A stretch of 64,000 bases of DNA from Candidatus Marinacidobacterales bacterium (GTDB taxonomy: Bacteria > Acidobacteriota > Vicinamibacteria > Marinacidobacterales > SMYC01): positions 1,276,069 through 1,340,068 of the forward strand of contig CBDEGF010000003.1 in the NCBI GenBank assembly GCA_965237685.1. The letters run 5' to 3'. A model generated the notes under the pieces. That model saw only the letters and a program-made list of their open reading frames with translations. It was not told the origin of the DNA and searched no databases. How positions within the stretch are numbered: the stretch's first letter is position 1; every line of letters starts with the position of its first letter. Positions 1-64,000 of the stretch are shown here, piece after piece. A program made the position numbers and the translations under genes.

Positions 1-1597
1 CCATGACGTCAGCGGAAGCCTCGAGCGCCGCACGACCCGGATGCCCGGCTGTCCCCAGCTCCGTGCGCCGCAAGACCACCGACATCAAGTCCGGCGCCTG
101 TTCCTCGCGCACCGCGTGGAGAATCTCCGCGCGCAGGACCGCCACATCGGTGGTTACCCGCTCGCGCCCGCGAGGCTCGCTCGCCGCCAGATCGAGGATG
201 TCGCGATAGCCCGTGCCGTAGCTGTAGACGAGGTGTCGGACGACGTCCTCGTCGAGACCGTCGGGCCGACTCGCGATCGCCTTGCTGACGAAGTCGTCGA
301 ACCGATCGATATCGCCACCTTGTAGCGGCGTCGTTGCAGAGCTCGAGGCGCGTGCAGCCTTCCCGAGAACGTCAAACGCACGGTCGATCGCCTTCTCCGC
401 TACATCGCGAGCCGTCGTGTACTTCACCCCAACCACGGAGACGAGCCCCTCGATGCCTTCCCGACGATGGTCGACCACCCGATAGCCCTTCTGGAGAGTG
501 ACCGCGCTTCCGCTCGACAGGCCGGTCTTTCTCGGGAGGAGACCTCGATGCACGAGTCGCACATCGTCGCGTACGAGCTTTGTACCTGGATAGGCTTCGT
601 TCACCTCGTCCAGAAGCTCCTGCACATCCTCCTCGGTGGCCTCCAGACTGTCCGCATCACCGTCATAGGGTTTGTGACTCGTTCCAACGAGCGCACTTCC
701 CCGCCAGGGAATCACACAGAGAAACCGACCTCCCTTGTCGATGACCGCGTCGGTGTCTTTATGCGCGCGCTTGCTCGTAATCCCGAGCGCTACATTCTCA
801 ACGAGCGGCCGGGTCACCAGATTCAAAGCCTTCGAGAAGTAAAACAGCTTCGGAAGAGCGCCTTCGGAGAGCTCCGCCAGGAGCCGGTCGACCCAAGGCC
901 CGGCGGCGTTGAGAACCGCGCGTCCACGAATATCGAAGGTATCCCCGGTGCGTCGATCGTTCACGTGAACGCCCTCGATGCGGTCCCCGCGGCGCAAGAG
1001 TCTCGAGGCCTCGACATCGTTCGCGACCACCGCCCCGCGATGGGCGGCCGAGAGGACGAAGGACAGTGTCATCCGCTCGGAGTTGTACATCTGGGCGTCG
1101 TACCAGAGGGCCCCTCCGGTGAGCCCCTCCGAGGCAACGCCTGGGAGCAATCGCAGGCATTCCTCCCGACCGAGCGTGCGTCCGGGCGGGAGATGCTTTT
1201 GCGGATCGTCGAGGGTGTTCCGGTCCAGCCCGACCACATCGTTGAGCGCCAGCGCGACCCGAAGGGCCAGGCGACTCTGCTTCAGATTCCCTCGATACGT
1301 CGGCACGACGAACGGAAGCGGGTGCACGAGGTGCGGGGCGATGCGCATGAGCGTCCGGCGCTCCCGGATCGACTCGCGCATCCGGCGGAAATCGGCGTGC
1401 TGGAGATAGCGTAGACCCCCGTGGATCGTCTTCAAGTTGTTGAAAGAAGTGGCGCTTCCGAAGTCTCCACGGTCGATGAGCGCGACGGAGAGCCCCCGGA
1501 GCGTGGCGTCCCAGGCGGCCGCGGCGCCGTAGATTCCGGCCCCTACGACCACCAGGTCGAACGTCTGGTTGGAAAGAGCGTTGAGGTTTCTCTTCAT
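1..1597 (-). CDS. glpD: FAD-dependent glycerol-3-phosphate dehydrogenase (GlpD/GlpA family). 5' (N-terminal) ~530 codons only; the 3' end lies beyond the window start
   Basis: Minus-strand translation from the ATG (revcomp at 1595-1597) reads MKRNLNALSNQTFDLVVVGAGIYGAAAAWDATLRGLSVALIDRGDFGSATSFNNLKTIHGGLRYLQHADF... This has the GxGxxG FAD fold and the HGGLRYL motif typical of GlpD. The frame stays open to position 1. It is absent from the ORF track because it has no stop in the window. Confidence 0.8.
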   Translation of the reverse strand, partial: MKRNLNALSNQTFDLVVVGAGIYGAAAAWDATLRGLSVALIDRGDFGSATSFNNLKTIHGGLRYLQHADFRRMRESIRERRTLMRIAPHLVHPLPFVVPTYRGNLKQSRLALRVALALNDVVGLDRNTLDDPQKHLPPGRTLGREECLRLLPGVASEGLTGGALWYDAQMYNSERMTLSFVLSAAHRGAVVANDVEASRLLRRGDRIEGVHVNDRRTGDTFDIRGRAVLNAAGPWVDRLLAELSEGALPKLFYFSKALNLVTRPLVENVALGITSKRAHKDTDAVIDKGGRFLCVIPWRGSALVGTSHKPYDGDADSLEATEEDVQELLDEVNEAYPGTKLVRDDVRLVHRGLLPRKTGLSSGSAVTLQKGYRVVDHRREGIEGLVSVVGVKYTTARDVAEKAIDRAFDVLGKAARASSSATTPLQGGDIDRFDDFVSKAIASRPDGLDEDVVRHLVYSYGTGYRDILDLAASEPRGRERVTTDVAVLRAEILHAVREEQAPDLMSVVLRRTELGTAGHPGRAALEASADVM

Positions 1598-1838
1598 CCC
1601 TGTTTTGCCGCTGGCATCACTTATCCCTCGCTCGCCTCTTCGGCTCGCTCGGCCTGCGCCCTCCGGCGACAGGCGCCTGCTCGCCTTCGCCAGCACCGAG
1701 ACTCTGCCAGGATTCGGCGGGTCCGACGAAGCCTTGGCGAAGTCGGACGGGCGAGCTGGAGAACTAGCCTCTATCAACAATCGAACGGCAAAGGTACCGG
1801 CCTGCTATCAGTTAACCTTATATAATAGTCCGTTCCGT

Positions 1839-2651
1839 ATGGCTGAAACGGCAGCTTTGGTGCGCGACGAGCTTCGACTCGAGCCCGGATCTCCCCTGGC
1901 CGAGGTCCAGAAGTACTGGAACGAGCGCATTCATGACCTCGAGATGACGTCGCAGCCGCCCGGATCGCCGGAGTTCTTCGAGGATCTCGACGAGTACCGT
2001 TTCGACAAGCTCCGCTACCTCCCCCAGCTCGTCGATTTCGGCGGCTACCGGGGCAGAAAGCTGCTGGAGCTCGGCTGTGGCATCGGGACCGACCTGGTGC
2101 GCTTCGCATCTGGAGGGGCCGTCGCCACCGGGGTCGACCTGTCCACGACCGCTCTCAGTCTCGGCGCTCTCAATGCGAAGGCCGCCGGCGTGACCATGGA
2201 ACTCCAGCTGGCCAATGGAGAAGCGCTCCCCTTTGATGATGAGTCCTTTGACGTCGTGTACGGGCACGGCGTCCTGCAGTATACGGCCGAGCCCGAGCGG
2301 ATGGTGGCCGAGGCCCGGCGGGTGCTTCGAAAGGATGGCGAGGCCATCTTCATGGTTTACAACCGCATCTCGTGGCTGAACTTCCTGTCGAAGCTCATGA
2401 ACGTCCAGCTCGAGCACGAAGACGCGCCGCTGCTCCGCAAGTACTCGATCGGGGAGTTTCGAAAGCTCCTTTCCCCGTTCGACGTCGTCCGCATCGTTCC
2501 GGAGCGCTTCCCGGTGAGATCGCGTCTCCACGGAGGGTGGAAAGGTTTCTGCTTCAACCGGCTCTTCGTTGGCACGTTCAACATGCTTCCCCGCTCGCTC
2601 CTTCGTCGCTTCGGATGGCATTTGATGGGTTTTTGCGAGAAAAGCGCGTGA
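1839..2651 (+). CDS. class I SAM-dependent methyltransferase
   Basis: ORF track 1569..2651. The internal Met at 1839 (MAETAAL...) avoids overlap with glpD. Motif I LELGCGIGTDL is present, followed by DVVYGHGVLQY and LRKDGEAIF motifs. AT-rich divergent promoter region lies at 1800-1838. Confidence 0.75.
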   Translation: MAETAALVRDELRLEPGSPLAEVQKYWNERIHDLEMTSQPPGSPEFFEDLDEYRFDKLRYLPQLVDFGGYRGRKLLELGCGIGTDLVRFASGGAVATGVDLSTTALSLGALNAKAAGVTMELQLANGEALPFDDESFDVVYGHGVLQYTAEPERMVAEARRVLRKDGEAIFMVYNRISWLNFLSKLMNVQLEHEDAPLLRKYSIGEFRKLLSPFDVVRIVPERFPVRSRLHGGWKGFCFNRLFVGTFNMLPRSLLRRFGWHLMGFCEKSA

Positions 2652-2974
2652 CGGGCGCCTCGAAGCCGTTCGCTCTCTATGACCTTCGGGTGACGGTGGT
2701 CGAGATCAAGGGTCGATCGGTATGCGGGATGAAGGTCGGCGACTGGTTCGAGGTGCGACAGAGCAGCCAGCTGCGCCTGCCACCTGAGCGCCATTTTTGC
2801 ATGTATGCTCTCGCCGCCGTTTTGCCACTGCTGCCGGCGAAGCAGCGCGAGCTCGATGCCAACGACTGGCTCGAATCGGACAGTCTGGTGGCATGCCCCG
2901 ATCCCGACGAGCAGCTCATCATGCGCATCGAAAGGCTGGAAAAGGTCGCACTGAACGCTACAGAGTTAACGTGA
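2648..2974 (+). CDS. TIGR04076 family small protein (start ambiguous: GTG 2648 overlapping the methyltransferase stop, or ATG 2615)
   Basis: The translation LYDLRVTVVEIKGRSVCGMKVGDWFEV...FCMYALAAV...WLESDSLVACPDPDEQLIMRIERLE matches the remembered TIGR04076 pattern (KITV.K, CP.F..GDEF, FC..A, ACC.DG.RPV.F..ER). GTG at 2648 overlaps the TGA of the upstream gene (GTGA), suggesting translational coupling. Confidence 0.6.
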   Translation: MTGASKPFALYDLRVTVVEIKGRSVCGMKVGDWFEVRQSSQLRLPPERHFCMYALAAVLPLLPAKQRELDANDWLESDSLVACPDPDEQLIMRIERLEKVALNATELT

Positions 2975-3004
2975 ACAACCGAAAGGAGAGTAAGAAAGCG
3001 ACAG

Positions 3005-3118
3005 GTTCCGTGCCCGTAAACGAGCCCGAGCCTGAGCCCGAATGCTGCGGTATCGTCCGTGCCGATCCGTGGCAAAGGAGAACGGGCACGGGCTGGGGCA
3101 CGGGCTCGGGCTCGGAAA
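3005..3118. other. GC-rich extended imperfect inverted repeat (potential RNA structure or terminator) between the TIGR04076 gene and the LLM oxidoreductase gene
   Basis: cgtgcccg (3006-3013) pairs with cgggcacg (3080-3087). gagcccgagcc (3022-3032) pairs with ggctcgggctc (3101-3111). A 25-codon ORF (ATG 3042, MLRYRPCRSVAKENGHGLGHGLGLGK) lies inside. Confidence 0.3.
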
Positions 3119-3130
3119 GTAATACAGGTA

Positions 3131-4114
3131 ATGCCCCTAGGTATCGCCTTCCAGAGCGACAAAACGCTCCAGGAATACCGCGAGCTGGCCGAGCTGGTCG
3201 CCCGCTACGATTTCGAGACGGCTTCGATCTACCAGGACCTCTTCTACCAGCCGCCCTGGCCGGGATTGCTGCAGTTCGCCGAACGAACAAGGAGACCCCT
3301 CGTCGGCCCGGCCGCTCTGAACCCCTACCTCACCCACCCGCTAGTTGCGGCCGGCAATCTGGCGGTGCTGGACCAGGCCAGCGGAGGCCGCGCGTACCTG
3401 GGCGTCGTACGTGGCGCGTTCTTCGAATCCATCGGTGTCGCGCAGCCGAGGCCTCTCAGAGCCATGCGCGAGATGGTCGAGCTCGTGCAACGCTTTCTTC
3501 GAGGTGACCGCACGCCCTACGAAGGCGACATCTTTCGGGCATCGAAAGACGCATACCTCCGCTTTCCAGTACCTGGACGCGACCTTCCCGTCATGCTGGG
3601 CGGCTGGGGACCAAAGGTGGCGCGGCTCGCCGGCGAGATCGCCGACATGTTCAAGGTTGGTGGCTCCGCAAACGCCGAAGCGGCACCGTTGGTTCGGCGG
3701 TGGCTCGATGAAGGTGCGACATCAGCGGGACGCCTTCGGCCGAAGCTCGTCTTCGGCGCCGTCACCGTCGTCGACCGCGACCGGGCCACCGCCGAGCGGA
3801 TTGCTCGCCGCGAGGTCGCCATGTACGTCGCGGTCACGAGCCGAATGGATCCCGTCTACCGCCTGCCGGCCGAAGAGCTGACCGAGTTCGACGACGCGAT
3901 GAGCTCCGGCGATCCGGAGCGGGCGGGAGAGGCTCTCTCGCTCACGACCCTCCGCCGCTTCTCGTGCTTCGGTACCCCTGAAGACATCGCGGAGCACCTG
4001 AAGGAAATGTTCGACGCCGGCGTCGACCTCTTCGAGCTCGGCACACCGCACGGGGCCAACGAAGTCGAGGCCGTTCGGCTCCTGGGTGAAGCCGTCCTGC
4101 CCCTGCTTGCCTGA
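3131..4114 (+). CDS. LLM-class (luciferase-like) flavin/F420-dependent oxidoreductase
   Basis: ORF track 3059..4114. Met at 3131 (MPLGIAFQSDKTLQEY...). TIM-barrel luciferase-like pattern is present (GVVRGAF, LGGWGPKVARLAGEIADMF, FGTPEDIAEHL). Confidence 0.8.
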   Translation: MPLGIAFQSDKTLQEYRELAELVARYDFETASIYQDLFYQPPWPGLLQFAERTRRPLVGPAALNPYLTHPLVAAGNLAVLDQASGGRAYLGVVRGAFFESIGVAQPRPLRAMREMVELVQRFLRGDRTPYEGDIFRASKDAYLRFPVPGRDLPVMLGGWGPKVARLAGEIADMFKVGGSANAEAAPLVRRWLDEGATSAGRLRPKLVFGAVTVVDRDRATAERIARREVAMYVAVTSRMDPVYRLPAEELTEFDDAMSSGDPERAGEALSLTTLRRFSCFGTPEDIAEHLKEMFDAGVDLFELGTPHGANEVEAVRLLGEAVLPLLA

Positions 4115-4427
4115 CAAGGAAACTGCCAGGACTCGGGAGAAAACATAACGCAAAGGCGCAAAGAGAAACAGGGCACCCACCCGACCCGGAACGCGGCCAA
4201 TCGAATCCGTGGAAGGTCTATCTCCGGAATTCAACGCAGCCGCCTTCGCCAAGGCTTCGGCGAGCCTCGCCGAAGTCGTTGCCAGATGTCGAGCGGGGCA
4301 ACGACGAAGGCGGGAGGCGCAGAGAGACCCGTAGACAGCAGCCCCTGAAGAAAGTCGCCAAAGAGATCACACGGAACCCCGGAATCGGGGAACCCCGGTT
4401 CTGAGGCGTTATCTACGGACCGCAGCC

Positions 4428-4976
4428 CTAGCGAGATGGCGACTTGCAGGGCGATGGCCAGCTCTCGCAGGGGCCGACGTCTCCTATCCGCGTGTACATC
4501 AGCTTGCTCGAGCTCTGGCCACCAGCGTTCGTCGTAGTCACCTCGATCTCAAGGGTTCGACCATCGGAACTCAGCCCGAGGACCTCCTTCACCTCGATTG
4601 CGGTCGTGGTAGCGCCGGGCGTGGATTCTAGAACGCCTTCGCTGACGAGGATCCGGCCCTCCCATCGCGAGGTCATCGTGATGCTGCCGACCTGCCCCAT
4701 GAACACGGGCGTGGAGCTCTCGCCGTCCGGCTTGTAGATTCGCGCGTGGCTCTCGTTGAACTGACTCTCGACCACAAGCGTGCCGTTGGCAGCATGGGTG
4801 ACGTGGAGCGTGTCCGGCGCCCCGGCCGCGATGAGACCCGCCAGAGCCGCCGTCTCCGAGATGCGACTGCGGCTCGCATCCAGTCTCCACGTGCCCGAGA
4901 AGTCCGGTGGCTGCGCAAAGACGAAGCCGACCTGGGCCACGACCACCGCCGCGATAATTGAGGCTTTGTACTTCAT
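4428..4976 (-). CDS. secreted hypothetical protein (signal peptide; lipocalin-like FSGTWRLD motif)
   Basis: ORF track. N-terminal MKYKASIIAAVVVAQVGFVFAQP signal peptide followed by FSGTWRLDASRS. Confidence 0.5.
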   Translation of the reverse strand: MKYKASIIAAVVVAQVGFVFAQPPDFSGTWRLDASRSRISETAALAGLIAAGAPDTLHVTHAANGTLVVESQFNESHARIYKPDGESSTPVFMGQVGSITMTSRWEGRILVSEGVLESTPGATTTAIEVKEVLGLSSDGRTLEIEVTTTNAGGQSSSKLMYTRIGDVGPCESWPSPCKSPSR

Positions 4977-4999
4977 GAGCTCTGCGTCCCTCTCAGAAG

Positions 5000-6313
5000 C
5001 TACTGCGCTCCCAGATCGAGCGCGACGATCCGCTCTCGGTCGCGCGCGTAGAGAGTCGTCCCGACCAGAGAGGGGGAGCTCCAGGACGTCGTGTCGAAGA
5101 GCCTGGTCTGTGACAGGACGGTCACGCCCCCCGGCGAGAGCCTCGCGAGTGCCAGATCACCGTCCTCATCCAGGATGATGGCCTTGTCATCCGCGTAGAT
5201 GATGCTTGAACGCCCGAAGCCACGGTGCTGCCACGCTGCCTCCCCGGTCTTTGCGTTGAGTGCGGTGAGGAACGCCGGACCAAATTCTCCGCTGGTGCCG
5301 TACACGTAGTCGTCCAGCCGGAGAGCGCTGAGGAACATGAAGCGCGTGCGTTTCGTGAACCACAGCTCTTCGGCCAGAGTGATGTCGCCCTTCTGTGTCA
5401 GCCGGATGGCTCTGCTACCCGCCTTATACGCCGAGGATACGATCAGGATGTTGTCCGGGCCCCACAAAGGCGTGCTGAAATTGAGGTCGTTACCCGGGTC
5501 GTGTGGAAGGGACCAGAGCAACTTTCCGTTGGTGGGATCCATCCCGTTGACAGTCCCACCTCCGAGGACGACCAGCTGGGGCCGGCCCGCAACTTCGATC
5601 AGGATCGGCGGCGCCGCCGACGTCAGAAAGTCGCCGCTCTTCCACACCACTGCGCCATCGTGCTGCCGGAAGGCCATCACCGACTGCCCGGGTCCGCCGA
5701 CGCTGCAGATGATGGTGTCCCCGAAAGCGATCGGGCTGCAGCCGTATCCCGCCTTCACGATCGGCCGGATGAGCAGCGACGGGGAGCCGAACTCCTGGAC
5801 GAGGTCGTGCGCCCAGAGGACCTCACCGGTGCGCGTGTCGAACGCGTAGAGCTGCTTGTTGGTGCCTATGGTAAACACACGATCGCCGACGACGAGCGGC
5901 GTCGAGTGCGGGCCAGCGCCGAAGTTGAAATTCGCGTGCTCCGATGGGTACTTGTGCTTCCAGATCGTCTTGCCTGTTCCGGCATCGAGGGCGATGACGA
6001 TCTCCTCGGCGTCCCATGGACCACCTCGCTCCCGGCCGTTGCCCACCCGATACATGGTGAACAACCGGTCCTCGTCCGTAACGATGGCCGAGTGGCCAGT
6101 ACCGAGCGGACGGCTCCAGATGACACGCGGTCCCGCCTCAGGCCACTTCTCCGCCAGCCCGGTCGCGTCGGCGATGAAGTCGCGATTCGGCCCGCCCCAC
6201 TGCGGCCACGAGCTCTTCATCGGCAAGCCCTGAGCGTTCACCCGGCCGCTGGATCCCGGAGGTTGCCAGATCAACAACATCCCGCCGAGCCAGGTGAGAA
6301 GCATCTGTCGCAT
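5000..6313 (-). CDS. PQQ-like beta-propeller repeat protein (BamB-like fold), secreted
   Basis: ORF track 5000..6349. Likely start is M13 (MRQMLLTWLGGMLL...). Repeated G..W.....G motifs (TGKTIWKH, TGEVLWAH, NGKLLWS, TGEAAWQH). Confidence 0.75.
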   Translation of the reverse strand: MRQMLLTWLGGMLLIWQPPGSSGRVNAQGLPMKSSWPQWGGPNRDFIADATGLAEKWPEAGPRVIWSRPLGTGHSAIVTDEDRLFTMYRVGNGRERGGPWDAEEIVIALDAGTGKTIWKHKYPSEHANFNFGAGPHSTPLVVGDRVFTIGTNKQLYAFDTRTGEVLWAHDLVQEFGSPSLLIRPIVKAGYGCSPIAFGDTIICSVGGPGQSVMAFRQHDGAVVWKSGDFLTSAAPPILIEVAGRPQLVVLGGGTVNGMDPTNGKLLWSLPHDPGNDLNFSTPLWGPDNILIVSSAYKAGSRAIRLTQKGDITLAEELWFTKRTRFMFLSALRLDDYVYGTSGEFGPAFLTALNAKTGEAAWQHRGFGRSSIIYADDKAIILDEDGDLALARLSPGGVTVLSQTRLFDTTSWSSPSLVGTTLYARDRERIVALDLGAQ

Positions 6314-6688
6314 CGATGACCACCTCGGCCGGCCGCCGCTCGCTCGCATGGTTCACCTCGTCAACGCCGAGACTGTGATTCAGGCCGCGCGCATCATATG
6401 CGCGGGGCCTCCGAGCGCATTACAGCATGTCTTTTGACACGGTCCAACTACTGGATCAATCGTGCGGAAGTGACTGTTCACCCTTCACCATCCGGTTTCC
6501 GCGCTCGAGGGACGGGAGAGTAGAAAGGGCAGTTGGCCACCGGCTGAGGCGGATACCTTGGGGTCGCCGGCTGTGCGCACATCATGAACACCGAGCCGCG
6601 CTTGGCACGTATCAGGCAGAGGTGGACGCAGCCGTGGCACTGGCTCTCCCGAAACGGAGGCGTCCCCGGCTCGGTCACCGGAATTGTC

Positions 6689-6994
6689 TCAACCCGCCGC
6701 TTCCCACCGGCCGGTCTCGGCCGCCGCGATGGTCCAGTCTCGATGCAGGTGATTCGGCAGCGGGTTGTACACGGCATCGATGTCCGGGTCCGCAAGCAGC
6801 TCGTCGTAAGAACCGTAGGCCTTCGACAGTCCCAGGACCTTGGCAGCCGCCTCTGCCCTCCCCCGATCGCGAGATGCGATCGCCACGATCTCCGCGCACT
6901 CGCCGTCTTTCATGGCCGGAATCACTTTCTCGGTGGCGATTTTCGCGACACCGAGCACTCCCCAACGGACCTTCCGCATTCGTCCTCCCGACAC
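6689..6994 (-). pseudogene. Gfo/Idh/MocA-family oxidoreductase, N-terminal Rossmann fragment only (~95 aa, then a stop)
   Basis: VRWGVLGVAKIATEKVIPAM...AEIVAIASRD...YGSYDELLADPDIDAVYNPLPNHLH matches the N terminus of the family. The expected AGKHV..EKP continuation is absent in every frame. Confidence 0.6.
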
Positions 6995-7081
6995 CCAGGC
7001 GCGGGACTCTAGGGCAGGCTGTCCCGGGTTTCATACGTGAGCACAGCCGTCACCGGAGCGAGGCCAGGAGTGACCAGTTCC

Positions 7082-7917
7082 CTACGCCAGGATCTCGCTG
7101 ATGACCTTCCCGTGCACATCGGTGAGCCGCATGTCTCGACCGTTGAAACGGTAGGTCAGATTCTCGAAGTCGAGACCGAGGATGTGAAGGATGGTCGCAT
7201 GCAGCTCGTAGATGGATTTGGGATTCTCGACCGCCTGGTATCCGTACTGTCGGTGGCACCGACCACCGTTCCCCCTTTTATGCCGCCACCCGCCAGCCAC
7301 ACGCTGAAGCCTTTGTTGTTATGGTCGCGCCCATCCATGCGCTCGGAGATCGGCAGTCGGCCAAACTCGCCGTGCCAGACGATCAGCGTGTCGTCGAACA
7401 GACCGTGGCTCTTGAGATCCTTGATGAGCCCGGCGAGGGGTTTGTCGGTCTCCGCGCAGTGTAACCCGTGATTCGTTTTCAAATCCCAGTGCGCGTCCCA
7501 GCTCGGCTCGAAGTTCCCGCCGCCCGAGAAGATCTGGACATACCGCACCCCGCGCTCCACGAGCCGCCGGGCCATGAGCGCCTGTCGGCCGAAGTAGTCG
7601 GTCGGCTCCTCGCTGATGCCATACAGCCTCTTCGTCGCCTCCGACTCCGAGCGGATGTCGATCGCCTCCGGCGCGTGGGTCTGCATGCGGTAGGCGAGCT
7701 CGTACGAGTACGTGCGTGCCAAGAGCTCCGTGTCCAGCGGATCCGTTTCGGCGTACTTCGCCAACGCCTAAACCTGTCGCGCGAGGGCATCCGCGCTTCT
7801 CTGCCCCGTCGGAATCGGCTCGTCCTGACCCGCTTCCGAGCTCGGCGCAGCCACGACGACCGAGACGGCAGCGACCAGCAACCAGGCCTGGAATACGACA
7901 CGGTACAGCGTCAACAT
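7082..7917 (-). pseudogene. DUF1501 (sulfatase-like) protein remnant. It has a signal-peptide-like piece, an in-frame TAG, is missing its N-terminal half, and has a frameshift near 7260.
   Basis: Two minus ORFs (7156..7764 and 7082..7300) in different frames together give the DUF1501 C-terminal half: ...[21 protein letters not shown]...[49 protein letters not shown]. The upstream piece MLTLYRVVFQAWLLVAAVSVVVAAP...ARQV ends in TAG directly before ALAKYAETDP... Confidence 0.65.
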
Positions 7918-7954
7918 GTCCTCCGTCGTCGGAGTCCCCAGCGTACGATGACCC

Positions 7955-8206
7955 CTACCAGATCCGCCACGGCAAGTCCTTTCGGTCGAAGTACATGAAG
8001 TACGGGTAGCCCTCGCCGATGTCGTAGTAGTTATGCTGCTGCCAGTGGCTGGGGAGCAAGCGCACGCCCTGGTAGTCGAAGGGCTCGAGCAGCAGGTTCG
8101 GCGCGCTCGACCCGCGCCCCGCTTCGGTCCGGCCGACATAAGCCAACCCCGCCGCCGCGGCAGGCAAAGAAGCTGCGAATTCCCGCCTAGTTACACCGTC
8201 TCCCAT
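7955..8206 (-). pseudogene. N-terminal fragment (83 aa) of a Tat-secreted protein, possibly a glycoside-hydrolase N terminus
   Basis: MGDGVTRREFAASLPAAAAGLAYV twin-arginine-like signal, then LLEPFDYQGVRLLPSHW. The ORF stops after 83 codons with no plausible continuation. Confidence 0.35.
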
Positions 8207-8424
8207 CGGGCCTCCCGCAAGCGAGAACGATCACTCGAAACGGACAAAAAGATCCTAGCTCACCGCGGACAAGAAATCGATGGGAGTCATCACGATCGTG
8301 CTCCTCGCCGTGCCCCACTCGGGCGGTTTGAGGAGTAACCCTCATAGCTTCCCGGGACCGCCTTGTCTGGCTTCGCACTTTTTCCTACCGTCCACCGTTA
8401 TTTGCGGAGGATCCCGAGCTCCGA

Positions 8425-8590
8425 ATGCGTTTCGAGCGTGAGGCCCGCACGATCGCGGCCCTCAACCATCCACACATCGTGACCGTTCACTCCGTCGAGG
8501 AGGCCGACGGTGTGCATTTCCTCACGATAGAGCTCGTCCGTGGAAAGAGAGTCTCCGAGCTCATCCAGCGGGGTGGCATGGCGCTCGCGA
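8425..8590 (+). pseudogene. Ser/Thr protein kinase catalytic-domain fragment (~55 aa)
   Basis: RFEREARTIAALNHPHIVTVHSVEEADGVHFLTIELVRGKRVSELI corresponds to kinase subdomains III-V. No VAIK lysine region upstream and no HRDLKPEN downstream in any frame. Confidence 0.5.
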
Positions 8591-8933
8591 CCTCGTCATG
8601 TCCAAAAACCGGAACGGCGAGCAAGCACAGTCGCTTGGCAGACTCGGGAAGGAGAAAATCCACGAGCCACGGCTCGTGGAGTCCTCCTGGCCGGTCGCAG
8701 TAGCCCTCGGAACAGGCCTGGCCCGACTCGCGGGCTCACTGCCGATTGCTCGGGAAGCTTGTGCCTGCGCTCCCCAAGTCCGCGAGCGATCCCGCCGAGC
8801 TCTAGGCCGCTTGGCGGTAGTAGTACCGGAACATCCCCCCGAGCCGGCCCGAGCATCACGAGCCCATCACCAACCCCTCGATTCAAGGAAGTTACCTGCA
8901 TGGTCGCTTCCGCGAGACCTCTGGAGGTTCATC

Positions 8934-9404
8934 ATGCCTGACGAAGGCGATCTGGCGGCGATGCGCGATCCCGCCGCCAAAGAGCTTCTGCAATCGACCA
9001 TCCCGGCCCGTCTTGCTTACAACTGGAGCGATGGCACGTCTCGAGTCGTGCCCATTTGGTTCTACTGGACGGGCGAGGAAATCTTGCTCGGAAGTCCGCT
9101 CGGGGCTCCCAAGATTCGAGTGCTGGAGCAAAACTCCAAAATCGCGCTCACCATCGATGACGAGAAATATCCCTACAAGGTGCTGACGATTCGCGGCACG
9201 GCAACCGTCGATACGGTGGACAGCGTTTTTCCCGAGTATGCCGCGATTGCCAGGCGCTACCTGGGCGAGGAGGGGGGCGAGGGATTCTTGGAGCAGTTCC
9301 GAGCGACATTTCCGCAGATGGCCCGTATCGCTATTCGGCCGGAAGTCGCGAGGATCGTGGATCTGAGCCGCCCCAGTCACTTTCCGAGTGCCTGGCGGCT
9401 CTAG
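8934..9404 (+). CDS. pyridoxamine 5'-phosphate oxidase family (FMN/F420-binding split-barrel) protein
   Basis: ORF track 8598..9404. Met at 8934 follows a GGAGG RBS. PARLAYNWSDGTSRVVPIWFYWTGEEILLGSP...IALTIDDE is a PNPOx-like pattern. Confidence 0.75.
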   Translation: MPDEGDLAAMRDPAAKELLQSTIPARLAYNWSDGTSRVVPIWFYWTGEEILLGSPLGAPKIRVLEQNSKIALTIDDEKYPYKVLTIRGTATVDTVDSVFPEYAAIARRYLGEEGGEGFLEQFRATFPQMARIAIRPEVARIVDLSRPSHFPSAWRL

Positions 9405-9875
9405 TTGAAAGGAAATGGGTTGGGTTGCCGATGTCCAGGAGAGTTCGGATCGCGTCCCGTGAGCACCTCACTCGAGACGGTCACGAGAGACTTCGCCTGT
9501 TTTTGGCGATGGAAATCACGACCTAAAGGACGGCCGCCGATCACGGAGGATCTTCAGAAGCTCATCGGGGAGATGGTCAGAGCGAATGTCACATGGGGTG
9601 AAGAGCGCATCGCAAACGAGCTCTTCATCAAGGTCGGTATTGGCGTCTCGCCGCGTACGGTGAGAAAGTACATGCCGCCCAGAGATGACAAAGATCGGCG
9701 GCGAGCGCATTCATCCCAGTCCTGGGCCACGTTCGTACGACGAAAACCTACTCTAACGGCATCCGACGATCGGCGATCGATCCCAACTGGATCGCCAAAA
9801 TCGCGGCGAGAACGCCTGTTCCTGTTGATAACGCGGTACTTAGGTACTCGTGCGCTTACGTGTTCCCAGGTTTGA
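9405..9875 (+). pseudogene. degraded DDE transposase/integrase (HTH N-terminus retained, catalytic core lost)
   Basis: GRPPITEDLQKLIGEMVRANVTWGEERIANELFIKVGIGVSPRTVRKYMP is the conserved N-terminal HTH of integrase-type transposases. SQSWATFVRR resembles the start of the rve domain, but the frame then degenerates. Confidence 0.5.
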
Positions 9876-10112
9876 GTGTGTACTCATCGAATCGCGATGA
9901 TGCCACACGGAGCGCGGTTCCGATCACGCCGGCATCGGCCCGGTGGGCCGTTTTCTCCACAAAAGACGCACGATCCGAGGTCTTAGAGTAGGTTTTCCCA
10001 CGAAAGGGGCCTGGGACCCGTCTAGGGCTCTTTGGAGCGAGCGCGGGGCGCGTTGCTGTTCATCGGCCCAGTCTCCCAGCCGCCGGGCTCAGCTTGACAG
10101 TACCCTATCCAC

Positions 10113-11174
10113 TTACTGCGGAAAGGCAGTGGGTGGCGCGTCCGCATAGCCCTCGCCCTCGAGGGCTTCCATCATCGCCACGAGGGCATCGATCTCCTCC
10201 TCGGTGAGCTCCAGAGGCTGGATCTTGGGATCGAGGTAGGGGTTAGCCTCGCCTCCCCGGTTGTAGAGCTCCACCACCTCGCGGAGGGCGGCGATCGAGC
10301 CGTCATGCATATAAGGAGCGCGCTTTGTGACTTCCCGAACCGTCGGGGTCTTGAACGCCCCCATGTCCTGCTCTTGTTTCGTCTCCGCATAGCGACCCAA
10401 GTCGGCGAACTCTTCCTTCTCGGGGTCCCAGCCCACGCCGATGTTGTGAAAAAGAGCGTCGGTGAAGTTGTAGCCGAGGTGGCACTGGTTGCAGCCCGCT
10501 TTGTCGAAGAAGAGCTGATCGCCGAGCTTCACCGCATCCAACACGGCGCTTTCGTCACCGTCCTTCCACCGATCGTAGGGTGAGTTTCCGCTCATGCGTG
10601 TGCGCTCGTAATCGGCGATCGCCTTGGCGACGCGGTCGGGCGTAATCTCGGGTGTCCCGAAGGCCTCCTCGAAGTAGGGCGCGTAGCCCTCGATGCCTTG
10701 GAGCTCGCCGATCATCGCGTCCACGGTATTGCCCATCTCGATTGGGTTGGCAACCGGGCCGAGCGCTTGATCCTCGAGCGAGGCGGCGCGCCCATCCCAG
10801 AACATATGAGGAAAGAGCGCCCAGGCGGCGTTGATGAACGTGGGAGCTTTACGACCCCCCTTCTGACCGTCGATCCCCGTCGAGACGGGGGTCGGTTCCG
10901 AGAACGCGCTCTCCGGCCGATGACAGGTCGCGCAGGCGATCGTGTCATCGGCGGAAAGACGCGTGTCGTAGTAGAGCCAGCGGCCCAATCGCACCGTCTC
11001 CTGCGTCGGCGGATCCTCGAGCTCACTAAACTGATGGCCGACGCCCAGCGGCGGCTCGGGAAGCGGCTGGATGGGGTTGGCAGCTTCCCACTCGGGCGTG
11101 GGCTCGCTACAGCTCACCACGGCGAGAGTGGCTAGGAAAACCCCCGCGGTCCAGTAGCATGGTCTAAGTTTCAT
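10113..11174 (-). CDS. ccp: di-haem cytochrome c peroxidase (CCP/MauG family), lipoprotein
   Basis: ORF track. Two CxxCH haem motifs (CATCH, CNQCH), FDKAGCNQCH, PYMHDGS. Lipobox LAVVSC. Confidence 0.9.
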   Translation of the reverse strand: MKLRPCYWTAGVFLATLAVVSCSEPTPEWEAANPIQPLPEPPLGVGHQFSELEDPPTQETVRLGRWLYYDTRLSADDTIACATCHRPESAFSEPTPVSTGIDGQKGGRKAPTFINAAWALFPHMFWDGRAASLEDQALGPVANPIEMGNTVDAMIGELQGIEGYAPYFEEAFGTPEITPDRVAKAIADYERTRMSGNSPYDRWKDGDESAVLDAVKLGDQLFFDKAGCNQCHLGYNFTDALFHNIGVGWDPEKEEFADLGRYAETKQEQDMGAFKTPTVREVTKRAPYMHDGSIAALREVVELYNRGGEANPYLDPKIQPLELTEEEIDALVAMMEALEGEGYADAPPTAFPQ

Positions 11175-11194
11175 CTCGATCTCCTACCGATTGT

Positions 11195-11884
11195 TTATGA
11201 TTCCTCTTTTCTCAGGTAGAGCCTTGAGTAAAGCAAGGCAGCCAACCCCCCTCCAGCAAGGGGTCCCACCCAATAGACCCAGTGGGCTGCCCAGACGTTG
11301 CCAACCAGGGCGGGGCCAAAGGTGCGGGCTGGGTTCATAGAGGCCCCTGTGAGTGGACCTCCGGCAAGAATGTCGAAGGCCACCACCAGTCCAATGGCAA
11401 ACCCAGCTACCATCTTGAAGGCTCCGTTATCATCAATTGCTGTCGCGAAAACCACGAAGACCAGGAAGAAGGTTGCAATCAGTTCAAAAAGCACGCCCTG
11501 AAGCGGGCTGACTCCCTCGGCCAACACCGGAGTTCCCAATTGAACTGCCTGGCGGACGTCGTCGTCAAAGAGGAATAGCAAGAACATCGCACCAACTGCT
11601 CCGCCCGCGAGTTGCGCCACCCAGTAAACCACGGCTTCCCGGCTGGGGATCTTGCCTGCAATCCAGGCGCCAAAGGTAACTGCAGGATTGATGTGTCCCC
11701 CAGAAATGTGGCCAATCGCCGACACCATGACCGCTATGGTCAGGCCATGTGCGAGCGCGATGCCAGCCAGCCCGACCCCGCCATCGGTCAGTCTGTCTGA
11801 TAAGATCGATCCGGCGCCAATAAAGATGAGTGCCAAAGTGCCAATGAATTCCGCCACGGCCTTTTGTGGGGTGCTGTAAACCAT
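11195..11884 (-). CDS. aqpZ: aquaporin (MIP family)
   Basis: ORF track. Two NPA boxes (GGHINPAVTFG and GASMNPARTFGP) and six predicted TM helices. Confidence 0.85.
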   Translation of the reverse strand: MVYSTPQKAVAEFIGTLALIFIGAGSILSDRLTDGGVGLAGIALAHGLTIAVMVSAIGHISGGHINPAVTFGAWIAGKIPSREAVVYWVAQLAGGAVGAMFLLFLFDDDVRQAVQLGTPVLAEGVSPLQGVLFELIATFFLVFVVFATAIDDNGAFKMVAGFAIGLVVAFDILAGGPLTGASMNPARTFGPALVGNVWAAHWVYWVGPLAGGGLAALLYSRLYLRKEES

Positions 11885-12208
11885 CGGCTAGCCTCCTTGC
11901 GTGTGCGAAACAGAAAATGAAAACAGCTCGTCGCTGCACATTCTAGAAAATGGCGCAGTCACTGTCAAAACGAGCAGCGGCTGCCGCACGTTCTCCACTC
12001 AGAGCGCTTAATTACTAATTAAAACTTGGCCAGTCAGGACGTTGGGTCCCTCCGGCCGGGCGTATGGAGTCTGCAGAAAGCCTGAAGAACCGAAGACTAT
12101 AATCGCCCACCTCGAAGTTCATCACGGAACGAGCGTAAAGCCAAAAGGTCTTCGAAGGCTACCGCCGGGACACCCTCAGAGAGCTAGATACACGATCAAG
12201 CCTTAATC

Positions 12209-12921
12209 CTATCCGGAAGTTGAACGACTCCACCAGGTAGTCGCGATACGATACATCTCGGGGCGGTCGACGTCGAACTCGAACCCGCCGGAGTCGGCGT
12301 ACCGGACGAGGTCCATCCAGTGCCGGGCCCAGCGTTCGCCGTAGTGGGGAGACGCCAGCAGTTTGTCGACGAGCTTCTCCCAGGCATCGGGCGAATCGTC
12401 GTTCAGGAACGCGTCGATCTCGTCGGGGCTCGGTGGCAGACCGAGCACGTCGAGTAGGCGCGCCGCACGAGCGTCCGTTTGTCGGCGGCGGGTACCGGTG
12501 TCAGCCCCTGAGCCTCCATCGCCGAGAACAAAAACGCGTCGATTGGATTCTCGCTCCACCGAAGCTCCTCGACGCCAGGAACCGTTACGCGTACCGGTTT
12601 GACGAACGCCCAGTAGGAGCGTTCCTCGGCCGTGATCGGCCTCTCCTCCAGAATGGCCAGCTCGTCGCCACTCGGTCCGCCGTCGGACGCCGCCTGGGGC
12701 ACACCAGCCAGGGACCCGCCCGATTCGATCCACCGACCGATGAGCTCGACCTGCCGGGCGGGCAGCTTGTCCCGGCCGAACGGCATGAAGGGCCTGACAG
12801 AATGTGCCACGTACTGGTAGAGACGACTCGCTCCGGGATCGTGGGCGGCGACGACCCTGCCGTTCTGCCCCCCTCGCTGGAGTGCGTATTCCAGCCATCG
12901 TGAACGCCGAATCCAGAGCAA
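12209..12921 (-). pseudogene. PSD1-type protein (PSCyt/DUF1549 region) fragment with a frameshift. It lacks the signal peptide, the haem motif and the DUF1553 C-terminal half.
   Basis: ORF 12403..12921 ends ...[20 protein letters not shown]...[21 protein letters not shown] 12209..12898, in another frame, continues [56 protein letters not shown]. This is the DUF1549 signature. The protein is only ~230 aa in total against ~900 expected. Confidence 0.6.
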
Positions 12922-13297
12922 GCTGAACAGCGAATCCGGTGAAGCCGAACGCTCATCGAAGCGGTGAAGTGTTGGGTGACCTTCCTTTCCACTGATTGAA
13001 AACGTGAACCTATCTTACCTGCGTGTTGTGTAGCAAGGGGCGGCAGGTCGGTGCCGGAGGGAGCGGGCGTAAGGAAAGACGCGAAGCGACCTTCCCGCTC
13101 CCGTAGGCAGCGACCTGCCGCGGCCGAACCCCGGGCGATGTGGGGCTGGTTTCGGGGGGTTGCTGGGGTATGGCCTGGCTCGAGAAGACGCTTCCTGAGG
13201 CATTCTCGCGCGTCGTTTTGGCGCCGCATCGTCTGGTACCCCGGGTTTGGCGGTTTCACCCGTTTTTATCGCATCGACGCTGTGGTCCCTCGCTCGC

Positions 13298-14231
13298 TCA
13301 TGCATCGGCGTTGTCAGATGCCTTTGGCGCAGCCTTGGTCTTTCTCAGAGAAGCTCCTTTGAGAGTGATGCGGTGCGCGCTGTGGAGAATGCGATCGCAG
13401 ATAGCGTCTGCCTGGTTTGGGTCGCCAATCGCTTCGTGCCACGATCCAGACCAGCCGAGAGAATGTTTTTCACCGTGCGATAGCTGTAAGAGCTCAAAGC
13501 TTCCGCTCGTGCGCAAGCGGCCTCGAGACGCTCACTGCCCCAGCGGCTGCCTAGTCGCATGACTCCCAGGCAAGAGCGAAATCCCTGCTCCGGGTGAGGC
13601 CGACTCTCTAGAATCCTCGCAACCAGCCTTCCCGTGGCGCGACCTGACTGCTCCGCCCAGTGGAGCAGCCGCGACGGCGTCCACTCCAGGTGCTCCCGAT
13701 GCGAACGTGGCATATGCTCCGGGTTCGTGGAGTAGTGCCCCTTTCCTTTCTTGCGGGGATGCGACGCGACGCGCTTTCCCTTGAACAGGACCTCCACCAC
13801 CGAGGCCGTCACCCGTGCCTCGACTTTCTCGTGAATGAGCTGATAGGGAACGCTGTACAAGTTGTTCTCCACCTCAGTTCCGCCAGGCTGAAGAACGTGC
13901 GATGACGAAGCACCGCCAGGATCCAGCGCTGCGCCACCTGCACTGCCGACTCCACCTTCGCTTTGTCTTTCGGCTTGAACACCCGAGCCGGGACCACAAC
14001 CGCACCGTAATGCGTCGCCAGCTCTTCGTACGTCCGGTTGATCCCTGGCTCGTAACGGTCCACCAAATCCACGCCGCTCTTCAAGTTGTCCGGAACCCAG
14101 ATCTCCGTACTGCCACCGAAGTAATCCGACATCCCCTTATGGGCCTTCGCCCACGATTCCAGCGACTGGTTCAGTGTCGCTTCGACGTAGGTGTAACTGC
14201 TCGCGCCCAACGTCCCGACGAACAGCTCCAT
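13298..14231 (-). mobile_element. IS21-family remnant. istA is N-terminally truncated and frameshifted. An internal deletion joins the istA 3' end to the last ~50 codons of istB.
   Basis: Frame 13809..14231 gives ELFVGTLGASSYTYVEAT...WVPDNLKSGV...KPKDKAKVE (rve core). Frame 13345..13872 gives NNLYSVPYQLIHEKVEARV...HPEQGFRSCLGVMRLGSRWGSERLEAACARAEALSSYSYRTVKNIL (IstA C-terminus) and breaks after LDRG. Frame 13298..13516 gives ...ADAICDRILHSAHRITLKGASLRKTKA, the IstB C-terminal end. Confidence 0.7.
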
Positions 14232-16128
14232 TTCGACGAGCTCTCCCGTTTTCGGCTCGGTGTGAGTCGGCGGGAGTTGTACGAAAGGCTAGACCGGCCC
14301 GTACTGAAACCGCTACCGCAGGAGAGCTACGAGTTATCGACGTGGAAGCGGTGCAGAGTGAACATCGACTACCACGTGGAGGAAAAATGTTTGCTTTCGA
14401 GCAACTCACTCGTAGGTCGGTACAATTCTTCCTGGCCGCCATCATGGTTCCGGCGCTGACAGCAGCCAACGAGATCACCATCACCTCGGACCAGCTCCAC
14501 GCTTTCGACTGGCGCTTCGTCGGACCACAGGGTAACCGCGTGAGCGCGGTGGTTTGCGAGGTGATCGGCAAGCAGATGGAGGACCTGGACATCATCCTGG
14601 TACGAACTTCAGGTACGGTGGCGCTGCGAGACGCGCTAGCCGAGGTTAGTGGTGAGCTCGTGTCGGTCGAGGACAAACTCCTCCAGCGCCAGCTCCACGC
14701 GTCGGACCCCAAGTCGTACCGCGAGCAGATGATGCTTCTACTCCAAGCTACTCTGGTTCTCTGGTGACGTCGGCAAGGGGCGGGCGACATACGCAACACC
14801 GAAGACTTCGGTCCCACCCGCCAGCAGCTCGAGGTCTATGATCTGCTCGAGACGCGGCTGGCGGAGATCGGAGCCGAGTACCAGCGTCTGCTGAACGAAA
14901 CGATCCCGACGTTCAACTCACAGCTGGCGGGCGCTGGCCACGGAAATATCGTCACCGGCTCTCAATGAGCTCGTCTGTCGCCGCTCGGTAGTTCACGAGG
15001 ATCGATATTCCAGGAGCCTTACGACCATGACCAAGCCGAATGTGTGGTTGCGTGTTCTCGCGATCGCTTCCCTGCTCGCCGCAGTGAGCGACGCCTCTGC
15101 CCAGAGCCGGACGGAGCGCATGGAGCAAGCGCTCGAGAACCTCGCCTGGCGTTCCATTGGCCCCGCCGTCATGGGCGGGCGCACGGTGGACATCGCCGGC
15201 ATCCCCGGAGACCCTTCGACCGTTTACATGGCGACCGCTTCCGGTGGTCTCTTCAAGACCACCAACAACGGCACGACGTGGTCTTCCATCTTCAACAGCG
15301 GCAACACGCTGTCTCTCGGTGCGGTGGCAGTGGCGCCCTCCGATCCGAACGTCATCTACATCGGAACCGGCGAGAACAACCCTCGAAACAGCGCTTCGAT
15401 CGGCGACGGCGTTCCGGAACACACCGCGCTCTTCGTTCGGGCCCCAGTCGCGACGGCGGTGAGACGTGGGAGAAAGTGCTCTACGTCAACGAAGACACCG
15501 GCGCCGCCGACCTCGCCATGGATTCCGAGAATCCGCGCATCCTCTACGCGGGCATGTACGACTTCCGGCGCCTGGCCTGGAGCTTTCGCTGGGACTGGTG
15601 GTCTCCGTGAACCGTTCCCGCGCACGTAGCGGAGAGCCGGCAGGTTGCCGGCGATGTTCTGCCACGTTCTCCCGTAGTCGGTCGTCTTGAACACGGTAGG
15701 GCGCCCGGTCGTTGCTGCGATGCCGGTCGACGGCGGCGTAAGCGGTGCCGGGGCTCGACTTCGATGCCTCCACGCGAGAGACCCACCCGGTGAGCGTCTG
15801 CCCGGGGATGTTGTCGGTCAAATCCTCCCAGGTGGCACCGCCGTCCCGCGTCAGCTGCACCCGACCATCATCCGTGCCGATCCAGATGAGGTGCCGGGTG
15901 AGCGGGGACTCGGAAATCGTGATGATGCTGCAGTGGTACTCCGCGGAAGTGTTGTCGGGCGTGATGGGTCCACCGGAAACCTGTTTCTACGGAGAGAATC
16001 CTCCGTACGGCGCGCTCATCAACTTCTATCTGAAAAATGTTCCGGAAGGCGAGGAGCCATCGGTCACGCTTCGGATCCGCGACGCTGAGGGAGTCACGGT
16101 ACGAACCCTGGAGGAGCCCGCCGGACAG

Positions 16129-16136
16129 GGTATTCA
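16129..16136. repeat. target-site duplication (GGTATTCA), left of IS copy A
   Basis: Identical octamer at 19664-19671. The host BNR-gene reading frame continues across it. Confidence 0.85.
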
Positions 16137-16162
16137 GTGTCCTTGCGGTAGTAGTGCGTGAG
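16137..16162. repeat. IS66-family copy A left terminal inverted repeat
   Basis: gtgtccttgcggtagtagtgcgtgag pairs with the reverse complement of 19638-19663 (24 of 26 positions). Confidence 0.8.
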
Positions 16163-16286
16163 AACGTGGGGGCGATTCGGTAAGCTGAACGCCGGGTGTG
16201 TTGTTTTTCTCGCGGGCAGAGAGAGAGGGAAAAAAGGACTGGACAAACGCTGGCTGACTGTGTAACCTCAGGCTGGGAGGAAAACA

Positions 16287-17201
16287 GTGACCCAGGCAGG
16301 AAACGCTGCACTCGACACCGCAGCCAAGCGACCCACCTTTTGCGGCACGACCGTGACCGCCGAGGAATGGAGCGTGCTGACGGAGATCATCGCCACGTGT
16401 GGTCTGTCCCGGCACGAGCTGGCGCGCACGATCTGTGAGGGCCTGGGGTGGGTTCGTCGGAACGGCAATCTCAAGACCCGGGAATGCTACGAGTACCTGG
16501 AGGTTGTCGAAGCGAAGGGGCTGGTGACGTTGCCCCCGCGTCACGAGCAGCGGCGCCGCGGACCGACGAGCATCCACTACACGAAGGCTGGTCGCGAGCG
16601 GCCACGGCGTGAGGGCAAGCTATCGGACGTCGCTCCGGTGATGCTGGGCTTGGTGGCGAACGCTGAGGAGCGAGCGCTATGGAGGGAACTGGTCGCGCGT
16701 TACCACTACCTGGGCCACAAGGTGGCCTTTGGCGCGCACCTGCGGTACTTGGTCTGGATGTCGAATCCTCGGCGGGAGCTCTGTGGGTGCGTGCAGTTCT
16801 CCTCGGCGGCGCGGTGGCTTCAGGCGCGTGACGGCTTCATCGGTTGGGATGACGCAACGCGGCAGAAGAACCTTCCCCGGGTGGTCAACAACAGTCGGTT
16901 CCTGATCCTGCCGTGGCTTTCCATCAAAGGCCTCGCGAGTCACGTGCTGTCGTTGGCAGCGCGAGTGGTGGTCGATGACTGGGAGGAAGCCTACGGGGTG
17001 AGGCCGGTGTTGCTCGAGACGTTTGTGGAGAGGGAGCGTTACGAGGGGACGTGCTATCTGGCAGCGAACTGGGTGGAGGTGGGAGTGACTTCGGGCCGGG
17101 GCCGGATGGACCGGCACAAGAGAAAAGCCGAAGCGGTGAAAACATGCTTGGTGTATCCGCTGGTGCGTGAGTTTCGCCGAGAGCTCGGCGTTTCGCGATG
17201 A
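16287..17201 (+). CDS. IS-borne accessory protein (winged-helix-like N-terminus plus a conserved C-terminal domain; possibly DUF4338-like, uncertain)
   Basis: GTG start with a GGGAGG RBS. The stop overlaps the tnpC ATG (ATGA). Present in both IS copies. WSVLTEIIATCGLSRHELARTICEGLGW...HYLGHKVAFGAHLRYLVW...NSRFLILPWLSIKGLASHVLS. Confidence 0.55.
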   Translation: MTQAGNAALDTAAKRPTFCGTTVTAEEWSVLTEIIATCGLSRHELARTICEGLGWVRRNGNLKTRECYEYLEVVEAKGLVTLPPRHEQRRRGPTSIHYTKAGRERPRREGKLSDVAPVMLGLVANAEERALWRELVARYHYLGHKVAFGAHLRYLVWMSNPRRELCGCVQFSSAARWLQARDGFIGWDDATRQKNLPRVVNNSRFLILPWLSIKGLASHVLSLAARVVVDDWEEAYGVRPVLLETFVERERYEGTCYLAANWVEVGVTSGRGRMDRHKRKAEAVKTCLVYPLVREFRRELGVSR

Positions 17202-18751
17202 AGGTCGAGCGGGCCGAGCTCCTGCGCCTGGAAGAGCGGCTGTCGAAAGGGGAGATTCCCGAGGATGCGTGTCCGGTGCTGCTCGAGGCGGTGCGTCATC
17301 TGCTGCGATGTCGCTATCGTCGAGGCGCTGGCATGGCGACAACGGAACGTCGCGCGAAACGCACGAAGGCAAAGGGGAAAGGGAAGAACAAGGGCCACGG
17401 GCGCAACGGGGCCAAGGACTACCCTGGTGCCGAGCACGTAGCGGTTTCGCATCCCGAGCTGAAGGCGAGCGGCCCCTGCCCCGAGCCACTGTGCCGGGGC
17501 AAGCTCTACGACACCCATGCGGCGAACAAGGATGTGGAGCTGAAGGCTCAGCCGCCGATCCAGGCGACGGTGTACGAGCGCCAGATGCTGCGATGCGCAA
17601 GTTGCCAGAAGACGTTCACAGCGCCACTTCCGTCTCAGGCCTGGGCGAGCAAGTACCATCCGAGTGTGGACGCGGTCGTTTCGGTGTTGCGCTACGCCAT
17701 GGGCATGCCCCACCACCGCCTGGCGCAGTGGCAAAAGTGGGCGGGGGTTCCGTTTGCCGCCTCCACGCAGTTCGAGCGGGTCGAAGCGATGGCGAATGCC
17801 GTGTTCCCGGTCTTCCGCCACATGGAGACGATAGCCGCGAACCGGCCGCTGGTTCACAGTGACGACACCGGCGCACGGATCCTCACGTTGATGGCGGAGA
17901 ACGAGACCTTGACTCAAGGCAAAGGCGAGCGCACGGGCATCTTCACCACGGGCATTGTTGCCCGCGGCTTGGACGCCACGCTTGCTCCGATCATCCTGTA
18001 CGCGAGCGGACGACGGCATGCGGGCGAAAACATGGACCGGCTCCTGAATCAGCGCACCGTTCAGGAGAGCGATGTCATCCATATGGCCGACGCCTCCTCG
18101 ATGGCACCGCGCTCGCCGCGACGGATTACCGCCAAGTGCATGGTGCACGCACGCCGCTACTTCTTCGAGGCCGAGCCAGCCTTCCCCGAACACTGCGAGC
18201 GGGTGCTCGAGGACATCGCGACCATCTACCGCAACGACGACGAAACGCGCGACATGACCCGCGATGCGCGGCTTGCATATCACCAGCAACACAGCCGGCC
18301 GGTGATGGATGCGCTCTACGAGTGGATCGAAAAGCAGTTCCGCGAGCGCGTGGTGGAGCCCAACAGCCGCCTTGGAAAAGCCTTTTCCTACGTCAAAAAT
18401 CACTGGCAAGGGCTAACCCGCTTCCGCGAAGTGCCGGGCGTGCCCCTCGACAACAACGAGGTCGAGCAGGAGCTGAAGCCCTCACAACGGCATCGCAAGA
18501 ACTCGCTCTTCTTCAAGACCCAGGCAGGCGCCGACGTGGGCGACGTGCTCCTGAGCATGATCCGCACCGCGGTAAAAAACGGTGTCGCCCCGGTGCACTA
18601 TCTGACGAACATCTCCATGCACGCTCGAGACGCTAGAGCAGCACCCGAGTCGTGGCTGCCTTGGAGCTACCAGAAGACGTTGGAAAGGCTCAACCGACCC
18701 GCCGCCACGGCTCGGCCATCCCCGCTCGCAGCGGAAGTCCGTTGTAGATAA
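17198..18751 (+). CDS. tnpC: IS66-family transposase TnpC (517 aa)
   Basis: N-terminal leucine-rich/basic region. Zinc-finger pair CPEPLCRG...CASCQKTF. HSDDTGARIL DDE region. C-terminal ...ESWLPWSYQK, typical of IS66 TnpC. Confidence 0.9.
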   Translation: MKVERAELLRLEERLSKGEIPEDACPVLLEAVRHLLRCRYRRGAGMATTERRAKRTKAKGKGKNKGHGRNGAKDYPGAEHVAVSHPELKASGPCPEPLCRGKLYDTHAANKDVELKAQPPIQATVYERQMLRCASCQKTFTAPLPSQAWASKYHPSVDAVVSVLRYAMGMPHHRLAQWQKWAGVPFAASTQFERVEAMANAVFPVFRHMETIAANRPLVHSDDTGARILTLMAENETLTQGKGERTGIFTTGIVARGLDATLAPIILYASGRRHAGENMDRLLNQRTVQESDVIHMADASSMAPRSPRRITAKCMVHARRYFFEAEPAFPEHCERVLEDIATIYRNDDETRDMTRDARLAYHQQHSRPVMDALYEWIEKQFRERVVEPNSRLGKAFSYVKNHWQGLTRFREVPGVPLDNNEVEQELKPSQRHRKNSLFFKTQAGADVGDVLLSMIRTAVKNGVAPVHYLTNISMHARDARAAPESWLPWSYQKTLERLNRPAATARPSPLAAEVRCR

Positions 18752-19043
18752 GCACCGCCAACTGCTCGGCGGGTAGCGCCGCAACGCCATCCGTCGTCTG
18801 ACGCGGCCACCACTGCAGGCGCCCCTTCGAGAAACGCTTCTGGCACAACCAAAAGCCCTGGCCGTCGTAGACCAATAGTTTGAGGGCCGTGCCTGAACGG
18901 TTGCGGAAAACGAATAGCGTTCCGAGGAATGGGTCGAGCTGGAACTGTTGCCGGCACACACAAGCCAAAGAATCGATGCCCTTGCGGAAATCGACGGGCT
19001 CGCAGGCAACCAGCACCTTCAGCTGGGGAACGAGCTGGATCAT
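18690..19043 (-). CDS. tnpB: IS66-family TnpB (orf2-like). Its 3' end overlaps the tnpC 3' end convergently by ~60 bp.
   Basis: MIQLVPQLKVLVACEPVDFRKGIDSLACVCRQQFQLDPFLGTLFVFRNRSGTALKLLVYDGQGFWLCQKRFSKGRLQWWP matches the IS66 Orf2 pattern. The ATG overlaps the tnpA stop (ATGA). Confidence 0.85.
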   Translation of the reverse strand: MIQLVPQLKVLVACEPVDFRKGIDSLACVCRQQFQLDPFLGTLFVFRNRSGTALKLLVYDGQGFWLCQKRFSKGRLQWWPRQTTDGVAALPAEQLAVLIYNGLPLRAGMAEPWRRVG

Positions 19044-19582
19044 GCTCGGGAGCTGCCTTCCAGCGCGCCGAGCACGAAACGACACACGGCTTCGACCAAC
19101 TCATTCTCACCCTCGCCGCTCGCCGTCACGACCGTGAGGCTCCCCGCTGCGCTCTCCACCGTCAGACGGCATCTGCTCGCTCCATGCTGAACCTCGCCGA
19201 GCGGCGGTGTCATCATGCCGCCCCCTAAGCCCATGCCGAACTGCGGCAGCTCGACGAACGCGTTGCCACTTGGAGCTAACGCCGTGACCCGCTCCGCCGC
19301 GCTCCGATCCTGTACTGTGCGCGGGGACCGACCCGTAGCACCCGTTCGCCCGTGCCCCTTGAAACGCTTCTCGCCCACAACGGCCCCTCCACTCTCTCGG
19401 ACCTGTTTGAATCGCGCCGCATTGACTCGGAGATGACTGCAGATCGTGCTCGGCGCATACCGATCGAGCAACCCCAGCGCCGCTTTCCACAACTCCTCCG
19501 GGATCAGCCGTCCGTGTGGCTTCGCCCGCCATGCTTCGAACTGTTTCACAACGTCTTCGAGTTCTGCCTTCTTTGAGCGCAT
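19040..19582 (-). CDS. tnpA: IS66-family TnpA (orf1-like)
   Basis: 180-aa ORF directly inside the right TIR and upstream of tnpB. It has a basic N-terminus (MRSKKAELEDVVKQFEAWRAKPHGRLIPEELWKAA). The same ORF is in copy B. Confidence 0.7.
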   Translation of the reverse strand: MRSKKAELEDVVKQFEAWRAKPHGRLIPEELWKAALGLLDRYAPSTICSHLRVNAARFKQVRESGGAVVGEKRFKGHGRTGATGRSPRTVQDRSAAERVTALAPSGNAFVELPQFGMGLGGGMMTPPLGEVQHGASRCRLTVESAAGSLTVVTASGEGENELVEAVCRFVLGALEGSSRA

Positions 19583-19637
19583 CGATGGCCTCCTTGAGCA
19601 ATCTCTCCGCTCAGCTTACGAACCCAACAGCACCTAA

Positions 19638-19663
19638 GTCACGCACTGCTGCCGCAAGGACAC
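19638..19663. repeat. IS66-family copy A right terminal inverted repeat
   Basis: gtcacgcactgctgccgcaaggacac. Confidence 0.8.
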
Positions 19664-19671
19664 GGTATTCA
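19664..19671. repeat. target-site duplication (GGTATTCA), right of IS copy A
   Basis: Identical octamer at 16129-16136. Confidence 0.85.
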
Positions 19672-20435
19672 TCGCGCGGTCTGGGATCTGAGATATGACC
19701 CTCTACCGGAGCCGACGGGCGTCGCGAGCATCGGGTTCAACGCGTCGGCGACGCCGCTCGTGCTTCCCGGTCGTTACACCGTCGAGCTCGATACCGGAAG
19801 CATCCGACTCACCAAAGACCTCGAGGTGCGTCTCGATTCGCGCATCGAAATTTCAGAAGCAGAGGTGCGCGCGCAACACACGGCGGTGAAGCGACTCACG
19901 GAGATGGAGAAGCGCGCCATCGATGCGCTCGAGAGCATCGAGGCCATCGGGAAACAGCTGGACCGCATTGCCGAGCGGCTGGGAGAGGACGACGACAAGG
20001 CCGAGCTCCTCGCCGAAATCAAGAAGCTCTGGGAGCCACTCGACAGCATCGAAACGGAGCTCGTCCGGGACACGCCCGGCCTCGCCTACCGGTCGGCGGC
20101 GAAGATTCTCGAAAAGATTCGACAGCTCCGCTCCGGTGGCGGAACTACCCCGGCATCGAAGGAGCACTGGCTCCGCCCACCGACGAGCAGAGCAAGTGGC
20201 TGGATGCGTTCGACGAGGAACTGCGCGATGTCGAGGCCCGTCTCGGGCAATTCGTTTCGGAGAGTCTGGCCGCGATCAACCGGCTGTTGACGGAGGCTTC
20301 GGTGCCGCACGTCATCCCACGCTAGGATCATAGTCTCCAAGTACCGGGACAAAACACCAAGATCGCAAAGAGCGCAAAGCGTGAGCGGGATTTCGCTCTT
20401 CGCCTTTTGATGCTCCCGCTGGCTGGATAACTCCT

Positions 20436-20639
20436 TCAGGTAAAGAGCCTACACAGTCTTGAATCGGTATCAAGGATATGTCGCATCATTGTCCCCGCAT
20501 CGGCACCGAGAGCGGTACGGACGCCGATCTCGCGGGTTCGCTCGGTCACGGTAAACGCGACCACGCCGTAAACACCGAGGGCGGCGACGACTCCGAGACC
20601 CCCACCGAAAAGCGCCAACAAGACCGACTCCACCAGCAT
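20436..20639 (-). pseudogene. ABC-transporter permease (FtsX/MacB-like) C-terminal fragment (67 aa)
   Basis: [45 protein letters not shown] is the conserved last TM segment of the FtsX-like permease family. Nothing upstream. Confidence 0.5.
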
Positions 20640-20790
20640 TTGCCGCCCGATACTCTGGAGAGGTGTCGTCTACGTCGGTCGGACGGAGTGGGCGTTGTCA
20701 GCCCCAAAAATGGCGTAGGACTTCACCGACAGGATCAGCGGGTCCAAGCACTAGTCTCCCGGGGAATCCTGCCGGCCGGCTGCGAGATGT

Positions 20791-22260
20791 TTGTTGAAAC
20801 CTCCCCCGGCAAGCTACCCTGATAGTGAAGGGAGCGAGACGATAGAACCGCAAGAAGGACTTCCCGTCGAGCCCACGCCCACGTTCAGCGTACGGGATTT
20901 CATCCGACACCCGCCCAGGGTGACACGATGGTTCGTCCTGCTCATCACCGCCGTGTTCGCCGGGCAGCTAATTACGTGGAATTTCGATCTGGGGCTTCTC
21001 CGCTGGGGCGCGAATTCCGCCACACTGGTGGATCAGGGTCAGTACTTTCGGCTGGTGACCGCGAACCTTCTGCACGGCAGCTTTCTTCACTATGCTCTCA
21101 ACACCATCGCTGTCCTCTCGGTAGGCTCTCTGATCGAAGCTCTCATTGGAAGCCCTCGGGCGGCACTCGTCTACGTCGCGTCGGCCCTGGGGGGCGCGAT
21201 TGCCTCAACCGTGATCTCGGGTGCCGCACTCTCCGTCGGTGCCTCGACGACAGTGTTCGGCCTGGTGGGAGCCCTGGCGGTCCTCGGCGTCAAGTACCGG
21301 CGCGAGCTCCCGGTGCGAATCCGTCAGCCATTGTGGTGGTGGGCCCTCATCCTGGGCGTCAACGGGGCGTTATCCATATGGGTTCCCAGAATCGACGTCG
21401 CGGGGCACGCCGGAGGCCTGGTTGCAGGGTTGGTGGTGACGATCCTCCTGTACGGCGCTAAACCATCGCTGCACTCCTCACCGCCCGCCGGATCTGCCAC
21501 AAGGGTCCTGGCGGTGGCGGCCGTCGCGATGTGCGCGGTCGCCCTGGGCCAGGGCATCTACTACGCGGCGACGCTGACCGAAGAGGAAGAGTTCGAAGCG
21601 ATCGTGCTTGCCCTCGGAGACGAGGGGGCCGAGCTGGTCGCACTTCGAGACGCTACTCTCACGAACAACGAAGTCTGGGAAACGGCGATCGCTCCGGACG
21701 CCACGGAGGAGAGCCTTCGCGAGGCGCGCGACAGGCTGGCCCAGGCCATGGAGGGCATCCCGAGTGTTCCTGCGTTTCGCGACACCATCGCGACCCTGCA
21801 CTACCGGCTCGGAGAGTTCGACGCGGCGGTGGCGGAGCAGCGTCTGGCGATCGCCAGCGGCGATCAACAGGCTGCGATCTACTACAGCCAGCTCGCCCGG
21901 TTTCTCGCCGCACGTTACGCGCAGTCGGGGCCGCTGCTAGTCGGCGACGGTGGCGTGGAGGACATCGAGATCGGCTGGTCCATCAAGAGGATCCGGTTCC
22001 AGGTGGAAACGATACCGCCCGACGGTCTCGTGGCCCTCGCGATCCTCGTGCAGGACGGCGAGTTGCTCGGACTGCTCGAATTGACCTTCGGTTCCACCGA
22101 ACGTCGAGAGTTCGACATACCGGTCTGGCAGCTCGACGACTTCCCGAGGGAGGGGAAGCTCACCGTTGCGCTGATCGACGCCACCGGCTGCGGCTGCGAC
22201 GAGGAGATCTTCACGCCACGGTTCTGGCCGCTGGACCCCGAGGTGGCCGGCTATCCTTGA
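20791..22260 (+). CDS. rhomboid-family intramembrane serine protease with a C-terminal soluble extension
   Basis: ORF track. LLHGSFLHYALNTIAV, GAS..VFGLVGA (GxSx serine region) and AGHAGGLVAG (catalytic His helix). Six or more TM helices. Confidence 0.7.
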   Translation: MLKPPPASYPDSEGSETIEPQEGLPVEPTPTFSVRDFIRHPPRVTRWFVLLITAVFAGQLITWNFDLGLLRWGANSATLVDQGQYFRLVTANLLHGSFLHYALNTIAVLSVGSLIEALIGSPRAALVYVASALGGAIASTVISGAALSVGASTTVFGLVGALAVLGVKYRRELPVRIRQPLWWWALILGVNGALSIWVPRIDVAGHAGGLVAGLVVTILLYGAKPSLHSSPPAGSATRVLAVAAVAMCAVALGQGIYYAATLTEEEEFEAIVLALGDEGAELVALRDATLTNNEVWETAIAPDATEESLREARDRLAQAMEGIPSVPAFRDTIATLHYRLGEFDAAVAEQRLAIASGDQQAAIYYSQLARFLAARYAQSGPLLVGDGGVEDIEIGWSIKRIRFQVETIPPDGLVALAILVQDGELLGLLELTFGSTERREFDIPVWQLDDFPREGKLTVALIDATGCGCDEEIFTPRFWPLDPEVAGYP

Positions 22261-22274
22261 GAGAGGTCCGAAGG

Positions 22275-22823
22275 CTACTTCGATTCCGGGAAGTCAATGG
22301 AATCGAAAATCGAGGCGTGTTGTGGCTTGACCGCTCGATCCCTCGGAACCACACTCAGCACGAGATCCACTTCCTCCGAGGCGGGACGGTAGCAGGCCTT
22401 CTCGTCGCAGGCCTGATAGCGCAGACTCGCTCTGATCGTATGCTCCCCTGGCGCCACGTTGTCCGCAAGAGCAAACGCGACGCCGATCAGGAAGAAATCC
22501 TCGTAGACGGAGAGTGGCTCGTCGGAGAAGCTCGTCTCGAGCAGCATGGCCTTCGGATAGACGGTCTGCTCCACGGTAAGCCCCTCGGGCACGTCCAGCG
22601 ACAGCTCGGTGGGAATCAGGTACTTGTCGAGAGGAGCGTTCGAATTCACGTGATAGCCTCGAGGAAGTCGAACCTCGAAAGCCACCCTGGTGCTGCCTCC
22701 GGCGTGAACCCCGTCGGCGTCGAGGAAGCTCGTCAGCATGACCTTTGGTGCCTGCGCCAAAGCAACAGCAGCGACTGCCACAACGAGCGCCGCCAGCCCG
22801 GCGACATGAGATCTTCTTGACAC
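22275..22823 (-). CDS. DsbD N-terminal (alpha) domain-like secreted thiol-disulfide protein
   Basis: ORF track. Signal peptide. Paired cysteines in YQACDEKACYRP, characteristic of the DsbD alpha-domain fold. Confidence 0.55.
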   Translation of the reverse strand: MSRRSHVAGLAALVVAVAAVALAQAPKVMLTSFLDADGVHAGGSTRVAFEVRLPRGYHVNSNAPLDKYLIPTELSLDVPEGLTVEQTVYPKAMLLETSFSDEPLSVYEDFFLIGVAFALADNVAPGEHTIRASLRYQACDEKACYRPASEEVDLVLSVVPRDRAVKPQHASIFDSIDFPESK

Positions 22824-22933
22824 GCGTTACCTCCGGTCTTTAGTGTTCTCGGACCAAACTCGCTGAATTTCGAGCGCGAGTCAAGTCGCGATCGAACAGG
22901 TGCCAGGCACCTTGTCAAAAGCTTTGAAAAGAA

Positions 22934-24334
22934 CTACTTGCGGATGAGCCAGCCGACCAGGAACGTCGCCATGCTCCCGATGAAGACGTTCCAGGTCCAG
23001 GCAACCGGGGTCACGAGATTGAGCAGGTAGGGGAATACGAAGCCGCACAGCATCCCGATGAGGGCACCCCCCGGCGTCGCTCGTGGCACGAAGACCGCGA
23101 GGAGAAAGGCGCCTACCGTCGGCCCCGAGGCGTACGAGAGTGCTGCCAGGCCGGCCTCCAGGGCCGAGGAGGCCCTCTGGGCAAGGATAGCGACCACGGT
23201 CTGTGCGACGCCCCAGAAGACGGTGAAAACTCGCCCGAGCTGGATCTGACGGCGCTCACCGACTTCGCGGCCCACATACGGTAGGTAGAAGTCCTTCAGT
23301 GTCGTGGAAGCGAGGCTGTTGAGCGACGGTGAGAGGGCCGCTGCAATTACGCCCGCAAGGATGAATCCCATCGCCGGGCCACGCAGCTGATCGGCGATGA
23401 AGCTCGGCAGGACGTCGTCTCCCCTCTCGAACGGTTGCCCCTCATAGAAGGACCACAGCAGCGTTCCGATGAGCAGAAACAGCGTGAACTGGGCGAGGAC
23501 CAGGAATCCCGAAAGTACCAGCCCGACACTCGCGTGGCGCGCGCTCCTAGCGACGAGCAGTCGCTGCACCAGATAGTGATCCGTGCCGTGGGTGGCCAGC
23601 GTCAGAAACATTCCGCCAATGATTCCTGACCAGAGCGTATACGTCGTGCCAAAGCTGAGCGTCGGATCGATGACGCGCATCTTGCCGGCCTCGAAGGCGG
23701 CGGACAGCGCACTCGTGACGTCGCCCGCCGGCAGCACCCGGATGATTCCCACCGCCACGATGCCCGCTCCGGCCAGATAGACGAACATCTGGATCGTGTC
23801 GGTCCAGATCGTGGCCTTCACGCCTCCTTCTTCCGTGTAGAGGATCATCGCCGCGGCCAGGATGAGAATGACGTAGACCTCCGGAACGCCAATTGCGATG
23901 GCGATGACGAGGGCGGCGGCGTGCAAGCGGATGCCATCCGCCAGCGTGCGGTAGACGAGAAAGACGGCGGCAGCGACGCTGCGCACCGACGACCCGAATC
24001 GCTGTCGGAGCAGCTCGTAGGAGGTGAAGACCTTCCCCCGGAAATAGGCGGGAATCAAGACGGCGGCGATGACGATGCGCCCAAGGACGTAGCCGATGGC
24101 GAGTTGCAGAAACGTCCAGTCCTCGTTGTAGGAGAAACCGGGCACGCTGGTGAACGTGAGCACGCTCGTCTCCGTCGCAACGACGCAGGCGGCAACTGCC
24201 CACCAGGGCACGCTTCGTTCGGCAAGAAAGTAGTCGCCGACCGATTTGCGGCGGCGTCCCAGATAGGAACCGAAGGCGGTGACCGCCCCCACATAAGCGA
24301 CGATAATGACGACGGTCGAAACTGACAGATTCAC
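22934..24334 (-). CDS. sodium:solute symporter family (SSF) transporter
   Basis: ORF track. 13 or more TM helices. SSF-type pattern (WWAVAACVVATETSVLTF, GGVKATIWTDTIQ). Confidence 0.85.
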   Translation of the reverse strand: MNLSVSTVVIIVAYVGAVTAFGSYLGRRRKSVGDYFLAERSVPWWAVAACVVATETSVLTFTSVPGFSYNEDWTFLQLAIGYVLGRIVIAAVLIPAYFRGKVFTSYELLRQRFGSSVRSVAAAVFLVYRTLADGIRLHAAALVIAIAIGVPEVYVILILAAAMILYTEEGGVKATIWTDTIQMFVYLAGAGIVAVGIIRVLPAGDVTSALSAAFEAGKMRVIDPTLSFGTTYTLWSGIIGGMFLTLATHGTDHYLVQRLLVARSARHASVGLVLSGFLVLAQFTLFLLIGTLLWSFYEGQPFERGDDVLPSFIADQLRGPAMGFILAGVIAAALSPSLNSLASTTLKDFYLPYVGREVGERRQIQLGRVFTVFWGVAQTVVAILAQRASSALEAGLAALSYASGPTVGAFLLAVFVPRATPGGALIGMLCGFVFPYLLNLVTPVAWTWNVFIGSMATFLVGWLIRK

Positions 24335-24337
24335 ATG

Positions 24338-24376
24338 CTCGGCCCGCCTTCGCGTGAAGCTTCGGCGGATCCGCCG
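24338..24376. repeat. short dispersed intergenic element, copy 1 (GCCCGCCTTCGCGTGAAGCTTCGGCGGATCCGCC)
   Basis: 33 of 35 positions are shared with 55705-55742. Contains the GAAGCTTC palindrome. Confidence 0.6.
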
Positions 24377-24426
24377 TAGCCTTTGGCGGAGGCGAACAGG
24401 CTGCAGATGCGCATTTCAGCAGCCTG

Positions 24427-25149
24427 CTACTGCACGATGAGACCCTTCGAGGTGACGCGAAACGGCGCCGGTATCAACGCCTCCACCTTCTTCCGGTAGC
24501 CTTTGACTTCCCACCGGAGACGCGCGAGCGCTTCGGCGATCCGCGTTCGCACACGGGCCGAGTCCTCTTCCTCGCTGGTGAGCGTCGCGAGCATCGGCTC
24601 CCGAGCCTTTTCATCGCCGTGTGCCTCCAGACACTCCACCGCCGCGTAGCGAACGGTGTCATCCGCGCTCTTCAAGCAGGGAAGCACGGCATCCACGACG
24701 CTCGGATCTGCCATCGACTCGAGCGTCTTCAAGATCTGAGTGGCCTTCTCCCCGCGGATGTAAACGGGATCGCCATCCTTGAGGATGTCGACCAGGTACG
24801 GGAGGAGCTTCTCCTGAGGCTGGAGGTTGCGTAGAACATCGATGGCAAAAGTGATCTTGTCGTAGTTCTTGGTGTAGCGCTTGACCGGCTCGATGGCCTC
24901 TTCGCCGAAAGCGACCAGCATGTCGCGGACGCGCTTCTTCTCGTCCTGATCGACCCCGAGGTTCTCCGATGTCGCCGAGAAGCGGCGTGCCAGACTATAG
25001 ATCGCATCGGGCGTCCCGATGTCCCGGAGCTTCTCGGCCGCCTCCATGCGCATCTCGTGCTGCGCGTAGCGCTGGAGCAGGGTCTTCGTGGCGCGGCCGA
25101 TCCGGAACTTCTGACGTCCTTCCGAGCTGAGCAGATCGGTCCATCCCAT
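24427..25149 (-). CDS. HEAT/PBS-lyase-like repeat protein
   Basis: ORF track. Repeated ~30-aa helical units with D..VR..A..AL motifs (DDTVRYAAVECLEAHGDEKA). Confidence 0.45.
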   Translation of the reverse strand: MGWTDLLSSEGRQKFRIGRATKTLLQRYAQHEMRMEAAEKLRDIGTPDAIYSLARRFSATSENLGVDQDEKKRVRDMLVAFGEEAIEPVKRYTKNYDKITFAIDVLRNLQPQEKLLPYLVDILKDGDPVYIRGEKATQILKTLESMADPSVVDAVLPCLKSADDTVRYAAVECLEAHGDEKAREPMLATLTSEEEDSARVRTRIAEALARLRWEVKGYRKKVEALIPAPFRVTSKGLIVQ

Positions 25150-25181
25150 ATCTGTTCCCTATCGAGCTCCTCGAGCCAACA

Positions 25182-26408
25182 TCAAGAAAGCTCCCACGCC
25201 AGCGGTGCTCCGCCGAGCGCTTTGTCGAAGAAGTCCAGAATCCGGTTCCAGAAGATGCCTTCCGGCGGATAGTTGTCGAAGCCGTGCTCCCCGCCCGGAA
25301 GAACCCACCGTCCACTTGGAAGGCCGCGCTCGAGCCGGAGCTCGTGCATTCTCTCCGAGTGCCGAGGAGGCACCTGAGTGTCCGCATCGCCGTGCACGAA
25401 GAGAACAGGAGCCTCGACGTCGGAGATGACGTCGATGGGTCGGACCGACGCCAGATCGAGACCGATCCGGTTTCGAACGGCGAGCGACAGCGGATAGCGG
25501 AGAAAGGCAGGAGCACCGCGCGCGTGAAGCATGTCACCCGCTGCTTCCCAGAGGTCACTGTACGGCGCATCGAGAGCCAGCGCACGCAGGTCCCGGTCTC
25601 GTGCTGCAGCATAGATCGCCGCGGCCGCCCCGTTCGACGTACCGAAGAGCACGATGCGATCCGGATGCACACCTTCGCGGCCTCGCATCCATCGCAACAT
25701 GCTCGTCACGTCGTGACGCTCGTTCATCGTGTAGGTAATGTAGTCACCCTCACTGGAACCTCTTCCGCTCAGGTCCATGGTCAGAAGCCCGTAGCCGCGG
25801 CGATACCAGTATTCAGCTCCCTGCTCGAGCGCCTGATATCGCGAGGAGTTCGCGCCGTGGACGAAGATCCCTGCGCGCCCGTCGCTTCGCCCGGGAGGCG
25901 GGATGAACCATCCCCGCAATCGAAACCCGCTATCGGACTGGAACTCGACCTCCTCGAACGGGAGGGCGAGGTCACCGGGGTCACGAAGGTACGGCTTGAG
26001 TGTGAGGCGGAGCTCTGTGGCCTCCCCGGCGCGAAGCGCGACCAGGGTCACGACGTCACCGGCCTCGTAGTTGTGAAGGAAGTGTTGCATGACGTCGCGC
26101 CAGTCGGTAAAAGTCTCGCCGTCCACCGAGGTTACGACGTCACCCGGCTCGAGCCCGATCTCCCGGCCCGCTTCGAAGGGGCGGACCATGCGCACCCCGG
26201 GAGGCTCTTCCGACGGCCGCGAAAAGCCGAGGAAAGCGAACCCGGGCACCGGCCCCCCCCTCTGGACATCCCCTCTCCAGAAATCGCGTCCGGGCACGCG
26301 CCGTGCGCCCGTCAGATATCTGAGCGCCATCCGATCGACGACCCGAGCACCCCAGATCCCTCCGCCAACAACCGCTACGAGTAGCACCAGTCCCAGAAGC
26401 TTCTTCAT
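25182..26408 (-). CDS. PDZ domain plus alpha/beta-hydrolase fusion protein, membrane-anchored
   Basis: ORF track 25182..26468. Start at the second Met (MKKLLGLVLLVAVVGG). PDZ motif GLEPGDVVTSVDGETFTDW. Hydrolase nucleophile elbow GTSNGAAAA and HGDADTQV. Confidence 0.7.
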   Translation of the reverse strand: MKKLLGLVLLVAVVGGGIWGARVVDRMALRYLTGARRVPGRDFWRGDVQRGGPVPGFAFLGFSRPSEEPPGVRMVRPFEAGREIGLEPGDVVTSVDGETFTDWRDVMQHFLHNYEAGDVVTLVALRAGEATELRLTLKPYLRDPGDLALPFEEVEFQSDSGFRLRGWFIPPPGRSDGRAGIFVHGANSSRYQALEQGAEYWYRRGYGLLTMDLSGRGSSEGDYITYTMNERHDVTSMLRWMRGREGVHPDRIVLFGTSNGAAAAIYAAARDRDLRALALDAPYSDLWEAAGDMLHARGAPAFLRYPLSLAVRNRIGLDLASVRPIDVISDVEAPVLFVHGDADTQVPPRHSERMHELRLERGLPSGRWVLPGGEHGFDNYPPEGIFWNRILDFFDKALGGAPLAWELS

Positions 26409-26868
26409 GGCACTCCTTCGCAGGCATGATATCCACCGTCGGGAAGTGGAGCAACGGATCCACGCCAATCTGTAATAATTCCTCCTCGAGGAGCGTAGTC
26501 AAGAGTGAATGCCACGGTTGGCACGACGCCGAGCGAGCGAAAAGCTAGCTCTAGCAAGAGCTGATTGATGCCGACCGAGGAGGAGCTCCGGCAGCTGGTC
26601 GAGAGCGCTCGTGCCGGTGACGCCCAGGCGTGGGGCCGCATCTACGAGGAAGGAATCCTTCTTATGGTCGTCCTGATTGCTTTGAGCGCGATTCACTGGA
26701 GCGCTCGTCGATGGCGCTCGTCGCTGACGTTTTCGCTTGCACTGGTCGGCGCGTTCGGTGCCCTGAACACTTCCGCCGAAGGCTGCGGTTATCGAGCTCA
26801 ACGGGGGCCGATACCGCCTCGTCGCGGGCGAGACTCTCGACAACGACCTCATCGTCGCCGGCGAGCGC

Positions 26869-27843
26869 GTGGTCATCGAAGGCGTCGTAACCGGGGACCT
26901 CATCGTGGCTGCGGGCGTCGTCGAGGTCAGCGGGCAGGTGCAGGGCGACGTTCTCTTCGCCGGGGGGCGGATCGAGATCACCGGCCGCGTCGACGGGAGC
27001 GTCCGTGGCTTCGGAGGCACCGTCGAGATCAAGGGAACCGTCGGTCGGAACGTTACGTTCTGCGGCAATGAGCTGCGACTGGAGCGCGATGGCCGGGTTC
27101 TGGGAAGCGTCATCGTTGCCGGCGAGACCTTCTTTCAGGAAGCCTCTGTGGAACGCGACATCCTCGTCGGCGCAACCAGACATGAGCTCCGGGGACGCAT
27201 CGGGGGCAACGCCCTCGTTGCCGGCGAGGAGCTGTCCATCGGACGAGACGCCGAGATCCTCGGGACGGTGACCTTCTACGGAAAGACTGAGCCCGAGGTG
27301 TCACCCGAAGCTCGCCTCTCGTCCGAAGTGACGTTCGAGAGCGTCGAGGAGCTCGACGACGACGACGGGAGCGGCGTGATCTCCTTCATGCTCAAGTGGG
27401 CGGCGGCGTTCCTGTTCGGCGCGGTGCTGGTGATTCTCGCACCTCGTTTTCGAGCGGCGGTCGCGGAGAACATATCCCCCTACGGTTGGGCCATGCTCGT
27501 CGGAGCGCTGGCTCTTCTGGCCATTCCGGTGACCGCGATCGTGGTGCTCTTGACCGTCGTCGGTATTCCGATTGCCATGGCGCTCCTGTTCATCTACGTC
27601 GTCAGCGTCTACGCCTCGCACATTTACGTCGGACACTGGATCGGCTCGGAGACACTCGGTCAGGCCGCGACTCTGACGCAACAGATGGGCCGACTGGCGC
27701 TGGGCCTGGCGCTCATCTACTTCAGCTCCCTCATCCCATACGCGGGGGTGCTCATCGAGGCCATCATCCTGATTTGGGGACTAGGAGCGATCGTCCGGAC
27801 GGTGTACGACGGCGTCCGGCGTGGGAGCTTGCAGACCGCGTAG
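26869..27843 (+). CDS. bactofilin-like (polymer-forming cytoskeletal, beta-helix) domain protein with a C-terminal polytopic membrane region. N-terminus uncertain.
   Basis: Repeating VxG beta-helix units (VVTGDLIVAAGVVEVSGQVQGDVLFAGGRIEITGRVDGSVRGFGGTVEIKGTVG...). The repeats already begin upstream of the first in-frame start (RYRLVAGETLDNDLIVAGE), so a frameshift or non-canonical start is likely. Confidence 0.5.
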   Translation: MVIEGVVTGDLIVAAGVVEVSGQVQGDVLFAGGRIEITGRVDGSVRGFGGTVEIKGTVGRNVTFCGNELRLERDGRVLGSVIVAGETFFQEASVERDILVGATRHELRGRIGGNALVAGEELSIGRDAEILGTVTFYGKTEPEVSPEARLSSEVTFESVEELDDDDGSGVISFMLKWAAAFLFGAVLVILAPRFRAAVAENISPYGWAMLVGALALLAIPVTAIVVLLTVVGIPIAMALLFIYVVSVYASHIYVGHWIGSETLGQAATLTQQMGRLALGLALIYFSSLIPYAGVLIEAIILIWGLGAIVRTVYDGVRRGSLQTA

Positions 27844-27885
27844 CGTCTCTTGACATGCTGGCCGTGATCGCGGACTCTGAAAGCG

Positions 27886-28347
27886 ATGTTCAAGTCCGTT
27901 CAAGAGTACTTCAGCGTTCGAATTTCGGTTGACGAGACACCACCGACGCTCGAGCAGATCCAGCTCGCCACCGCGGCACTTCTCATCGAGGTCTCGAGCA
28001 GCGACAACGAAGTCGCACCGGAAGAACGGGAAGCCATCCTCGACGCCTTGCAGTCGAGCTTCGGACTCGACGAATCGTCGACGCGTGAGCTGGTGGGGCT
28101 CGCCGAGAAGGCAGTACGGGAAACGATCTCCCTCTACGAGTTCACGCGCCTAGTCGACCGGAGCTTCTCACCGGAGCAGAAGAAGCACATCATCGGCCTG
28201 GCGTGGCAGGTGGCTTTTGCGGACGAACGGCTGGACGAGAACGAGGAGTACTTGATCCGAAAGCTCGCCACGTTGCTTCATGTGACCCACCCCGACTTCA
28301 TCGACGAGAAGCTGAAGGCGAAAGCCCAAACAAAAGAAAAAAGATAA
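27886..28347 (+). CDS. TerB-family (tellurite-resistance-like) protein
   Basis: ORF track. Amphipathic helical protein with ATAALLIEVSSSDNEVAPEEREAI and IIGLAWQVAFADERLDENEEYLIRKLA, matching the TerB pattern. Confidence 0.6.
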   Translation: MFKSVQEYFSVRISVDETPPTLEQIQLATAALLIEVSSSDNEVAPEEREAILDALQSSFGLDESSTRELVGLAEKAVRETISLYEFTRLVDRSFSPEQKKHIIGLAWQVAFADERLDENEEYLIRKLATLLHVTHPDFIDEKLKAKAQTKEKR

Positions 28348-28410
28348 CGCCTCCGGGCAGGGGCTCGGGCTTGGCGTGAAGCAGAATCGCGATCTCGAGA
28401 CAGAAGCTAG

Positions 28411-29487
28411 TCACGCTCCTGACGCGATCTGCTCCGCCACGAACTCCCCCACCTCTCGCGTCGAGCGAGCGGCGCCCTCTCCGGCGAGATCGGCGGTCAC
28501 GACACCCTGAGACAGCGCGGAGTGAACGGCCCTGTCGATGGCCTGCGCCTCGTCCTCGAGAGAGAACGCGTGACGCAGCATCATCGCCGCCGAGGCGATG
28601 GCCCCCATCGGGTTCGCAACACCCTTGCCCGCGATGTCCGGCGCCGAGCCGTGCACCGGCTCGAAGAGTCCGATCGAGCCGCCGATGCTGGCCGACGGCA
28701 ACAGGCCGAGTGAGCCTGCCAGCACCGAGGCTTCGTCGCTGAGAATGTCGCCAAACAGGTTCCCGGTGACGATGACGTCGAACTGCGACGGATTCGAGAC
28801 GATCTCCATCGCCGCGCGATCGACGTACATGTGGTCGAGCTCGATGTCGCTGTAGTCTCGCGCGACGTCGCGGACGACCTCGCGCCAGAGCTTCGAGCTT
28901 TCCAGAACGTTTGCCTTGTCGATCGACGTCACCCGGCGACGACGCCCGGACGCCGCATCAAAGGCGACGCGGGCGATCCGTTCGATCTCGTCGGCGCGAT
29001 AACTCAGCGTATCGAAGGCGCGGCGCTGGCTTCCCTCCCCCTCGACGCCCCGGGGCTCACCGAAATAGAGACCTCCGGTGAGCTCTCGAACGATGAGAAG
29101 GTCGACGCCCTCGAGAACTTCCTTCCGAAAAGGCGACGACACCGCTACGCTTCCGGAAGCCACCACGGGACGAAGGTTGGCGAAGCACGACAGAAAGCGC
29201 CGCAGCTCGAGGAGCGCAGCTTCCGGTCGATCGCGAGGAGGCAAATGGTCGTGCGCCGGGTTGCCGACAGCGCCCAGCAGAATGGCGCCGGTGTCACGAC
29301 AGGCCTCCCGGGTCTCGTCAGGAAAACCGGTGCCTGTCTCATCCAGGGCACAGCTGCCGAACAGATGCTCGCAGAGCCGGAGCTCGTGGCCGCCGGCCTC
29401 GGCCACGGCTTTCAGAACGGCGACGGCTTCCTCAGTGACTTCGGGCCCGATACCGTCACCGGGCAGAACGGTGACGTCTAGTATCAT
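28411..29487 (-). CDS. leuB: 3-isopropylmalate dehydrogenase
   Basis: ORF track 28411..29532. Start at MILDVTVLPGDGIGPEV (29487). IDKANVL, GSLGLLPSASIG, NLFGDILSDEAS motifs. Confidence 0.9.
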   Translation of the reverse strand: MILDVTVLPGDGIGPEVTEEAVAVLKAVAEAGGHELRLCEHLFGSCALDETGTGFPDETREACRDTGAILLGAVGNPAHDHLPPRDRPEAALLELRRFLSCFANLRPVVASGSVAVSSPFRKEVLEGVDLLIVRELTGGLYFGEPRGVEGEGSQRRAFDTLSYRADEIERIARVAFDAASGRRRRVTSIDKANVLESSKLWREVVRDVARDYSDIELDHMYVDRAAMEIVSNPSQFDVIVTGNLFGDILSDEASVLAGSLGLLPSASIGGSIGLFEPVHGSAPDIAGKGVANPMGAIASAAMMLRHAFSLEDEAQAIDRAVHSALSQGVVTADLAGEGAARSTREVGEFVAEQIASGA

Positions 29488-29513
29488 TGGGACGTGATTG
29501 GAAACATAAAGGT

Positions 29514-29537
29514 GGGGGGTGCCTCTGGGCACCCCCC
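29514..29537 (-). terminator. perfect 10-bp GC hairpin (GGGGGGTGCC-tctg-GGCACCCCCC) followed on the minus strand by ACCTTTATGTTT. It lies 26 nt upstream of the leuB start, so it is a candidate attenuator or leader terminator.
   Basis: Read directly from the sequence. Confidence 0.4.
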
Positions 29538-30181
29538 TTGTGCTCCAATAAGAGAAGCCAAGAGTTTATGTGGAGTTAAGGACGGGGAAAGTAAAACAGC
29601 AGGATAAATTAGCGGGTTCGGTCGATGGATGGTTAAGACCCGGCGTATTTACAATTACGGGTCTAATGTGGACCCCTGGCGGGACACCCCTACTGGAAGC
29701 ACAAACATGAAACATAGGATATAAGTTATTGTATTGGGTAGCCGTATAGTAATCGCCCTCCTATTTGATGTCAAGGTCGAAATCACGGCGAGGTCGCACA
29801 AAACTCGACGACCGTTCGTAACTTATTTACAAAAGGAGTGTTAATTAACGTGTTCGCTTTCGAACACGTTACTACTGCGTGTCGGTGAGCAAAGTTCGGT
29901 TTTCACAACGATGGGGCTTCGTAAACACCGGTTTCCCGAAACTACTTGATTTCAATGGGTGTTTTCCCTTACTATTGTCCCAGAGTCGAGATAGACAACT
30001 AGCTCAAACATCACCAGCGAGATTCTGACAACACGCACACCGCGTTCTTGACGCGCTTTTTCTAGCGCTCACGAAGGCTGGGCGCCCGGGGTCCAGGTGC
30101 GAGTCCACACTTCAGACCGACACAGCCGGCGTGTCACGCCCGCACCAGACCGACGTCCAGGAGCAGGATAAGGAGAAGAAG
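29538..30181. promoter_or_regulatory. 640-bp AT-rich (~47% GC vs ~65% background) non-coding leader or divergent promoter region between leuB and the NfeD-flotillin operon. It contains several palindromes.
   Basis: No ORF of 60 or more codons. Palindromes: AGACCCG-N16-CGGGTCT (29637-29666), a 24-bp perfect palindrome (29847-29870), and GTTTCccGAAAC (~29932). Confidence 0.5.
29847..29870. promoter_or_regulatory. 24-bp perfect palindrome AACGTGTTCGcttTCGAACACGTT. It is a candidate operator or hairpin.
   Basis: Read directly from the sequence. An AAGGAG lies 11 nt upstream and the GTG inside the palindrome opens a 12-codon ORF (VFAFEHVTTACR). Confidence 0.4.
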
Positions 30182-30973
30182 GTGCAGGAGTTTTTGGCGG
30201 CCATCATGGCCTTCCCGACAGCGGTTTTCACCGTGCTGTTGGGATTTGTCTTGCTGTACTGGTTTTCCGTGATCCTCGGTGTGCTCGATCTCGATTTCCT
30301 GGACAGCCTGTTGGGCCTCGACGCGGCGGAGGGCGCCCTGGATGGCGCCGTCGAAACTCTGGAGGGTGCCGCGGAGGGCGCCCTCGAAGGTGTCGGCGAG
30401 GCCCTGGACGGCGTGGACGGGGCCCTGGAAGGCGGGGCGGAGGCTGGCGAAGCCGGCGCCGCCGATACGGTCGAAGGCGCCAGAGGCCTGCTGCACGCCC
30501 TGGGTGTTCAAGGTGTTCCCATCACCTTTCTAGGGAGTTTCATCATTTTCTGGGCCTGGGTGATCAGTTTCTTCGTGATGCAGCTTATCGGCGGTCCTGC
30601 CGCGTCGGGCGCGATGGGCGCGGTCATCGGCATCGGGGTCGCCTTCTTCGGGGTCGCCGCGGGCGTCGTCCTCGGTGCGTTGTGCGTGCGACCGTTGAGC
30701 GGGCTGTGCAAAGTGCACCAGGCTCCCGGGCGTGCTTCGCTCGTAGGAAAAATGTGCACCGTAACGTCTCTACGCGTGGACGCCAGTTCCGGCCAGGCGG
30801 AGATCGACAACGGGGGCGCCGGGGTCGTGGCAGAGGTGCGCTGTCTTCAGACCAACGATCTTGTGAAGGGCTCCCAGGCCCTCGTGTTCAAATACGACGC
30901 TTCCAAGGAGGTCTTTCATATCGGCCCGGTCGATCGGGCGATCACCGAAGTGGAGCGGCTTACGACCGACTGA
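30182..30973 (+). CDS. NfeD/YqiJ-like membrane protein (three TM helices plus a C-terminal OB-fold) with a Gly/Ala/Glu-rich repeat loop
   Basis: ORF track 30131..30973 (GTG). GTG 30182 is preferred because AAGGAG sits 5 nt upstream. TM helices, then ASLVGKMCTVTSLRVDASSGQAEIDNGGAGVVAEVRCLQTNDLVKGSQALVFKYD (NfeD-type OB beta-barrel). The stop is 19 nt before the flotillin start. Confidence 0.7.
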   Translation: MQEFLAAIMAFPTAVFTVLLGFVLLYWFSVILGVLDLDFLDSLLGLDAAEGALDGAVETLEGAAEGALEGVGEALDGVDGALEGGAEAGEAGAADTVEGARGLLHALGVQGVPITFLGSFIIFWAWVISFFVMQLIGGPAASGAMGAVIGIGVAFFGVAAGVVLGALCVRPLSGLCKVHQAPGRASLVGKMCTVTSLRVDASSGQAEIDNGGAGVVAEVRCLQTNDLVKGSQALVFKYDASKEVFHIGPVDRAITEVERLTTD

Positions 30974-30992
30974 GCAGTTGCAGGGGGAAAAT

Positions 30993-33008
30993 ATGAACGA
31001 CATCATGGTTTGGTTCGCCATCGGCGCCGCGGCGATCATGGGCTTCGGCATGCTCATGATGGTCGCCAAGTTCTACCGTAAGGTGGAGCAAGGCAAGGCG
31101 CTCATCGTCAACAAAATGCGGAAAGAGCCCGCTGTCACTTTCACCGGCGATTACGTCCTGCCGGTGATTCACAAGGCCGAAGTCATGGACATCTCGGTGA
31201 AAACCATCGAGATCGACCGGCGAGGCAAGGAAGGCCTCATATGCGGCGACAACATCCGTGCCGACATCAAGGTTACGTTCTTCGTCCGAGTGAACAACCT
31301 CAAGGAAGATGTCATCAAGGTCGCGCAGGCGATCGGCTGCGCACGGGCCTCTTCCCCGGAGACTCTCGAAGCACTCTTCAGCGCCAAGTTCTCCGAAGCC
31401 CTCAAGACGGTCGGCAAGCAACTCGACTTTGTCGACCTCTATACCAAGCGTGACGAATTCCGCGACGCTATCATCCAAATCATTGGACGCGACCTGAACG
31501 GCTACAAGCTCGAGGACGCCGCCATTGATTACCTCGAACAAACGCCTATGGAGCATCTCGAGGCAACCAACATTCTCGACGCCCAGGGCATCCGGAAGAT
31601 CACCCACCTCACCTCTCTCGAGCACGTTCGCACCAACGAGTTCGAGAACAACGAGAAGAAGTCTATCCGTAAGCAGGATGTCGAGGCGGCAGAAGCCATT
31701 CTCGAGCTCGACCGGCAGCACGCCGATGCCGAGTCGAAGCAGAAGCGCGAGATCGAGTCGGTGCGCGCCCGCGAAACGTCCGCCCTCAATCAGGTACAGG
31801 CGGAGGAGCGCCTCAAAGCGGAGACCGCTCGCATCAAAACGGATGAAGAGCTGGCCATCGCCGAAGAGAACAAGATGCGACAGGTCGAGGTCGCTCAGAA
31901 GAACCGCGAGCGGGTCATCGCGGTCGAAACCGAACGTGTCGAGAAAGATCGACAGCTCGAAGCCGTCTCCCGCGAGCGGGAGGTCGAGCTCCTGAGGATC
32001 GACAAAGAGAAGGCCCTGGAGGTCGAGCGCAAAGCCATTCAGGACGTCATCCGCGAGCGCGTGGCCGTCGAGAGGACGGTCGTGGAAGAACAAGAGCGCA
32101 TCAAAGAGCTGGTGGTCGTCGAAGAGGCGAAGCGCTTGAAGCAGGCCACGATCATCGCCGCCGAGGCGGAGGCCGAAGAAAGGCTGGTCAAGGACATCAA
32201 AGCGGCCGACGCCGAAGAGCAGGCGGCGAAGTTCCGCGCCCGCGAGCGCGTTACCCTCGCCGAGGCCGAGCTCGAAGCCTCCGACCGCGAAGCGAAGGCC
32301 AAGATGCGCATCTCCGAAGGTGTGCAGGCCGAGTCCGCGGCAGAGGGCCTGGCCCAGGCCCGGGTCAAGGAGGCCGATGCCGTGGCCACCGAGAAGTACG
32401 GCCTCGCCGAGGTTCGCCTCAAGGAAGCCGATGCGGCTGCCATCGAGCGCGTCGGCGCGGCGGAAGCCTCGGTCATCAGCGACAAGTTCAAGGCCGAGGC
32501 CGCCGGAATCGCGGAGAAGGCAGAGGCCATGAAGCAGCTGGACGCATCGAGCCGCGAGCACGAGGAGTTCCGGCTCAGGATCGAGAACGAGCGTGTCATC
32601 AGCATGGGCGCCATCAAAGCCCGCGAGGCCATCGCCGAATCGAAGGCGGAGATTCTCGCCGAAGCTCTCAAGAACGCCGACATCGACATCGTGGGGGGCG
32701 ACGGAGCGTTCCTCGACCGCATGGTAAATTCCATCGGCATGGGCAAGGCGGTGGACGAGTTCGTCGGGAAGAGCGACACGGTCTCACGACTCCTGAGCAG
32801 CTACCTCAACGGTGACAAGGACTTCATGAGCGACGTCAAGAAGGCGGTCTCGGCCGCTGGCATCACCGGCGACGGGCTGAAGGACATCACCATCGGTGCT
32901 CTCCTCGGGAACCTGATGTCGAAGACGAGCGGTGACGACCTGGCGAAGCTGAAGAAGCTCGAGCGCCAGGCGCGCGCCCTCGGAATGGAAGACGTGGAGT
33001 TGTCGTGA
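30993..33008 (+). CDS. flotillin-family protein (SPFH/band-7 domain plus a long EA-rich coiled coil)
   Basis: ORF track 30978 (TTG). ATG 30993. N-terminal TM (MNDIMVWFAIGAAAIMGFGMLMMV). SPFH core (KALIVNK...ISVKTIEIDRRGKEGLICGDNIRADIKVTFFVRV). ~350 aa of E/A/R/K heptad-like repeats. Confidence 0.85.
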   Translation: MNDIMVWFAIGAAAIMGFGMLMMVAKFYRKVEQGKALIVNKMRKEPAVTFTGDYVLPVIHKAEVMDISVKTIEIDRRGKEGLICGDNIRADIKVTFFVRVNNLKEDVIKVAQAIGCARASSPETLEALFSAKFSEALKTVGKQLDFVDLYTKRDEFRDAIIQIIGRDLNGYKLEDAAIDYLEQTPMEHLEATNILDAQGIRKITHLTSLEHVRTNEFENNEKKSIRKQDVEAAEAILELDRQHADAESKQKREIESVRARETSALNQVQAEERLKAETARIKTDEELAIAEENKMRQVEVAQKNRERVIAVETERVEKDRQLEAVSREREVELLRIDKEKALEVERKAIQDVIRERVAVERTVVEEQERIKELVVVEEAKRLKQATIIAAEAEAEERLVKDIKAADAEEQAAKFRARERVTLAEAELEASDREAKAKMRISEGVQAESAAEGLAQARVKEADAVATEKYGLAEVRLKEADAAAIERVGAAEASVISDKFKAEAAGIAEKAEAMKQLDASSREHEEFRLRIENERVISMGAIKAREAIAESKAEILAEALKNADIDIVGGDGAFLDRMVNSIGMGKAVDEFVGKSDTVSRLLSSYLNGDKDFMSDVKKAVSAAGITGDGLKDITIGALLGNLMSKTSGDDLAKLKKLERQARALGMEDVELS

Positions 33009-33018
33009 AGGTGCTCTC

Positions 33019-36000
33019 ATGACTACCGAGAGCGAGGCAGGCACTGTCAGCATCGAGCGCGGCACCTACGAGATCATCCGCGACCGGCTCCTCGGTCAAG
33101 GGAAAGAGCTCTCCACCAGGGCCGAGGCGCTCAACAAGAAGCGCCTCGAGCTCTTCGGTGGAACCGAGCTCGCGGTCATCGGCAACGAGCGGATCCGTAC
33201 CGCCAACAACTGCGTTCCCAGGGACATCAAGGAAGTCGGTCCCTTTCTCCTCTTCGGCTACAACGTCTTCATCGGCCTCAAGACCGAGACGGCGGTCGAG
33301 GACGTTTTCAGCCTTCATCGCTTCGAGGAGACCGACGGGGGCTTCACGTTCAATGCGGTGGCTCCGGACTCCCCCGATTACTTCCTGTCCGATCCCAGGT
33401 TACTGAAGGATTTCCGGGAGCTCTACGAGTATTACAAGAATTCTCGTCTGATCCAGCTCCGCCGCCTCGAAGGCAAGATCCTGGCCGTCTTCCAGATCGG
33501 CGAGAAGATATCGGACATCAGAGCGTTCCGCTGGGCGGTGGATGTCGATGGCAAAATCACCTACATCGACAACCGCGGCGAGCGGGATCACACCTTTCCT
33601 CCGCAGCATGACTTCGAGTGGACCCCTACCTCTCGAGAAGACCACGTCGCCGGTCGCCACCCACACGTCTCGATCCTGGACGAGGTCTTCGTCGAGACAG
33701 TGGGTGGCGACCTTACGGTGAAGGTGGAGGACAACACGGAATCCGGAACGGGGGTTTACGCCGAGCCGGTGGACGAGCCCGATCAGTCGCTCGACGACGC
33801 CGAGATCCATTACGCAAAAGTGGGGACGCTCATTCTGCTCAAGGTCCGCCCCTACAACGAGACCACCTGGCGTTATCTCGTCTTCAACACGCGGACGCAT
33901 AAAGTGAACCGCATCGACGCGATCGGACAGGCCTGTCTCGAGCTTCCCGAGGATCACGGCCTCATCTTCCCCGGCGGATACTACCTTCAGAGCGGCACCA
34001 CCAAGACGTTCGATCGCAACATCACAGGGATGGAGTTCCTTCGAACGATCCGCTCACCGAACGGCGAGGACGTCTTGTACGTCTTTCATCAGCGCAAGGA
34101 AGGCCGCACCATCCTGCTGCCTTACAACATGATCCGGAAGGAAGTACCGAATCCCCTCTACTGCCACGGCTTCAGTCTCTTTCCCGATGGCAAGGCAGTC
34201 ATCTTCCGCGCCGACTCGGATGAGCCGACCCGCGTCCACCGGATGCAGATCTGGCGCACACCGTTCATGAGCGACGAGCACATGACGGTCGCTCCCGTCA
34301 GCGACTCCTACCTCCAGAAAGTGGGGAACGCCGATCTCGTCCGGGGGGTGTCCGACTGCCTGAGCCTGGTCCGCATGGTGAACGAGCAGACGCCGACCCG
34401 ACAGAAGTACGAGGACCTGGTCGCCGCTGCCGAGCGGGTCATCGACGGCTACTACTGGCTCGACCATCAGGAAGTCGGAGAGCCCGCCGGCGTGGTGCGA
34501 GAGATTCACGAGACCGCAGAAGCGATCATCGACGAGTTCGAAAAAGTGGAAGCGCTTCGCCAGCTGGCGCGCGAAGCGATCGCGGAGACCGAGGCGAACA
34601 TCCAGGAGATCTTCCGTGGCATCTACCCGGACTCGTGGACCACCATCGACCGCTACGTCGAGTATCTGAGCAAGCTTCGCTCCGCACGAGGTCACGCCAT
34701 CACGCTCCGCGAGAAGCGCTACGTGGACCTGACGCGCCTCGACGAGCTCGAGCAGGAAGTCATCGAGCGCTTCGACGCGTTGAGCGCCCGCGCGGTCGAG
34801 TTTTTGACCGGGGAAGCTGCCCTCGCTCCCTACCACGAGCAGATCGCCACGCTCGAATCAGGCGTCGACGCACTCTCGAAAGTCACCGAAGCGAACGAGC
34901 ATCAGGAGAAGCTCCAGGCGGTCAGTGATGGCCTCGACTTGCTGACCGAGGTGGTGACCTCGCTCGACATCGAGGATGCGACGGTGCGAACCCAGATCCT
35001 GGAGAACATTTCCGAGATCATGGGAGGCCTGAACCGCGTGCGCGCCCTGATCGCCATCCGGCGCAAGGAGCTTCTTGGAAAAGAGAGCATCGCCGAGTTC
35101 GGCGTTCAGTTCCAGCTTTTGAGTCAGAGCGTGACCAGCGCCTTGAGTCTGTCCGACACACCGGAGGCCTGCGACGAGCAGCTCCCCAAGATGATGCTCC
35201 AGCTCGAGGAGCTCGAGACCCGCTTCTCGGAGTTCGACGAGTTCGTCACCGAGCTCACCACCAAGCGCGAGGAGATCTACGAAGCTTTCACGTCGAAGAA
35301 ACAGTCCCTCGTCGATCGGCGGCAGCGACGCGCGCAGCGGCTTCTCCAAGCGGCCGAACGCATTCTCCAGGGCGTGATCCGGCGCGCCGAGACGTTCGAG
35401 ACCGACGACGATCTCAACGCCTTCTTTGCCGCCGACGCGATGGTGGCAAAGCTTCGCGCCACCGCCGACAAGCTCCGGAAGCTCGGGGATTCGGTAAACG
35501 CCGACGAGGTCGAAACTCGCCTGAAAACCGCCCGGGAAGAAGCAGCACGAGGACTTCGGGATCGCCGCGACATCTACGAGGAGGGCGCGAGCGTCATCAA
35601 GCTCGGCAAGCATCGCTTCAGCGTCAACACGCAGCCTCTCGAGCTCACGATGGTGCCGCGGGACGGCGGCATGGCCTTCCACCTCACCGGAACTGGCTTC
35701 TACGAGACTGTGTACGACGAAACCTTTTCCGCAACGAAGGACTTCTGGAACCAGGAGCTCGTTTCCGAGACGAAAGAAGTCTACCGGGGCGAGTATCTCG
35801 CCGCCTCGATTCTCGAGGATGCCGAGCTCGGCCGCGCCGCTCTGTCGATCGCGAAGCTTCAGGAGGCGGCCCTCGCCGACGGCCAGCTCCTGTCGCTCGT
35901 ACGCGACTATGCCTCGGAGCGCTACGACGAGGGCTACGAGCGAGGCCTCCACGATGCCGATGCGACCCTCATCCTCTCGAAGCTCCTGCCGATGCACCAG

Positions 36001-38397
36001 ACGGCCGATCTGCTTCGCTTCACGCCGGAGACCCGGGCTGCCGCCACGCTGTTCTGGGCTCTGTACGAGGACCGAACGCAGCGAAGCTACTGGGAGAACC
36101 AGGCGAAGAGTCTGGTGAGGCTGCGATCCCAGTTCGCGGGGAGCGGCGCGGCGCGCGGCCTGGGAGAAGAGCTCACCGGGGCCATGAAGGTCTTTTTCGA
36201 GAACATGGGCGTCGAGATACCGGATGACGCGCTGCGTCTGGCCGGCGCCTATCTCCTCGAGGAGATCGCCAAGGAGCCCCAGCGCTTCGTTCTGAGCGCC
36301 GAAGCCAAAGCGCTCCAGAACGAGTTCGAGCAGCATTTGCGCGCCTCCGGCACCGATCGCGATTTCGAGCAGGACATGCGCTCGTTACGGGACGACCCGG
36401 TGCGACGGTACCGGCTGGCGATCTCCTGGCTCGAGGGCTACTTGAAGCATATCGGCGCTCTCGAGCCGCTTCGGCACGTGCTCGCCGAGACGGTCGCGGC
36501 CACCCTGACCGAGGGTGTCATCAGCCGCGAAACCTCGAGTGCTCTTCACGCGGTCGAGCTCGACGGGTTGCTGGGCCAGCACCCGCGCATCGCGAGCGGC
36601 AAGATGACGCTCCAGCTCGACGAGTTCCTCTCGCGTCTGGGAACGTTCCGGCACGAGCGCGTGCCGGGCTTCCGTCGCTTCCAGGCGGCGAGGCACGCTG
36701 TGCTCGAGAGCGAGCGGAAGAAGCTCCGTCTCGATGAGTACAAAGCCAAAGTGATGTCCGCCTTCGTGAGAAACCACCTCATCAACGAGGTCTATCTTCC
36801 GGTCATCGGGGACAACCTGGCGAAGCAGATGGGCGCCCTCGGCGCCGGCAAGCGCACCGACCTCATGGGCATGCTGCTTCTCATCTCTCCGCCCGGCTAT
36901 GGCAAGACGACGCTCATGGAGTACATCGCCAACCGCCTCGGCCTGGTGTTCATGAAGATCAACGGGCCTTCCCTGGGGCATTCCGTGACGTCGCTCGATC
37001 CCGGCGAAGCCCCCAACGCCACCGCGCGACAGGAAGTGAACAAGCTCAACCTCGCCTTCGAGATGGGCAACAACGTGCTCCTGTATATTGATGATATCCA
37101 GCATACCCATCCGGAGTTCCTGCAGAAGTTCATCTCCTTGTGCGACGCCCAGCGGAAAGTGGAGGGTGTCTGGAAGGGTGAGACGCGCACCTACGACTTG
37201 CGCGGCAAGAAGTTCGTGGTGTGTATGGCGGGCAATCCCTACACCGAGTCCGGCGAAAAGTTCCAGATCCCCGACATGCTGGCCAATCGTGCCGACACCT
37301 ACAACCTCGGTGACATCCTCGAAGGCAAGGACGAGCTCTTCGCACTCAGTTACATCGAGAACAGTCTCACCTCGAACTCTTATCTGGCAACTTTGACCAG
37401 CCGGGAGCCAGGTGACATCGATAAGCTGGTGCGCATGGCACGCGGCGAGCCCGTACAGGCCGATCAGCTCTCCCACTCCTACTCGGCGGTGGAGCTGAAC
37501 GATCTGCTCGAAGTCCTGAAGAAGCTTCTGCACGTGCAGGGGCTCTTGCTGCGCGTGAACCAGCAGTACATCCTTTCGGCGTCGCAGCAGGACGTCTACC
37601 GTACCGAGCCACCCTTCAGGCTCCAGGGAAGCTACCGCAACATGAACAAGCTGGCGGAAAAAGTCGTTCCCGCGATGAACGCAAAGGAGCTGGAGGCTCT
37701 CATCGACGACCACTACACGGGCGAGGCCCAGACGCTTACGACCGGGGCGGAGGAGAACCTCCTCAACCTGGCGGAGATGCGCGATCGCCTCTCACCCGAA
37801 CAAGCGGCCCGCTGGGACGAGATCAAGAAGGCCTTCGTCCGCGTCCAGCGCATGGGAGGTGGCGATGACGACCCTGTCACCCGACTGACCGGACAGTTGA
37901 GCCTCGTCTCGGAGCGACTCGAGGACATTGGTGAGAGCATCGACAAAGCAGCGAACGATCGACCGGCCGTGGCAGTGGCTTCCGGTGGAGCACTCGCGGC
38001 TGCGCCAGCCGCACCCGCGAACGTCGATGTAAAGATCGACTTCGAGCCGTATCTGAACAAGCTGAACGAGTTGCTCGAGGCGCTCAAGAACGGCCAGGAG
38101 AAGGCGCCGGTCGTGGCAGGGTCCATCACCGACGAGCCGCCGCCGGACTACGAGCTCATCTCGCGTGAGGCCTACCTCATCCAGAACACGCTGATTCCCC
38201 TCCTTCAGTTCATGGCGCACCGCTTCAGGGGCTACCGGGACGTCGAGGATCCCAAGGTGAAGGCCCTCATCTCGTCCCTGGAGAAGGTGGACGACCTGAA
38301 CGAGCTGGTGAGCGCGCTCGAGAAGATCAACGTCTCCGCACTCGCTGACATGACCGAGGACGAACTCGAAGAGGCGGAGCAGCAGGATCCACCGTAG
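33019..38397 (+). CDS. giant (1792 aa) multidomain protein: N-terminal beta-rich domain, ~800-aa helical/coiled-coil region, AAA_5 (dynein/MoxR-type) ATPase module near residues 1280-1480, and a helical C-terminus
   Basis: Uninterrupted 5379-nt ORF. ATG is 10 nt after the flotillin stop. Walker A LLISPPGYGKTTLMEY. Walker B NNVLLYIDDIQHTHPEFLQKF. Sensor-1 KKFVVCMAGNPYTE, plus FQIPDMLANRADTYNL (the R finger / LxxRF-like motif of AAA_5). No VWA/MIDAS partner domain seen. Confidence 0.8.
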   Translation: MTTESEAGTVSIERGTYEIIRDRLLGQGKELSTRAEALNKKRLELFGGTELAVIGNERIRTANNCVPRDIKEVGPFLLFGYNVFIGLKTETAVEDVFSLHRFEETDGGFTFNAVAPDSPDYFLSDPRLLKDFRELYEYYKNSRLIQLRRLEGKILAVFQIGEKISDIRAFRWAVDVDGKITYIDNRGERDHTFPPQHDFEWTPTSREDHVAGRHPHVSILDEVFVETVGGDLTVKVEDNTESGTGVYAEPVDEPDQSLDDAEIHYAKVGTLILLKVRPYNETTWRYLVFNTRTHKVNRIDAIGQACLELPEDHGLIFPGGYYLQSGTTKTFDRNITGMEFLRTIRSPNGEDVLYVFHQRKEGRTILLPYNMIRKEVPNPLYCHGFSLFPDGKAVIFRADSDEPTRVHRMQIWRTPFMSDEHMTVAPVSDSYLQKVGNADLVRGVSDCLSLVRMVNEQTPTRQKYEDLVAAAERVIDGYYWLDHQEVGEPAGVVREIHETAEAIIDEFEKVEALRQLAREAIAETEANIQEIFRGIYPDSWTTIDRYVEYLSKLRSARGHAITLREKRYVDLTRLDELEQEVIERFDALSARAVEFLTGEAALAPYHEQIATLESGVDALSKVTEANEHQEKLQAVSDGLDLLTEVVTSLDIEDATVRTQILENISEIMGGLNRVRALIAIRRKELLGKESIAEFGVQFQLLSQSVTSALSLSDTPEACDEQLPKMMLQLEELETRFSEFDEFVTELTTKREEIYEAFTSKKQSLVDRRQRRAQRLLQAAERILQGVIRRAETFETDDDLNAFFAADAMVAKLRATADKLRKLGDSVNADEVETRLKTAREEAARGLRDRRDIYEEGASVIKLGKHRFSVNTQPLELTMVPRDGGMAFHLTGTGFYETVYDETFSATKDFWNQELVSETKEVYRGEYLAASILEDAELGRAALSIAKLQEAALADGQLLSLVRDYASERYDEGYERGLHDADATLILSKLLPMHQTADLLRFTPETRAAATLFWALYEDRTQRSYWENQAKSLVRLRSQFAGSGAARGLGEELTGAMKVFFENMGVEIPDDALRLAGAYLLEEIAKEPQRFVLSAEAKALQNEFEQHLRASGTDRDFEQDMRSLRDDPVRRYRLAISWLEGYLKHIGALEPLRHVLAETVAATLTEGVISRETSSALHAVELDGLLGQHPRIASGKMTLQLDEFLSRLGTFRHERVPGFRRFQAARHAVLESERKKLRLDEYKAKVMSAFVRNHLINEVYLPVIGDNLAKQMGALGAGKRTDLMGMLLLISPPGYGKTTLMEYIANRLGLVFMKINGPSLGHSVTSLDPGEAPNATARQEVNKLNLAFEMGNNVLLYIDDIQHTHPEFLQKFISLCDAQRKVEGVWKGETRTYDLRGKKFVVCMAGNPYTESGEKFQIPDMLANRADTYNLGDILEGKDELFALSYIENSLTSNSYLATLTSREPGDIDKLVRMARGEPVQADQLSHSYSAVELNDLLEVLKKLLHVQGLLLRVNQQYILSASQQDVYRTEPPFRLQGSYRNMNKLAEKVVPAMNAKELEALIDDHYTGEAQTLTTGAEENLLNLAEMRDRLSPEQAARWDEIKKAFVRVQRMGGGDDDPVTRLTGQLSLVSERLEDIGESIDKAANDRPAVAVASGGALAAAPAAPANVDVKIDFEPYLNKLNELLEALKNGQEKAPVVAGSITDEPPPDYELISREAYLIQNTLIPLLQFMAHRFRGYRDVEDPKVKALISSLEKVDDLNELVSALEKINVSALADMTEDELEEAEQQDPP

Positions 38398-38470
38398 ACG
38401 CATCGGTTAGAGTTACAATCAACACAGCGGTACCCCTTGCAGCGAGCGCATTCGAGCTAAGGAGGCAAGC

Positions 38471-39229
38471 ATGGGCCTTTGGGCACGCATCAAATCCGTC
38501 TGGTACGCCCTGCTCAACCAATCGGTCACCGACATGGAAGACAAGCACGTCATCGCCCTGGCCGAGAGCAAGCTCCGGCAAGCTACCGAGCGGCTCAAAG
38601 ATGCCCGGCAAGGGCTCATCAACTACCAGACGCTGGTCTTGAAAGTGCAGCAGCAGGTCGTGCGCGAGAAGGCTCGTATCCAGAGCCTTACCGCACAAAT
38701 AAAAACGCACCTCAAAGCAGGCCAGGAGGACCTGGCGGCTCAGCTCGCCATGGAGCTCGCCCAGGTTAACAACGAGCTCGCAAGCAACGAGGAGCAGCTC
38801 ACACAACACCAGAGTGCCTACGAGAATAACCTCCTGAAGATGAAGGCCGCCCTCAAGGAGATCCAGTCTACGAAGAAGGAGCTGGAGAAGATGAAGGCGG
38901 CGCTGCAGATGGAGAGCGCTCTGGCCGAGGTGTCGGAGACGGCGGGCACCCTCAACACGAGCTTCGACGTGTCCTCCGACCTCGGAGATATCATGGGTCG
39001 CGTGGACGACCAGATCAACAAAGCCCGGGCGCGGTCCAAAGTCGCAGACGATTTGGGAGATCAGGACCTCGAGCGGCTGAAAGCCCAGCAGGAGGCCGAA
39101 AAAGCGCAGGCGCAGGACCTTCTCGAGCAGTTCAAGATCGAGCAGGGGCTGGTCGAGCCCTCCTCGACTCCTACCGAAAAGACCGTTGGCCGAGAGCGGG
39201 AAGCCGCGACCGAAGGAGACGGTAACTAG
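38471..39229 (+). CDS. pspA: PspA/IM30/Vipp1 family protein (bacterial ESCRT-III superfamily)
   Basis: GGAGG RBS 6 nt upstream. MGLWARIKSVWYALLNQSVTDMEDKHVIALAESKLRQATERLKDARQGLINYQTLVLKVQQQVVREKARIQSLTAQIK... is the hallmark PspA N-terminal amphipathic helix plus coiled-coil hairpin. Confidence 0.85.
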   Translation: MGLWARIKSVWYALLNQSVTDMEDKHVIALAESKLRQATERLKDARQGLINYQTLVLKVQQQVVREKARIQSLTAQIKTHLKAGQEDLAAQLAMELAQVNNELASNEEQLTQHQSAYENNLLKMKAALKEIQSTKKELEKMKAALQMESALAEVSETAGTLNTSFDVSSDLGDIMGRVDDQINKARARSKVADDLGDQDLERLKAQQEAEKAQAQDLLEQFKIEQGLVEPSSTPTEKTVGREREAATEGDGN

Positions 39230-39277
39230 ACGACTTCCGGAAAATAAACGCAAAGGCGCCAAGGCGCAAAGAACGGA

Positions 39278-41044
39278 ATGGCTACATCGCCCTCAGTCCT
39301 CACCCGCGACTCACCCACCTGGGCGCAAGAGCTGGCCCACCGCTACGTCAGCGGCGCCGCCAGCGTGTTCCTCGCCCACGGCAACGTCCACGATCTCGTA
39401 CCGGCGGGCGACGACCGGGCGTTCCTTTCGCTCGAGGACTACTTCGCGACCGAGCTCTTTGGAAGTCGCGACATCGTCATTCTCTACGACCGCGGCAGCG
39501 GTATTCGCTTCCTCGCTCCCGGAAACAACGACCGCCGGCAGGCAATGCGCCAGGACTTCCAGCGAACGCTCGAAACCATCGACATGGTCAACGAGACCAG
39601 CTTCGCCAAATCCCGCCCCAAGGATCCGACGCTCGTCTTCGAGCTCCTGGACCGGTACATCCTCCACAAGCTCCTGGAGACGCCGCGTGACGGAAACCGG
39701 AAGAGCCTGGCGATTCTCATCCGCTACCTCGAGACCATCACTCCGGCGGTGGACGGCTCATGGCTCACCGGTGCGCTGGGAGAGAACCTTCTCAAGGTCT
39801 TGAACTGGGCGAACGAGCCCACGATTCGAAGTGGCGACGTCACGTTTTGCCTCGTCACGGAAAATTTAGCCGACATCAGCCGGCGGCTCGTGGAGAATCC
39901 GTTCATCTCGAAAGTCGAGATCCCGCTCCCCGACCAGCCGACGCGCCGACGCTACGCCGAGCTCCTCTTGTCGTCGCGCCAGGAGACATCGAAGCTCAGC
40001 GCCGCGTCACTAGCGACAGAAGCCAACGGGCTCACCCTGGTCGGTCTCTCTCAGGCGATCGGCCAGGCTCGAAGCGAGTCGGACAGCTTCGGGCTCGAGT
40101 CTCTCAGGCGCGCAAAGAAAGAGCTCATCGAGAAGCAGTGTTTCGGCCTGGTCAAGTTCATGGCTCCTCGCCACGATCTCTCCGCAGTGGTTGCGCCGAA
40201 GGGCGTCAAGAAGCGACTCGAGCAGGACGTCATGCTCTTCAAGAAGGGCCGCTTCGACGCCCTTCCCATGGGCTATCTCCTGTGTGGTGTGATCGGCACC
40301 GGCAAGACCTTCACCACCACTTGTCTAGCAGGCAGTCTCGGCATCCCAGCCGTTGTCTTCAAGAACCTCCGGAGCAAGTGGGTGGGAAGCTCCGAAGGCA
40401 ACATGCAGAAGGTTCTCTCGGTCATCAAAGCGCTCGGCCCGGTGGTCGTGATCATCGACGAGGCCGACGCGGCGCTGGGCACACGCGCGGCCTCGGGAGA
40501 TAGTGGTACGTCGAGTCGGATGTTCGCGATGATCTCGTCCCTGATGAGTGACACCCAATACCGCGGCCGCATTCTGTGGATGCTTCTGACATGCCGGCCC
40601 GATCTCCTGCCCGTCGACTTGAAGCGGCAAGGTCGCTGCGAGGTGCACATTCCCCTGTTCTCGCCCGAGACCGAAGCGGAGCGCAAGGAGATGTTTCTCG
40701 CCATGGCGAGCAAGAACGGCGTCGACGTCGGCTCGGGCGACGTGCCTTCCCTGCCCGAAGGACTCTCCGGAGCGGACATCGAGAGTCTTCTCGTGCAGTG
40801 TGTTCGTCGAGCCGCCATCGAGGGCGCACCGAATCCGACCGCCGAGCACATGCGCCGAGCGGTAGAAGGTTTCATCAGCCCGGACTACGGTCTCGAGAAA
40901 GAGCTCCAGCGGCTGGTCGCCGTGCAGGAGTGTACGGACCGGGACTTCCTGCCCAGGAAGTGGCGCAAGGAGCTCTCGTCGGCCGAAGGGGCCTCCGCCA
41001 TCACCAAGCGCATCAGCGAGCTTCAGGCCCTTCTCGGCTCGTGA
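39278..41044 (+). CDS. tandem-AAA ATPase: a degenerate N-terminal AAA-like domain (D1) plus a canonical classic-AAA C-terminal domain (D2). Cdc48/Vps4-like disassemblase architecture.
   Basis: D1: FLAHGNVHD sits in place of Walker A, but TFCLVTENLADISRRLVENPFISKVEIPLPDQPTRRRYAELLL retains the AAA lid/SRH pattern. D2: Walker A LLCGVIGTGKTFTT. Walker B VVVIIDEADAAL. SRH LLTCRPDLLPVDLKRQGRCEVHIPL. No GAFTGA and no C-terminal HTH, so it is not a PspF-type sigma54 activator. Confidence 0.8.
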   Translation: MATSPSVLTRDSPTWAQELAHRYVSGAASVFLAHGNVHDLVPAGDDRAFLSLEDYFATELFGSRDIVILYDRGSGIRFLAPGNNDRRQAMRQDFQRTLETIDMVNETSFAKSRPKDPTLVFELLDRYILHKLLETPRDGNRKSLAILIRYLETITPAVDGSWLTGALGENLLKVLNWANEPTIRSGDVTFCLVTENLADISRRLVENPFISKVEIPLPDQPTRRRYAELLLSSRQETSKLSAASLATEANGLTLVGLSQAIGQARSESDSFGLESLRRAKKELIEKQCFGLVKFMAPRHDLSAVVAPKGVKKRLEQDVMLFKKGRFDALPMGYLLCGVIGTGKTFTTTCLAGSLGIPAVVFKNLRSKWVGSSEGNMQKVLSVIKALGPVVVIIDEADAALGTRAASGDSGTSSRMFAMISSLMSDTQYRGRILWMLLTCRPDLLPVDLKRQGRCEVHIPLFSPETEAERKEMFLAMASKNGVDVGSGDVPSLPEGLSGADIESLLVQCVRRAAIEGAPNPTAEHMRRAVEGFISPDYGLEKELQRLVAVQECTDRDFLPRKWRKELSSAEGASAITKRISELQALLGS

Positions 41045-41259
41045 CGCTCGCAGTCGATTCCCATGCGGGCTACCGCGGGGAAGAGACACCACGCCGCTTC
41101 TGCATCGAGGGTCGCTGGGTGGCAGTCGACGAGATTCTCGGGCGTTGGCGTACTCCGGAGCATTGCTACTTCAAAGTTCGCTCGGAAGATGGCGCCACGT
41201 GCACCCTTCGGCAAGACGTCGCGTCGGGCACCTGGGAGCTTCATGCGATTTCCTCGTGA
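41041..41259 (+). CDS. small (72 aa) hypothetical protein, translationally coupled to the tandem-AAA gene
   Basis: GTG overlaps the TGA of the upstream gene (GTGA). TLAVDSHAGYRGEETPRRFCIEGRWVAVDEILGRWRTPEHCYFKVRSEDGATCTLRQDVASGTWELHAISS. Looks like a small beta-rich domain (W/Y/F-rich). Ends 39 nt before the convergent DUF790 gene. Confidence 0.4.
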   Translation: MTLAVDSHAGYRGEETPRRFCIEGRWVAVDEILGRWRTPEHCYFKVRSEDGATCTLRQDVASGTWELHAISS

Positions 41260-41300
41260 CACGCCCAGTAACCTTCCCTACACTGAGTTGGAGGATACGC

Positions 41301-41597
41301 TCACAGAGTATTGCCGGGCGCTTCCATGATCTCCAGCAACCTCGCCGCATCGATGCGCCTGCGGAACTGCAGGACGGGCGTGTTGGGTGGCAGGTCTGAT
41401 TCGGAACACTGTCGCTCCTCGTCGATGCAGAGAATGAGATTAGGGATACGCGCAGCGCGCAGGAACGCGAGCTTTTTGAAGATGTAGTCGGGAGTCCAGA
41501 ATCCTACTATCTCGACGAACCAGGCGCGGGCAGGATCGATACGATGGCGCAAAAAAAAGTCGGGGAAGATGAGCTTGCCCCCCGCCGCAATTGCGTC
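41301..41597 (-). pseudogene. DUF790/Bax1-like nuclease, C-terminal part (3' portion of the gene split by IS copy B)
   Basis: Reading across the IS in frame: ...DWDVIREPDA | IS | IAAGGKLIFPDFFLRHRIDPARAWFVEIVGFWTPDYIFKKLAFLRAARIPNLILCIDEERQC... (restriction-endonuclease-like core E..D..K-type region). Confidence 0.6.
41590..41597. repeat. target-site duplication (ATTGCGTC), left of IS copy B
   Basis: Identical octamer at 44731-44738. Confidence 0.85.
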
Positions 41598-41678
41598 GTG
41601 TCCTTGCGACAGCAGTGCGTGACTTAGGTGCTGTTGGGTTCGTAAGTTGAGCGGAGAGATTGCTCAAGGAGGCCATCG

Positions 41679-42221
41679 ATGCGCTCAAAGAAGGCAGAAC
41701 TCGAAGACGTTGTGAAACAGTTCGAAGCATGGCGGGCGAAGCCACACGGACGGCTGATCCCGGAGGAGTTGTGGAAAGCGGCGCTGGGGTTGCTCGATCG
41801 GTATGCGCCGAGCACGATCTGCAGTCATCTCCGAGTCAATGCGGCGCGATTCAAACAGGTCCGAGAGAGTGGAGGGGCTGTTGTGGGCGAGAAGCGTTTC
41901 AAGGGGCACGGGCGAACGGGTGCTACGGGTCGGTCCCCGCGCACAGTACAGGATCGGAGCGCGGCGGAGCGGGTCACGGCGTTAGCTCCAAGTGGCAACG
42001 CGTTCGTCGAGCTGCCGCAGTTCGGCATGGGCTTAGGGGGCGGCATGATGACACCGCCGCTCGGCGAGGTTCAGCATGGAGCGAGCAGATGCCGTCTGAC
42101 GGTGGAGAGCGCAGCGGGGAGCCTCACGGTCGTGACGGCGAGCGGCGAGGGTGAGAATGAGTTGGTCGAAGCCGTGTGTCGTTTCGTGCTCGGCGCGCTG
42201 GAAGGCAGCTCCCGAGCATGA
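41679..42221 (+). CDS. tnpA: IS66-family TnpA (copy B)
   Basis: Identical to copy A TnpA apart from rare substitutions. Confidence 0.7.
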   Translation: MRSKKAELEDVVKQFEAWRAKPHGRLIPEELWKAALGLLDRYAPSTICSHLRVNAARFKQVRESGGAVVGEKRFKGHGRTGATGRSPRTVQDRSAAERVTALAPSGNAFVELPQFGMGLGGGMMTPPLGEVQHGASRCRLTVESAAGSLTVVTASGEGENELVEAVCRFVLGALEGSSRA

Positions 42222-42571
42222 TCCAGCTCGTTCCCCAGCTGAAGGTGCTGGTTGCCTGCGAGCCCGTCGATTTCCGCAAGGGCATCGATTCTTTGGCTTG
42301 TGTGTGCCGGCAACAGTTCCAGCTCGACTCATTCCTCAGAACGCTATTCGTTTTCCGCAACCGTTCAGGCACGGCCCTCAAACTATTGGTCTACGACGGC
42401 CAGGGCTTTTGGTTGTGCCAGAAGCGTTTCTCGAAGGGGCGCCTGCAGTGGTGGCCGCGTCAGACGACGGATGGCGTTGCGGCGCTACCCGCCGAGCAGT
42501 TGGCGGTGCTTATCTACAACGGACTTCCGCTGCGAGCGGGGATGGCCGAGCCGTGGCGGCGGGTCGGTTGA
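42218..42571 (+). CDS. tnpB: IS66-family TnpB (copy B)
   Basis: MIQLVPQLKVLVACEPVDFRKGIDSLA... Two substitutions versus copy A (DSFLRTLF vs DPFLGTLF). Confidence 0.8.
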   Translation: MIQLVPQLKVLVACEPVDFRKGIDSLACVCRQQFQLDSFLRTLFVFRNRSGTALKLLVYDGQGFWLCQKRFSKGRLQWWPRQTTDGVAALPAEQLAVLIYNGLPLRAGMAEPWRRVG

Positions 42572-43934
42572 GCCTTTCCAACGTCTTCTGGTAGCTCCAA
42601 GGCAGCCACGACTCGGGTGCTGCTCTAGCGTCTCGAGCGTGCATGGAGATGTTCGTCAGATAGTGCACCGGGTCGACACCGTTTTTTACCGCGGTGCGGA
42701 TCATGCTCAGGAGCACGTCGCCCACGTCGGCGCCTGCCTGGGTCTTGAAGAAGAGCGAGTTCTTGCGATGCCGTTGTGAGGGCTTCAGCTCCTGCTCGAC
42801 CTCGTTGTTGTCGAGGGGCACGCCCGGCACTTCGCGGAAGCGGGTTAGCCCTTGCCAGTGATTTTTGACGTAGGAAAAGGCTTTTCCAAGGCGGCTGTTG
42901 GGCTCCACCACGCGCTCGCGGAACTGCTTTTCGATCCACTCGTAGAGCGCATCCATCACCGGCCGGCTGTGTTGCTGGTGATATGCAAGCCGCGCATCGG
43001 GGGTCATGTCGCGCGTTTCGTCGTCGTTGCGGTAGATGGTCGCGATGTCCTCGAGCACCCGCTCGCAGTGTTCGGGGAAGGCTGGCTCGGCCTCGAAGAA
43101 GTAGCGGCGTGCGTGCACCATGCACTTGGCGGTAATCCGTCGCGGCGAGCGCGGTGCCATCGAGGAGGCGTCGGCCATATGGATGACATCGCTCTCCTGA
43201 ACGGTGCGCTGATTCAGGAGCCGGTCCATGTTTTCGCCCGCATGCCGTCGTCCGCTCGCGTACAGGATGATCGGAGCAAGCGTGGCGTCCAAGCCGCGGG
43301 CAACAATGCCCGTGGTGAAGATGCCCGTGCGCTCGCCTTTGCCTTGAGTCAAGGTCTCGTTCTCCGCCATCAACGTGAGGATCCGTGCGCCGGTGTCGTC
43401 ACTGTGAACCAGCGGCCGGTTCGCGGCTATCGTCTCCATGTGGCGGAAGACCGGGAACACGGCATTCGCCATCGCTTCGACCCGCTCGAACTGCGTGGAG
43501 GCGGCAAACGGAACCCCCGCCCACTTTTGCCACTGCGCCAGGCGGTGGTGGGGCATGCCCATGGCGTAGCGCAACACCGAAACGACCGCGTCCACACTCG
43601 GATGGTACTTGCTCGCCCAGGCCTGAGACGAAAGTGGCGCTGTGAACGTCTTCTGGCAACTTGCGCATCGCAGCATCTGGCGCTCGTACACCGTCGCCTG
43701 GATCGGCGGCTGAGCCTTCAGCTCCACATCCTTGTTCGCCGCATGGGTGTCGTAGAGCTTGCCCCGGCACAGTGGCTCGGGGCAGGGGCCGCTCGCCTTC
43801 AGCTCGGGATGCGAACCCCCGCCCACTTTTGCCACTGCGCCAGGCGGTGGTGGGGCATGCCCATGGCGTAGCGCAACACCGAAACGACCGCGTCCACACT
43901 CGGATGGTTGCCAACGACAGCACGTGACTCGCAA
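42510..43934 (-). pseudogene. tnpC: IS66-family TnpC, copy B. The N-terminal ~85 aa are replaced by a duplicated internal segment.
   Basis: Matches copy A from ...HPELKASGPCPEPLCRGKLYD onward. The N-terminus MRVTCCRWQPSECGRGRFGVALRHGHAPPPP is junk derived from the duplication. Confidence 0.75.
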
Positions 43935-44580
43935 GGCCTTTGATGGAAAGCCACGGCAGGATCAGGAACCGACTGTTGTTGACCACCCGGGGAAGGTTCT
44001 TCTGCCGCGTTGCGTCATCCCAACCGATGAAGCCGTCACGCGCCTGAAGCCACCGCGCCGCCGAGGAGAACTGCACGCACCCACAGAGCTCCCGCCGAGG
44101 ATTCGACATCCAGACCAAGTACCGCAGGTGCGCGCCAAAGGCCACCTTGTGGCCCAGGTAGTGGTAACGCGCGACCAGTTCCCTCCATAGCGCTCGCTCC
44201 TCAGCGTTCGCCACCAAGCCCAGCATCACCGGAGCGACGTCCGATAGCTTGCCCTCACGCCGTGGCCGCTCGCGACCAGCCTTCGTGTAGTGGATGCTCG
44301 TCGGTCCGCGGCGCCGCTGCTCGTGACGCGGGGGCAACGTCACCAGCCCCTTCGCTTCGACAACCTCCAGGTACTCGTAGCATTCCCGGGTCTTGAGATT
44401 GCCGTTCCGACGAACCCACCCCAGGCCCTCACAGATCGTGCGCGCCAGCTCGTGCCGGGACAGACCACACGTGGCGATGATCTCCGTCAGCACGCTCCAT
44501 TCCTCGGCGGTCACGGTCGTGCCGCAAAAGGTGGGTCGCTTGGCTGCGGTGTCGAGTGCAGCGTTTCCTGCCTGGGTCAC
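43399..44580 (-). pseudogene. IS accessory protein, copy B (chimeric 3' end after ...HVLSLA)
   Basis: The first ~255 aa are identical to copy A. The reading frame then runs into out-of-frame tnpC sequence. Confidence 0.6.
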
Positions 44581-44730
44581 TGTTTTCCTCCCAGCCTGAG
44601 GTTACACAGTCAGCCAGCGTTTGTCCAGTCCTTTTTTCCCTCTCTCTCTGCCCGCGAGAAAAACAACACACCCGGCGTTCAGCTTACCGAATCGCCCCCA
44701 CGTTCTCACGCACTACTACCGCAAGGACAC

Positions 44731-44738
44731 ATTGCGTC
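44731..44738. repeat. target-site duplication (ATTGCGTC), right of IS copy B
   Basis: Identical octamer at 41590-41597. Confidence 0.85.
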
Positions 44739-45605
44739 CGGCTCACGAATGACGTCCCAATCAGGCGCCACACGAGCCATGTCGCGGGCGAATCGTTCCT
44801 CGAGGCGGCTATCGTACCGCCGGGCCTCCGATGAAGCAAACAGCGGATCGCCGGACTGAAGTTGAAAGGTCACGTTCTCGCCGCGCAGCACCGCCAGGGC
44901 GGAAAGGTCGAACCGAGGACAGCGAGCCAGAAGTGGCACCAATTCGGCAAGAGCTCTACCGTAGACGAGCGTACGGCGGAAGAGCGAGAAAGGACCAGAG
45001 ATCGAAAGTCGCGCCGCGCCGGACTCGCCTTGAACCGTACAGATGAGCCCCCGAAGCCGCGCCTGGCGCACGACGACCCGTGCGTTTTCGTAAACCGAGA
45101 GGTCAACCTCCGCGGCTCGCCGCAGCACGGATTGCGCGAGCGCAAGATTGACGCGAAGCGCGAGCTCTTGGGGCCCTGGCGGCTCATCCGGCGCACGAAC
45201 CAGACGCTCGTCCGGGAGGTCGGAAAACAACGCTAGCTCCAGATCAGCCGGACTCACGACGAGGCGGCGAGCTGCAAGAGCCAGGACATCATCGCGGCGC
45301 CCCCGCGGAGCCTCCGCAGCCAGTCCGAACACCTCGGCACGGGCTCGCACCGCAGCAAGCCGACTCGGTGCCTCAGATTTCCAGAGCCGCTTCAACACCA
45401 CCGTCGCCGCGCGGAGCTTCCTCCAAGGCGCCGCGCAAGCAAAGGGCTCTCGCAATCGCCTATCCAGCTCCCGCTGACGTCTTCCTTCGAAGCGCCGGAA
45501 CTCGTCGATCAAGACACGCAACCACGCGTGATCGTGCGCTCCAAGGTAGTCCAGGCGCGCAATACGGTCGCGAACCCTAATCGGCAAGAAAGCTTCGGCT
45601 AACAA
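44731..45605 (-). pseudogene. DUF790/Bax1-like nuclease, N-terminal part (5' portion of the gene split by IS copy B)
   Basis: LLAEAFLPIRVRDRIARLDYLGAHDHAWLRVLIDEFRRFEG... Probable TTG start at ~45605, overlapping the last codons of the helicase gene. ORF-track ATG 45752 would overlap the helicase by 175 nt. Confidence 0.55.
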
Positions 45606-46212
45606 GACTTTCAGCCCGCCGCACCGCCTGGCGCACTTCAGACGTTCCTCGCACGACCATCTCGTAGATGAGCGCGCGTTTCCCTTCGCCCGGCCGCAAG
45701 ACGCGTCCCACGCGTTGGACGTGCTCACGCTCGCCCATTGTTCCGGCGACAACGATCCCGATCTCCGTGTCTGGAACGTCGACTCCTTCGTTCAACACCC
45801 GGGCGGAGACAAGCACCCGGAGCTTGCCTTCACGGAAGCGTTCGAGTACCGCTTCCCGTTCCCTTCGCCGGATGTCACAAGTGAAAGGCATGATGAGGTG
45901 TTTGCGGGCAACCTCGTAGGAAGTCTCGTTGTCCGCCACGAACACGATGACCTTCTGCGCCCGGTGACGTGCAAGCAGCACGCCAAGCGCCTTACGCTTG
46001 GTGTGCGGATAAGCGAGCAGTTGCCTGGCGCGGCGCCACGCTGCGATCGCACGACGTCCGTCGTCCGAGCGCGCTGCCATCCGGACAAAGGTCTCCCATG
46101 ACGCGCCAGGATGAAGTTGGCGAAAACGTCGGAACGGTTCCCGATACAACCGGCTCCACTCCTCGTAGTCGCGGCGCTCCTCGGTTGTGAGATCGAGTCG
46201 CAGGGTCACCAC
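45577..46212 (-). pseudogene. XPB-type superfamily-2 helicase, C-terminal half (motif III to motif VI) only
   Basis: VTLRLDLTTEERRDYEEW (TATPER-like), KVIVFVADNETSYEVARKHL (motif IV), ERFREGKLRVLVSARVLNEGVDVPDTEIGIVV (motif V), GTMGEREHVQRVGRVLR (motif VI). There is no Walker A anywhere upstream. Confidence 0.6.
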
Positions 46213-46221
46213 GTCGAAGGG

Positions 46222-46476
46222 ACGATTTGTCTCGTTCCCACCCGTGCCCTGCTTGAGCAGTGGGTGCGGGTCGTCCGTGAGAGCTATCAGGGACCGGTTG
46301 GTTGTTTCGGCGATGGGGAGCGCGTGCTCCGACCAGTGACGGTGGCCACGTTCGAGAGCGCCTACCGCTACATGGACCGGATCGGCAATCAGTTCGATCT
46401 GCTAATCGTCGACGAGGCCCATCACTTTGGTGGCGGTGCGCGCGACGAAGCCTTGGAGTCCATCACCTCCTCCTGA
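46222..46476 (+). pseudogene. XPB-type helicase motif Ia-II segment in inverted orientation (flipped in place)
   Basis: TICLVPTRALLEQWVRVVRESY...PVTVATFESAYRYMDRIGNQFDLLIVDEAHHFGGG lies on the plus strand. The rest of the helicase is on the minus strand starting 10 bp away. Confidence 0.55.
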
Positions 46477-46694
46477 AAGGCTCGGCTTGCACCAGTCCGC
46501 GTGCGGCCTCACGGATCTCCGCCAGAACCGCAAGATGCTCGTTGGTCCAGGTAGTGTCCGGCGCGGAAGCGTCGTGTTCATCGCCGAGGCCGGCCGTCTT
46601 CGAGGTGCGAAGACGAGACAGAATCTGATCCCGTATCCGTCGTGCGTTCGTCGATGCCCTCGATCAGGCCGCAATGGGGGCTCATCGATCGCCC

Positions 46695-46901
46695 GTGCTG
46701 CCCTTCGGGTTGTGGAAGCACGCGACCCTTCATGCCCGGCAGATCGAGCCCCAGGACATGCGCGATGGTGGGCGCGAGATCGTAGATGCTCACTGCCCGG
46801 ATACGGCGGCCGACCTTCACTCTGGGACCGATCGCCAGAAACGGAACCTTCATCTCCGCGTAGGCCGGGAGGTGGCCGTGCCCGTGATACGCCGTTTCCG
46901 A
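46695..46901 (-). pseudogene. alkaline-phosphatase-superfamily (nucleotide pyrophosphatase/phosphodiesterase-like) C-terminal ~70-aa fragment
   Basis: SETAYHGHGHLPAYAEMKVPFLAIGPRVKVGRRIRAVSIYDLAPTIAHVLGLDLPGMKGRVL matches the C-terminal end of the NPP/AP family. There is no catalytic N-terminal part. Confidence 0.4.
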
Positions 46902-47003
46902 TAGCACGCGGGACGTGGAATCGCTCTCCTCATCGACAATGGGGCGCGTGTTCCGGTCACCGCGTACAAGGCTTAGTAACATGCAACGTATACTGGATCT
47001 CCC

Positions 47004-48137
47004 ATGCATTCTCGTCGGGGCTTCGCCCTCTTCCTTCTCGGCACCCTCGTGTCGAGGGGCGTGAGCGCTCAGCCCGCGACACCACACGCCGGGCTCTATA
47101 CGACGGACCCCGGCGATTTTCTGTTCACGAAGTTCGGACATGCTGCCTTGTGCGTCGTCTCCGAGGAGTGGCCCCAAGGCCTGTGCTTCAACTATGGCAC
47201 GACGGATTTCTCGAGACCGGTAGGGCTGACCGTCGACGTGCTGCGCGGCCGCGCAGAGTTCTTCGTGTCGCTCAGCACACTCGAAGAGCTGGTGGCGCAC
47301 GCCCGCTACGGTGACCGCACGCTCTACCGTCAGACGCTGCCTCTAACGGAGGAACAGCTCGCGGCCCTCGGCCGCCGGCTCCACCACGACTCCCTTCCCG
47401 AGAACCGCAACTACCGGTACGACCATTTCTTCGACAACTGTGCGACGAAGCCGCGGGATCTCATCGACGAGGCGACGGGCGGCGCGTTGCGGGGCTGGAG
47501 GCCGTCGGAAAACCCGACGTTCCGACAGCTCGCAAACCAGGGCCTGAGTTTTCACTGGGGAGTTCTGATGGCAAGCGATCTCTTCCTCGGACGCGTCCTC
47601 GACCGGCAGACGACGCCCTACGAATCCATGTTCCTTCCGGCCGTGCTCAGGCAAGGCGTCGCCGAACAGCTTGGCGCCGATCCGGTCGTCCTCTATACGA
47701 GGCAGGCCCCTCTTCGAGCGGTCGATGTCGCCGCTGCTCGACGAGTCACATGGTTCCTCTGGGGCGGGGCGGCGCTGCTTCTCGTTGCGGGAATGCTGCG
47801 TGCCGCTACAGTCCACAATCTGTTCCGTACGATCGCCGCGAATCTCCTGGGTGTCATGGGGGTCTTGATGTTCGTCCTGATGATCGTGTCGCCGGAAGAC
47901 GAGATCCGCTACAACGAGCTGCTCCTCGTCTTTCTGCCGACGGATTTCCTCCTTGCTTCGAAAAACGTCCGCCTCGCTCGAGGCTACACCAGTGTGCGAC
48001 TCGCGATGCTGCTCGCGGTGGCGCTCGCTGCGCTGACAAGGGTTTTCGTCCAGCCGCTATGGCCCTTCTGGACGGCGGCCTTGCTCATGATCCTTGCGAC
48101 GAGGCTGAGGGCTCCGGAGCTCCGTCCCTCAGCCTGA
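47004..48137 (+). CDS. DUF4105 (Lnb N-terminal periplasmic domain) protein with a C-terminal membrane region
   Basis: ORF track. Signal peptide. TKFGHAALCVV...CFNYGTTDF pattern. Four or more C-terminal TM helices. Confidence 0.55.
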   Translation: MHSRRGFALFLLGTLVSRGVSAQPATPHAGLYTTDPGDFLFTKFGHAALCVVSEEWPQGLCFNYGTTDFSRPVGLTVDVLRGRAEFFVSLSTLEELVAHARYGDRTLYRQTLPLTEEQLAALGRRLHHDSLPENRNYRYDHFFDNCATKPRDLIDEATGGALRGWRPSENPTFRQLANQGLSFHWGVLMASDLFLGRVLDRQTTPYESMFLPAVLRQGVAEQLGADPVVLYTRQAPLRAVDVAAARRVTWFLWGGAALLLVAGMLRAATVHNLFRTIAANLLGVMGVLMFVLMIVSPEDEIRYNELLLVFLPTDFLLASKNVRLARGYTSVRLAMLLAVALAALTRVFVQPLWPFWTAALLMILATRLRAPELRPSA

Positions 48138-48202
48138 CGCGACGACGCCGACTTGAGAGGCCCGTCTCGCGGCGTTAGATTGGAAGAGACTCGAAAATCC
48201 AT

Positions 48203-48862
48203 ATGCCCAAAATGAAGCTGAGGCGCTACCTCGTCGCGGGTCTTCTCGTGTGGATCCCACTCGGCGTAACGCTTCTCGTTCTCAAGATCCTGGTCGACCT
48301 GATGGACAACACGCTCCTGCTGATTCCCACGGCTTACCGGCCGGAGACCTGGCTGGGTTTCCGGGTCCCGGGCCTGGGCGTGCTCCTCACCATTGTTCTT
48401 CTCCTCGCGACGGGCTCCCTTGCCGCCAATTTCCTCGGCCGGCGCCTGCTGGGCCTCGGGGAATCCCTCGTCGACCGCATTCCTCTCGTTCGCTGGGTCT
48501 ATTCCGGGGTAAAGAAGGTCGCTGAAACCCTGCTTTCACCTCGAAGCGAGTCTTTCCGGAAGGTGCTTTTGGTCGAGTACCCGCGCAAGGGGATCTGGAG
48601 CCTCTGCTTTCAGACGGCGAGCTCTCTCGGCGAAGTTCAAGCGCGTACGGGCCAGGAAGTCGTGTGCGTCTTCGTGCCCACGACACCCAACCCGACCTCC
48701 GGCTTCATCATCATGGTTCCGAAGGACGAGGTCACCGAGCTCGACATGACGGTAGACGAGGCGCTCCGCATGGTCATCTCTCTCGGGGTCGTGGTGCCGG
48801 AGTGGCGAAAGCGCAAGCTGGTGGAGGAACGGACGCCGGTCGTCGCCGAAGAGACCGTCTAG
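48203..48862 (+). CDS. DUF502 family membrane protein
   Basis: ORF track. Two TM helices and the signature ...VFVPTTPNPTSGFIIMVPKDEV. Confidence 0.75.
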   Translation: MPKMKLRRYLVAGLLVWIPLGVTLLVLKILVDLMDNTLLLIPTAYRPETWLGFRVPGLGVLLTIVLLLATGSLAANFLGRRLLGLGESLVDRIPLVRWVYSGVKKVAETLLSPRSESFRKVLLVEYPRKGIWSLCFQTASSLGEVQARTGQEVVCVFVPTTPNPTSGFIIMVPKDEVTELDMTVDEALRMVISLGVVVPEWRKRKLVEERTPVVAEETV

Positions 48863-48943
48863 ACTGTCGCTGGAAGGCGAAAAGGACGAACCGCCGAGAC
48901 AGCTAGCCCCTCACAGCAGACCGACACGGCACGGCTGCTCGAC

Positions 48944-52193
<3,250 letters not shown>

Positions 52194-52195
52194 GT

Positions 52196-52762
52196 TTAGT
52201 GAGTCAGATAGGCAAACACGTCGGCCGAGGCGCTGCGATCCGTCGTGTTGTAGAGATACAACCGATAGCTCGGAAACCCAATCGGGAGGCTCGGGCTCGA
52301 CCCGCTGAAGTAGAAAGCTCCGCCGGCGAGACCCGCCTCGGTCTGAAGCGGCAGATGCACCTCGCCTTCCGCGAAGGCTCGCAGGATGGCTTCCTCCTCT
52401 GGAATGAGGACGACCCCGAGAGCTCCGGGGACGCTGGGATTCCCCTTCAGCGTTCCGTGGACGCTCAGCACGACATCGGTGAAGCCGTCGGTCTCGAGTC
52501 GCCCCGCATCCACCCACAGGTTGGTCTCGTCCCGAGACGCCGGGCCGACCACGAGGTTCTCCACCCGTGCCATGGCGCTGTGCGGGATCGGCATGTTGAC
52601 GGTGACTACTCCCCGAATCGGGTGGGGTGATTCCAGGTTCACGACCAGCGAGCGGGACACGTCCCCGCCGGTCTGAGCTTCCGCACCCACCGTCGAGATC
52701 CTTGCGAGGAGAAGGGCACCGAGGACCAGCAAGACCGCACCAGACATCGCTCTTCTTGTCAT
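52196..52762 (-). CDS. secreted hypothetical protein
   Basis: ORF track. N-terminal signal peptide (MTRRAMSGAVLLVLGALLLA). No recognisable domain. Confidence 0.4.
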   Translation of the reverse strand: MTRRAMSGAVLLVLGALLLARISTVGAEAQTGGDVSRSLVVNLESPHPIRGVVTVNMPIPHSAMARVENLVVGPASRDETNLWVDAGRLETDGFTDVVLSVHGTLKGNPSVPGALGVVLIPEEEAILRAFAEGEVHLPLQTEAGLAGGAFYFSGSSPSLPIGFPSYRLYLYNTTDRSASADVFAYLTH

Positions 52763-52832
52763 CTCAAGCCTCCCAGGTCAGTACCTGATGAGCTGCTATA
52801 ATCCGGCCCATCCGACACGACGGAGATACAGT

Positions 52833-54902
52833 ATGAAACCAAATGACTTCGCGTCCAAGTTGCTGATCGCGCTCGTACTCGCCGCCACTCCACTCGCCTC
52901 TTTGGCGGGCGAAGCGGACGATTCGAGATTTCGCCCCATCGACGTGTTCTCTCTCGAGTGGGCCTCGGACCCCCGGATCTCGCCAGACGGCTCACACGTC
53001 GTCTACGTCCGGAACTACATGGACATCATGAAGGATCGCCGGCGCTCGAATTTTTGGATCGTCGACGAGAACGGCGACAACCACCGGCCTCTGACAACCG
53101 GTAACGAGAACGACCTTTCTCCCCGCTGGTCGCCGGACGGCAAGCGCCTGGCTTACGTTTCGGCGGCCGACGGGTCGACGCAGCTCTACGTGCGGTGGAT
53201 GGACACCGGACAAACGGCCAAGCTGACGAATCTCACGAGCTCGCCGAACGGCTTGTCGTGGTCCCCCGACGGTCGCTGGCTGGCCTTCTCGATGTCCGTG
53301 CCGGAGTCTCCACCGCCCTTCGCCGAGATGCCGCCGAAACCGGAGGGCGCGGAATGGGCCAAGCCGGCAAAGGTCATTCGCAAATTCACTTATCGCGCCG
53401 ACGGGGCCGGCTATCTGAGAGACGGCTACACCCAGTTGTTCGTGGCGCCGGCCGAAGGCGGCTCTCCGCGCCAGCTCACCTCCGGTGCGTTCAACCATGG
53501 CGGCCGTCCGTCGTGGACGCCGGACGGCAAAGCCCTGGTGTTCTCCGCGAACCGGCACGAAGACTGGGAGCACGAGCCGCTGAACAGCGAAGTTCACGAG
53601 ATCAGCCTCGCCGATCGCTCGATACGGCAGCTGACCGATCGAAACGGTCCGGACGCCGCACCGGTGGTGTCGCCTGACGGCTCGCGCATCGCCTACCTCG
53701 GCTTCGACGACCGATACCAGGGTTATCAGGTTACGAAGCTCTACGTCATGAATCGTGACGGGAGCGACAAATCAGTTCTCACCGGAGCACTCGACCGAGA
53801 TGTCCAGTCTCCGGTCTGGAAGGCAGATGGCAGCGGTCTCTTCTTCTCGTACGACGACGAAGGTGATACGAAGATCGCCTTCGTGCCGATGGACGGTGAC
53901 GTCCAGGTGCTCGCCGGCCAGCTCGGAGGTACCTCGATCGGAAGGCCCTACGCAGGCGGGTCCTTCTCCGTTTCCACCGACGGCGCATTCGCCTTCACGT
54001 ACTCCGAGCCCGAGCGACCTGCGGATGCGGGAGTCGGCCGCCGCGGGAGCCAGGTAAAACGACTGACCGACCTCAACGAGGATCTGTTTGGCCACAAGGA
54101 GCTCGGCTCCATCGAAACGATCCGGTTCGACTCCTCGCACGACGGCCGGAAGGTGCAGGGTTGGATCGTCAAGCCGCCTGGCTTCGAGCCCGGAAAGAAG
54201 TATCCGCTCATCCTCGAGATCCACGGAGGCCCGTTCACCAATTACGGAGGTCGTTTTTCCGCGGAGGTGCAGCTGTTCGCCGCCGCCGGCTACGTCGTCC
54301 TCTATACGAACCCACGAGGCAGCACGAGCTACGGCGAGGAGTTCGGCAATCTCATCCACCACGCCTACCCGAGCGAGGACTACGACGATCTCATGTCCGG
54401 CGTCGATGCCGTCATTGCCAGAGGCTATGTCGACGAGAGCAATCTCTTCGTCACCGGAGGAAGCGGGGGCGGTGTCCTGACCAGCTGGATCGTCGGGCAT
54501 ACCGACCGCTTCCGCGCGGCGGTGGCGGCCAAGCCGGTCGTCAACTGGTACAGCTGGGCTCTCACCGCCGACATGTATGGCTACGGCTGGAAATACTGGT
54601 TTCCGGGCTTCCCCTGGGATCACACCGAGCACTACATGAAGCGCTCTCCCCTCGCCTACGTGGGCAACGTCACCACACCCACGATGCTGCTCACCGGGGA
54701 GGAGGACTACCGAACTCCGATGTCCGAGTCCGAGCAGTTCTATCAAGCCTTGAAGCTCAGGAAGATCGACGCCGCACTCGTCCGAATCCCGGGGGCCTCC
54801 CACGGGATCGCCGCCCGACCCAGCAACCTCATTTCCAAGGTGGCACATATCCTCGAGTGGTTCGAGATCTACCGGGTCGAGGACGTCCCGGCGACCAACT
54901 AA
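52833..54902 (+). CDS. S9-family serine peptidase (N-terminal TolB-like beta-propeller plus prolyl-oligopeptidase-type alpha/beta hydrolase)
   Basis: ORF track 52788. Start at MKPNDFASKLL (signal peptide). Propeller blades SPDGSHVVY, SPRWSPDGKRLAY, SWSPDGRWLAF. Catalytic TGGSGGG (GxSxG), D and H in the C-terminal part. Confidence 0.85.
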   Translation: MKPNDFASKLLIALVLAATPLASLAGEADDSRFRPIDVFSLEWASDPRISPDGSHVVYVRNYMDIMKDRRRSNFWIVDENGDNHRPLTTGNENDLSPRWSPDGKRLAYVSAADGSTQLYVRWMDTGQTAKLTNLTSSPNGLSWSPDGRWLAFSMSVPESPPPFAEMPPKPEGAEWAKPAKVIRKFTYRADGAGYLRDGYTQLFVAPAEGGSPRQLTSGAFNHGGRPSWTPDGKALVFSANRHEDWEHEPLNSEVHEISLADRSIRQLTDRNGPDAAPVVSPDGSRIAYLGFDDRYQGYQVTKLYVMNRDGSDKSVLTGALDRDVQSPVWKADGSGLFFSYDDEGDTKIAFVPMDGDVQVLAGQLGGTSIGRPYAGGSFSVSTDGAFAFTYSEPERPADAGVGRRGSQVKRLTDLNEDLFGHKELGSIETIRFDSSHDGRKVQGWIVKPPGFEPGKKYPLILEIHGGPFTNYGGRFSAEVQLFAAAGYVVLYTNPRGSTSYGEEFGNLIHHAYPSEDYDDLMSGVDAVIARGYVDESNLFVTGGSGGGVLTSWIVGHTDRFRAAVAAKPVVNWYSWALTADMYGYGWKYWFPGFPWDHTEHYMKRSPLAYVGNVTTPTMLLTGEEDYRTPMSESEQFYQALKLRKIDAALVRIPGASHGIAARPSNLISKVAHILEWFEIYRVEDVPATN

Positions 54903-54957
54903 GGTGAGTAGCGGGCTCGGGCACGGGCAAGTGTGAGGCAAGGAAACGATCAGACAC

Positions 54958-55668
54958 ATGAGCGAAGGCAAACAGATCTCCCCATGGGTGTACGTTGGCT
55001 GCGGTTGCGCGTCGGGGATCGGACTCCTCGTCCTCGGCGTCGTGGGGCTGGGGTTCTGGGGCTTTCACAAGGCCAACGAGTTTGCCGAGTCGCTCGAGGA
55101 TCCCGATCAGCGGCGAGAGAAAGTGCTGGATGTTCTCGGCGCGGAGACGTTGCCCGACGGCTACTACCCCGTCATTGGCATGTCGATTCCGTTCGTCATG
55201 GACGTGGCGGTGTTGTCGGACCGGGAGCCTGACGAAGATGGGCACCCTTCGCCCGCCTCCGAGTACGAGTTCGTCTACTTCGAGATGATGAGTTTCGGCC
55301 AGGAGCAGGACGGCGTCGTCGATTTCTTCGAGGGGAGGACGGACGACCTGTCGGCCCTCGAGCAGCACGGAATCCAGGTGGACGTGCGCGAGCACGTGAC
55401 CCGCGGAGAGCTCGATCGGATCGATGCCCGCATGTTGTGGGTCGCCCTTCGGGGAGACGTCTACAGCCAGCAAACGGCCGGCGGGCGCGACGGTCTGACA
55501 ACGCTCATCATGATCGATTGTGACTCCGACGAGCGCCGACGGATCGGCATCTGGTCCGGTCCGGATCCGGCTCCCGACGCGCTCGCCGGGGAGATACCCC
55601 TCGAAGGCACAGTCGCCGACGCGGTGGCCATCGAGGCCTTCATGGCCCCGATGAACCCCTGCAGGTAG
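54958..55668 (+). CDS. hypothetical membrane-anchored protein
   Basis: ORF track. Single N-terminal TM (WVYVGCGCASGIGLLVLGVVGLGFWGF). Confidence 0.4.
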   Translation: MSEGKQISPWVYVGCGCASGIGLLVLGVVGLGFWGFHKANEFAESLEDPDQRREKVLDVLGAETLPDGYYPVIGMSIPFVMDVAVLSDREPDEDGHPSPASEYEFVYFEMMSFGQEQDGVVDFFEGRTDDLSALEQHGIQVDVREHVTRGELDRIDARMLWVALRGDVYSQQTAGGRDGLTTLIMIDCDSDERRRIGIWSGPDPAPDALAGEIPLEGTVADAVAIEAFMAPMNPCR

Positions 55669-55704
55669 GTCTAGTGCACGAACCCTCCGCGGCCCCCTCA
55701 CCCG

Positions 55705-55742
55705 CCCGGCCTTCGCGTGAAGCTTCGGCCGGTCCGCCGGAG
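55705..55742. repeat. short dispersed intergenic element, copy 2 (GCCCGGCCTTCGCGTGAAGCTTCGGCCGGTCCGCC)
   Basis: Near-identical to 24338-24376. Also intergenic. Confidence 0.6.
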
Positions 55743-55862
55743 TCGGCCTTGCCGACGAAGGCGGCTCCCCCAGCGGGGGAGAGGCAAAACTGAGATGAGC
55801 GGTATCGACTTTCCCGCAAACCCCTCCAGCAGCCAGGTCACTTCCACGGCTTCGAGAACCTC

Positions 55863-58772
55863 ATGCGCGACCGCGTCCGGGACGTCCTCATGGTCTCGAG
55901 TCTCTACGACTACTTCATCCTGTCCCAGGACGGCCGGCTGAACGAGCAGTTCCTCGGCGAGTTCCTCGAGCTCAACCTCCGCTACACGCCCAACCTCACC
56001 CACGTCTTCCACGGCGAGGATGCGCTCGAGCTGGCGAGAGACACCGGGCGCTACAACCTCATCATCACATCCACCGAGCTGGGCGATATGAACGTCGTCG
56101 AGCTGGCTCATCGGCTGCGCGAGAACGGCATCGACACACCCCTGGTGCTCCTCGCCTACGATCCGCAGGCTCTCAACGAGTTCAGCGCCAAACATAACCT
56201 GTCAGAGATCGAGCGTACTTTCTTGTGGCAAGGAGATGTGCGGATTCTGCTCGCGATCACAAAGTACATCGAAGACAAGATGAACGTCGCCTACGACACC
56301 GGGGTCGCCGGGGTCCAGGCGATCATCGTCATCGAAGACAACATTCGCTACTACTCGTCCTTCATGCCCATGATCTATACGGAGCTCGTCAAACACTCGC
56401 AGAGCCTGGTGCCGGAAGGCATCAACCTGACCCACAAGCTCATGCGCATTCGGGCCCGCCCGAAGCTCCTCCTCTGCGACCACTACGAGGAAGCCTGGAG
56501 CTACTTCGAGACCTATTCCAGCGAGATCCTGGGCATCATTTCTGATATCAAGTTCCCGAAAGACGGAGAGTCCTGTCCCGATGCCGGTGTGCGCTTCGCC
56601 CGTGAGGCCCGGAAAATCCGCCCCGACGTCCCGATCATGCTCCAGTCGAGCCGGCCGGAGAACGAGGAGGAAGCCCGTTCGGTGAACGCGTCCTTCGGAC
56701 TCAAGGGATCGCGACGGCTTCTCGACCAGGTCCGCAACTTCATGGTGGAGAGCTTTCGCTTCGGCCCGTTCGTTTTTCGGCTCCAGGACGGTACGGAGAT
56801 CGCACGCGCCCCGGACCTGAAGACGCTCGAGCAGCTGATGTACACCGTTCCGGCGGAAAGCCTGGCCTATCACGGTGAGCGGAACGATTTCTCCAACTGG
56901 CTCAAGGCGCGCACGGAGTTCGCCCTGGCCGACAAGCTGCGGCCACGCAAAGTCAGCGATTTCGCAACGATGGAAGACCTGCGGCAAGAGGTCATCCGCT
57001 CCATCGCGGAGTATCGGAAAGAACGTAATCGTGGTCTCGTCGCCGATTTCGATCGTCATTCGTTCGACGGAAGCGGCTTCTATCGCATCGGAACCGGTTC
57101 ACTCGGAGGCAAAGCACGCGGGCTGGCCTTCATCAACACGCTGCTGAACGAATACCACGTCGACCGCGACATTCCGAACGTGAGTATCTCCGTTCCTTTG
57201 TCCGTCGTCCTGGCCACGGATATCTTCGACCGTTTCCTCGAGGACAACGCTCTGGCCAGCTTCGCCATGAGCTCGGAGGACTACGAGCAGATTCAGATAC
57301 GCTTCGTCGAAGGCGATTTTTCGCAGGACATTCGCGATGATCTGGCCGCCTTCCTCCGAATCGCGAACTATCCGCTGGCAGTCCGCTCGTCCAGCCTTCT
57401 CGAGGACTCTCAGTATCAGCCGTTCGCGGGTGTCTACGAGACACACATGCTCCCGAACGAACACTCGGAGCCGGGGGTGCGCCTCGAGCAGCTCCTGACG
57501 ACCATCAAGCGCGTCTATGCTTCCACCTTCTCCAACCGCGCGAAGAATTTCATCGACGCCACGAACTACCGTCTCGAAGAAGAGAAGATGGCGGTCATCA
57601 TCCAGAGAGTCGTCGGGGCGCCGGCCGGGGATCGCTTCTACCCTGACTTCGCCGGGGTCGCGCGCTCCTACAACTTCTACCCCACCGCTCCTGCGACCTC
57701 CGAAGACGGCATCGCTGCGGTCGGTCTCGGGCTGGGCAAGACGGTCGTCGACGGTGGCTGCTGCGTCCGCTTTTCACCCAGATACCCGCGCCATTCGCTT
57801 CAGTTCTCTTCCGTCGACGAGATTCTGAAGAATTGCCAGCGCGAGTTCTACGCCATTCGCCTGGGAGGCGATGCCGGCGATGCCGGCGACTGGCACGAAT
57901 GCTGCGTCGATCTGGGCTCCTGGGGACTCGATGTCGCGGAAGCGGACGGAACGCTCGCGGCGGTCGGCTCCACCTACTCGAGCGAGAACGATGCCGTCTA
58001 TGACGGCGTTTCCCGGCCTGGAGTCCGACTGGTAACCCTCGCGCCGGTACTCAAGCACGGGCGCTTTCCGCTGGCAGGAATCCTCGAGACGCTGCTCGAG
58101 CTGGGCGAGCTCGGGACCGGGGCCCCGGTGGAGCTCGAATTCGCGGTGACGCTGAGGACCCCCCCGGGCGTGGACGAGGAGTTCGGTTTCCTGCAGCTGC
58201 GACCTCTTGCCCTGTCGAAAGAGATGGAGGACGTCGAGCTGGACGAGGTCGACGAGCGCGAGCTCGTCTGCGGCAGCGAGAGCGTTCTCGGCAACGGCAA
58301 GATCACCGATCTGATGGACGTTGTCGTAGTCGACTATCTCCGCTTCGAGCGCACCCAGAGTCAAGATGCCGCGAGGATCGTGGGGCAGCTCAACCGCGAC
58401 CTCCGGGCGGCGGCTCGTCCCTATCTGCTCATCGGCGTCGGCCGCTGGGGCTCGAGCGAACCGTTCCTCGGGATCCCGGTCACGTGGGCTCAGATCGCCG
58501 GTGCCAGGGTCATCGTCGAGGCAGGCTTTCGCGATCTGCAGGTCACGCCGTCTCAAGGCACTCATTTCTTTCAGAACCTGACGTCGAGCAACGTCGGCTA
58601 CTTCACCGTCAATCCCGAGGCGGGGCAGGGCTTCCTGGACTGGGAGTGGCTCTCGGCGCAGAAGGCCATTTTCGAAGAGAGCCACGTACGGCACCTTCGC
58701 TTCGACACACCTCTCGTCGTGAAGATGAATGGAAAGCAGCACGCCGGAAGGATCTACAAACCCGCGAAGTAA
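55863..58772 (+). CDS. PEP/pyruvate-binding (PPDK N-terminal, ATP-grasp-like) domain protein with two degenerate receiver-like N-terminal domains
   Basis: ORF track. FDGSGFYRIGTGSLGGKARGLAFINTLL...VPLSVVLATDIFDRF...LAVRSSSLLEDSQ is the pyruvate phosphate dikinase / PEP synthase nucleotide-binding domain pattern. N-terminal CheY-like folds lack the phospho-acceptor Asp context. Confidence 0.6.
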   Translation: MRDRVRDVLMVSSLYDYFILSQDGRLNEQFLGEFLELNLRYTPNLTHVFHGEDALELARDTGRYNLIITSTELGDMNVVELAHRLRENGIDTPLVLLAYDPQALNEFSAKHNLSEIERTFLWQGDVRILLAITKYIEDKMNVAYDTGVAGVQAIIVIEDNIRYYSSFMPMIYTELVKHSQSLVPEGINLTHKLMRIRARPKLLLCDHYEEAWSYFETYSSEILGIISDIKFPKDGESCPDAGVRFAREARKIRPDVPIMLQSSRPENEEEARSVNASFGLKGSRRLLDQVRNFMVESFRFGPFVFRLQDGTEIARAPDLKTLEQLMYTVPAESLAYHGERNDFSNWLKARTEFALADKLRPRKVSDFATMEDLRQEVIRSIAEYRKERNRGLVADFDRHSFDGSGFYRIGTGSLGGKARGLAFINTLLNEYHVDRDIPNVSISVPLSVVLATDIFDRFLEDNALASFAMSSEDYEQIQIRFVEGDFSQDIRDDLAAFLRIANYPLAVRSSSLLEDSQYQPFAGVYETHMLPNEHSEPGVRLEQLLTTIKRVYASTFSNRAKNFIDATNYRLEEEKMAVIIQRVVGAPAGDRFYPDFAGVARSYNFYPTAPATSEDGIAAVGLGLGKTVVDGGCCVRFSPRYPRHSLQFSSVDEILKNCQREFYAIRLGGDAGDAGDWHECCVDLGSWGLDVAEADGTLAAVGSTYSSENDAVYDGVSRPGVRLVTLAPVLKHGRFPLAGILETLLELGELGTGAPVELEFAVTLRTPPGVDEEFGFLQLRPLALSKEMEDVELDEVDERELVCGSESVLGNGKITDLMDVVVVDYLRFERTQSQDAARIVGQLNRDLRAAARPYLLIGVGRWGSSEPFLGIPVTWAQIAGARVIVEAGFRDLQVTPSQGTHFFQNLTSSNVGYFTVNPEAGQGFLDWEWLSAQKAIFEESHVRHLRFDTPLVVKMNGKQHAGRIYKPAK

Positions 58773-58791
58773 GCTATAGTTACGGCGTTTC

Positions 58792-61074
58792 ATGAAAATC
58801 GCCTGCATAGGAGGTGGGCCGGCGGGGCTCTACTTCGCCATCTCCGCCAAGCTTCGCGACACCTCCCACGAGATCCACGTCTACGAGCGCAACCGGCCCG
58901 ACGATACCTTCGGCTGGGGCGTCGTCTTCTCCGACCAGACCTTCCAGAACCTGAAGGATAACGACTCTGTTTCCGCCGAGAGAATTCTTTCTTCCTTCTA
59001 CCGCTGGGAGGACATCGACGTTCACTTCCGGGGGACGTGCCTCACCACGACCGGTCACGGGTTCGCCGGAATTTCCCGGAAGAAGATGCTCCTCCTGCTT
59101 CAGGAGCGGGCCCGAGAGCTCGGCATCGAGCTCCACTTCGAGACCGAGGTCGAGAGCCTGGACGACTACCGGGATTGCGACCTCGTTATCGCCTCCGATG
59201 GCAGCAACAGCAGGATCCGGGAGCATTTTTCCGAGCACTTCCAGCCCGATATCGATGTTCGTCCGAACAAGTTCATCTGGCTGGGGACGCATCGCCTTTT
59301 CGACGCCTTTACCTTCATCTTCCAGGAGACCGAGCACAGCTGGATCCAGGTGCACGCCTACCGTTTCGACGCCGACACGAGTACCTTCATCGTCGAATGT
59401 ACGGACGAGACCTGGCGCAAGCACGGCGTCGACCAGATGAGCAAGGAGGAGGAGATCGTCTTCTGCGAGGAGATCTTCGGCGCATATCTCGAGGGGCACC
59501 GGCTGATGAGCAACGCGAAACACCTCCGCGGCTCGTCCTGGCTGAACTTTGCGCGGGTCAGCAACGCGCGATGGTCTCACAAGAACGTCGTTCTGATCGG
59601 CGACGCCGCGCATACCGCTCACTTTTCCATCGGTTCCGGCACCAAGCTCGCCATGGAGGATGCCATCGATCTGGCCGACCGCCTGCAGAGCGCGGACAGC
59701 CTGAGAAAGGCCCTCGAGACCTACGAGGCGGAACGCAAGATCGAAGTGCTGCGTTTGCAAAGCGCCGCCCGCAACAGCACGGAGTGGTTCGAGAACGTCG
59801 AGCGCTATGCGAAATTCGAGCCCCCGCAGTTCTCCTATTCCTTGCTGACCCGGAGCCAGCGCGTCAGCCACGAAGGCCTGCGCAAGCGCGACCTGCGCTG
59901 GATGGACGACTACGAGCACTGGTTTGCAAGCAGAGCCAGTGCACCGGCGACCGACGCGCGACTTCCACCGATGTTCACGCCCGTCCGCCTGCGCGAGCTC
60001 GAGCTCGCCCACCGCGTGGTGGTCTCGCCGATGTGCATGTACAGTGCGGAAGACGGCACGCCAGGAGACTTCCATCTCGTACATCTCGGCTCGCGCGCCA
60101 TCGGGGGCGCCGCGCTCATCTTCACCGAAATGACCAACGTTGCCCGCGACGCCCGCATCAGTCCCGGCTGCACCGGAATGTACCGGACCGAGCACCTGAC
60201 CGCCTGGAAGCGCATCGTCGACCTCGTGCACGACGAGAGCGCCTCGAAGATCGGTCTCCAGCTCGGCCACGCCGGCCCGAAGGGATCGACCCGGCTCGCC
60301 TGGGAAGGGATGGACGAGCCTCTGGAGCACGGGAACTGGCCCGTCATCGGCCCGTCCGAGATCCCCTACGGACCCGCGAACCAGATACCGCATCCCATGA
60401 GTCGCGAGGACATGGATCGGGTCGTCGAAGAGTTCGAGCGTGCGGCGCGGATGGGCGCGGAAGCCGGCTTCGATCTTCTGGAGCTTCATTGCGCGCACGG
60501 TTACCTGCTGTCCGCGTTCATCACCCCGCTCCTGAACCAGCGTACCGACGAGTACGGCGGCCCTCTCACCCATCGGTTGAGATTCCCTCTCGAGGTCTTC
60601 GGCGCCTGCCGGGCGGTATGGCCGGAGGCCAAACCCATGTCGGTGCGCATCTCCGCAACGGACTGGCTGGAAGGCGGGATCGACGGGGACGACGCCGTCG
60701 AGATCGCACGCGCGTTCAAGGCGGCGGGCGCGGATATCATCAACGTGTCCGCCGGACTGACGAGTCCCCGGGCCCGCCCCGTCTACGGACGCATGTACCA
60801 GACCCCTTTCAGCGATCGCATTCGAAACGAAGCAGGCATCCCCACGATGGCGGTGGGCAATATCTTCGAGATCGATCACGTGAACAGCATCATCGCGGCG
60901 GGCCGTGCCGACCTGTGCTGTCTCGCCCGGCCTCACCTCGCCGACCCTTACTGGACGCTCCACGCCGCAGCGAGACAGGATGTCGACCTGAAGTGGCCGA
61001 TGCAGTACCTGGCCGGGCAGAAGCAGTTCGAGCGCAACTTGAAGCGCCCGGCCGGAATGGCAATAGATATCTAA
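58792..61074 (+). CDS. bifunctional FAD-dependent aromatic-acyl-CoA hydroxylase / Old-Yellow-Enzyme oxidoreductase (salicylyl-CoA 5-hydroxylase or 2-aminobenzoyl-CoA monooxygenase-reductase type)
   Basis: ORF track. N-terminal [16 protein letters not shown] (FAD GxGxxG), [31 protein letters not shown]-terminal OYE module [25 protein letters not shown]. Confidence 0.8.
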
Positions 61075-61191
61075 GAAAACAAAACGCAGAGGCACGGAGA
61101 AAGAGAGAAACGACAAGGAACCCAGGAAACCAGGAAAAAAATCGGGACCGCGGCGGGACGAATCCGCGAAGGTGCTTTCGGAACAGTTCAA

Positions 61192-61229
61192 CGCAGAGGC
61201 GCAGAGGCGCAGAGGCGCAGAGGCGCAGA
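61192..61229. repeat. tandem octamer repeat (GCAGAGGC) x ~4.5
   Basis: cgcagaggcgcagaggcgcagaggcgcagaggcgcaga. A single related unit is at 61085-61096. Confidence 0.8.
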
Positions 61230-61353
61230 AAAAACCCGAACAAGAATGAGCGGTTTACAGTTTCTTTCCAAACATCTCTTCGGCGGATTCGAGCCTTCCG
61301 CACTTTCTTCTCCGCGTCTCCGCGTTGATATTTTCCGATGAGTCTGTGGAGGG

Positions 61354-61700
61354 GTGCCGATGAAAATGGCCGACTTCCAGCCCGAGCACTTCCAATGGAG
61401 AGTCGATGGCACGGTTGCGACCGTGACCCTCGATCGCCCGGAGCGGAAGAATCCGCTGACGTTCGAATCCTACGCCGAGCTCCGTGACACGTTCCGCCGG
61501 CTGACCGAGGCCGAGGACGTCGATGCCGTCGTCATCACCGGGGCGGGCGAGAATTTCTGCTCCGGCGGCGACGTGCACGAGATTATCGGCCCTCTCACCC
61601 GAATGGACATGAAGGGCTTGTTGAGGTTCACCCGTATGACCGGCGACCTCGTGAAGGCCATACGCGGCTGTCCCCAGCCCGTGCTTGCCGCCGTCGACGG
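61354..61700 (+). pseudogene. enoyl-CoA hydratase/isomerase (crotonase) N-terminal ~110-aa fragment, fused or truncated into the following ligase gene
   Basis: [27 protein letters not shown]...[23 protein letters not shown]...[11 protein letters not shown]. The expected GGG.ELAL.CD.R continuation is scrambled across frames. Confidence 0.5.
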
Positions 61701-61786
61701 AGTCTCGATGCCTCTGTTGCGACAGCGGGAGCTCGCCGTCATCGTGGACAAGGCAAATGTCTCGCTTGCCATCTGCGATCGGGCGG

Positions 61787-62983
61787 CTCGAAGACGAGCT
61801 GAGCGGAGCCCTCTCGGCTTGCCCGGCCCTGGAGCGGGTCGTCCATTTCGACGGCCAGGGTGACGACGACGAGCTGGAGCAGATGATGGCTTCACGAGAC
61901 GCGGGCTTCGAGAACGCTTCGACCGCAGTCGACGATCCGGTGCTCATCGCTTTCACCTCGGGGACCACCGGGAAGCCAAAGGGAACGGTGCACTTCCACC
62001 GCGATCTTCTCGCATCGGCCGACACCTTCTTTCGCTCGACGCTTCCCGCGAGTGCCGAGGACGTCTTCAGCGGAACACCTCCCATCGCGTTCACGTTCGG
62101 CCTCGGGATGCACGTGATCTTTCCGATGCGCGTGGGTGCCAGGGTGGCTCTCATCGAGAGGCCGTCTCCCGAAGCTGTCATCGAGACTTGCGAGCGCTTC
62201 GGCGTGAGCATCCTCGCAACCGCACCGACCGCCTATCGCGCCACCCTGCCACTGGTGCGGGAAGCGGACGTTTCGAGGTTGAGACATTGTGTGTCGGCGG
62301 GAGAGACCCTGCCGCTGCCCACGTTCGAGTCGTGGCACGAGGCAACCGGGCTGCGCATCATCGACGGTATCGGCGCCACCGAGATGTTTCACATCTTCAT
62401 CAGCGCCGCAGGAGACGATATCCGCCCCGGGGCGACGGGAAAGGCGGTTCGCGGCTACCAGGCGAGGGTCCTGAACGACGATTTCGAGCCGGTGCCCGCA
62501 GGCGAGGTGGGCCGGCTGGCGATTCGCGGTCCGACCGGCTGCCGTTACCTCGCCGACGAGCGCCAGCGGGACTACGTGAAAAGGGGGTGGAATCTGACCG
62601 GAGATGCCTACGTCCTGAACGAGGACGGCTTTTTCTGGTTCCAGGCCCGCGCCGACGACATGATCATCGCATCCGGCTACAACATCTCGGGACCGGAAGT
62701 CGAAGAAGCGCTTCTGGCCCACACCGCAGTGAAAGACTGCGCCGTCGTCGCCTCCCCGGACCCGGAGCGCGGCAACGTCGTCAAAGCGTTCGTCGTCCTG
62801 GCCGAAGGTCATCGGGGCACGGAGGAGATGGTCTCCGAGCTCCAGGAGTTCGCCAAGAAGGAGATCGCGCCCTACAAGTACCCGCGCGTCGTCGAGTTCA
62901 TCGAAACCCTGCCCAGAACCGAGACCGGGAAGATCCAGCGCTATCGGCTGCGGCAACGCGAGCGCGAAGGAGGCGACGCTTGA
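61787..62983 (+). pseudogene. AMP-dependent aryl-CoA synthetase/ligase lacking ~125 N-terminal residues
   Basis: LIAFTSGTTGKPKGTVH (AMP-binding motif) lies only ~57 aa after homology begins. GYNISGPEVEEAL, PRTETGKIQR C-terminal motifs. No in-frame start or N-terminal domain upstream. Confidence 0.6.
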
Positions 62984-63222
62984 GTGGTCATCAGATTCTT
63001 CTGCCCCCTGGATGGCCGCGCCCGAAGGGCTACGCGAACGGCGTCGCCGCGGAGGGTCGAATGGTCTTCGTCGCAGGCATGATCGGCTGGGACGAGGAGG
63101 AAAAGCTCACCAGCAACGATTTCGTCGAGCAGCTTCGCCGGGCGCTCGCGAACACGATAGCCGTGCTGCGAGAAGGCGGCGCGAGCCCTGAGCACGTGGT
63201 CCGAATGACGTGGTACGGTGAG
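62980..63222 (+). pseudogene. RidA/YjgF-family protein, truncated after ~80 aa by the downstream IS66-type element
   Basis: TTG start overlaps the ligase stop (GGAGG RBS). GYANGVAAEGRMVFVAGMIGWD...DFVEQLRRALANTIAVLREGGASPEHVVRMTWY matches RidA. The last ~45 residues are missing. Confidence 0.5.
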
Positions 63223-63239
63223 TTTCCGGCAAGCGTGCG

Positions 63240-64000
63240 TTAGGGTCTGATTTCTTTGGGACGTGCGTGCGTCTGCTCGTTTTTGGAGCCGCGAGCGAGT
63301 GTGTCTCGGTAGTTCCAGGGCAGCCAGTCCGCGGGGTTCGCGTGGATTTCGCCGCGATGTCGAATGAGCTCGGTGAGGTAGTGGAAGGGATCGACGCCGT
63401 TGAGCTCGGCGGTGTGGATGAAGCTGAGGAAGATGTCTCCGACCCGGGCGCCGTTTTTCGTCTTGTAGAACAGGGAGTTCTTCCGATGCAGAATGGCTTT
63501 CTTCAATGCGCGTTCGCACAGATTATTGTCGAGGGGTGCGCCTGGCACCCTCAGGAATCGGGTGAGCTTGTCCCAGTGTTTGAGCATGTAACGGATGGCC
63601 TCGCCAAGACCTGAGTTCGGTTCCACCTTCTTGTCGGCAAGCTGCGCCTTGAACCAAGCCTTGAGCTCTTTGAGAATCGGTTCGCTCTCGGCCTGATGCA
63701 AGCGCAATCGTTTCTCGGGCGAGAGCCCTCGCTCGCGAGCGAGAGCATCGATTCGGTACACTTCGGCAAGCACCTCAATCACGTAGAGGCACTCTTGCGG
63801 GAAGTTCTCCACAACCTTCACGAAGTACCTGCGGCCATGCGTAAGGCAGTTTGAGAGGATGGTTTCGAACTCCTTGGGAAGATTGCGTGAAAGCGCATCG
63901 CACATCTGGATCGGCGGAGGGAGCTCCGAAGCCCGTTGAGCGAGTAACGTGGCTGAGGTTCTCGCCTGCGTGCTTGCGCCCGGTGAAGAAAAGCGCGATC
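63240..64000 (-). mobile_element. tnpC: third, divergent IS66-family transposase (TnpC 3' ~250 codons). It continues beyond the window end and is not flanked by the TIRs of copies A and B.
   Basis: ...CLTHGRRYFVKVVENFPQE...VEPNSGLGEAIRYMLKHWDKLTRFLRVPGAPLDNNLCERALKKAILHRKNSLFYKTKNGARVGDIFLSFIHTAELNGVDPFHYLTELI...ADWLPWNY is homologous (about 45% identity by eye) to copy A TnpC. The frame stays open to 64000. Confidence 0.85.

Follow-up and report, generated by a model that had tools for sequence, protein, structure and literature searches.

A giant AAA+ protein encoded directly behind a flotillin-like gene in Candidatus Marinacidobacterales belongs to a widespread protein family

Introduction

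MoxR proteins such as CbbQ, NorQ, RavA, and MoxR are stand-alone AAA+ ATPases of ~250–500 amino acids that have a VWA/MIDAS partner (CbbO, NorD, ViaA). A 64,000-nucleotide stretch of DNA from a Candidatus Marinacidobacterales bacterium (the window) carries an open reading frame (ORF) in which a module resembling these proteins occurs in a very different setting. Here the module is not stand-alone and is located at residues ~1253–1522 of a protein of 1792 amino acids. The original prediction, made from the letters of the window, described a single AAA_5 module with no VWA partner in a protein that has no other identifiable domain. The locus therefore raises three questions: whether the ORF encodes a genuine protein, whether that protein is an orphan, and what role its single ATPase module might serve.

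Results

The ORF is intact and encodes a member of a catalogued family

The giant ORF runs without interruption from ATG to TAG, as had been claimed, and encodes a protein of ~200 kDa (Table 1). Its GC3 in frame is 0.83, and the probability that 1792 codons would be stop-free by chance at its composition is ~4e-23. These values rule out a chance ORF in GC-rich DNA. The GC content of the ORF is 62.1% rather than the 65% given previously. Likewise, the fusion of two genes by a sequencing error, which had been named as a possible refutation, is ruled out by the same collinear, full-length architecture in the closest homologues, and hundreds of homologues are collinear, including those on complete chromosomes.

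Table 1. Positions of the genes and protein features in the window
Feature	Position	Strand	Basis or description
YqiJ/DUF1449-like (short NfeD-like) membrane protein, 280 aa	30131..30973	+	first operon gene
Flotillin-like SPFH protein, 676 aa	30978..33008	+	Pfam Band_7, E = 1e-8
Giant protein, 1792 aa	33019..38397	+	DUF3686-DUF7902-AAA+ family, soluble
N-terminal domain, residues 1-500	33019..34518	+	Pfam DUF3686 at residues 30-479
Coiled-coil-prone helical spacer, residues ~501-850	34519..35568	+	heptad and composition scan
DUF7902 within helical spacer, residues 601-684	34819..35070	+	Pfam
Conserved middle region, residues ~855-1240	35581..36738	+	AlphaFold2 pLDDT mostly >90, invariant columns
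AAA+ module, residues ~1253-1522	36775..37584	+	alpha/beta core, helical lid
Walker A SPPGYGKTT, residues 1290-1298	36886..36912	+	sequence, conservation
Walker B LLYIDDIQ, residues 1354-1361	37078..37101	+	non-canonical DD form
Sensor-1 N1406 in CMAGNPY (1402-1408)	37234..37236	+	invariant in 238/238
R1424 in PDMLANRAD, candidate arginine finger	37288..37290	+	invariant in 238/238
Post-lid helical extension, residues ~1523-1639	37585..37935	+	conserved motifs, model
Variable C-terminal tail, residues ~1640-1792	37936..38394	+	low identity, low pLDDT
PspA/IM30 (bacterial ESCRT-III) protein, 252 aa	38471..39229	+	Pfam PspA_IM30, E = 4e-14
Two-AAA protein, 588 aa	39278..41044	+	Pfam AAA, E = 4e-21, residues 334-459

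The view that the protein is an orphan with no identifiable domain other than the ATPase is not sustained. Pfam DUF3686 (PF12458) matches residues 30–479 over the entire profile (positions 1–448 of 448) with E = 4.9e-217 and a score of 721 bits against a cut-off of 25. A second Pfam family, DUF7902 (PF25472), matches residues 601–684 (E = 4.2e-29; 101 bits, cut-off 26). Proteins of this DUF3686–DUF7902–AAA+ family carry the NCBI product name “DNA repair ATPase.” At E <= 1e-10, 7077 protein clusters match the giant protein, and all of the best 120 share its length and its set of Pfam domains, with 56–72% identity over at least 88% of the query. A more distant set of homologues has the same architecture at identities down to 33%. 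When clustered at 50% identity, 796 representatives match the N-terminal domain, and those that are apparently full length are ~1550–2040 amino acids long. Homologues are carried by at least 592 species from many phyla, and the family is present in Pseudomonas, Vibrio, Proteus, Streptomyces, and Myxococcus. The nearest named relative, labelled Myxococcota, is 63% identical to the protein in the window.

Family members align collinearly over ~1600–1900 amino acids and have a C-terminal AAA+ module with the motifs SPPGYGKTT, DDIQH, GNPY, and ANR. The motif residues are invariant in full-length homologues (238 of 238). The purifying selection proposed earlier is borne out by these invariant catalytic residues and by identities of 33–73% among homologues over >1600 amino acids. 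Two metagenomic ORFs of divergent architecture appear to be truncation or assembly artefacts and were left out of the evidence: in one (P0263), a giant protein minus its first ~220 residues is fused to the last two thirds of a flotillin, and the other (P0193) has an unrelated N-terminal region of ~660 amino acids.

The giant protein is an ordinary, typical member of a widespread, catalogued family. Homology of the whole protein to a characterised family was the other outcome that had been named as a refutation. This family does embrace the whole protein, but the objection carries only in part because the family has been described by bioinformatics alone. Our literature searches found no experimental work on any family member, no reports on DUF3686 or on a “DNA repair ATPase” with flotillin, and nothing relevant on DUF1449/YqiJ.

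Predicted structure of the giant protein

The structure was predicted with AlphaFold2 by using an alignment of 43 diverse sequences. In this model, the N-terminal domain starts with a helix (residues 14–46), which is followed by ~28 beta strands between residues 52 and 413 and by a helical bundle (431–500). The strands are arranged as about seven four-stranded blades, and the fold is predicted to be a beta-propeller (pLDDT 88.5) that the helices clasp. This result, obtained for one of the regions that had been singled out for structure prediction, agrees with the previous description of a beta-rich N terminus that precedes a long helical region.

Beyond the helical spacer lies the conserved middle region, which has a small beta unit (GKHRFSVNTQPLELT), a domain made up entirely of helices with the invariant motif RYDEGYERGxHDxDA, a beta meander, and a linker formed by a long helix. 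The AAA+ module that follows has a pre-sensor-1 beta hairpin at residues 1380–1393. Two motifs of the post-lid extension, RTEPPFRLQGSYRNMNK and HYxGEAQTLTTGAEENL, are near-invariant. The C-terminal tail is predicted with low confidence (pLDDT 40–75) to form an Ala/Pro-rich linker and then acidic helices, and in this segment relatives that are ~60% identical elsewhere share only 27–36% identity, with gaps. No transmembrane segment was found in the giant protein, which is therefore expected to be cytoplasmic.

A single MoxR-like AAA+ module with an unusual Walker B motif

Several motifs of the AAA+ module are strictly conserved in this family. The Walker A residues G1293, G1295, K1296, T1297, and T1298 of the GYGKTT sequence (1293–1298) are invariant in 238 of 238 homologues, as are the Walker B residues D1358 and D1359 and the Q1361–H1362 pair that follows them. 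The canonical hhhhDE form of Walker B is absent, with D1359 replacing the glutamate in all 238 proteins. In the model, N1406 is positioned at the end of strand beta-4 and R1424 at the end of helix alpha-4. From general AAA+ anatomy, we infer that R1424 is a candidate arginine finger. The motifs GYGKTT, LLYIDDIQ, and CMAGNPY are present where originally reported, but their description as textbook fails for the Walker B sequence. The invariance of Walker A, Walker B, sensor-1, and R1424 suggests that the module is likely to be an active ATPase. With DD rather than DE in Walker B, the module may hydrolyse ATP slowly or serve as a switch that depends on nucleotide.

Pfam AAA, AAA_22, and AAA_5 all match residues 1284–1411, consistent with the single AAA_5 module described previously. 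The module does not have the features of the classical AAA clade, which are a full-length PF00004 match and an aromatic pore-loop-1. The Pfam AAA (PF00004) match covers only profile positions 1–73 of 131, and no aromatic residue is present in the beta-2/alpha-2 loop (GHSVTSLDPGEAPNATAR). When the PDB was searched by sequence and by profile, similarity was confined to the Walker A region, where p97, NVL, Rix7, and RuvB were matched, and this did not suffice to classify the module.

The fold of the module is of the MoxR/AAA_5 type, which belongs to the pre-sensor-1 hairpin lineage. Its nearest folds are those of the MoxR proteins CbbQ and NorQ, followed by midasin and dynein, and on this basis the assignment as an AAA_5/MoxR-like ATPase with no VWA partner holds. 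A VWA domain is absent from the giant protein and from all the other genes of the five-gene operon. The module also departs from the MoxR family in its DD-type Walker B and in giving no Pfam AAA_3 match. Midasin (Rea1/Mdn1) and dynein heavy chains are eukaryotic proteins with six concatenated AAA modules per chain. In contrast, the giant protein has one such module, and thus a homo-oligomer would be needed to make a ring.

The giant gene resides in an intact five-gene operon

The protein translated from the first gene of the operon contains three hydrophobic segments and ends in a beta domain. This YqiJ-like protein has no Pfam or NCBIfam match, and it aligns over its full length with a Hymenobacter RefSeq “DUF1449 family protein” (BLASTP E = 1e-12). 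The flotillin-like gene probably starts at the ATG at 30993, and its product combines a membrane segment at the N terminus with a Band_7 domain and a long coiled coil rich in Glu and Ala. The flotillin stop codon is separated from the giant ATG by 10 nt, and this gap measures 0–18 nt in the window and its closest relatives. Downstream from the giant gene in this lineage is a PspA gene, whose counterparts occupy the same position in two related loci (L081 and L082) and encode proteins with 70% identity. The final gene, likewise a feature of this lineage, encodes a two-AAA protein. Its N-terminal half is without a Walker A motif, residues 1–291 have no Pfam match, and the C-terminal half forms an AAA domain of the classical type, similar to CDC48, PAN, and IteA. 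NCBIfam and PADLOC matches to this protein were also found.

[quoted passage not shown] Relative to a syntenic relative, the region downstream from the operon carries an IS66-laden insertion of ~7 kb (41045–48200), and on the upstream side ECF sigma-factor and PilZ genes are missing and a DUF8173 gene is truncated. The original depiction of a pseudogene-rich region is only partly apt, and the five-gene operon is intact. A promoter and terminator scan of the operon gave nothing above shuffled expectation, and tRNA and Rfam scans found nothing.

Flotillin and YqiJ are the constant neighbors of the giant gene

Gene context was compared at 74 loci that span Myxococcota, Actinomycetota, Gammaproteobacteria, Acidobacteriota, Planctomycetota, and others. 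At 73 of these, a flotillin-like gene is located directly upstream of the giant gene on the same strand. The products of these flotillin genes are 46–72% identical to the flotillin-like protein of the window, and a YqiJ-like gene precedes flotillin at 62 of the 73 loci. Flotillin and YqiJ are the only constant neighbors, and no candidate client gene is conserved. Downstream genes vary by lineage (PLD, PspA plus AAA, or none), and at most of 80 loci no PspA gene was detected in the vicinity. The order in Pseudomonas is DUF2170, PspA, YqiJ, flotillin, giant, and PLD. The order in Hymenobacter is Tir-chaperone, PspA, DUF1449, flotillin, and “DNA repair ATPase.” A LexA-family regulator gene adjoins the Hymenobacter operon.

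The operon context of the giant gene with flotillin, YqiJ, and PspA is already published. A “novel AAA+ ATPase with beta-propeller and coiled coil” has been described in flotillin/YqiJ/PspA operons (Ravi et al. 2024, mSystems; PMC11237479), and this ATPase corresponds to the Pfam combination DUF3686, DUF7902, and AAA and to the NCBI “DNA repair ATPase.” The window and the published operons have in common the domain order and size of the ATPase and the gene order YqiJ-like, flotillin-like, ATPase. Moreover, the Pseudomonas and Hymenobacter loci are exactly operon types that were published. The operon in the window is without the upstream CesT/Tir (DUF2170)–PspA pair of the extended form, and abbreviated operons without this pair are reported in the same paper. 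Its PspA gene is located downstream together with the two-AAA gene, whose product matches the “inactive AAA + AAA” partner of PspA in PMC11237479. Ravi et al. treat that pair separately from the flotillin module.

In P. aeruginosa, the genes PA3728–PA3732 are reported to be co-induced by phage infection (PMC12041424). Gene order in other Pseudomonas species points to PA3728 as the putative orthologue of the giant gene, and in the literature we found PA3728 in gene lists only. The accessible portion of a 2026 survey of P. aeruginosa SPFH proteins does not mention the ATPase gene downstream from paFlo3.

Discussion

Much work has addressed bacterial flotillins and their NfeD partners as organizers of membrane microdomains, and we know of no energy-consuming partner that has been established for them. 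According to a 2025 review, bacteria seem to be without a Vps4-like ATPase for ESCRT-III (PMC7619361). Because the giant gene almost always follows a flotillin gene, membrane-scaffold remodelling is the likeliest role for its product, in preference to DNA repair. The explanation that we somewhat favor is that the giant protein uses ATP to remodel flotillin/NfeD membrane assemblies during envelope stress. Ties to envelope stress come from the Pseudomonas and Hymenobacter loci, which match the operon of Ravi et al., and from the reported co-induction of PA3728–PA3732 by phage. If so, the AAA+ modules would assemble into a ring, an arrangement assumed from the fold and known from MoxR, CbbQ, and NorQ, and R1424 would complete the active site of a neighboring subunit. 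The propellers, held on long helical arms, would attach to the cytoplasmic assembly of flotillin and NfeD or to proteins that this assembly retains. ATP binding and hydrolysis would then assemble, remodel, or dismantle the scaffold during envelope stress. Since the module has a pre-sensor-1 hairpin but no aromatic pore loop, the motor is more likely to work as a conformational remodeller of the MoxR type than to unfold proteins by threading. As to the client, gene adjacency does not discriminate among flotillin, NfeD, PspA, and other membrane proteins.

Such a system would resemble FtsH with HflK/C cages and Vps4 with ESCRT-III. FtsH is a classical AAA protease anchored in the membrane, and HflK/C forms its cage in the periplasm, whereas the flotillins of bacteria are exposed to the cytoplasm. 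The likeness to HflK/C–FtsH is that an SPFH scaffold is coupled to an AAA+ ATPase, and it serves as an analogy for mechanism with no homology implied. Unlike FtsH, the giant ATPase is soluble and MoxR-like, and it has no protease domain. The likeness to ESCRT-III/Vps4 is the use of a polymer-forming membrane scaffold with a dedicated AAA+ protein, and such a pair is present in the operon itself in the form of PspA and the two-AAA protein (38471–41044). The giant AAA+ module differs from Vps4 in falling outside the classical/Vps4 clade and in having no MIT domain.

A more extensive version of this scheme, which we advance only tentatively, is that the five-gene operon encodes one ATP-driven machine for membrane repair or vesiculation. 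Its two scaffolds, SPFH/flotillin and ESCRT-III/PspA, both of ancient origin, would each have their own AAA+ motor. A ring of MoxR-like ATPases might extend six propeller-tipped arms that reach the flotillin dome. If this reading is true, then the giant protein would supply the energy for flotillin dynamics in bacteria, a source that has long been missing.

Alternatively, flotillin and NfeD might serve as a dock only. The clients would then be other membrane proteins corralled there, by analogy with FtsH inside HflK/C cages, and the giant protein would act on them as a chaperone of the MoxR type, in maturation or quality control, with its propeller in place of the VWA adaptor. The nearest folds, CbbQ and NorQ, remodel or mature client complexes, and beta-propellers are general protein-binding platforms. 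Chaperone-like assembly roles have also been proposed for such operons (Ravi et al. 2024; PMC11237479). However, no client gene is conserved nearby, flotillin and YqiJ alone are constant, and the downstream genes vary between lineages. We consider this alternative rather doubtful.

It is more doubtful still that the giant ATPase is a bacterial counterpart of Vps4, a motor that would disassemble or remodel polymers of PspA (ESCRT-III) with flotillin as the membrane recruiter. PspA does recur in these operons, upstream in Pseudomonas and Hymenobacter and downstream in the window, and PA3728–PA3732 are co-induced with the PspA gene (PMC12041424). This role is nevertheless unlikely, given that flotillin is nearly always present at loci where PspA mostly goes undetected, that PspA in the window has a classical AAA ATPase of its own, and that the giant AAA+ module, with neither a MIT domain nor an aromatic pore loop, is not Vps4-like.

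An anti-phage or abortive-infection system that senses infection at the membrane is very improbable. This function would fit the reported phage induction of the Pseudomonas cluster (PMC12041424), the PLD/HKD hydrolase gene that follows the giant gene in some Proteobacteria, and the weak matches of the two-AAA neighbor to IetA/IteA models. However, PADLOC matches to the giant protein are limited to LmuB at E = 5e-6, over the coiled coil, and to P-loop-only matches to IetA and mad8. No copy of the giant gene occurs among 50,697 phage records, and only 13 of 72,556 plasmid records contain it, most of them megaplasmids or chromids. In relatives, the housekeeping genes on either side show synteny, and thus the locus is not a variable defence island. 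The protein is also highly conserved across phyla, unlike fast-evolving defence genes.

Finally, a role as a DNA repair ATPase is scarcely credible: it accords with the Pfam DUF3686 description, the NCBI product name, weak RuvB-model matches over the P-loop region, and the LexA-family gene beside the Hymenobacter operon, but the NCBIfam RuvB models score 20–22 bits against cut-offs of 282–299, no DNA-binding, nuclease, or helicase domain was found in the giant protein, and its neighbors are membrane-scaffold genes rather than DNA-repair genes.

The giant protein is thus real but not new, since it is typical of a family that is already catalogued and that has been described in its genomic context. 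The name “DNA repair ATPase,” as used in databases, probably misleads, and annotation is spreading it. Given that members share 33–73% identity over >1600 residues and that their gene is almost always located directly behind that of flotillin, this family is the obvious candidate for a flotillin motor.

The giant gene belongs to a widespread family

The giant ORF runs uninterrupted from ATG to TAG and encodes 1792 amino acids. Its in-frame GC content is 0.83 at third positions versus 0.38 at second positions, and the probability of 1792 consecutive sense codons arising by chance at this composition is ∼4e-23. These values bear out the original prediction of a real uninterrupted gene, although its GC content is 62.1% and not 65% as given there. 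Long antisense ORFs opposite the gene were rejected as the usual shadows of GC-rich coding DNA.

Of the 8000 candidates scored in a search of 5.8 billion proteins, 7077 clusters reached E ≤ 1e-10. The top 120 of these clusters are 56%–72% identical to the giant protein, nearly all over >90% of the query (aligned span 88%–100%). Their lengths are 1630–1940 amino acids in nearly every case, one labeled partial being an exception, and almost all share the same set of Pfam domains. Where source names are given among these 120, they are “DNA repair ATPase,” “AAA family ATPase,” or “MoxR-like ATPase.” A further search, started from a Vibrio member whose N-terminal domain is only 34% identical, recovered the same architecture in Vibrio, Proteus mirabilis, Pseudoalteromonas, Cellvibrio, and others.

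An exhaustive HMMER scan with residues 1–489 against 1.84 billion representatives at 50% identity (E ≤ 1e-3) gave 796 matches. The apparently full-length matches are ∼1550–2040 amino acids long. Shorter matches look like metagenomic fragments. The domain lies at or near the N terminus in almost all full-length matches and further in for four entries (P0150, P0193, P0226, and P0263). In the metagenomic protein P0263, flotillin residues ∼189–587 are joined directly to the giant ATPase, which lacks its first ∼220 residues, and P0193, also metagenomic, has an unrelated N-terminal region of ∼660 amino acids ahead of the propeller. These two could be natural fusions or artifacts of assembly or deletion.

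With one genome counted per species, at least 592 species carry a relative, including Myxococcota, many Actinomycetota, Pseudomonas, Xenorhabdus, Lysobacter, Methylomonas, Acidobacteriota, Planctomycetota, and others. No copy was found in 50,697 phage records, and only 13 of 72,556 plasmid records carry the gene, most of them megaplasmids, chromids, or chromosomes deposited as plasmids. Because full-length homologous genes reside in complete chromosomes (e.g., Corallococcus coralloides, Labilithrix luteola, and Actinoallomurus) and the closest homologs align over 88%–100% of the query, a fusion of two genes by sequencing error is excluded.

Domain architecture and predicted structure

The claim that the protein has no other identifiable domain does not hold. 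Pfam detects DUF3686 (PF12458; its entry reads “ATPase involved in DNA repair”) at residues 30–479 over the entire profile (E = 4.9e-217), and DUF7902 at residues 601–684 (E = 4e-29). The AAA region is the sole part with weak Pfam matches: PF00004 scores 32.5 bits over profile positions 1–73 of 131 and AAA_5 scores 23.6 bits, while AAA_22 and RuvB_N fall under their cut-offs. NCBIfam matches to RuvB and CDC48 are at the P-loop level only and far under cut-offs, and searching the PDB by sequence and by profile likewise detected the P-loop region alone.

Two structure models were built from an alignment of 43 diverse homologs. The model of residues 1–500 is confident (pLDDT 88.5, pTM 0.86) and has a long helix at 14–46, ∼28 strands within 52–413 that group as approximately seven four-stranded units, and helices at 431–500. 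Every top Foldseek match in the PDB is a β-propeller (E ∼1e-6 to 1e-4), at TM-scores of only 0.2–0.3; the matches include the Elongator (Elp123) complex, LRRK2, the Ski2-3-7-8 complex, paraoxonase, sialidases, prolyl oligopeptidases, and a Kelch domain. The N-terminal domain is thus predicted to be a divergent β-propeller that helices clasp, and no solved structure is closely related to it. The N terminus is indeed β-rich, as originally described.

Residues ∼500–850 are charged and prone to form coiled coils. In the model of residues 840–1792 (pLDDT 82.9), the AAA+ core is preceded by a small β unit, an all-helical domain in which the motif RYDEGYERGxHDxDA is invariant, a β meander, and a long linker helix. 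The core is followed by a helical lid, a conserved helical extension, and a low-confidence variable tail. Two near-invariant motifs after the lid, RTEPPFRLQGSYRNMNK and HYxGEAQTLTTGAEENL (residues 1528–1581; nt 37600–37761), are as conserved as the catalytic motifs.

A MoxR-like AAA+ module with an unusual Walker B motif

The model contains one AAA+ α/β core, comprising β-1 (1286–1289), Walker A, β-2 (1310–1315), β-3 with Walker B (1353–1358), a β hairpin (1380–1393) before β-4 (1399–1404), sensor-1 N1406, and β-5; helix α-4 ends in R1424. The likeness to the MoxR fold, the pre-sensor-1 hairpin, and the GNP-type sensor-1 support, by a moderate margin, the original assignment to the dynein/MoxR-like AAA_5 group. 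The reported motifs are present (SPPGYGKTT, 1290–1298; LLYIDDIQ, 1354–1361; CMAGNPY, 1402–1408), but the Walker B is not textbook. It reads LLYIDDIQH (residues 1354–1362; nt 37078–37104), with Asp-Asp in place of Asp-Glu, followed by Gln-His.

Residues G1293, G1295, K1296, T1297, T1298, D1358, D1359, Q1361, H1362, N1406, P1407, and R1424 are identical in all 238 full-length homologs compared (33%–100% identity). Such invariance points to a functional nucleotide site whose Walker B has an unusual DD-Q-H form; this form may reflect an uncommon catalytic arrangement or an ATPase that is slow and switch-like.

Genomic context

The giant gene is the third in a cluster of five genes on the same strand, and its ATG follows the flotillin stop codon by 10 nt.

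Features of the operon and its downstream flank in the window
Feature	Position	Strand
280-aa protein, three hydrophobic segments and C-terminal β domain	30131–30973	+
Flotillin-like SPFH protein	30978–33008	+
Giant protein	33019–38397	+
PspA/IM30	38471–39229	+
588-aa protein, C-terminal half a classical AAA domain	39278–41044	+
IS66 orf1	41679–42221	
TnpB_IS66	42176–42571	
IS66 DDE transposase	42510–43934	opposite strand
Broken helicase-like ORF, helicase C-terminal motif	45577–46212	−
Broken helicase-like ORF, DEAH motif	46111–46476	+

We compared 80 related loci, of which 74 extend far enough upstream for an assessment. In 73 of these 74, a flotillin homolog lies directly upstream of the giant gene on the same strand, and in 62 of the 73 it is preceded by a homolog of the 280-aa protein. 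Over its whole length, the latter matches a Hymenobacter gene (E = 1e-12) annotated in RefSeq as “DUF1449 family protein,” which is the YqiJ family. Co-transcription of the giant gene with flotillin and YqiJ/NfeD genes is near-obligate and tightly spaced across phyla.

This context corresponds to published operons. An operon class described by Ravi et al. (mSystems 2024; PMC11237479) includes CesT/Tir-PspA and a three-TM YqiJ/YuaF-type protein, with a PLD/HKD hydrolase added in some Proteobacteria; abbreviated operons lacking PspA are, they note, more widespread. Their Table S3 lists a Dokdonia flotillin gene followed by “Betapropeller+Coiled-coil+AAA-ATPase.” Homologs of the giant protein occupy exactly these operons. 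In Pseudomonas morbosilactucae the order is DUF2170, PspA, YqiJ-like, flotillin-like, giant, PLD. On the Hymenobacter sp. DG25B plasmid (NZ_CP010056.1; L084, 586–10893), a divergent LexA-family regulator (HTH plus S24 peptidase) is followed by Tir chaperone, PspA, DUF1449, flotillin-like, and “DNA repair ATPase” genes. The regulator may control the operon in Bacteroidota, and its presence may have encouraged the “DNA repair” name. The PLD/HKD-family gene directly 3′ of the P. morbosilactucae giant gene (L057, 15128–15817; compare Ravi et al.) hints at a link to phospholipid turnover.

In P. aeruginosa, PA3732–PA3729 form the “bac” biofilm cluster (PMC10948618), and PA14_16180 has been identified as flotillin PaFlo3 and PA14_16160 as the short NfeD protein (PMC13086221). 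Joint up-regulation of PA3728–PA3732 during phage infection has also been reported (PMC12041424). Gene order makes PA3728 the putative ortholog of the giant gene.

The PspA gene and the two-AAA gene were not detected beside the giant gene across the 80 loci, except for PspA upstream in several Gammaproteobacteria, and a 63%-identical relative labeled Myxococcota is without both. Both are present in the same order, and ∼66%–71% identical, in the closest metagenomic relatives (L081 and L082); their addition to the flotillin–ATPase operon is seen only there and in the window. The N-terminal half of the 588-aa protein is degenerate and AAA-like, with no Walker A, and its classical AAA domain resembles CDC48, PAN, and IteA. 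The pair (38471–41044, +) matches the bacterial “ESCRT-III plus AAA” pair, PspA and a protein with one inactive and one active classical AAA domain, that Ravi et al. describe separately (PMC11237479).

Relative to the syntenic L081 locus, the five operon genes are intact whereas the flanks are damaged. Downstream of the two-AAA gene and ahead of the DUF502 gene (48203–48862), the window has an extra ∼7 kb (41045–48200), containing IS66 genes and broken helicase-like ORFs and missing the CxxCxxCC gene of relatives. Before TerB, relatives carry genes for an ECF sigma factor, a PilZ protein, and a 544-aa DUF8173 protein (compare window 25150–27843). The window keeps only DUF8173 residues ∼185–530 (26779–27810; weak bactofilin-like match), and no ECF sigma-factor or PilZ homolog was found upstream of its operon, which suggests local gene decay. 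The description “pseudogene-rich region” holds only in part, and an intact operon between damaged flanks agrees with the proposed selection on the ORF.

Proposed function

The giant protein is soluble, without transmembrane segments, and built of several domains: a propeller, long helical stretches, and a single MoxR-like AAA+ module with invariant catalytic residues. The AAA+ modules would form a ring, as in MoxR-family ATPases, and the propellers would dock on the cytoplasmic flotillin/NfeD assembly or its cargo. ATP turnover would then assemble, remodel, or dismantle the flotillin/NfeD scaffold under envelope stress, a function analogous to those of FtsH with HflK/C and of Vps4 with ESCRT-III. 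Classical AAA proteins have an aromatic pore-loop residue, whereas the same loop of the giant lacks one. Together with the MoxR-like fold, this favors conformational remodeling over threading.

The giant might instead serve other clients as a chaperone, with flotillin as a dock, but this is unlikely. The association with PspA genes is recurrent but variable, and a motor directed at PspA is a less probable reading still. We consider a defense module improbable. True DNA repair is hardly credible; all that speaks for it is an inherited database name, P-loop-level similarity to RuvB and, in one lineage, a regulator gene of the LexA type.

Scaffold remodeling remains our preferred reading for a protein first taken to have an orphan architecture. 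It is instead a typical member of a cataloged, widespread family that is experimentally uncharacterized (our literature search found no experimental study of any DUF3686–DUF7902–AAA+ member), and its flotillin/YqiJ/PspA context was published in 2024. The present analysis assigns two folds with confidence, a β-propeller and a MoxR-like AAA+ module bearing a DD Walker B; it puts numbers on the link to flotillin; and it provides evidence against the database name “DNA repair ATPase,” which is probably wrong. It also reveals that one lineage joins the flotillin–ATPase module and the PspA/two-AAA module in a single operon.

What the first reader, a model, noticed from the sequence alone, without database searches (positions are those of the whole stretch)
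41598..44730. Second IS copy is inverted, has its own distinct TSD, and carries a deletion plus an internal 95-bp duplication that destroys the tnpC N-terminus
Copy B differs from copy A by only a few SNPs, indicating recent transposition, but lacks ~690 bp across the accessory/tnpC junction.

It also duplicates a ~95-bp tnpC segment (43515-43610 matches 43815-43905). This makes it a non-autonomous copy that could still be mobilised in trans by copy A.

The two inverted copies are 22 kb apart and bracket the novel operon, creating a substrate for inversion or composite-transposon-like mobilisation of 19664-41597.
Basis: seen in the sequence. Interest (0 to 1): 0.55.

Follow-up and report, generated by a model that had tools for sequence, protein, structure and literature searches.

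The report
Defective, internally rearranged IS66-family copy
This is a real, recent insertion of a multicopy IS66-family mobile element into a DUF790 gene; it has lost part of two of its own genes through an internal deletion patched with a 96-base copy of nearby sequence, which is ordinary transposon decay.

Summary
Copy B (41598-44730, 3133 bp) is a genuine inverted second copy of the 3527-bp IS66-family element at 16137-19663. It has its own 8-bp target duplication, ATTGCGTC. A related strain's contig (L019) has the empty site with a single ATTGCGTC.

In this sequence, 487-490 bp of copy A (16959-17445/8) are replaced by a 93-96-nt copy of tnpC sequence (43813-43908 = 43511-43606), a net loss of 394 bp. 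There are 9-10 substitutions. The rearrangement removes DruA codons 225-304 and TnpC codons 1-83.

A near-identical public contig (L020) has copy B at the same site but without 302 bp, which is a plain 696-bp deletion. The duplication therefore differs between assemblies. It is either a collapsed direct repeat or an assembler disagreement.

- Copy B is not a daughter of copy A. It shares variants with other copies, such as L022.
- Its junctions occur at no other locus among 21 copies or fragments examined, 14 of which are also rearranged or truncated.
- It carries a private mutation in the conserved terminal 12-mer.
- Intact, distinct target duplications and synteny with the IS-free strain argue against both a fixed inversion and a composite transposon.

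This is ordinary IS decay and of low interest.

The parts
41590..41597 (.). Left copy of the 8-bp target-site duplication ATTGCGTC of copy B
   Evidence: L019 carries a single ATTGCGTC at the empty site.
41598..41623 (+). Right-end inverted repeat (IRR) of copy B, GTGTCCTTGCGACAGCAGTGCGTGAC, with a private G-to-A change at position 12 (window 41609)
   Evidence: Every other complete end recovered in this genome has G at position 12, as do the ends found in L025, L028 and L029.
41679..42221 (+). 180-aa tnpA-position ORF, identical in protein to copy A's. It has no family match.
42218..42571 (+). tnpB (IS66 Orf2-like, 117 aa), the variant with P38S and G41R
   Evidence: The same variant is found in L022, L023 and L024.
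42510..43814 (-). Remnant of tnpC: native-frame codons 84-517 plus the stop codon. The DDE_Tnp_IS66 domain is intact, but the start codon and the first 83 codons are missing.
43511..43606 (-). Segment X in its native position inside tnpC (equals A 17655-17750)
43607..43812 (-). Segment Y (equals A 17449-17654). Together with the second X, these are the 302 bp absent from the public allele L020.
43813..43908 (-). Second copy of X, the templated filler at the deletion junction. It is read out of the tnpC frame. The X-to-Y junction has TTC microhomology and the L-to-X junction is blunt.
43909..44580 (-). Remnant of the DruA/DUF4338-like accessory gene: codons 1-224 of 304
44705..44730 (-). Left-end inverted repeat (IRL) of copy B, identical to copy A's
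44731..44738 (.). Right copy of the target-site duplication ATTGCGTC
41341..45907 (-). Approximate span of the DUF790 target gene interrupted by copy B, from the stop codon near 41341 to the first in-frame start, a TTG, near 45907. Once the IS and one target-duplication copy are removed it reads as about 390 aa. The ORF is uninterrupted in L019.
16137..19663 (+). Copy A, the full-length reference: druA-like 16287-17201 (+), tnpC 17198-18751 (+, 517 aa), tnpB 18690-19043 (-), tnpA-like 19040-19582 (-). Target duplication GGTATTCA.

Best explanation
Copy B is a genuine, evolutionarily recent insertion of a multicopy IS66-family element. The host genome is probably Vicinamibacteria or 'Ca. Marinacidobacterales' (Acidobacteriota). 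The element carries a DruA/DUF4338-like gene and tnpC on one strand, and tnpB and a tnpA-position ORF converging on the other strand. It landed in a DUF790 gene and made an 8-bp target duplication.

The copy is defective because of one complex internal rearrangement. About 490 bp across the druA 3' end and tnpC 5' end were lost. The gap was bridged by a 93-96-nt copy of tnpC sequence taken from 207 bp further on.

The junctions are blunt on one side and have 3 nt of microhomology on the other. This fits two non-homologous template switches, or end-joining with templated filler, and does not fit homologous recombination. That mechanism is inferred.

The rearrangement created 96-bp direct repeats 302 bp apart. 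A recombination or slippage event between them, or an assembler collapse, gives exactly the 696-bp plain-deletion allele seen in the near-identical public contig.

The copy cannot make full-length TnpC or DruA. In principle it depends on intact copies (A, L022). It shows no sign of having moved since the rearrangement. It is one of many decayed copies of this element in the genome.
For: - Structure, substitutions and junctions.
- Family assignment: PF03050 at 3e-48, NF033517 at 217 bits (cutoff 180), PF05717 and NF033819.
- Target duplications.
- Empty site: L019 1-10284 equals window 31314-41597 and L019 10277-12004 equals window 44731-46458, overlapping by exactly the 8 bp. The DUF790 ORF is uninterrupted there.
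- Second allele: the same insertion, target duplication and L-to-X junction occur in ctg481036, but 302 bp shorter. The X-to-Y junction occurs only in the window. Because it is a novel junction, it cannot be produced by mis-traversing paths through L-X-R and full-length copies. L-X-R, in contrast, follows from L-X-Y-X-R in a single step.
- Lineage: copy B shares variants with L022, L023b and L024, not with copy A.
- Genome-wide decay: 14 of 21 copies or fragments are rearranged or truncated, and the deletion junctions measured have 0-1 nt of microhomology.
- Host taxonomy hint.
Against: - No reads are available, so the X-Y-X arrangement rests on a single assembly. The public contigs are low coverage (5-9x by their names), and the two assemblies may share reads.
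- The mechanism that made the rearrangement is inferred from junction anatomy only.
- Whether TnpC residues 1-83 are essential is untested. The NCBIfam IS66 model starts matching only at residue 65, and a 474-aa ORF with the whole DDE domain remains.
- Whether the deletion arose before, during or after insertion cannot be decided.
Confidence: 0.8

Rival explanations
1. The 96-bp duplication, with the 206 bp between the repeats, is an artefact of the window's assembly. The true allele would be the plain 696-bp deletion seen in the public contig.
For: - ctg481036 (L020/L021) differs from the window by only 2 substitutions in 14 kb, yet lacks exactly window 43607-43908.
- Coverage in the public assembly is about 5x by contig name.
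- The two X copies are 100% identical.
Against: - The X-to-Y junction (GGGGGTTC|GCATCCC) is a novel adjacency. It is absent from every full-length copy and from the L020 allele, so graph mis-traversal or concatenation of overlapping ends cannot create it.
- Collapse of a short direct repeat, by an assembler or in the cell, is the simpler direction of change.
Confidence: 0.25
2. Copy B was already deleted when it transposed. It would then be a non-autonomous derivative mobilised in trans by an intact copy, as the first reader suggests is possible.
For: - Both ends and a perfect target duplication are present.
- Intact TnpC sources exist: copy A and L022.
- Another internally deleted copy, L018, also has a perfect target duplication.
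Against: - Neither junction was found at any other of the 21 copies or fragments examined.
- Copy B's close relatives by shared variants (L022, L023b, L024) have different structures.
- The census is incomplete, because the index lists many more copies than could be read.
Confidence: 0.15
3. Copies A and B form a composite transposon that brought 19664-41597 in as a unit, or the segment has inverted between them.
For: Two 99.7%-identical inverted copies lie 21.9 kb apart.
Against: - The outer flanks differ (GGTATTCA vs ATTGCGTC), and each copy has its own matching target duplication. Recombination between copies would have swapped the flanks; PMC6778807 uses this logic for IS66.
- In the IS-free strain L019, the inner flank of B runs straight into the outer flank.
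- GC content is uniform across the region.
- Both public contigs show the same isomer as the window.
Confidence: 0.03

Closest known systems
IS66 family insertion sequences (IS66, IS679, ISEc22 and relatives)
   Same: - The DDE transposase TnpC matches the IS66 models.
- A TnpB (IS66 Orf2) accessory protein is present.
- There is a small upstream ORF in the tnpA position.
- It makes an 8-bp target duplication and has terminal inverted repeats. PMC6778807 gives tnpABC and an 8-bp duplication as the family pattern.
   Different: - tnpA and tnpB lie on the opposite strand and converge on tnpC. This layout is conserved in relatives L025, L028 and L029.
- An extra DruA/DUF4338-like gene overlaps the tnpC start.
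- The element is 3.5 kb long. I recall typical IS66 elements as about 2.5-2.7 kb.
- TnpC is at most 39% identical to any plasmid-borne IS66 transposase.
- The ends begin GTGTCC. The classical IS66 ends I recall begin GTAAGCG.
Internally deleted non-autonomous derivatives of DNA transposons (Ds from Ac, P-element deletions, IS-derived MITEs)
   Same: - Both ends are retained and the interior is deleted.
- The junctions have little or no microhomology.
- Filler DNA was copied from a nearby part of the element.
- Autonomous copies coexist in the same genome.

The comparison with Ds and P elements rests on my own knowledge.
   Different: - The deleted form shows no amplification and occurs at a single locus.
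- 3.1 kb is retained, so it is not miniature.
- The transposition chemistry of IS66 is, to my knowledge, unestablished, so gap repair after excision cannot be assumed.
IS66 pairs as recombination substrates in Agrobacterium pAt15955 (PMC6778807)
   Same: Two near-identical IS66-family copies, each with a unique 8-bp duplication, flank a large segment. Whether recombination has occurred can be read from whether the flanks are swapped.
   Different: Here the copies are inverted, so recombination would invert the segment and not delete it. The flanks are not swapped, so no recombination is recorded in the assembled sequence.
ISKra4-family elements carrying a DruA-like gene (for example L030, a 2674-bp unit in OZ253507.1)
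   Same: They share a homologous accessory gene of about 300 aa (DruA/DUF4338, GNAT-like, 44-55% identical) placed directly upstream of the transposase gene.
   Different: The transposase is unrelated. It matches ISKra4 (NF033572, 368 bits) and has no BLASTP similarity to TnpC. These elements have no tnpA or tnpB.

Membership tests
IS66 family insertion sequence | DDE transposase (TnpC) matching the IS66 family models above their curated thresholds | tested here: met
   Copy A scores PF03050 at 165 bits (cutoff 23.1) and NF033517 at 217 bits (cutoff 180). The copy B remnant scores PF03050 at 166 bits.
IS66 family insertion sequence | TnpB (IS66 Orf2-like) accessory protein | tested here: met
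   PF05717 at 99 bits and NF033819 at 94 bits (cutoff 50). Copy B's version carries P38S and G41R.
IS66 family insertion sequence | TnpA ORF upstream of tnpB | tested here: inconclusive
   A 180-aa ORF overlaps the tnpB start, but it matches no Pfam or NCBIfam model. It is conserved at 37% identity in L025.
IS66 family insertion sequence | tnpA-tnpB-tnpC arranged collinearly as one operon | tested here: not met
   tnpA and tnpB are on the strand opposite to tnpC, and the 3' ends of tnpB and tnpC overlap by 62 bp. The same layout is seen in L025, L028 and L029.
IS66 family insertion sequence | 8-bp target-site duplication and terminal inverted repeats | tested here: met
   Perfect 8-bp duplications flank A, B, L004, L007, L018, L022 and L025. 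The inverted repeats are 26 bp with the first 12 nt identical. An empty site is seen in L019.
Non-autonomous element mobilised in trans | Both transposon ends intact | tested here: inconclusive
   The left repeat is identical to the other copies. The right repeat has a private G-to-A change at position 12 of the conserved terminal 12-mer. The effect on transposase binding cannot be tested here.
Non-autonomous element mobilised in trans | Loss of its own functional transposase | tested here: inconclusive
   The start codon and codons 1-83 are deleted and the filler is out of frame. The N-terminus is conserved in frame in L025. The DDE domain and the zinc-finger-like CxxC motifs remain. Activity is not testable here.
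Non-autonomous element mobilised in trans | An autonomous partner in the same genome | tested here: met
   Copy A and L022 encode full-length 517-aa TnpC and 304-aa DruA.
Non-autonomous element mobilised in trans | The same internal junction at two or more loci with different target duplications | tested here: not met
   The L-to-X junction occurs only at this locus (window, L020, L021). The X-to-Y junction occurs only in the window. The census covers 21 copies or fragments and is not exhaustive.
Composite transposon | One target duplication flanking the whole IS-cargo-IS unit | tested here: not met
   The outer flanks are GGTATTCA and ATTGCGTC, and each IS has its own pair.
Composite transposon | Cargo is absent or displaced in relatives that lack the IS copies | tested here: not met
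   L019 lacks copy B but has window 31314-41597 directly continuous with 44731-46458.
Assembly artefact (collapsed or expanded repeat) | The structure is not reproducible in an independent assembly or in reads | tested here: inconclusive
   The insertion, the target duplication and the left deletion junction are reproduced in ctg481036. The 302 bp containing the second 96-mer are not. Reads are not available.

The most novel reading that the evidence does not exclude
Fourteen of 21 copies or fragments of this IS are internally deleted, inverted or truncated. Their junctions are blunt, and copy B carries templated filler. This pattern may not be slow decay. It could be the signature of error-prone DNA synthesis coupled to IS66-family transposition itself: template switching while the element is copied, or abortive gap repair after excision, as for Ac/Ds and P elements. 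Defective copies such as B would then be born at transposition. That would give a first sequence-level handle on the still poorly defined IS66 transposition mechanism.
Probability: 0.12. Interest if true: 0.5.

Novelty: new member of a known kind. Interest (0 to 1): 0.2.

Why it matters
In itself it matters little. A decayed IS copy that knocks out a DUF790 gene is routine genome biology, and the composite-transposon idea does not hold.

It has three practical uses:
- It is a worked example of a rearranged repeat on which two near-identical assemblies disagree by exactly one direct-repeat unit (302 bp). Anyone using these low-coverage long-read metagenome-assembled genomes should know this.
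- It shows that copy A and L022 are the likely autonomous sources in a family where most copies are frameshifted or rearranged.
- It leads to an uncharacterised IS66 lineage whose convergent gene layout and DruA/GNAT-like accessory gene (shared with ISKra4 elements) may deserve separate study.

Tried and rejected
- Exact 22-mer scans (the IS segment just left of the junction) of genome contigs and metagenome contigs found nothing. The strain is therefore not in those collections, and no wider junction census was possible.
- Exact-protein look-ups failed for copy B's 393-aa DruA fusion ORF, a mis-set tnpB range and the 588-aa AAA gene. The last failed because of one substitution at 40098.
- A look-up of the 361-aa TnpC remnant returned only the public contig, not the window's own source.
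- No empty site for copy A was found.
- Literature searches linking IS66 with DUF4338 or DruA found nothing relevant. Han et al. 2001 (PMC95320) is not held.
- I rejected copy A as the parent of B, because the shared variants point to the L022 group.
- I rejected homologous recombination, and slippage on microhomology, as the origin of the deletion, because the junctions have 0-3 nt of homology.
- I rejected an in-frame DruA-TnpC fusion, because the frames do not match.
- I rejected a tandem duplication as a one-step origin, because X-Y-X requires a non-homologous X-to-Y join.
Full report
**1. What is in the sequence**

A repeat search finds two long inverted matches between 16137-19664 and 41597-44730, plus one exact 96-bp direct repeat at 43511-43606 and 43813-43908.

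Reading the ends gives the following:
- Copy A is 16137-19663 (3527 bp), flanked by GGTATTCA on both sides.
- Copy B is 41598-44730 (3133 bp), in the opposite orientation, flanked by ATTGCGTC on both sides.
- The terminal inverted repeats are GTGTCCTTGCGGTAGTAGTGCGTGAG (left) and GTGTCCTTGCGGCAGCAGTGCGTGAC (right).

A base-by-base comparison gives the following:
- A 16137-16958 equals B 44730-43909, with 1 substitution.
- A 17443-19663 equals B 43818-41598, with 9 substitutions. One of these lies in the junction microhomology.
- A 16959-17445/17448 is absent from B. In its place is a perfect copy of A 17655-17750.

In IS coordinates, copy A reads L(1-822)-D1(823-1312)-Y(1313-1518)-X(1519-1614)-R(1615-3527), and copy B reads L-X-Y-X-R.
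- The L-to-X join has no microhomology.
- The X-to-Y join shares TTC, within GGgTTC / GGtTTC.

"Lacks about 690 bp" is wrong for this sequence, where the net loss is 394 bp.

**2. What the element is**

Copy A encodes four products:
- A 304-aa protein matching Pfam DruA/DUF4338 (1.4e-46), on the + strand.
- A 517-aa TnpC on the + strand, whose ATG overlaps the DruA stop. It scores PF03050 at 3e-48 and NCBIfam IS66 transposase at 217 bits against a cutoff of 180.
- TnpB on the opposite strand (PF05717, NF033819).
- A 180-aa ORF in the tnpA position, also on the opposite strand, with no family match.

The classical IS66 layout is a collinear tnpABC with an 8-bp duplication (PMC6778807). Here tnpA and tnpB converge on tnpC. 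The same layout occurs in a relative with 70% DNA identity (L025, with its own 8-bp duplication CGTGCAGG) and in L028 and L029.

TnpC is at most 39% identical to plasmid-borne IS66 transposases. The nearest named DruA-like proteins come from Vicinamibacteria and 'Ca. Marinacidobacterales' metagenome-assembled genomes.

**3. Copy B is a real insertion**

Removing the IS and one ATTGCGTC restores an ORF of about 390 aa on the - strand. That ORF matches DUF790 end to end (3e-74).

Contig_110 of ERZ25067257 (L019) is 99.6% identical in the flanks and has exactly this empty site. L019 1-10284 equals window 31314-41597, and L019 10277-12004 equals window 44731-46458. The two matches overlap by the 8 bp, and the DUF790 ORF is uninterrupted there.

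**4. The duplication differs between assemblies**

Contig ctg481036 of ERZ26167216 (L020/L021) differs from the window by 2 substitutions in 14 kb. It carries copy B at the same site, with the same target duplication and the same private right-repeat variant. It reads L-X-R, meaning it lacks window 43607-43908 (302 bp) and is a plain 696-bp deletion.

The L-to-X junction is present in both assemblies. The X-to-Y junction exists only in the window.

X-to-Y is an adjacency found in no other copy, so it cannot arise from mis-threading an assembly graph through L-X-R and full-length copies. L-X-R, in contrast, follows from L-X-Y-X-R by a single loss between the 96-bp direct repeats, either in the cell or in the assembler.

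I therefore rank the window allele as the more likely original, and the public allele as its collapse. Without reads this stays an inference. It does not apply to the insertion or the deletion.

**5. Consequences for coding**

- DruA is cut after codon 224 of 304. It then runs out of frame to give a 393-aa ORF, whose Pfam match stops at residue 228.
- TnpC loses its start codon and codons 1-83.
- The first X is read two bases out of the native frame. The longest ORF holding the DDE domain (474 aa, TTG start at 43934) therefore begins with about 41 unrelated residues.
- The N-terminus of the 517-aa form is conserved in frame in L025, so it is probably functional. This has not been tested.
- In the public allele, codons 1-152 are gone, including the CxxC pairs.
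- Copy B's TnpB carries P38S and G41R. Its TnpA-position protein is identical to copy A's.

**6. Where copy B sits in the family**

Exact-protein look-ups recovered 21 copies or fragments of the element in ERZ26167216 and the metagenome-assembled genome GCA_965247325.1.
- Seven are full length.
- Only copy A and L022 keep a 517-aa TnpC. The other five full-length copies carry one or both of two single-T insertions, at the positions equivalent to window 17204 and 17328.
- Fourteen are rearranged or truncated. The internal deletions are L014, L016, L018, L024 and B. The inversions are L003, L012 and L013. The truncated copies are L005, L006, L017a, L017b, L023a and L023b.
- The deletion junctions measured have 0-1 nt of microhomology.
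- L018 and B keep perfect target duplications. L014 and L016 do not.

The variant table shows that copy B is not a daughter of A.
- It shares 18923T and 18932A with L022, L023b and L024.
- It shares 19382A and 19614A with L022.
- It shares 16934T with L023b.
- Its only private change is G-to-A at position 12 of the right inverted repeat. That lies inside a 12-mer identical at every other complete end recovered in this genome. The 12-mer is also conserved in L025, L028 and L029, with one exception at position 9 of L028's left end.

**7.

Trans-mobilisation is possible in principle, because both ends are present and intact copies exist. It is unsupported, because the junction is unique to this locus, and the end mutation weakens it.

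A composite transposon is contradicted in two ways:
- Each IS has its own matched duplication and the outer flanks differ.
- The IS-free strain has the inner and outer flanks of B contiguous.

By the same flank-swap logic that PMC6778807 uses for IS66, no inversion between A and B is recorded. The public contigs show the same isomer. The pair remains a potential substrate for RecA-mediated inversion.

**8. Mechanism**

Shown:
- Insertion with an 8-bp duplication into DUF790.
- A deletion with a 96-nt templated insertion.
- Blunt or 3-nt junctions.
- Two alleles differing by one repeat unit.

Inferred:
- The rearrangement arose by two non-homologous template switches, or by end-joining with copied filler.
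- The short allele arose by loss between the direct repeats.
- The copy is non-autonomous.

Unknown: whether the rearrangement happened before, during or after insertion.

**9. Verdict**

The object is an ordinary defective copy of an uncharacterised IS66-family element. Novelty: a new member of a known kind. Interest: low.

Noticed in passing
window 16287-17201; L030 4794-7467; L028-L107: The DruA/DUF4338 (GNAT-like) accessory gene of this IS66-type element has homologues (44-55% identical) in 78 of the 80 GTDB loci kept, none of which has an IS66 gene beside it. The one locus examined in detail, L030, has an ISKra4-family transposase directly downstream, in a 2674-bp unit present at 7 or more copies in OZ253507.1. 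The same accessory gene therefore travels with two unrelated transposase families. NCBI names these proteins 'Druantia anti-phage system protein DruA', which is probably misleading. No paper was found linking DUF4338 to IS elements.
   Followed up: partly
window 17198-19582; L025 5912-8253: tnpA and tnpB lie on the opposite strand to tnpC and converge on it, with a 62-bp overlap between the 3' ends of tnpB and tnpC. The classical IS66 order is a collinear tnpABC. The convergent layout is conserved in relatives down to 70% DNA identity.
   Followed up: partly
window 17204 and 17328 (copy A); L004, L007-L010: Two single-T insertion sites sit in the first 45 codons of tnpC and occur in all four combinations among full-length copies. 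Only copy A and L022 keep the 517-aa frame. This could be real frameshift polymorphism spread by gene conversion, or low-coverage long-read error.
   Followed up: partly
L003, L005, L006, L012-L014, L016-L018, L023, L024: Fourteen of 21 copies or fragments of the IS in the public assembly are internally deleted, inverted or truncated, and the junctions measured are blunt. The L003 inversion and the L024 deletion share the same breakpoint (IS position 1957/1958). L014 and L016 lack target duplications.
   Followed up: partly
window 46456-46719 and 45577-46476; L019 12005-16263: The 264-bp segment 46456-46719 is inverted in L019 relative to the window. L019 also has an insert of about 4 kb there carrying a UPF0236 transposase. 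The XPB-like helicase gene upstream of DUF790 looks split, with the Helicase_C half on the - strand and a ResIII-like piece on the + strand.
   Followed up: no
window 34957-35016: The window is not identical to any public contig retrieved. ctg493835 ends at window position 35016 and ctg481036 starts at 34957, so the public assembly breaks inside the 1792-aa DUF3686 gene. Sparse substitutions separate the window from these contigs (16202, 12964, 40098, 41761), and ungapped correspondence to L011 breaks down from about window 23407, probably at an indel.
   Followed up: partly
window 30131-41044: The 'novel operon' between the IS copies encodes an unassigned 280-aa protein, an SPFH/Band7 protein (676 aa), a 1792-aa DUF3686 plus DUF7902 plus AAA ATPase, a PspA/IM30 protein and a 588-aa AAA ATPase. 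From window 31314 onward, the part that L019 covers, it is syntenic in that IS-free strain, so at least that part is resident chromosome and not IS cargo.
   Followed up: partly
window 16129-19671: Copy A also interrupts an ORF: a reading frame of about 337 aa on the + strand is restored when the IS and one GGTATTCA are removed. No empty site for copy A was found in public data.
   Followed up: partly
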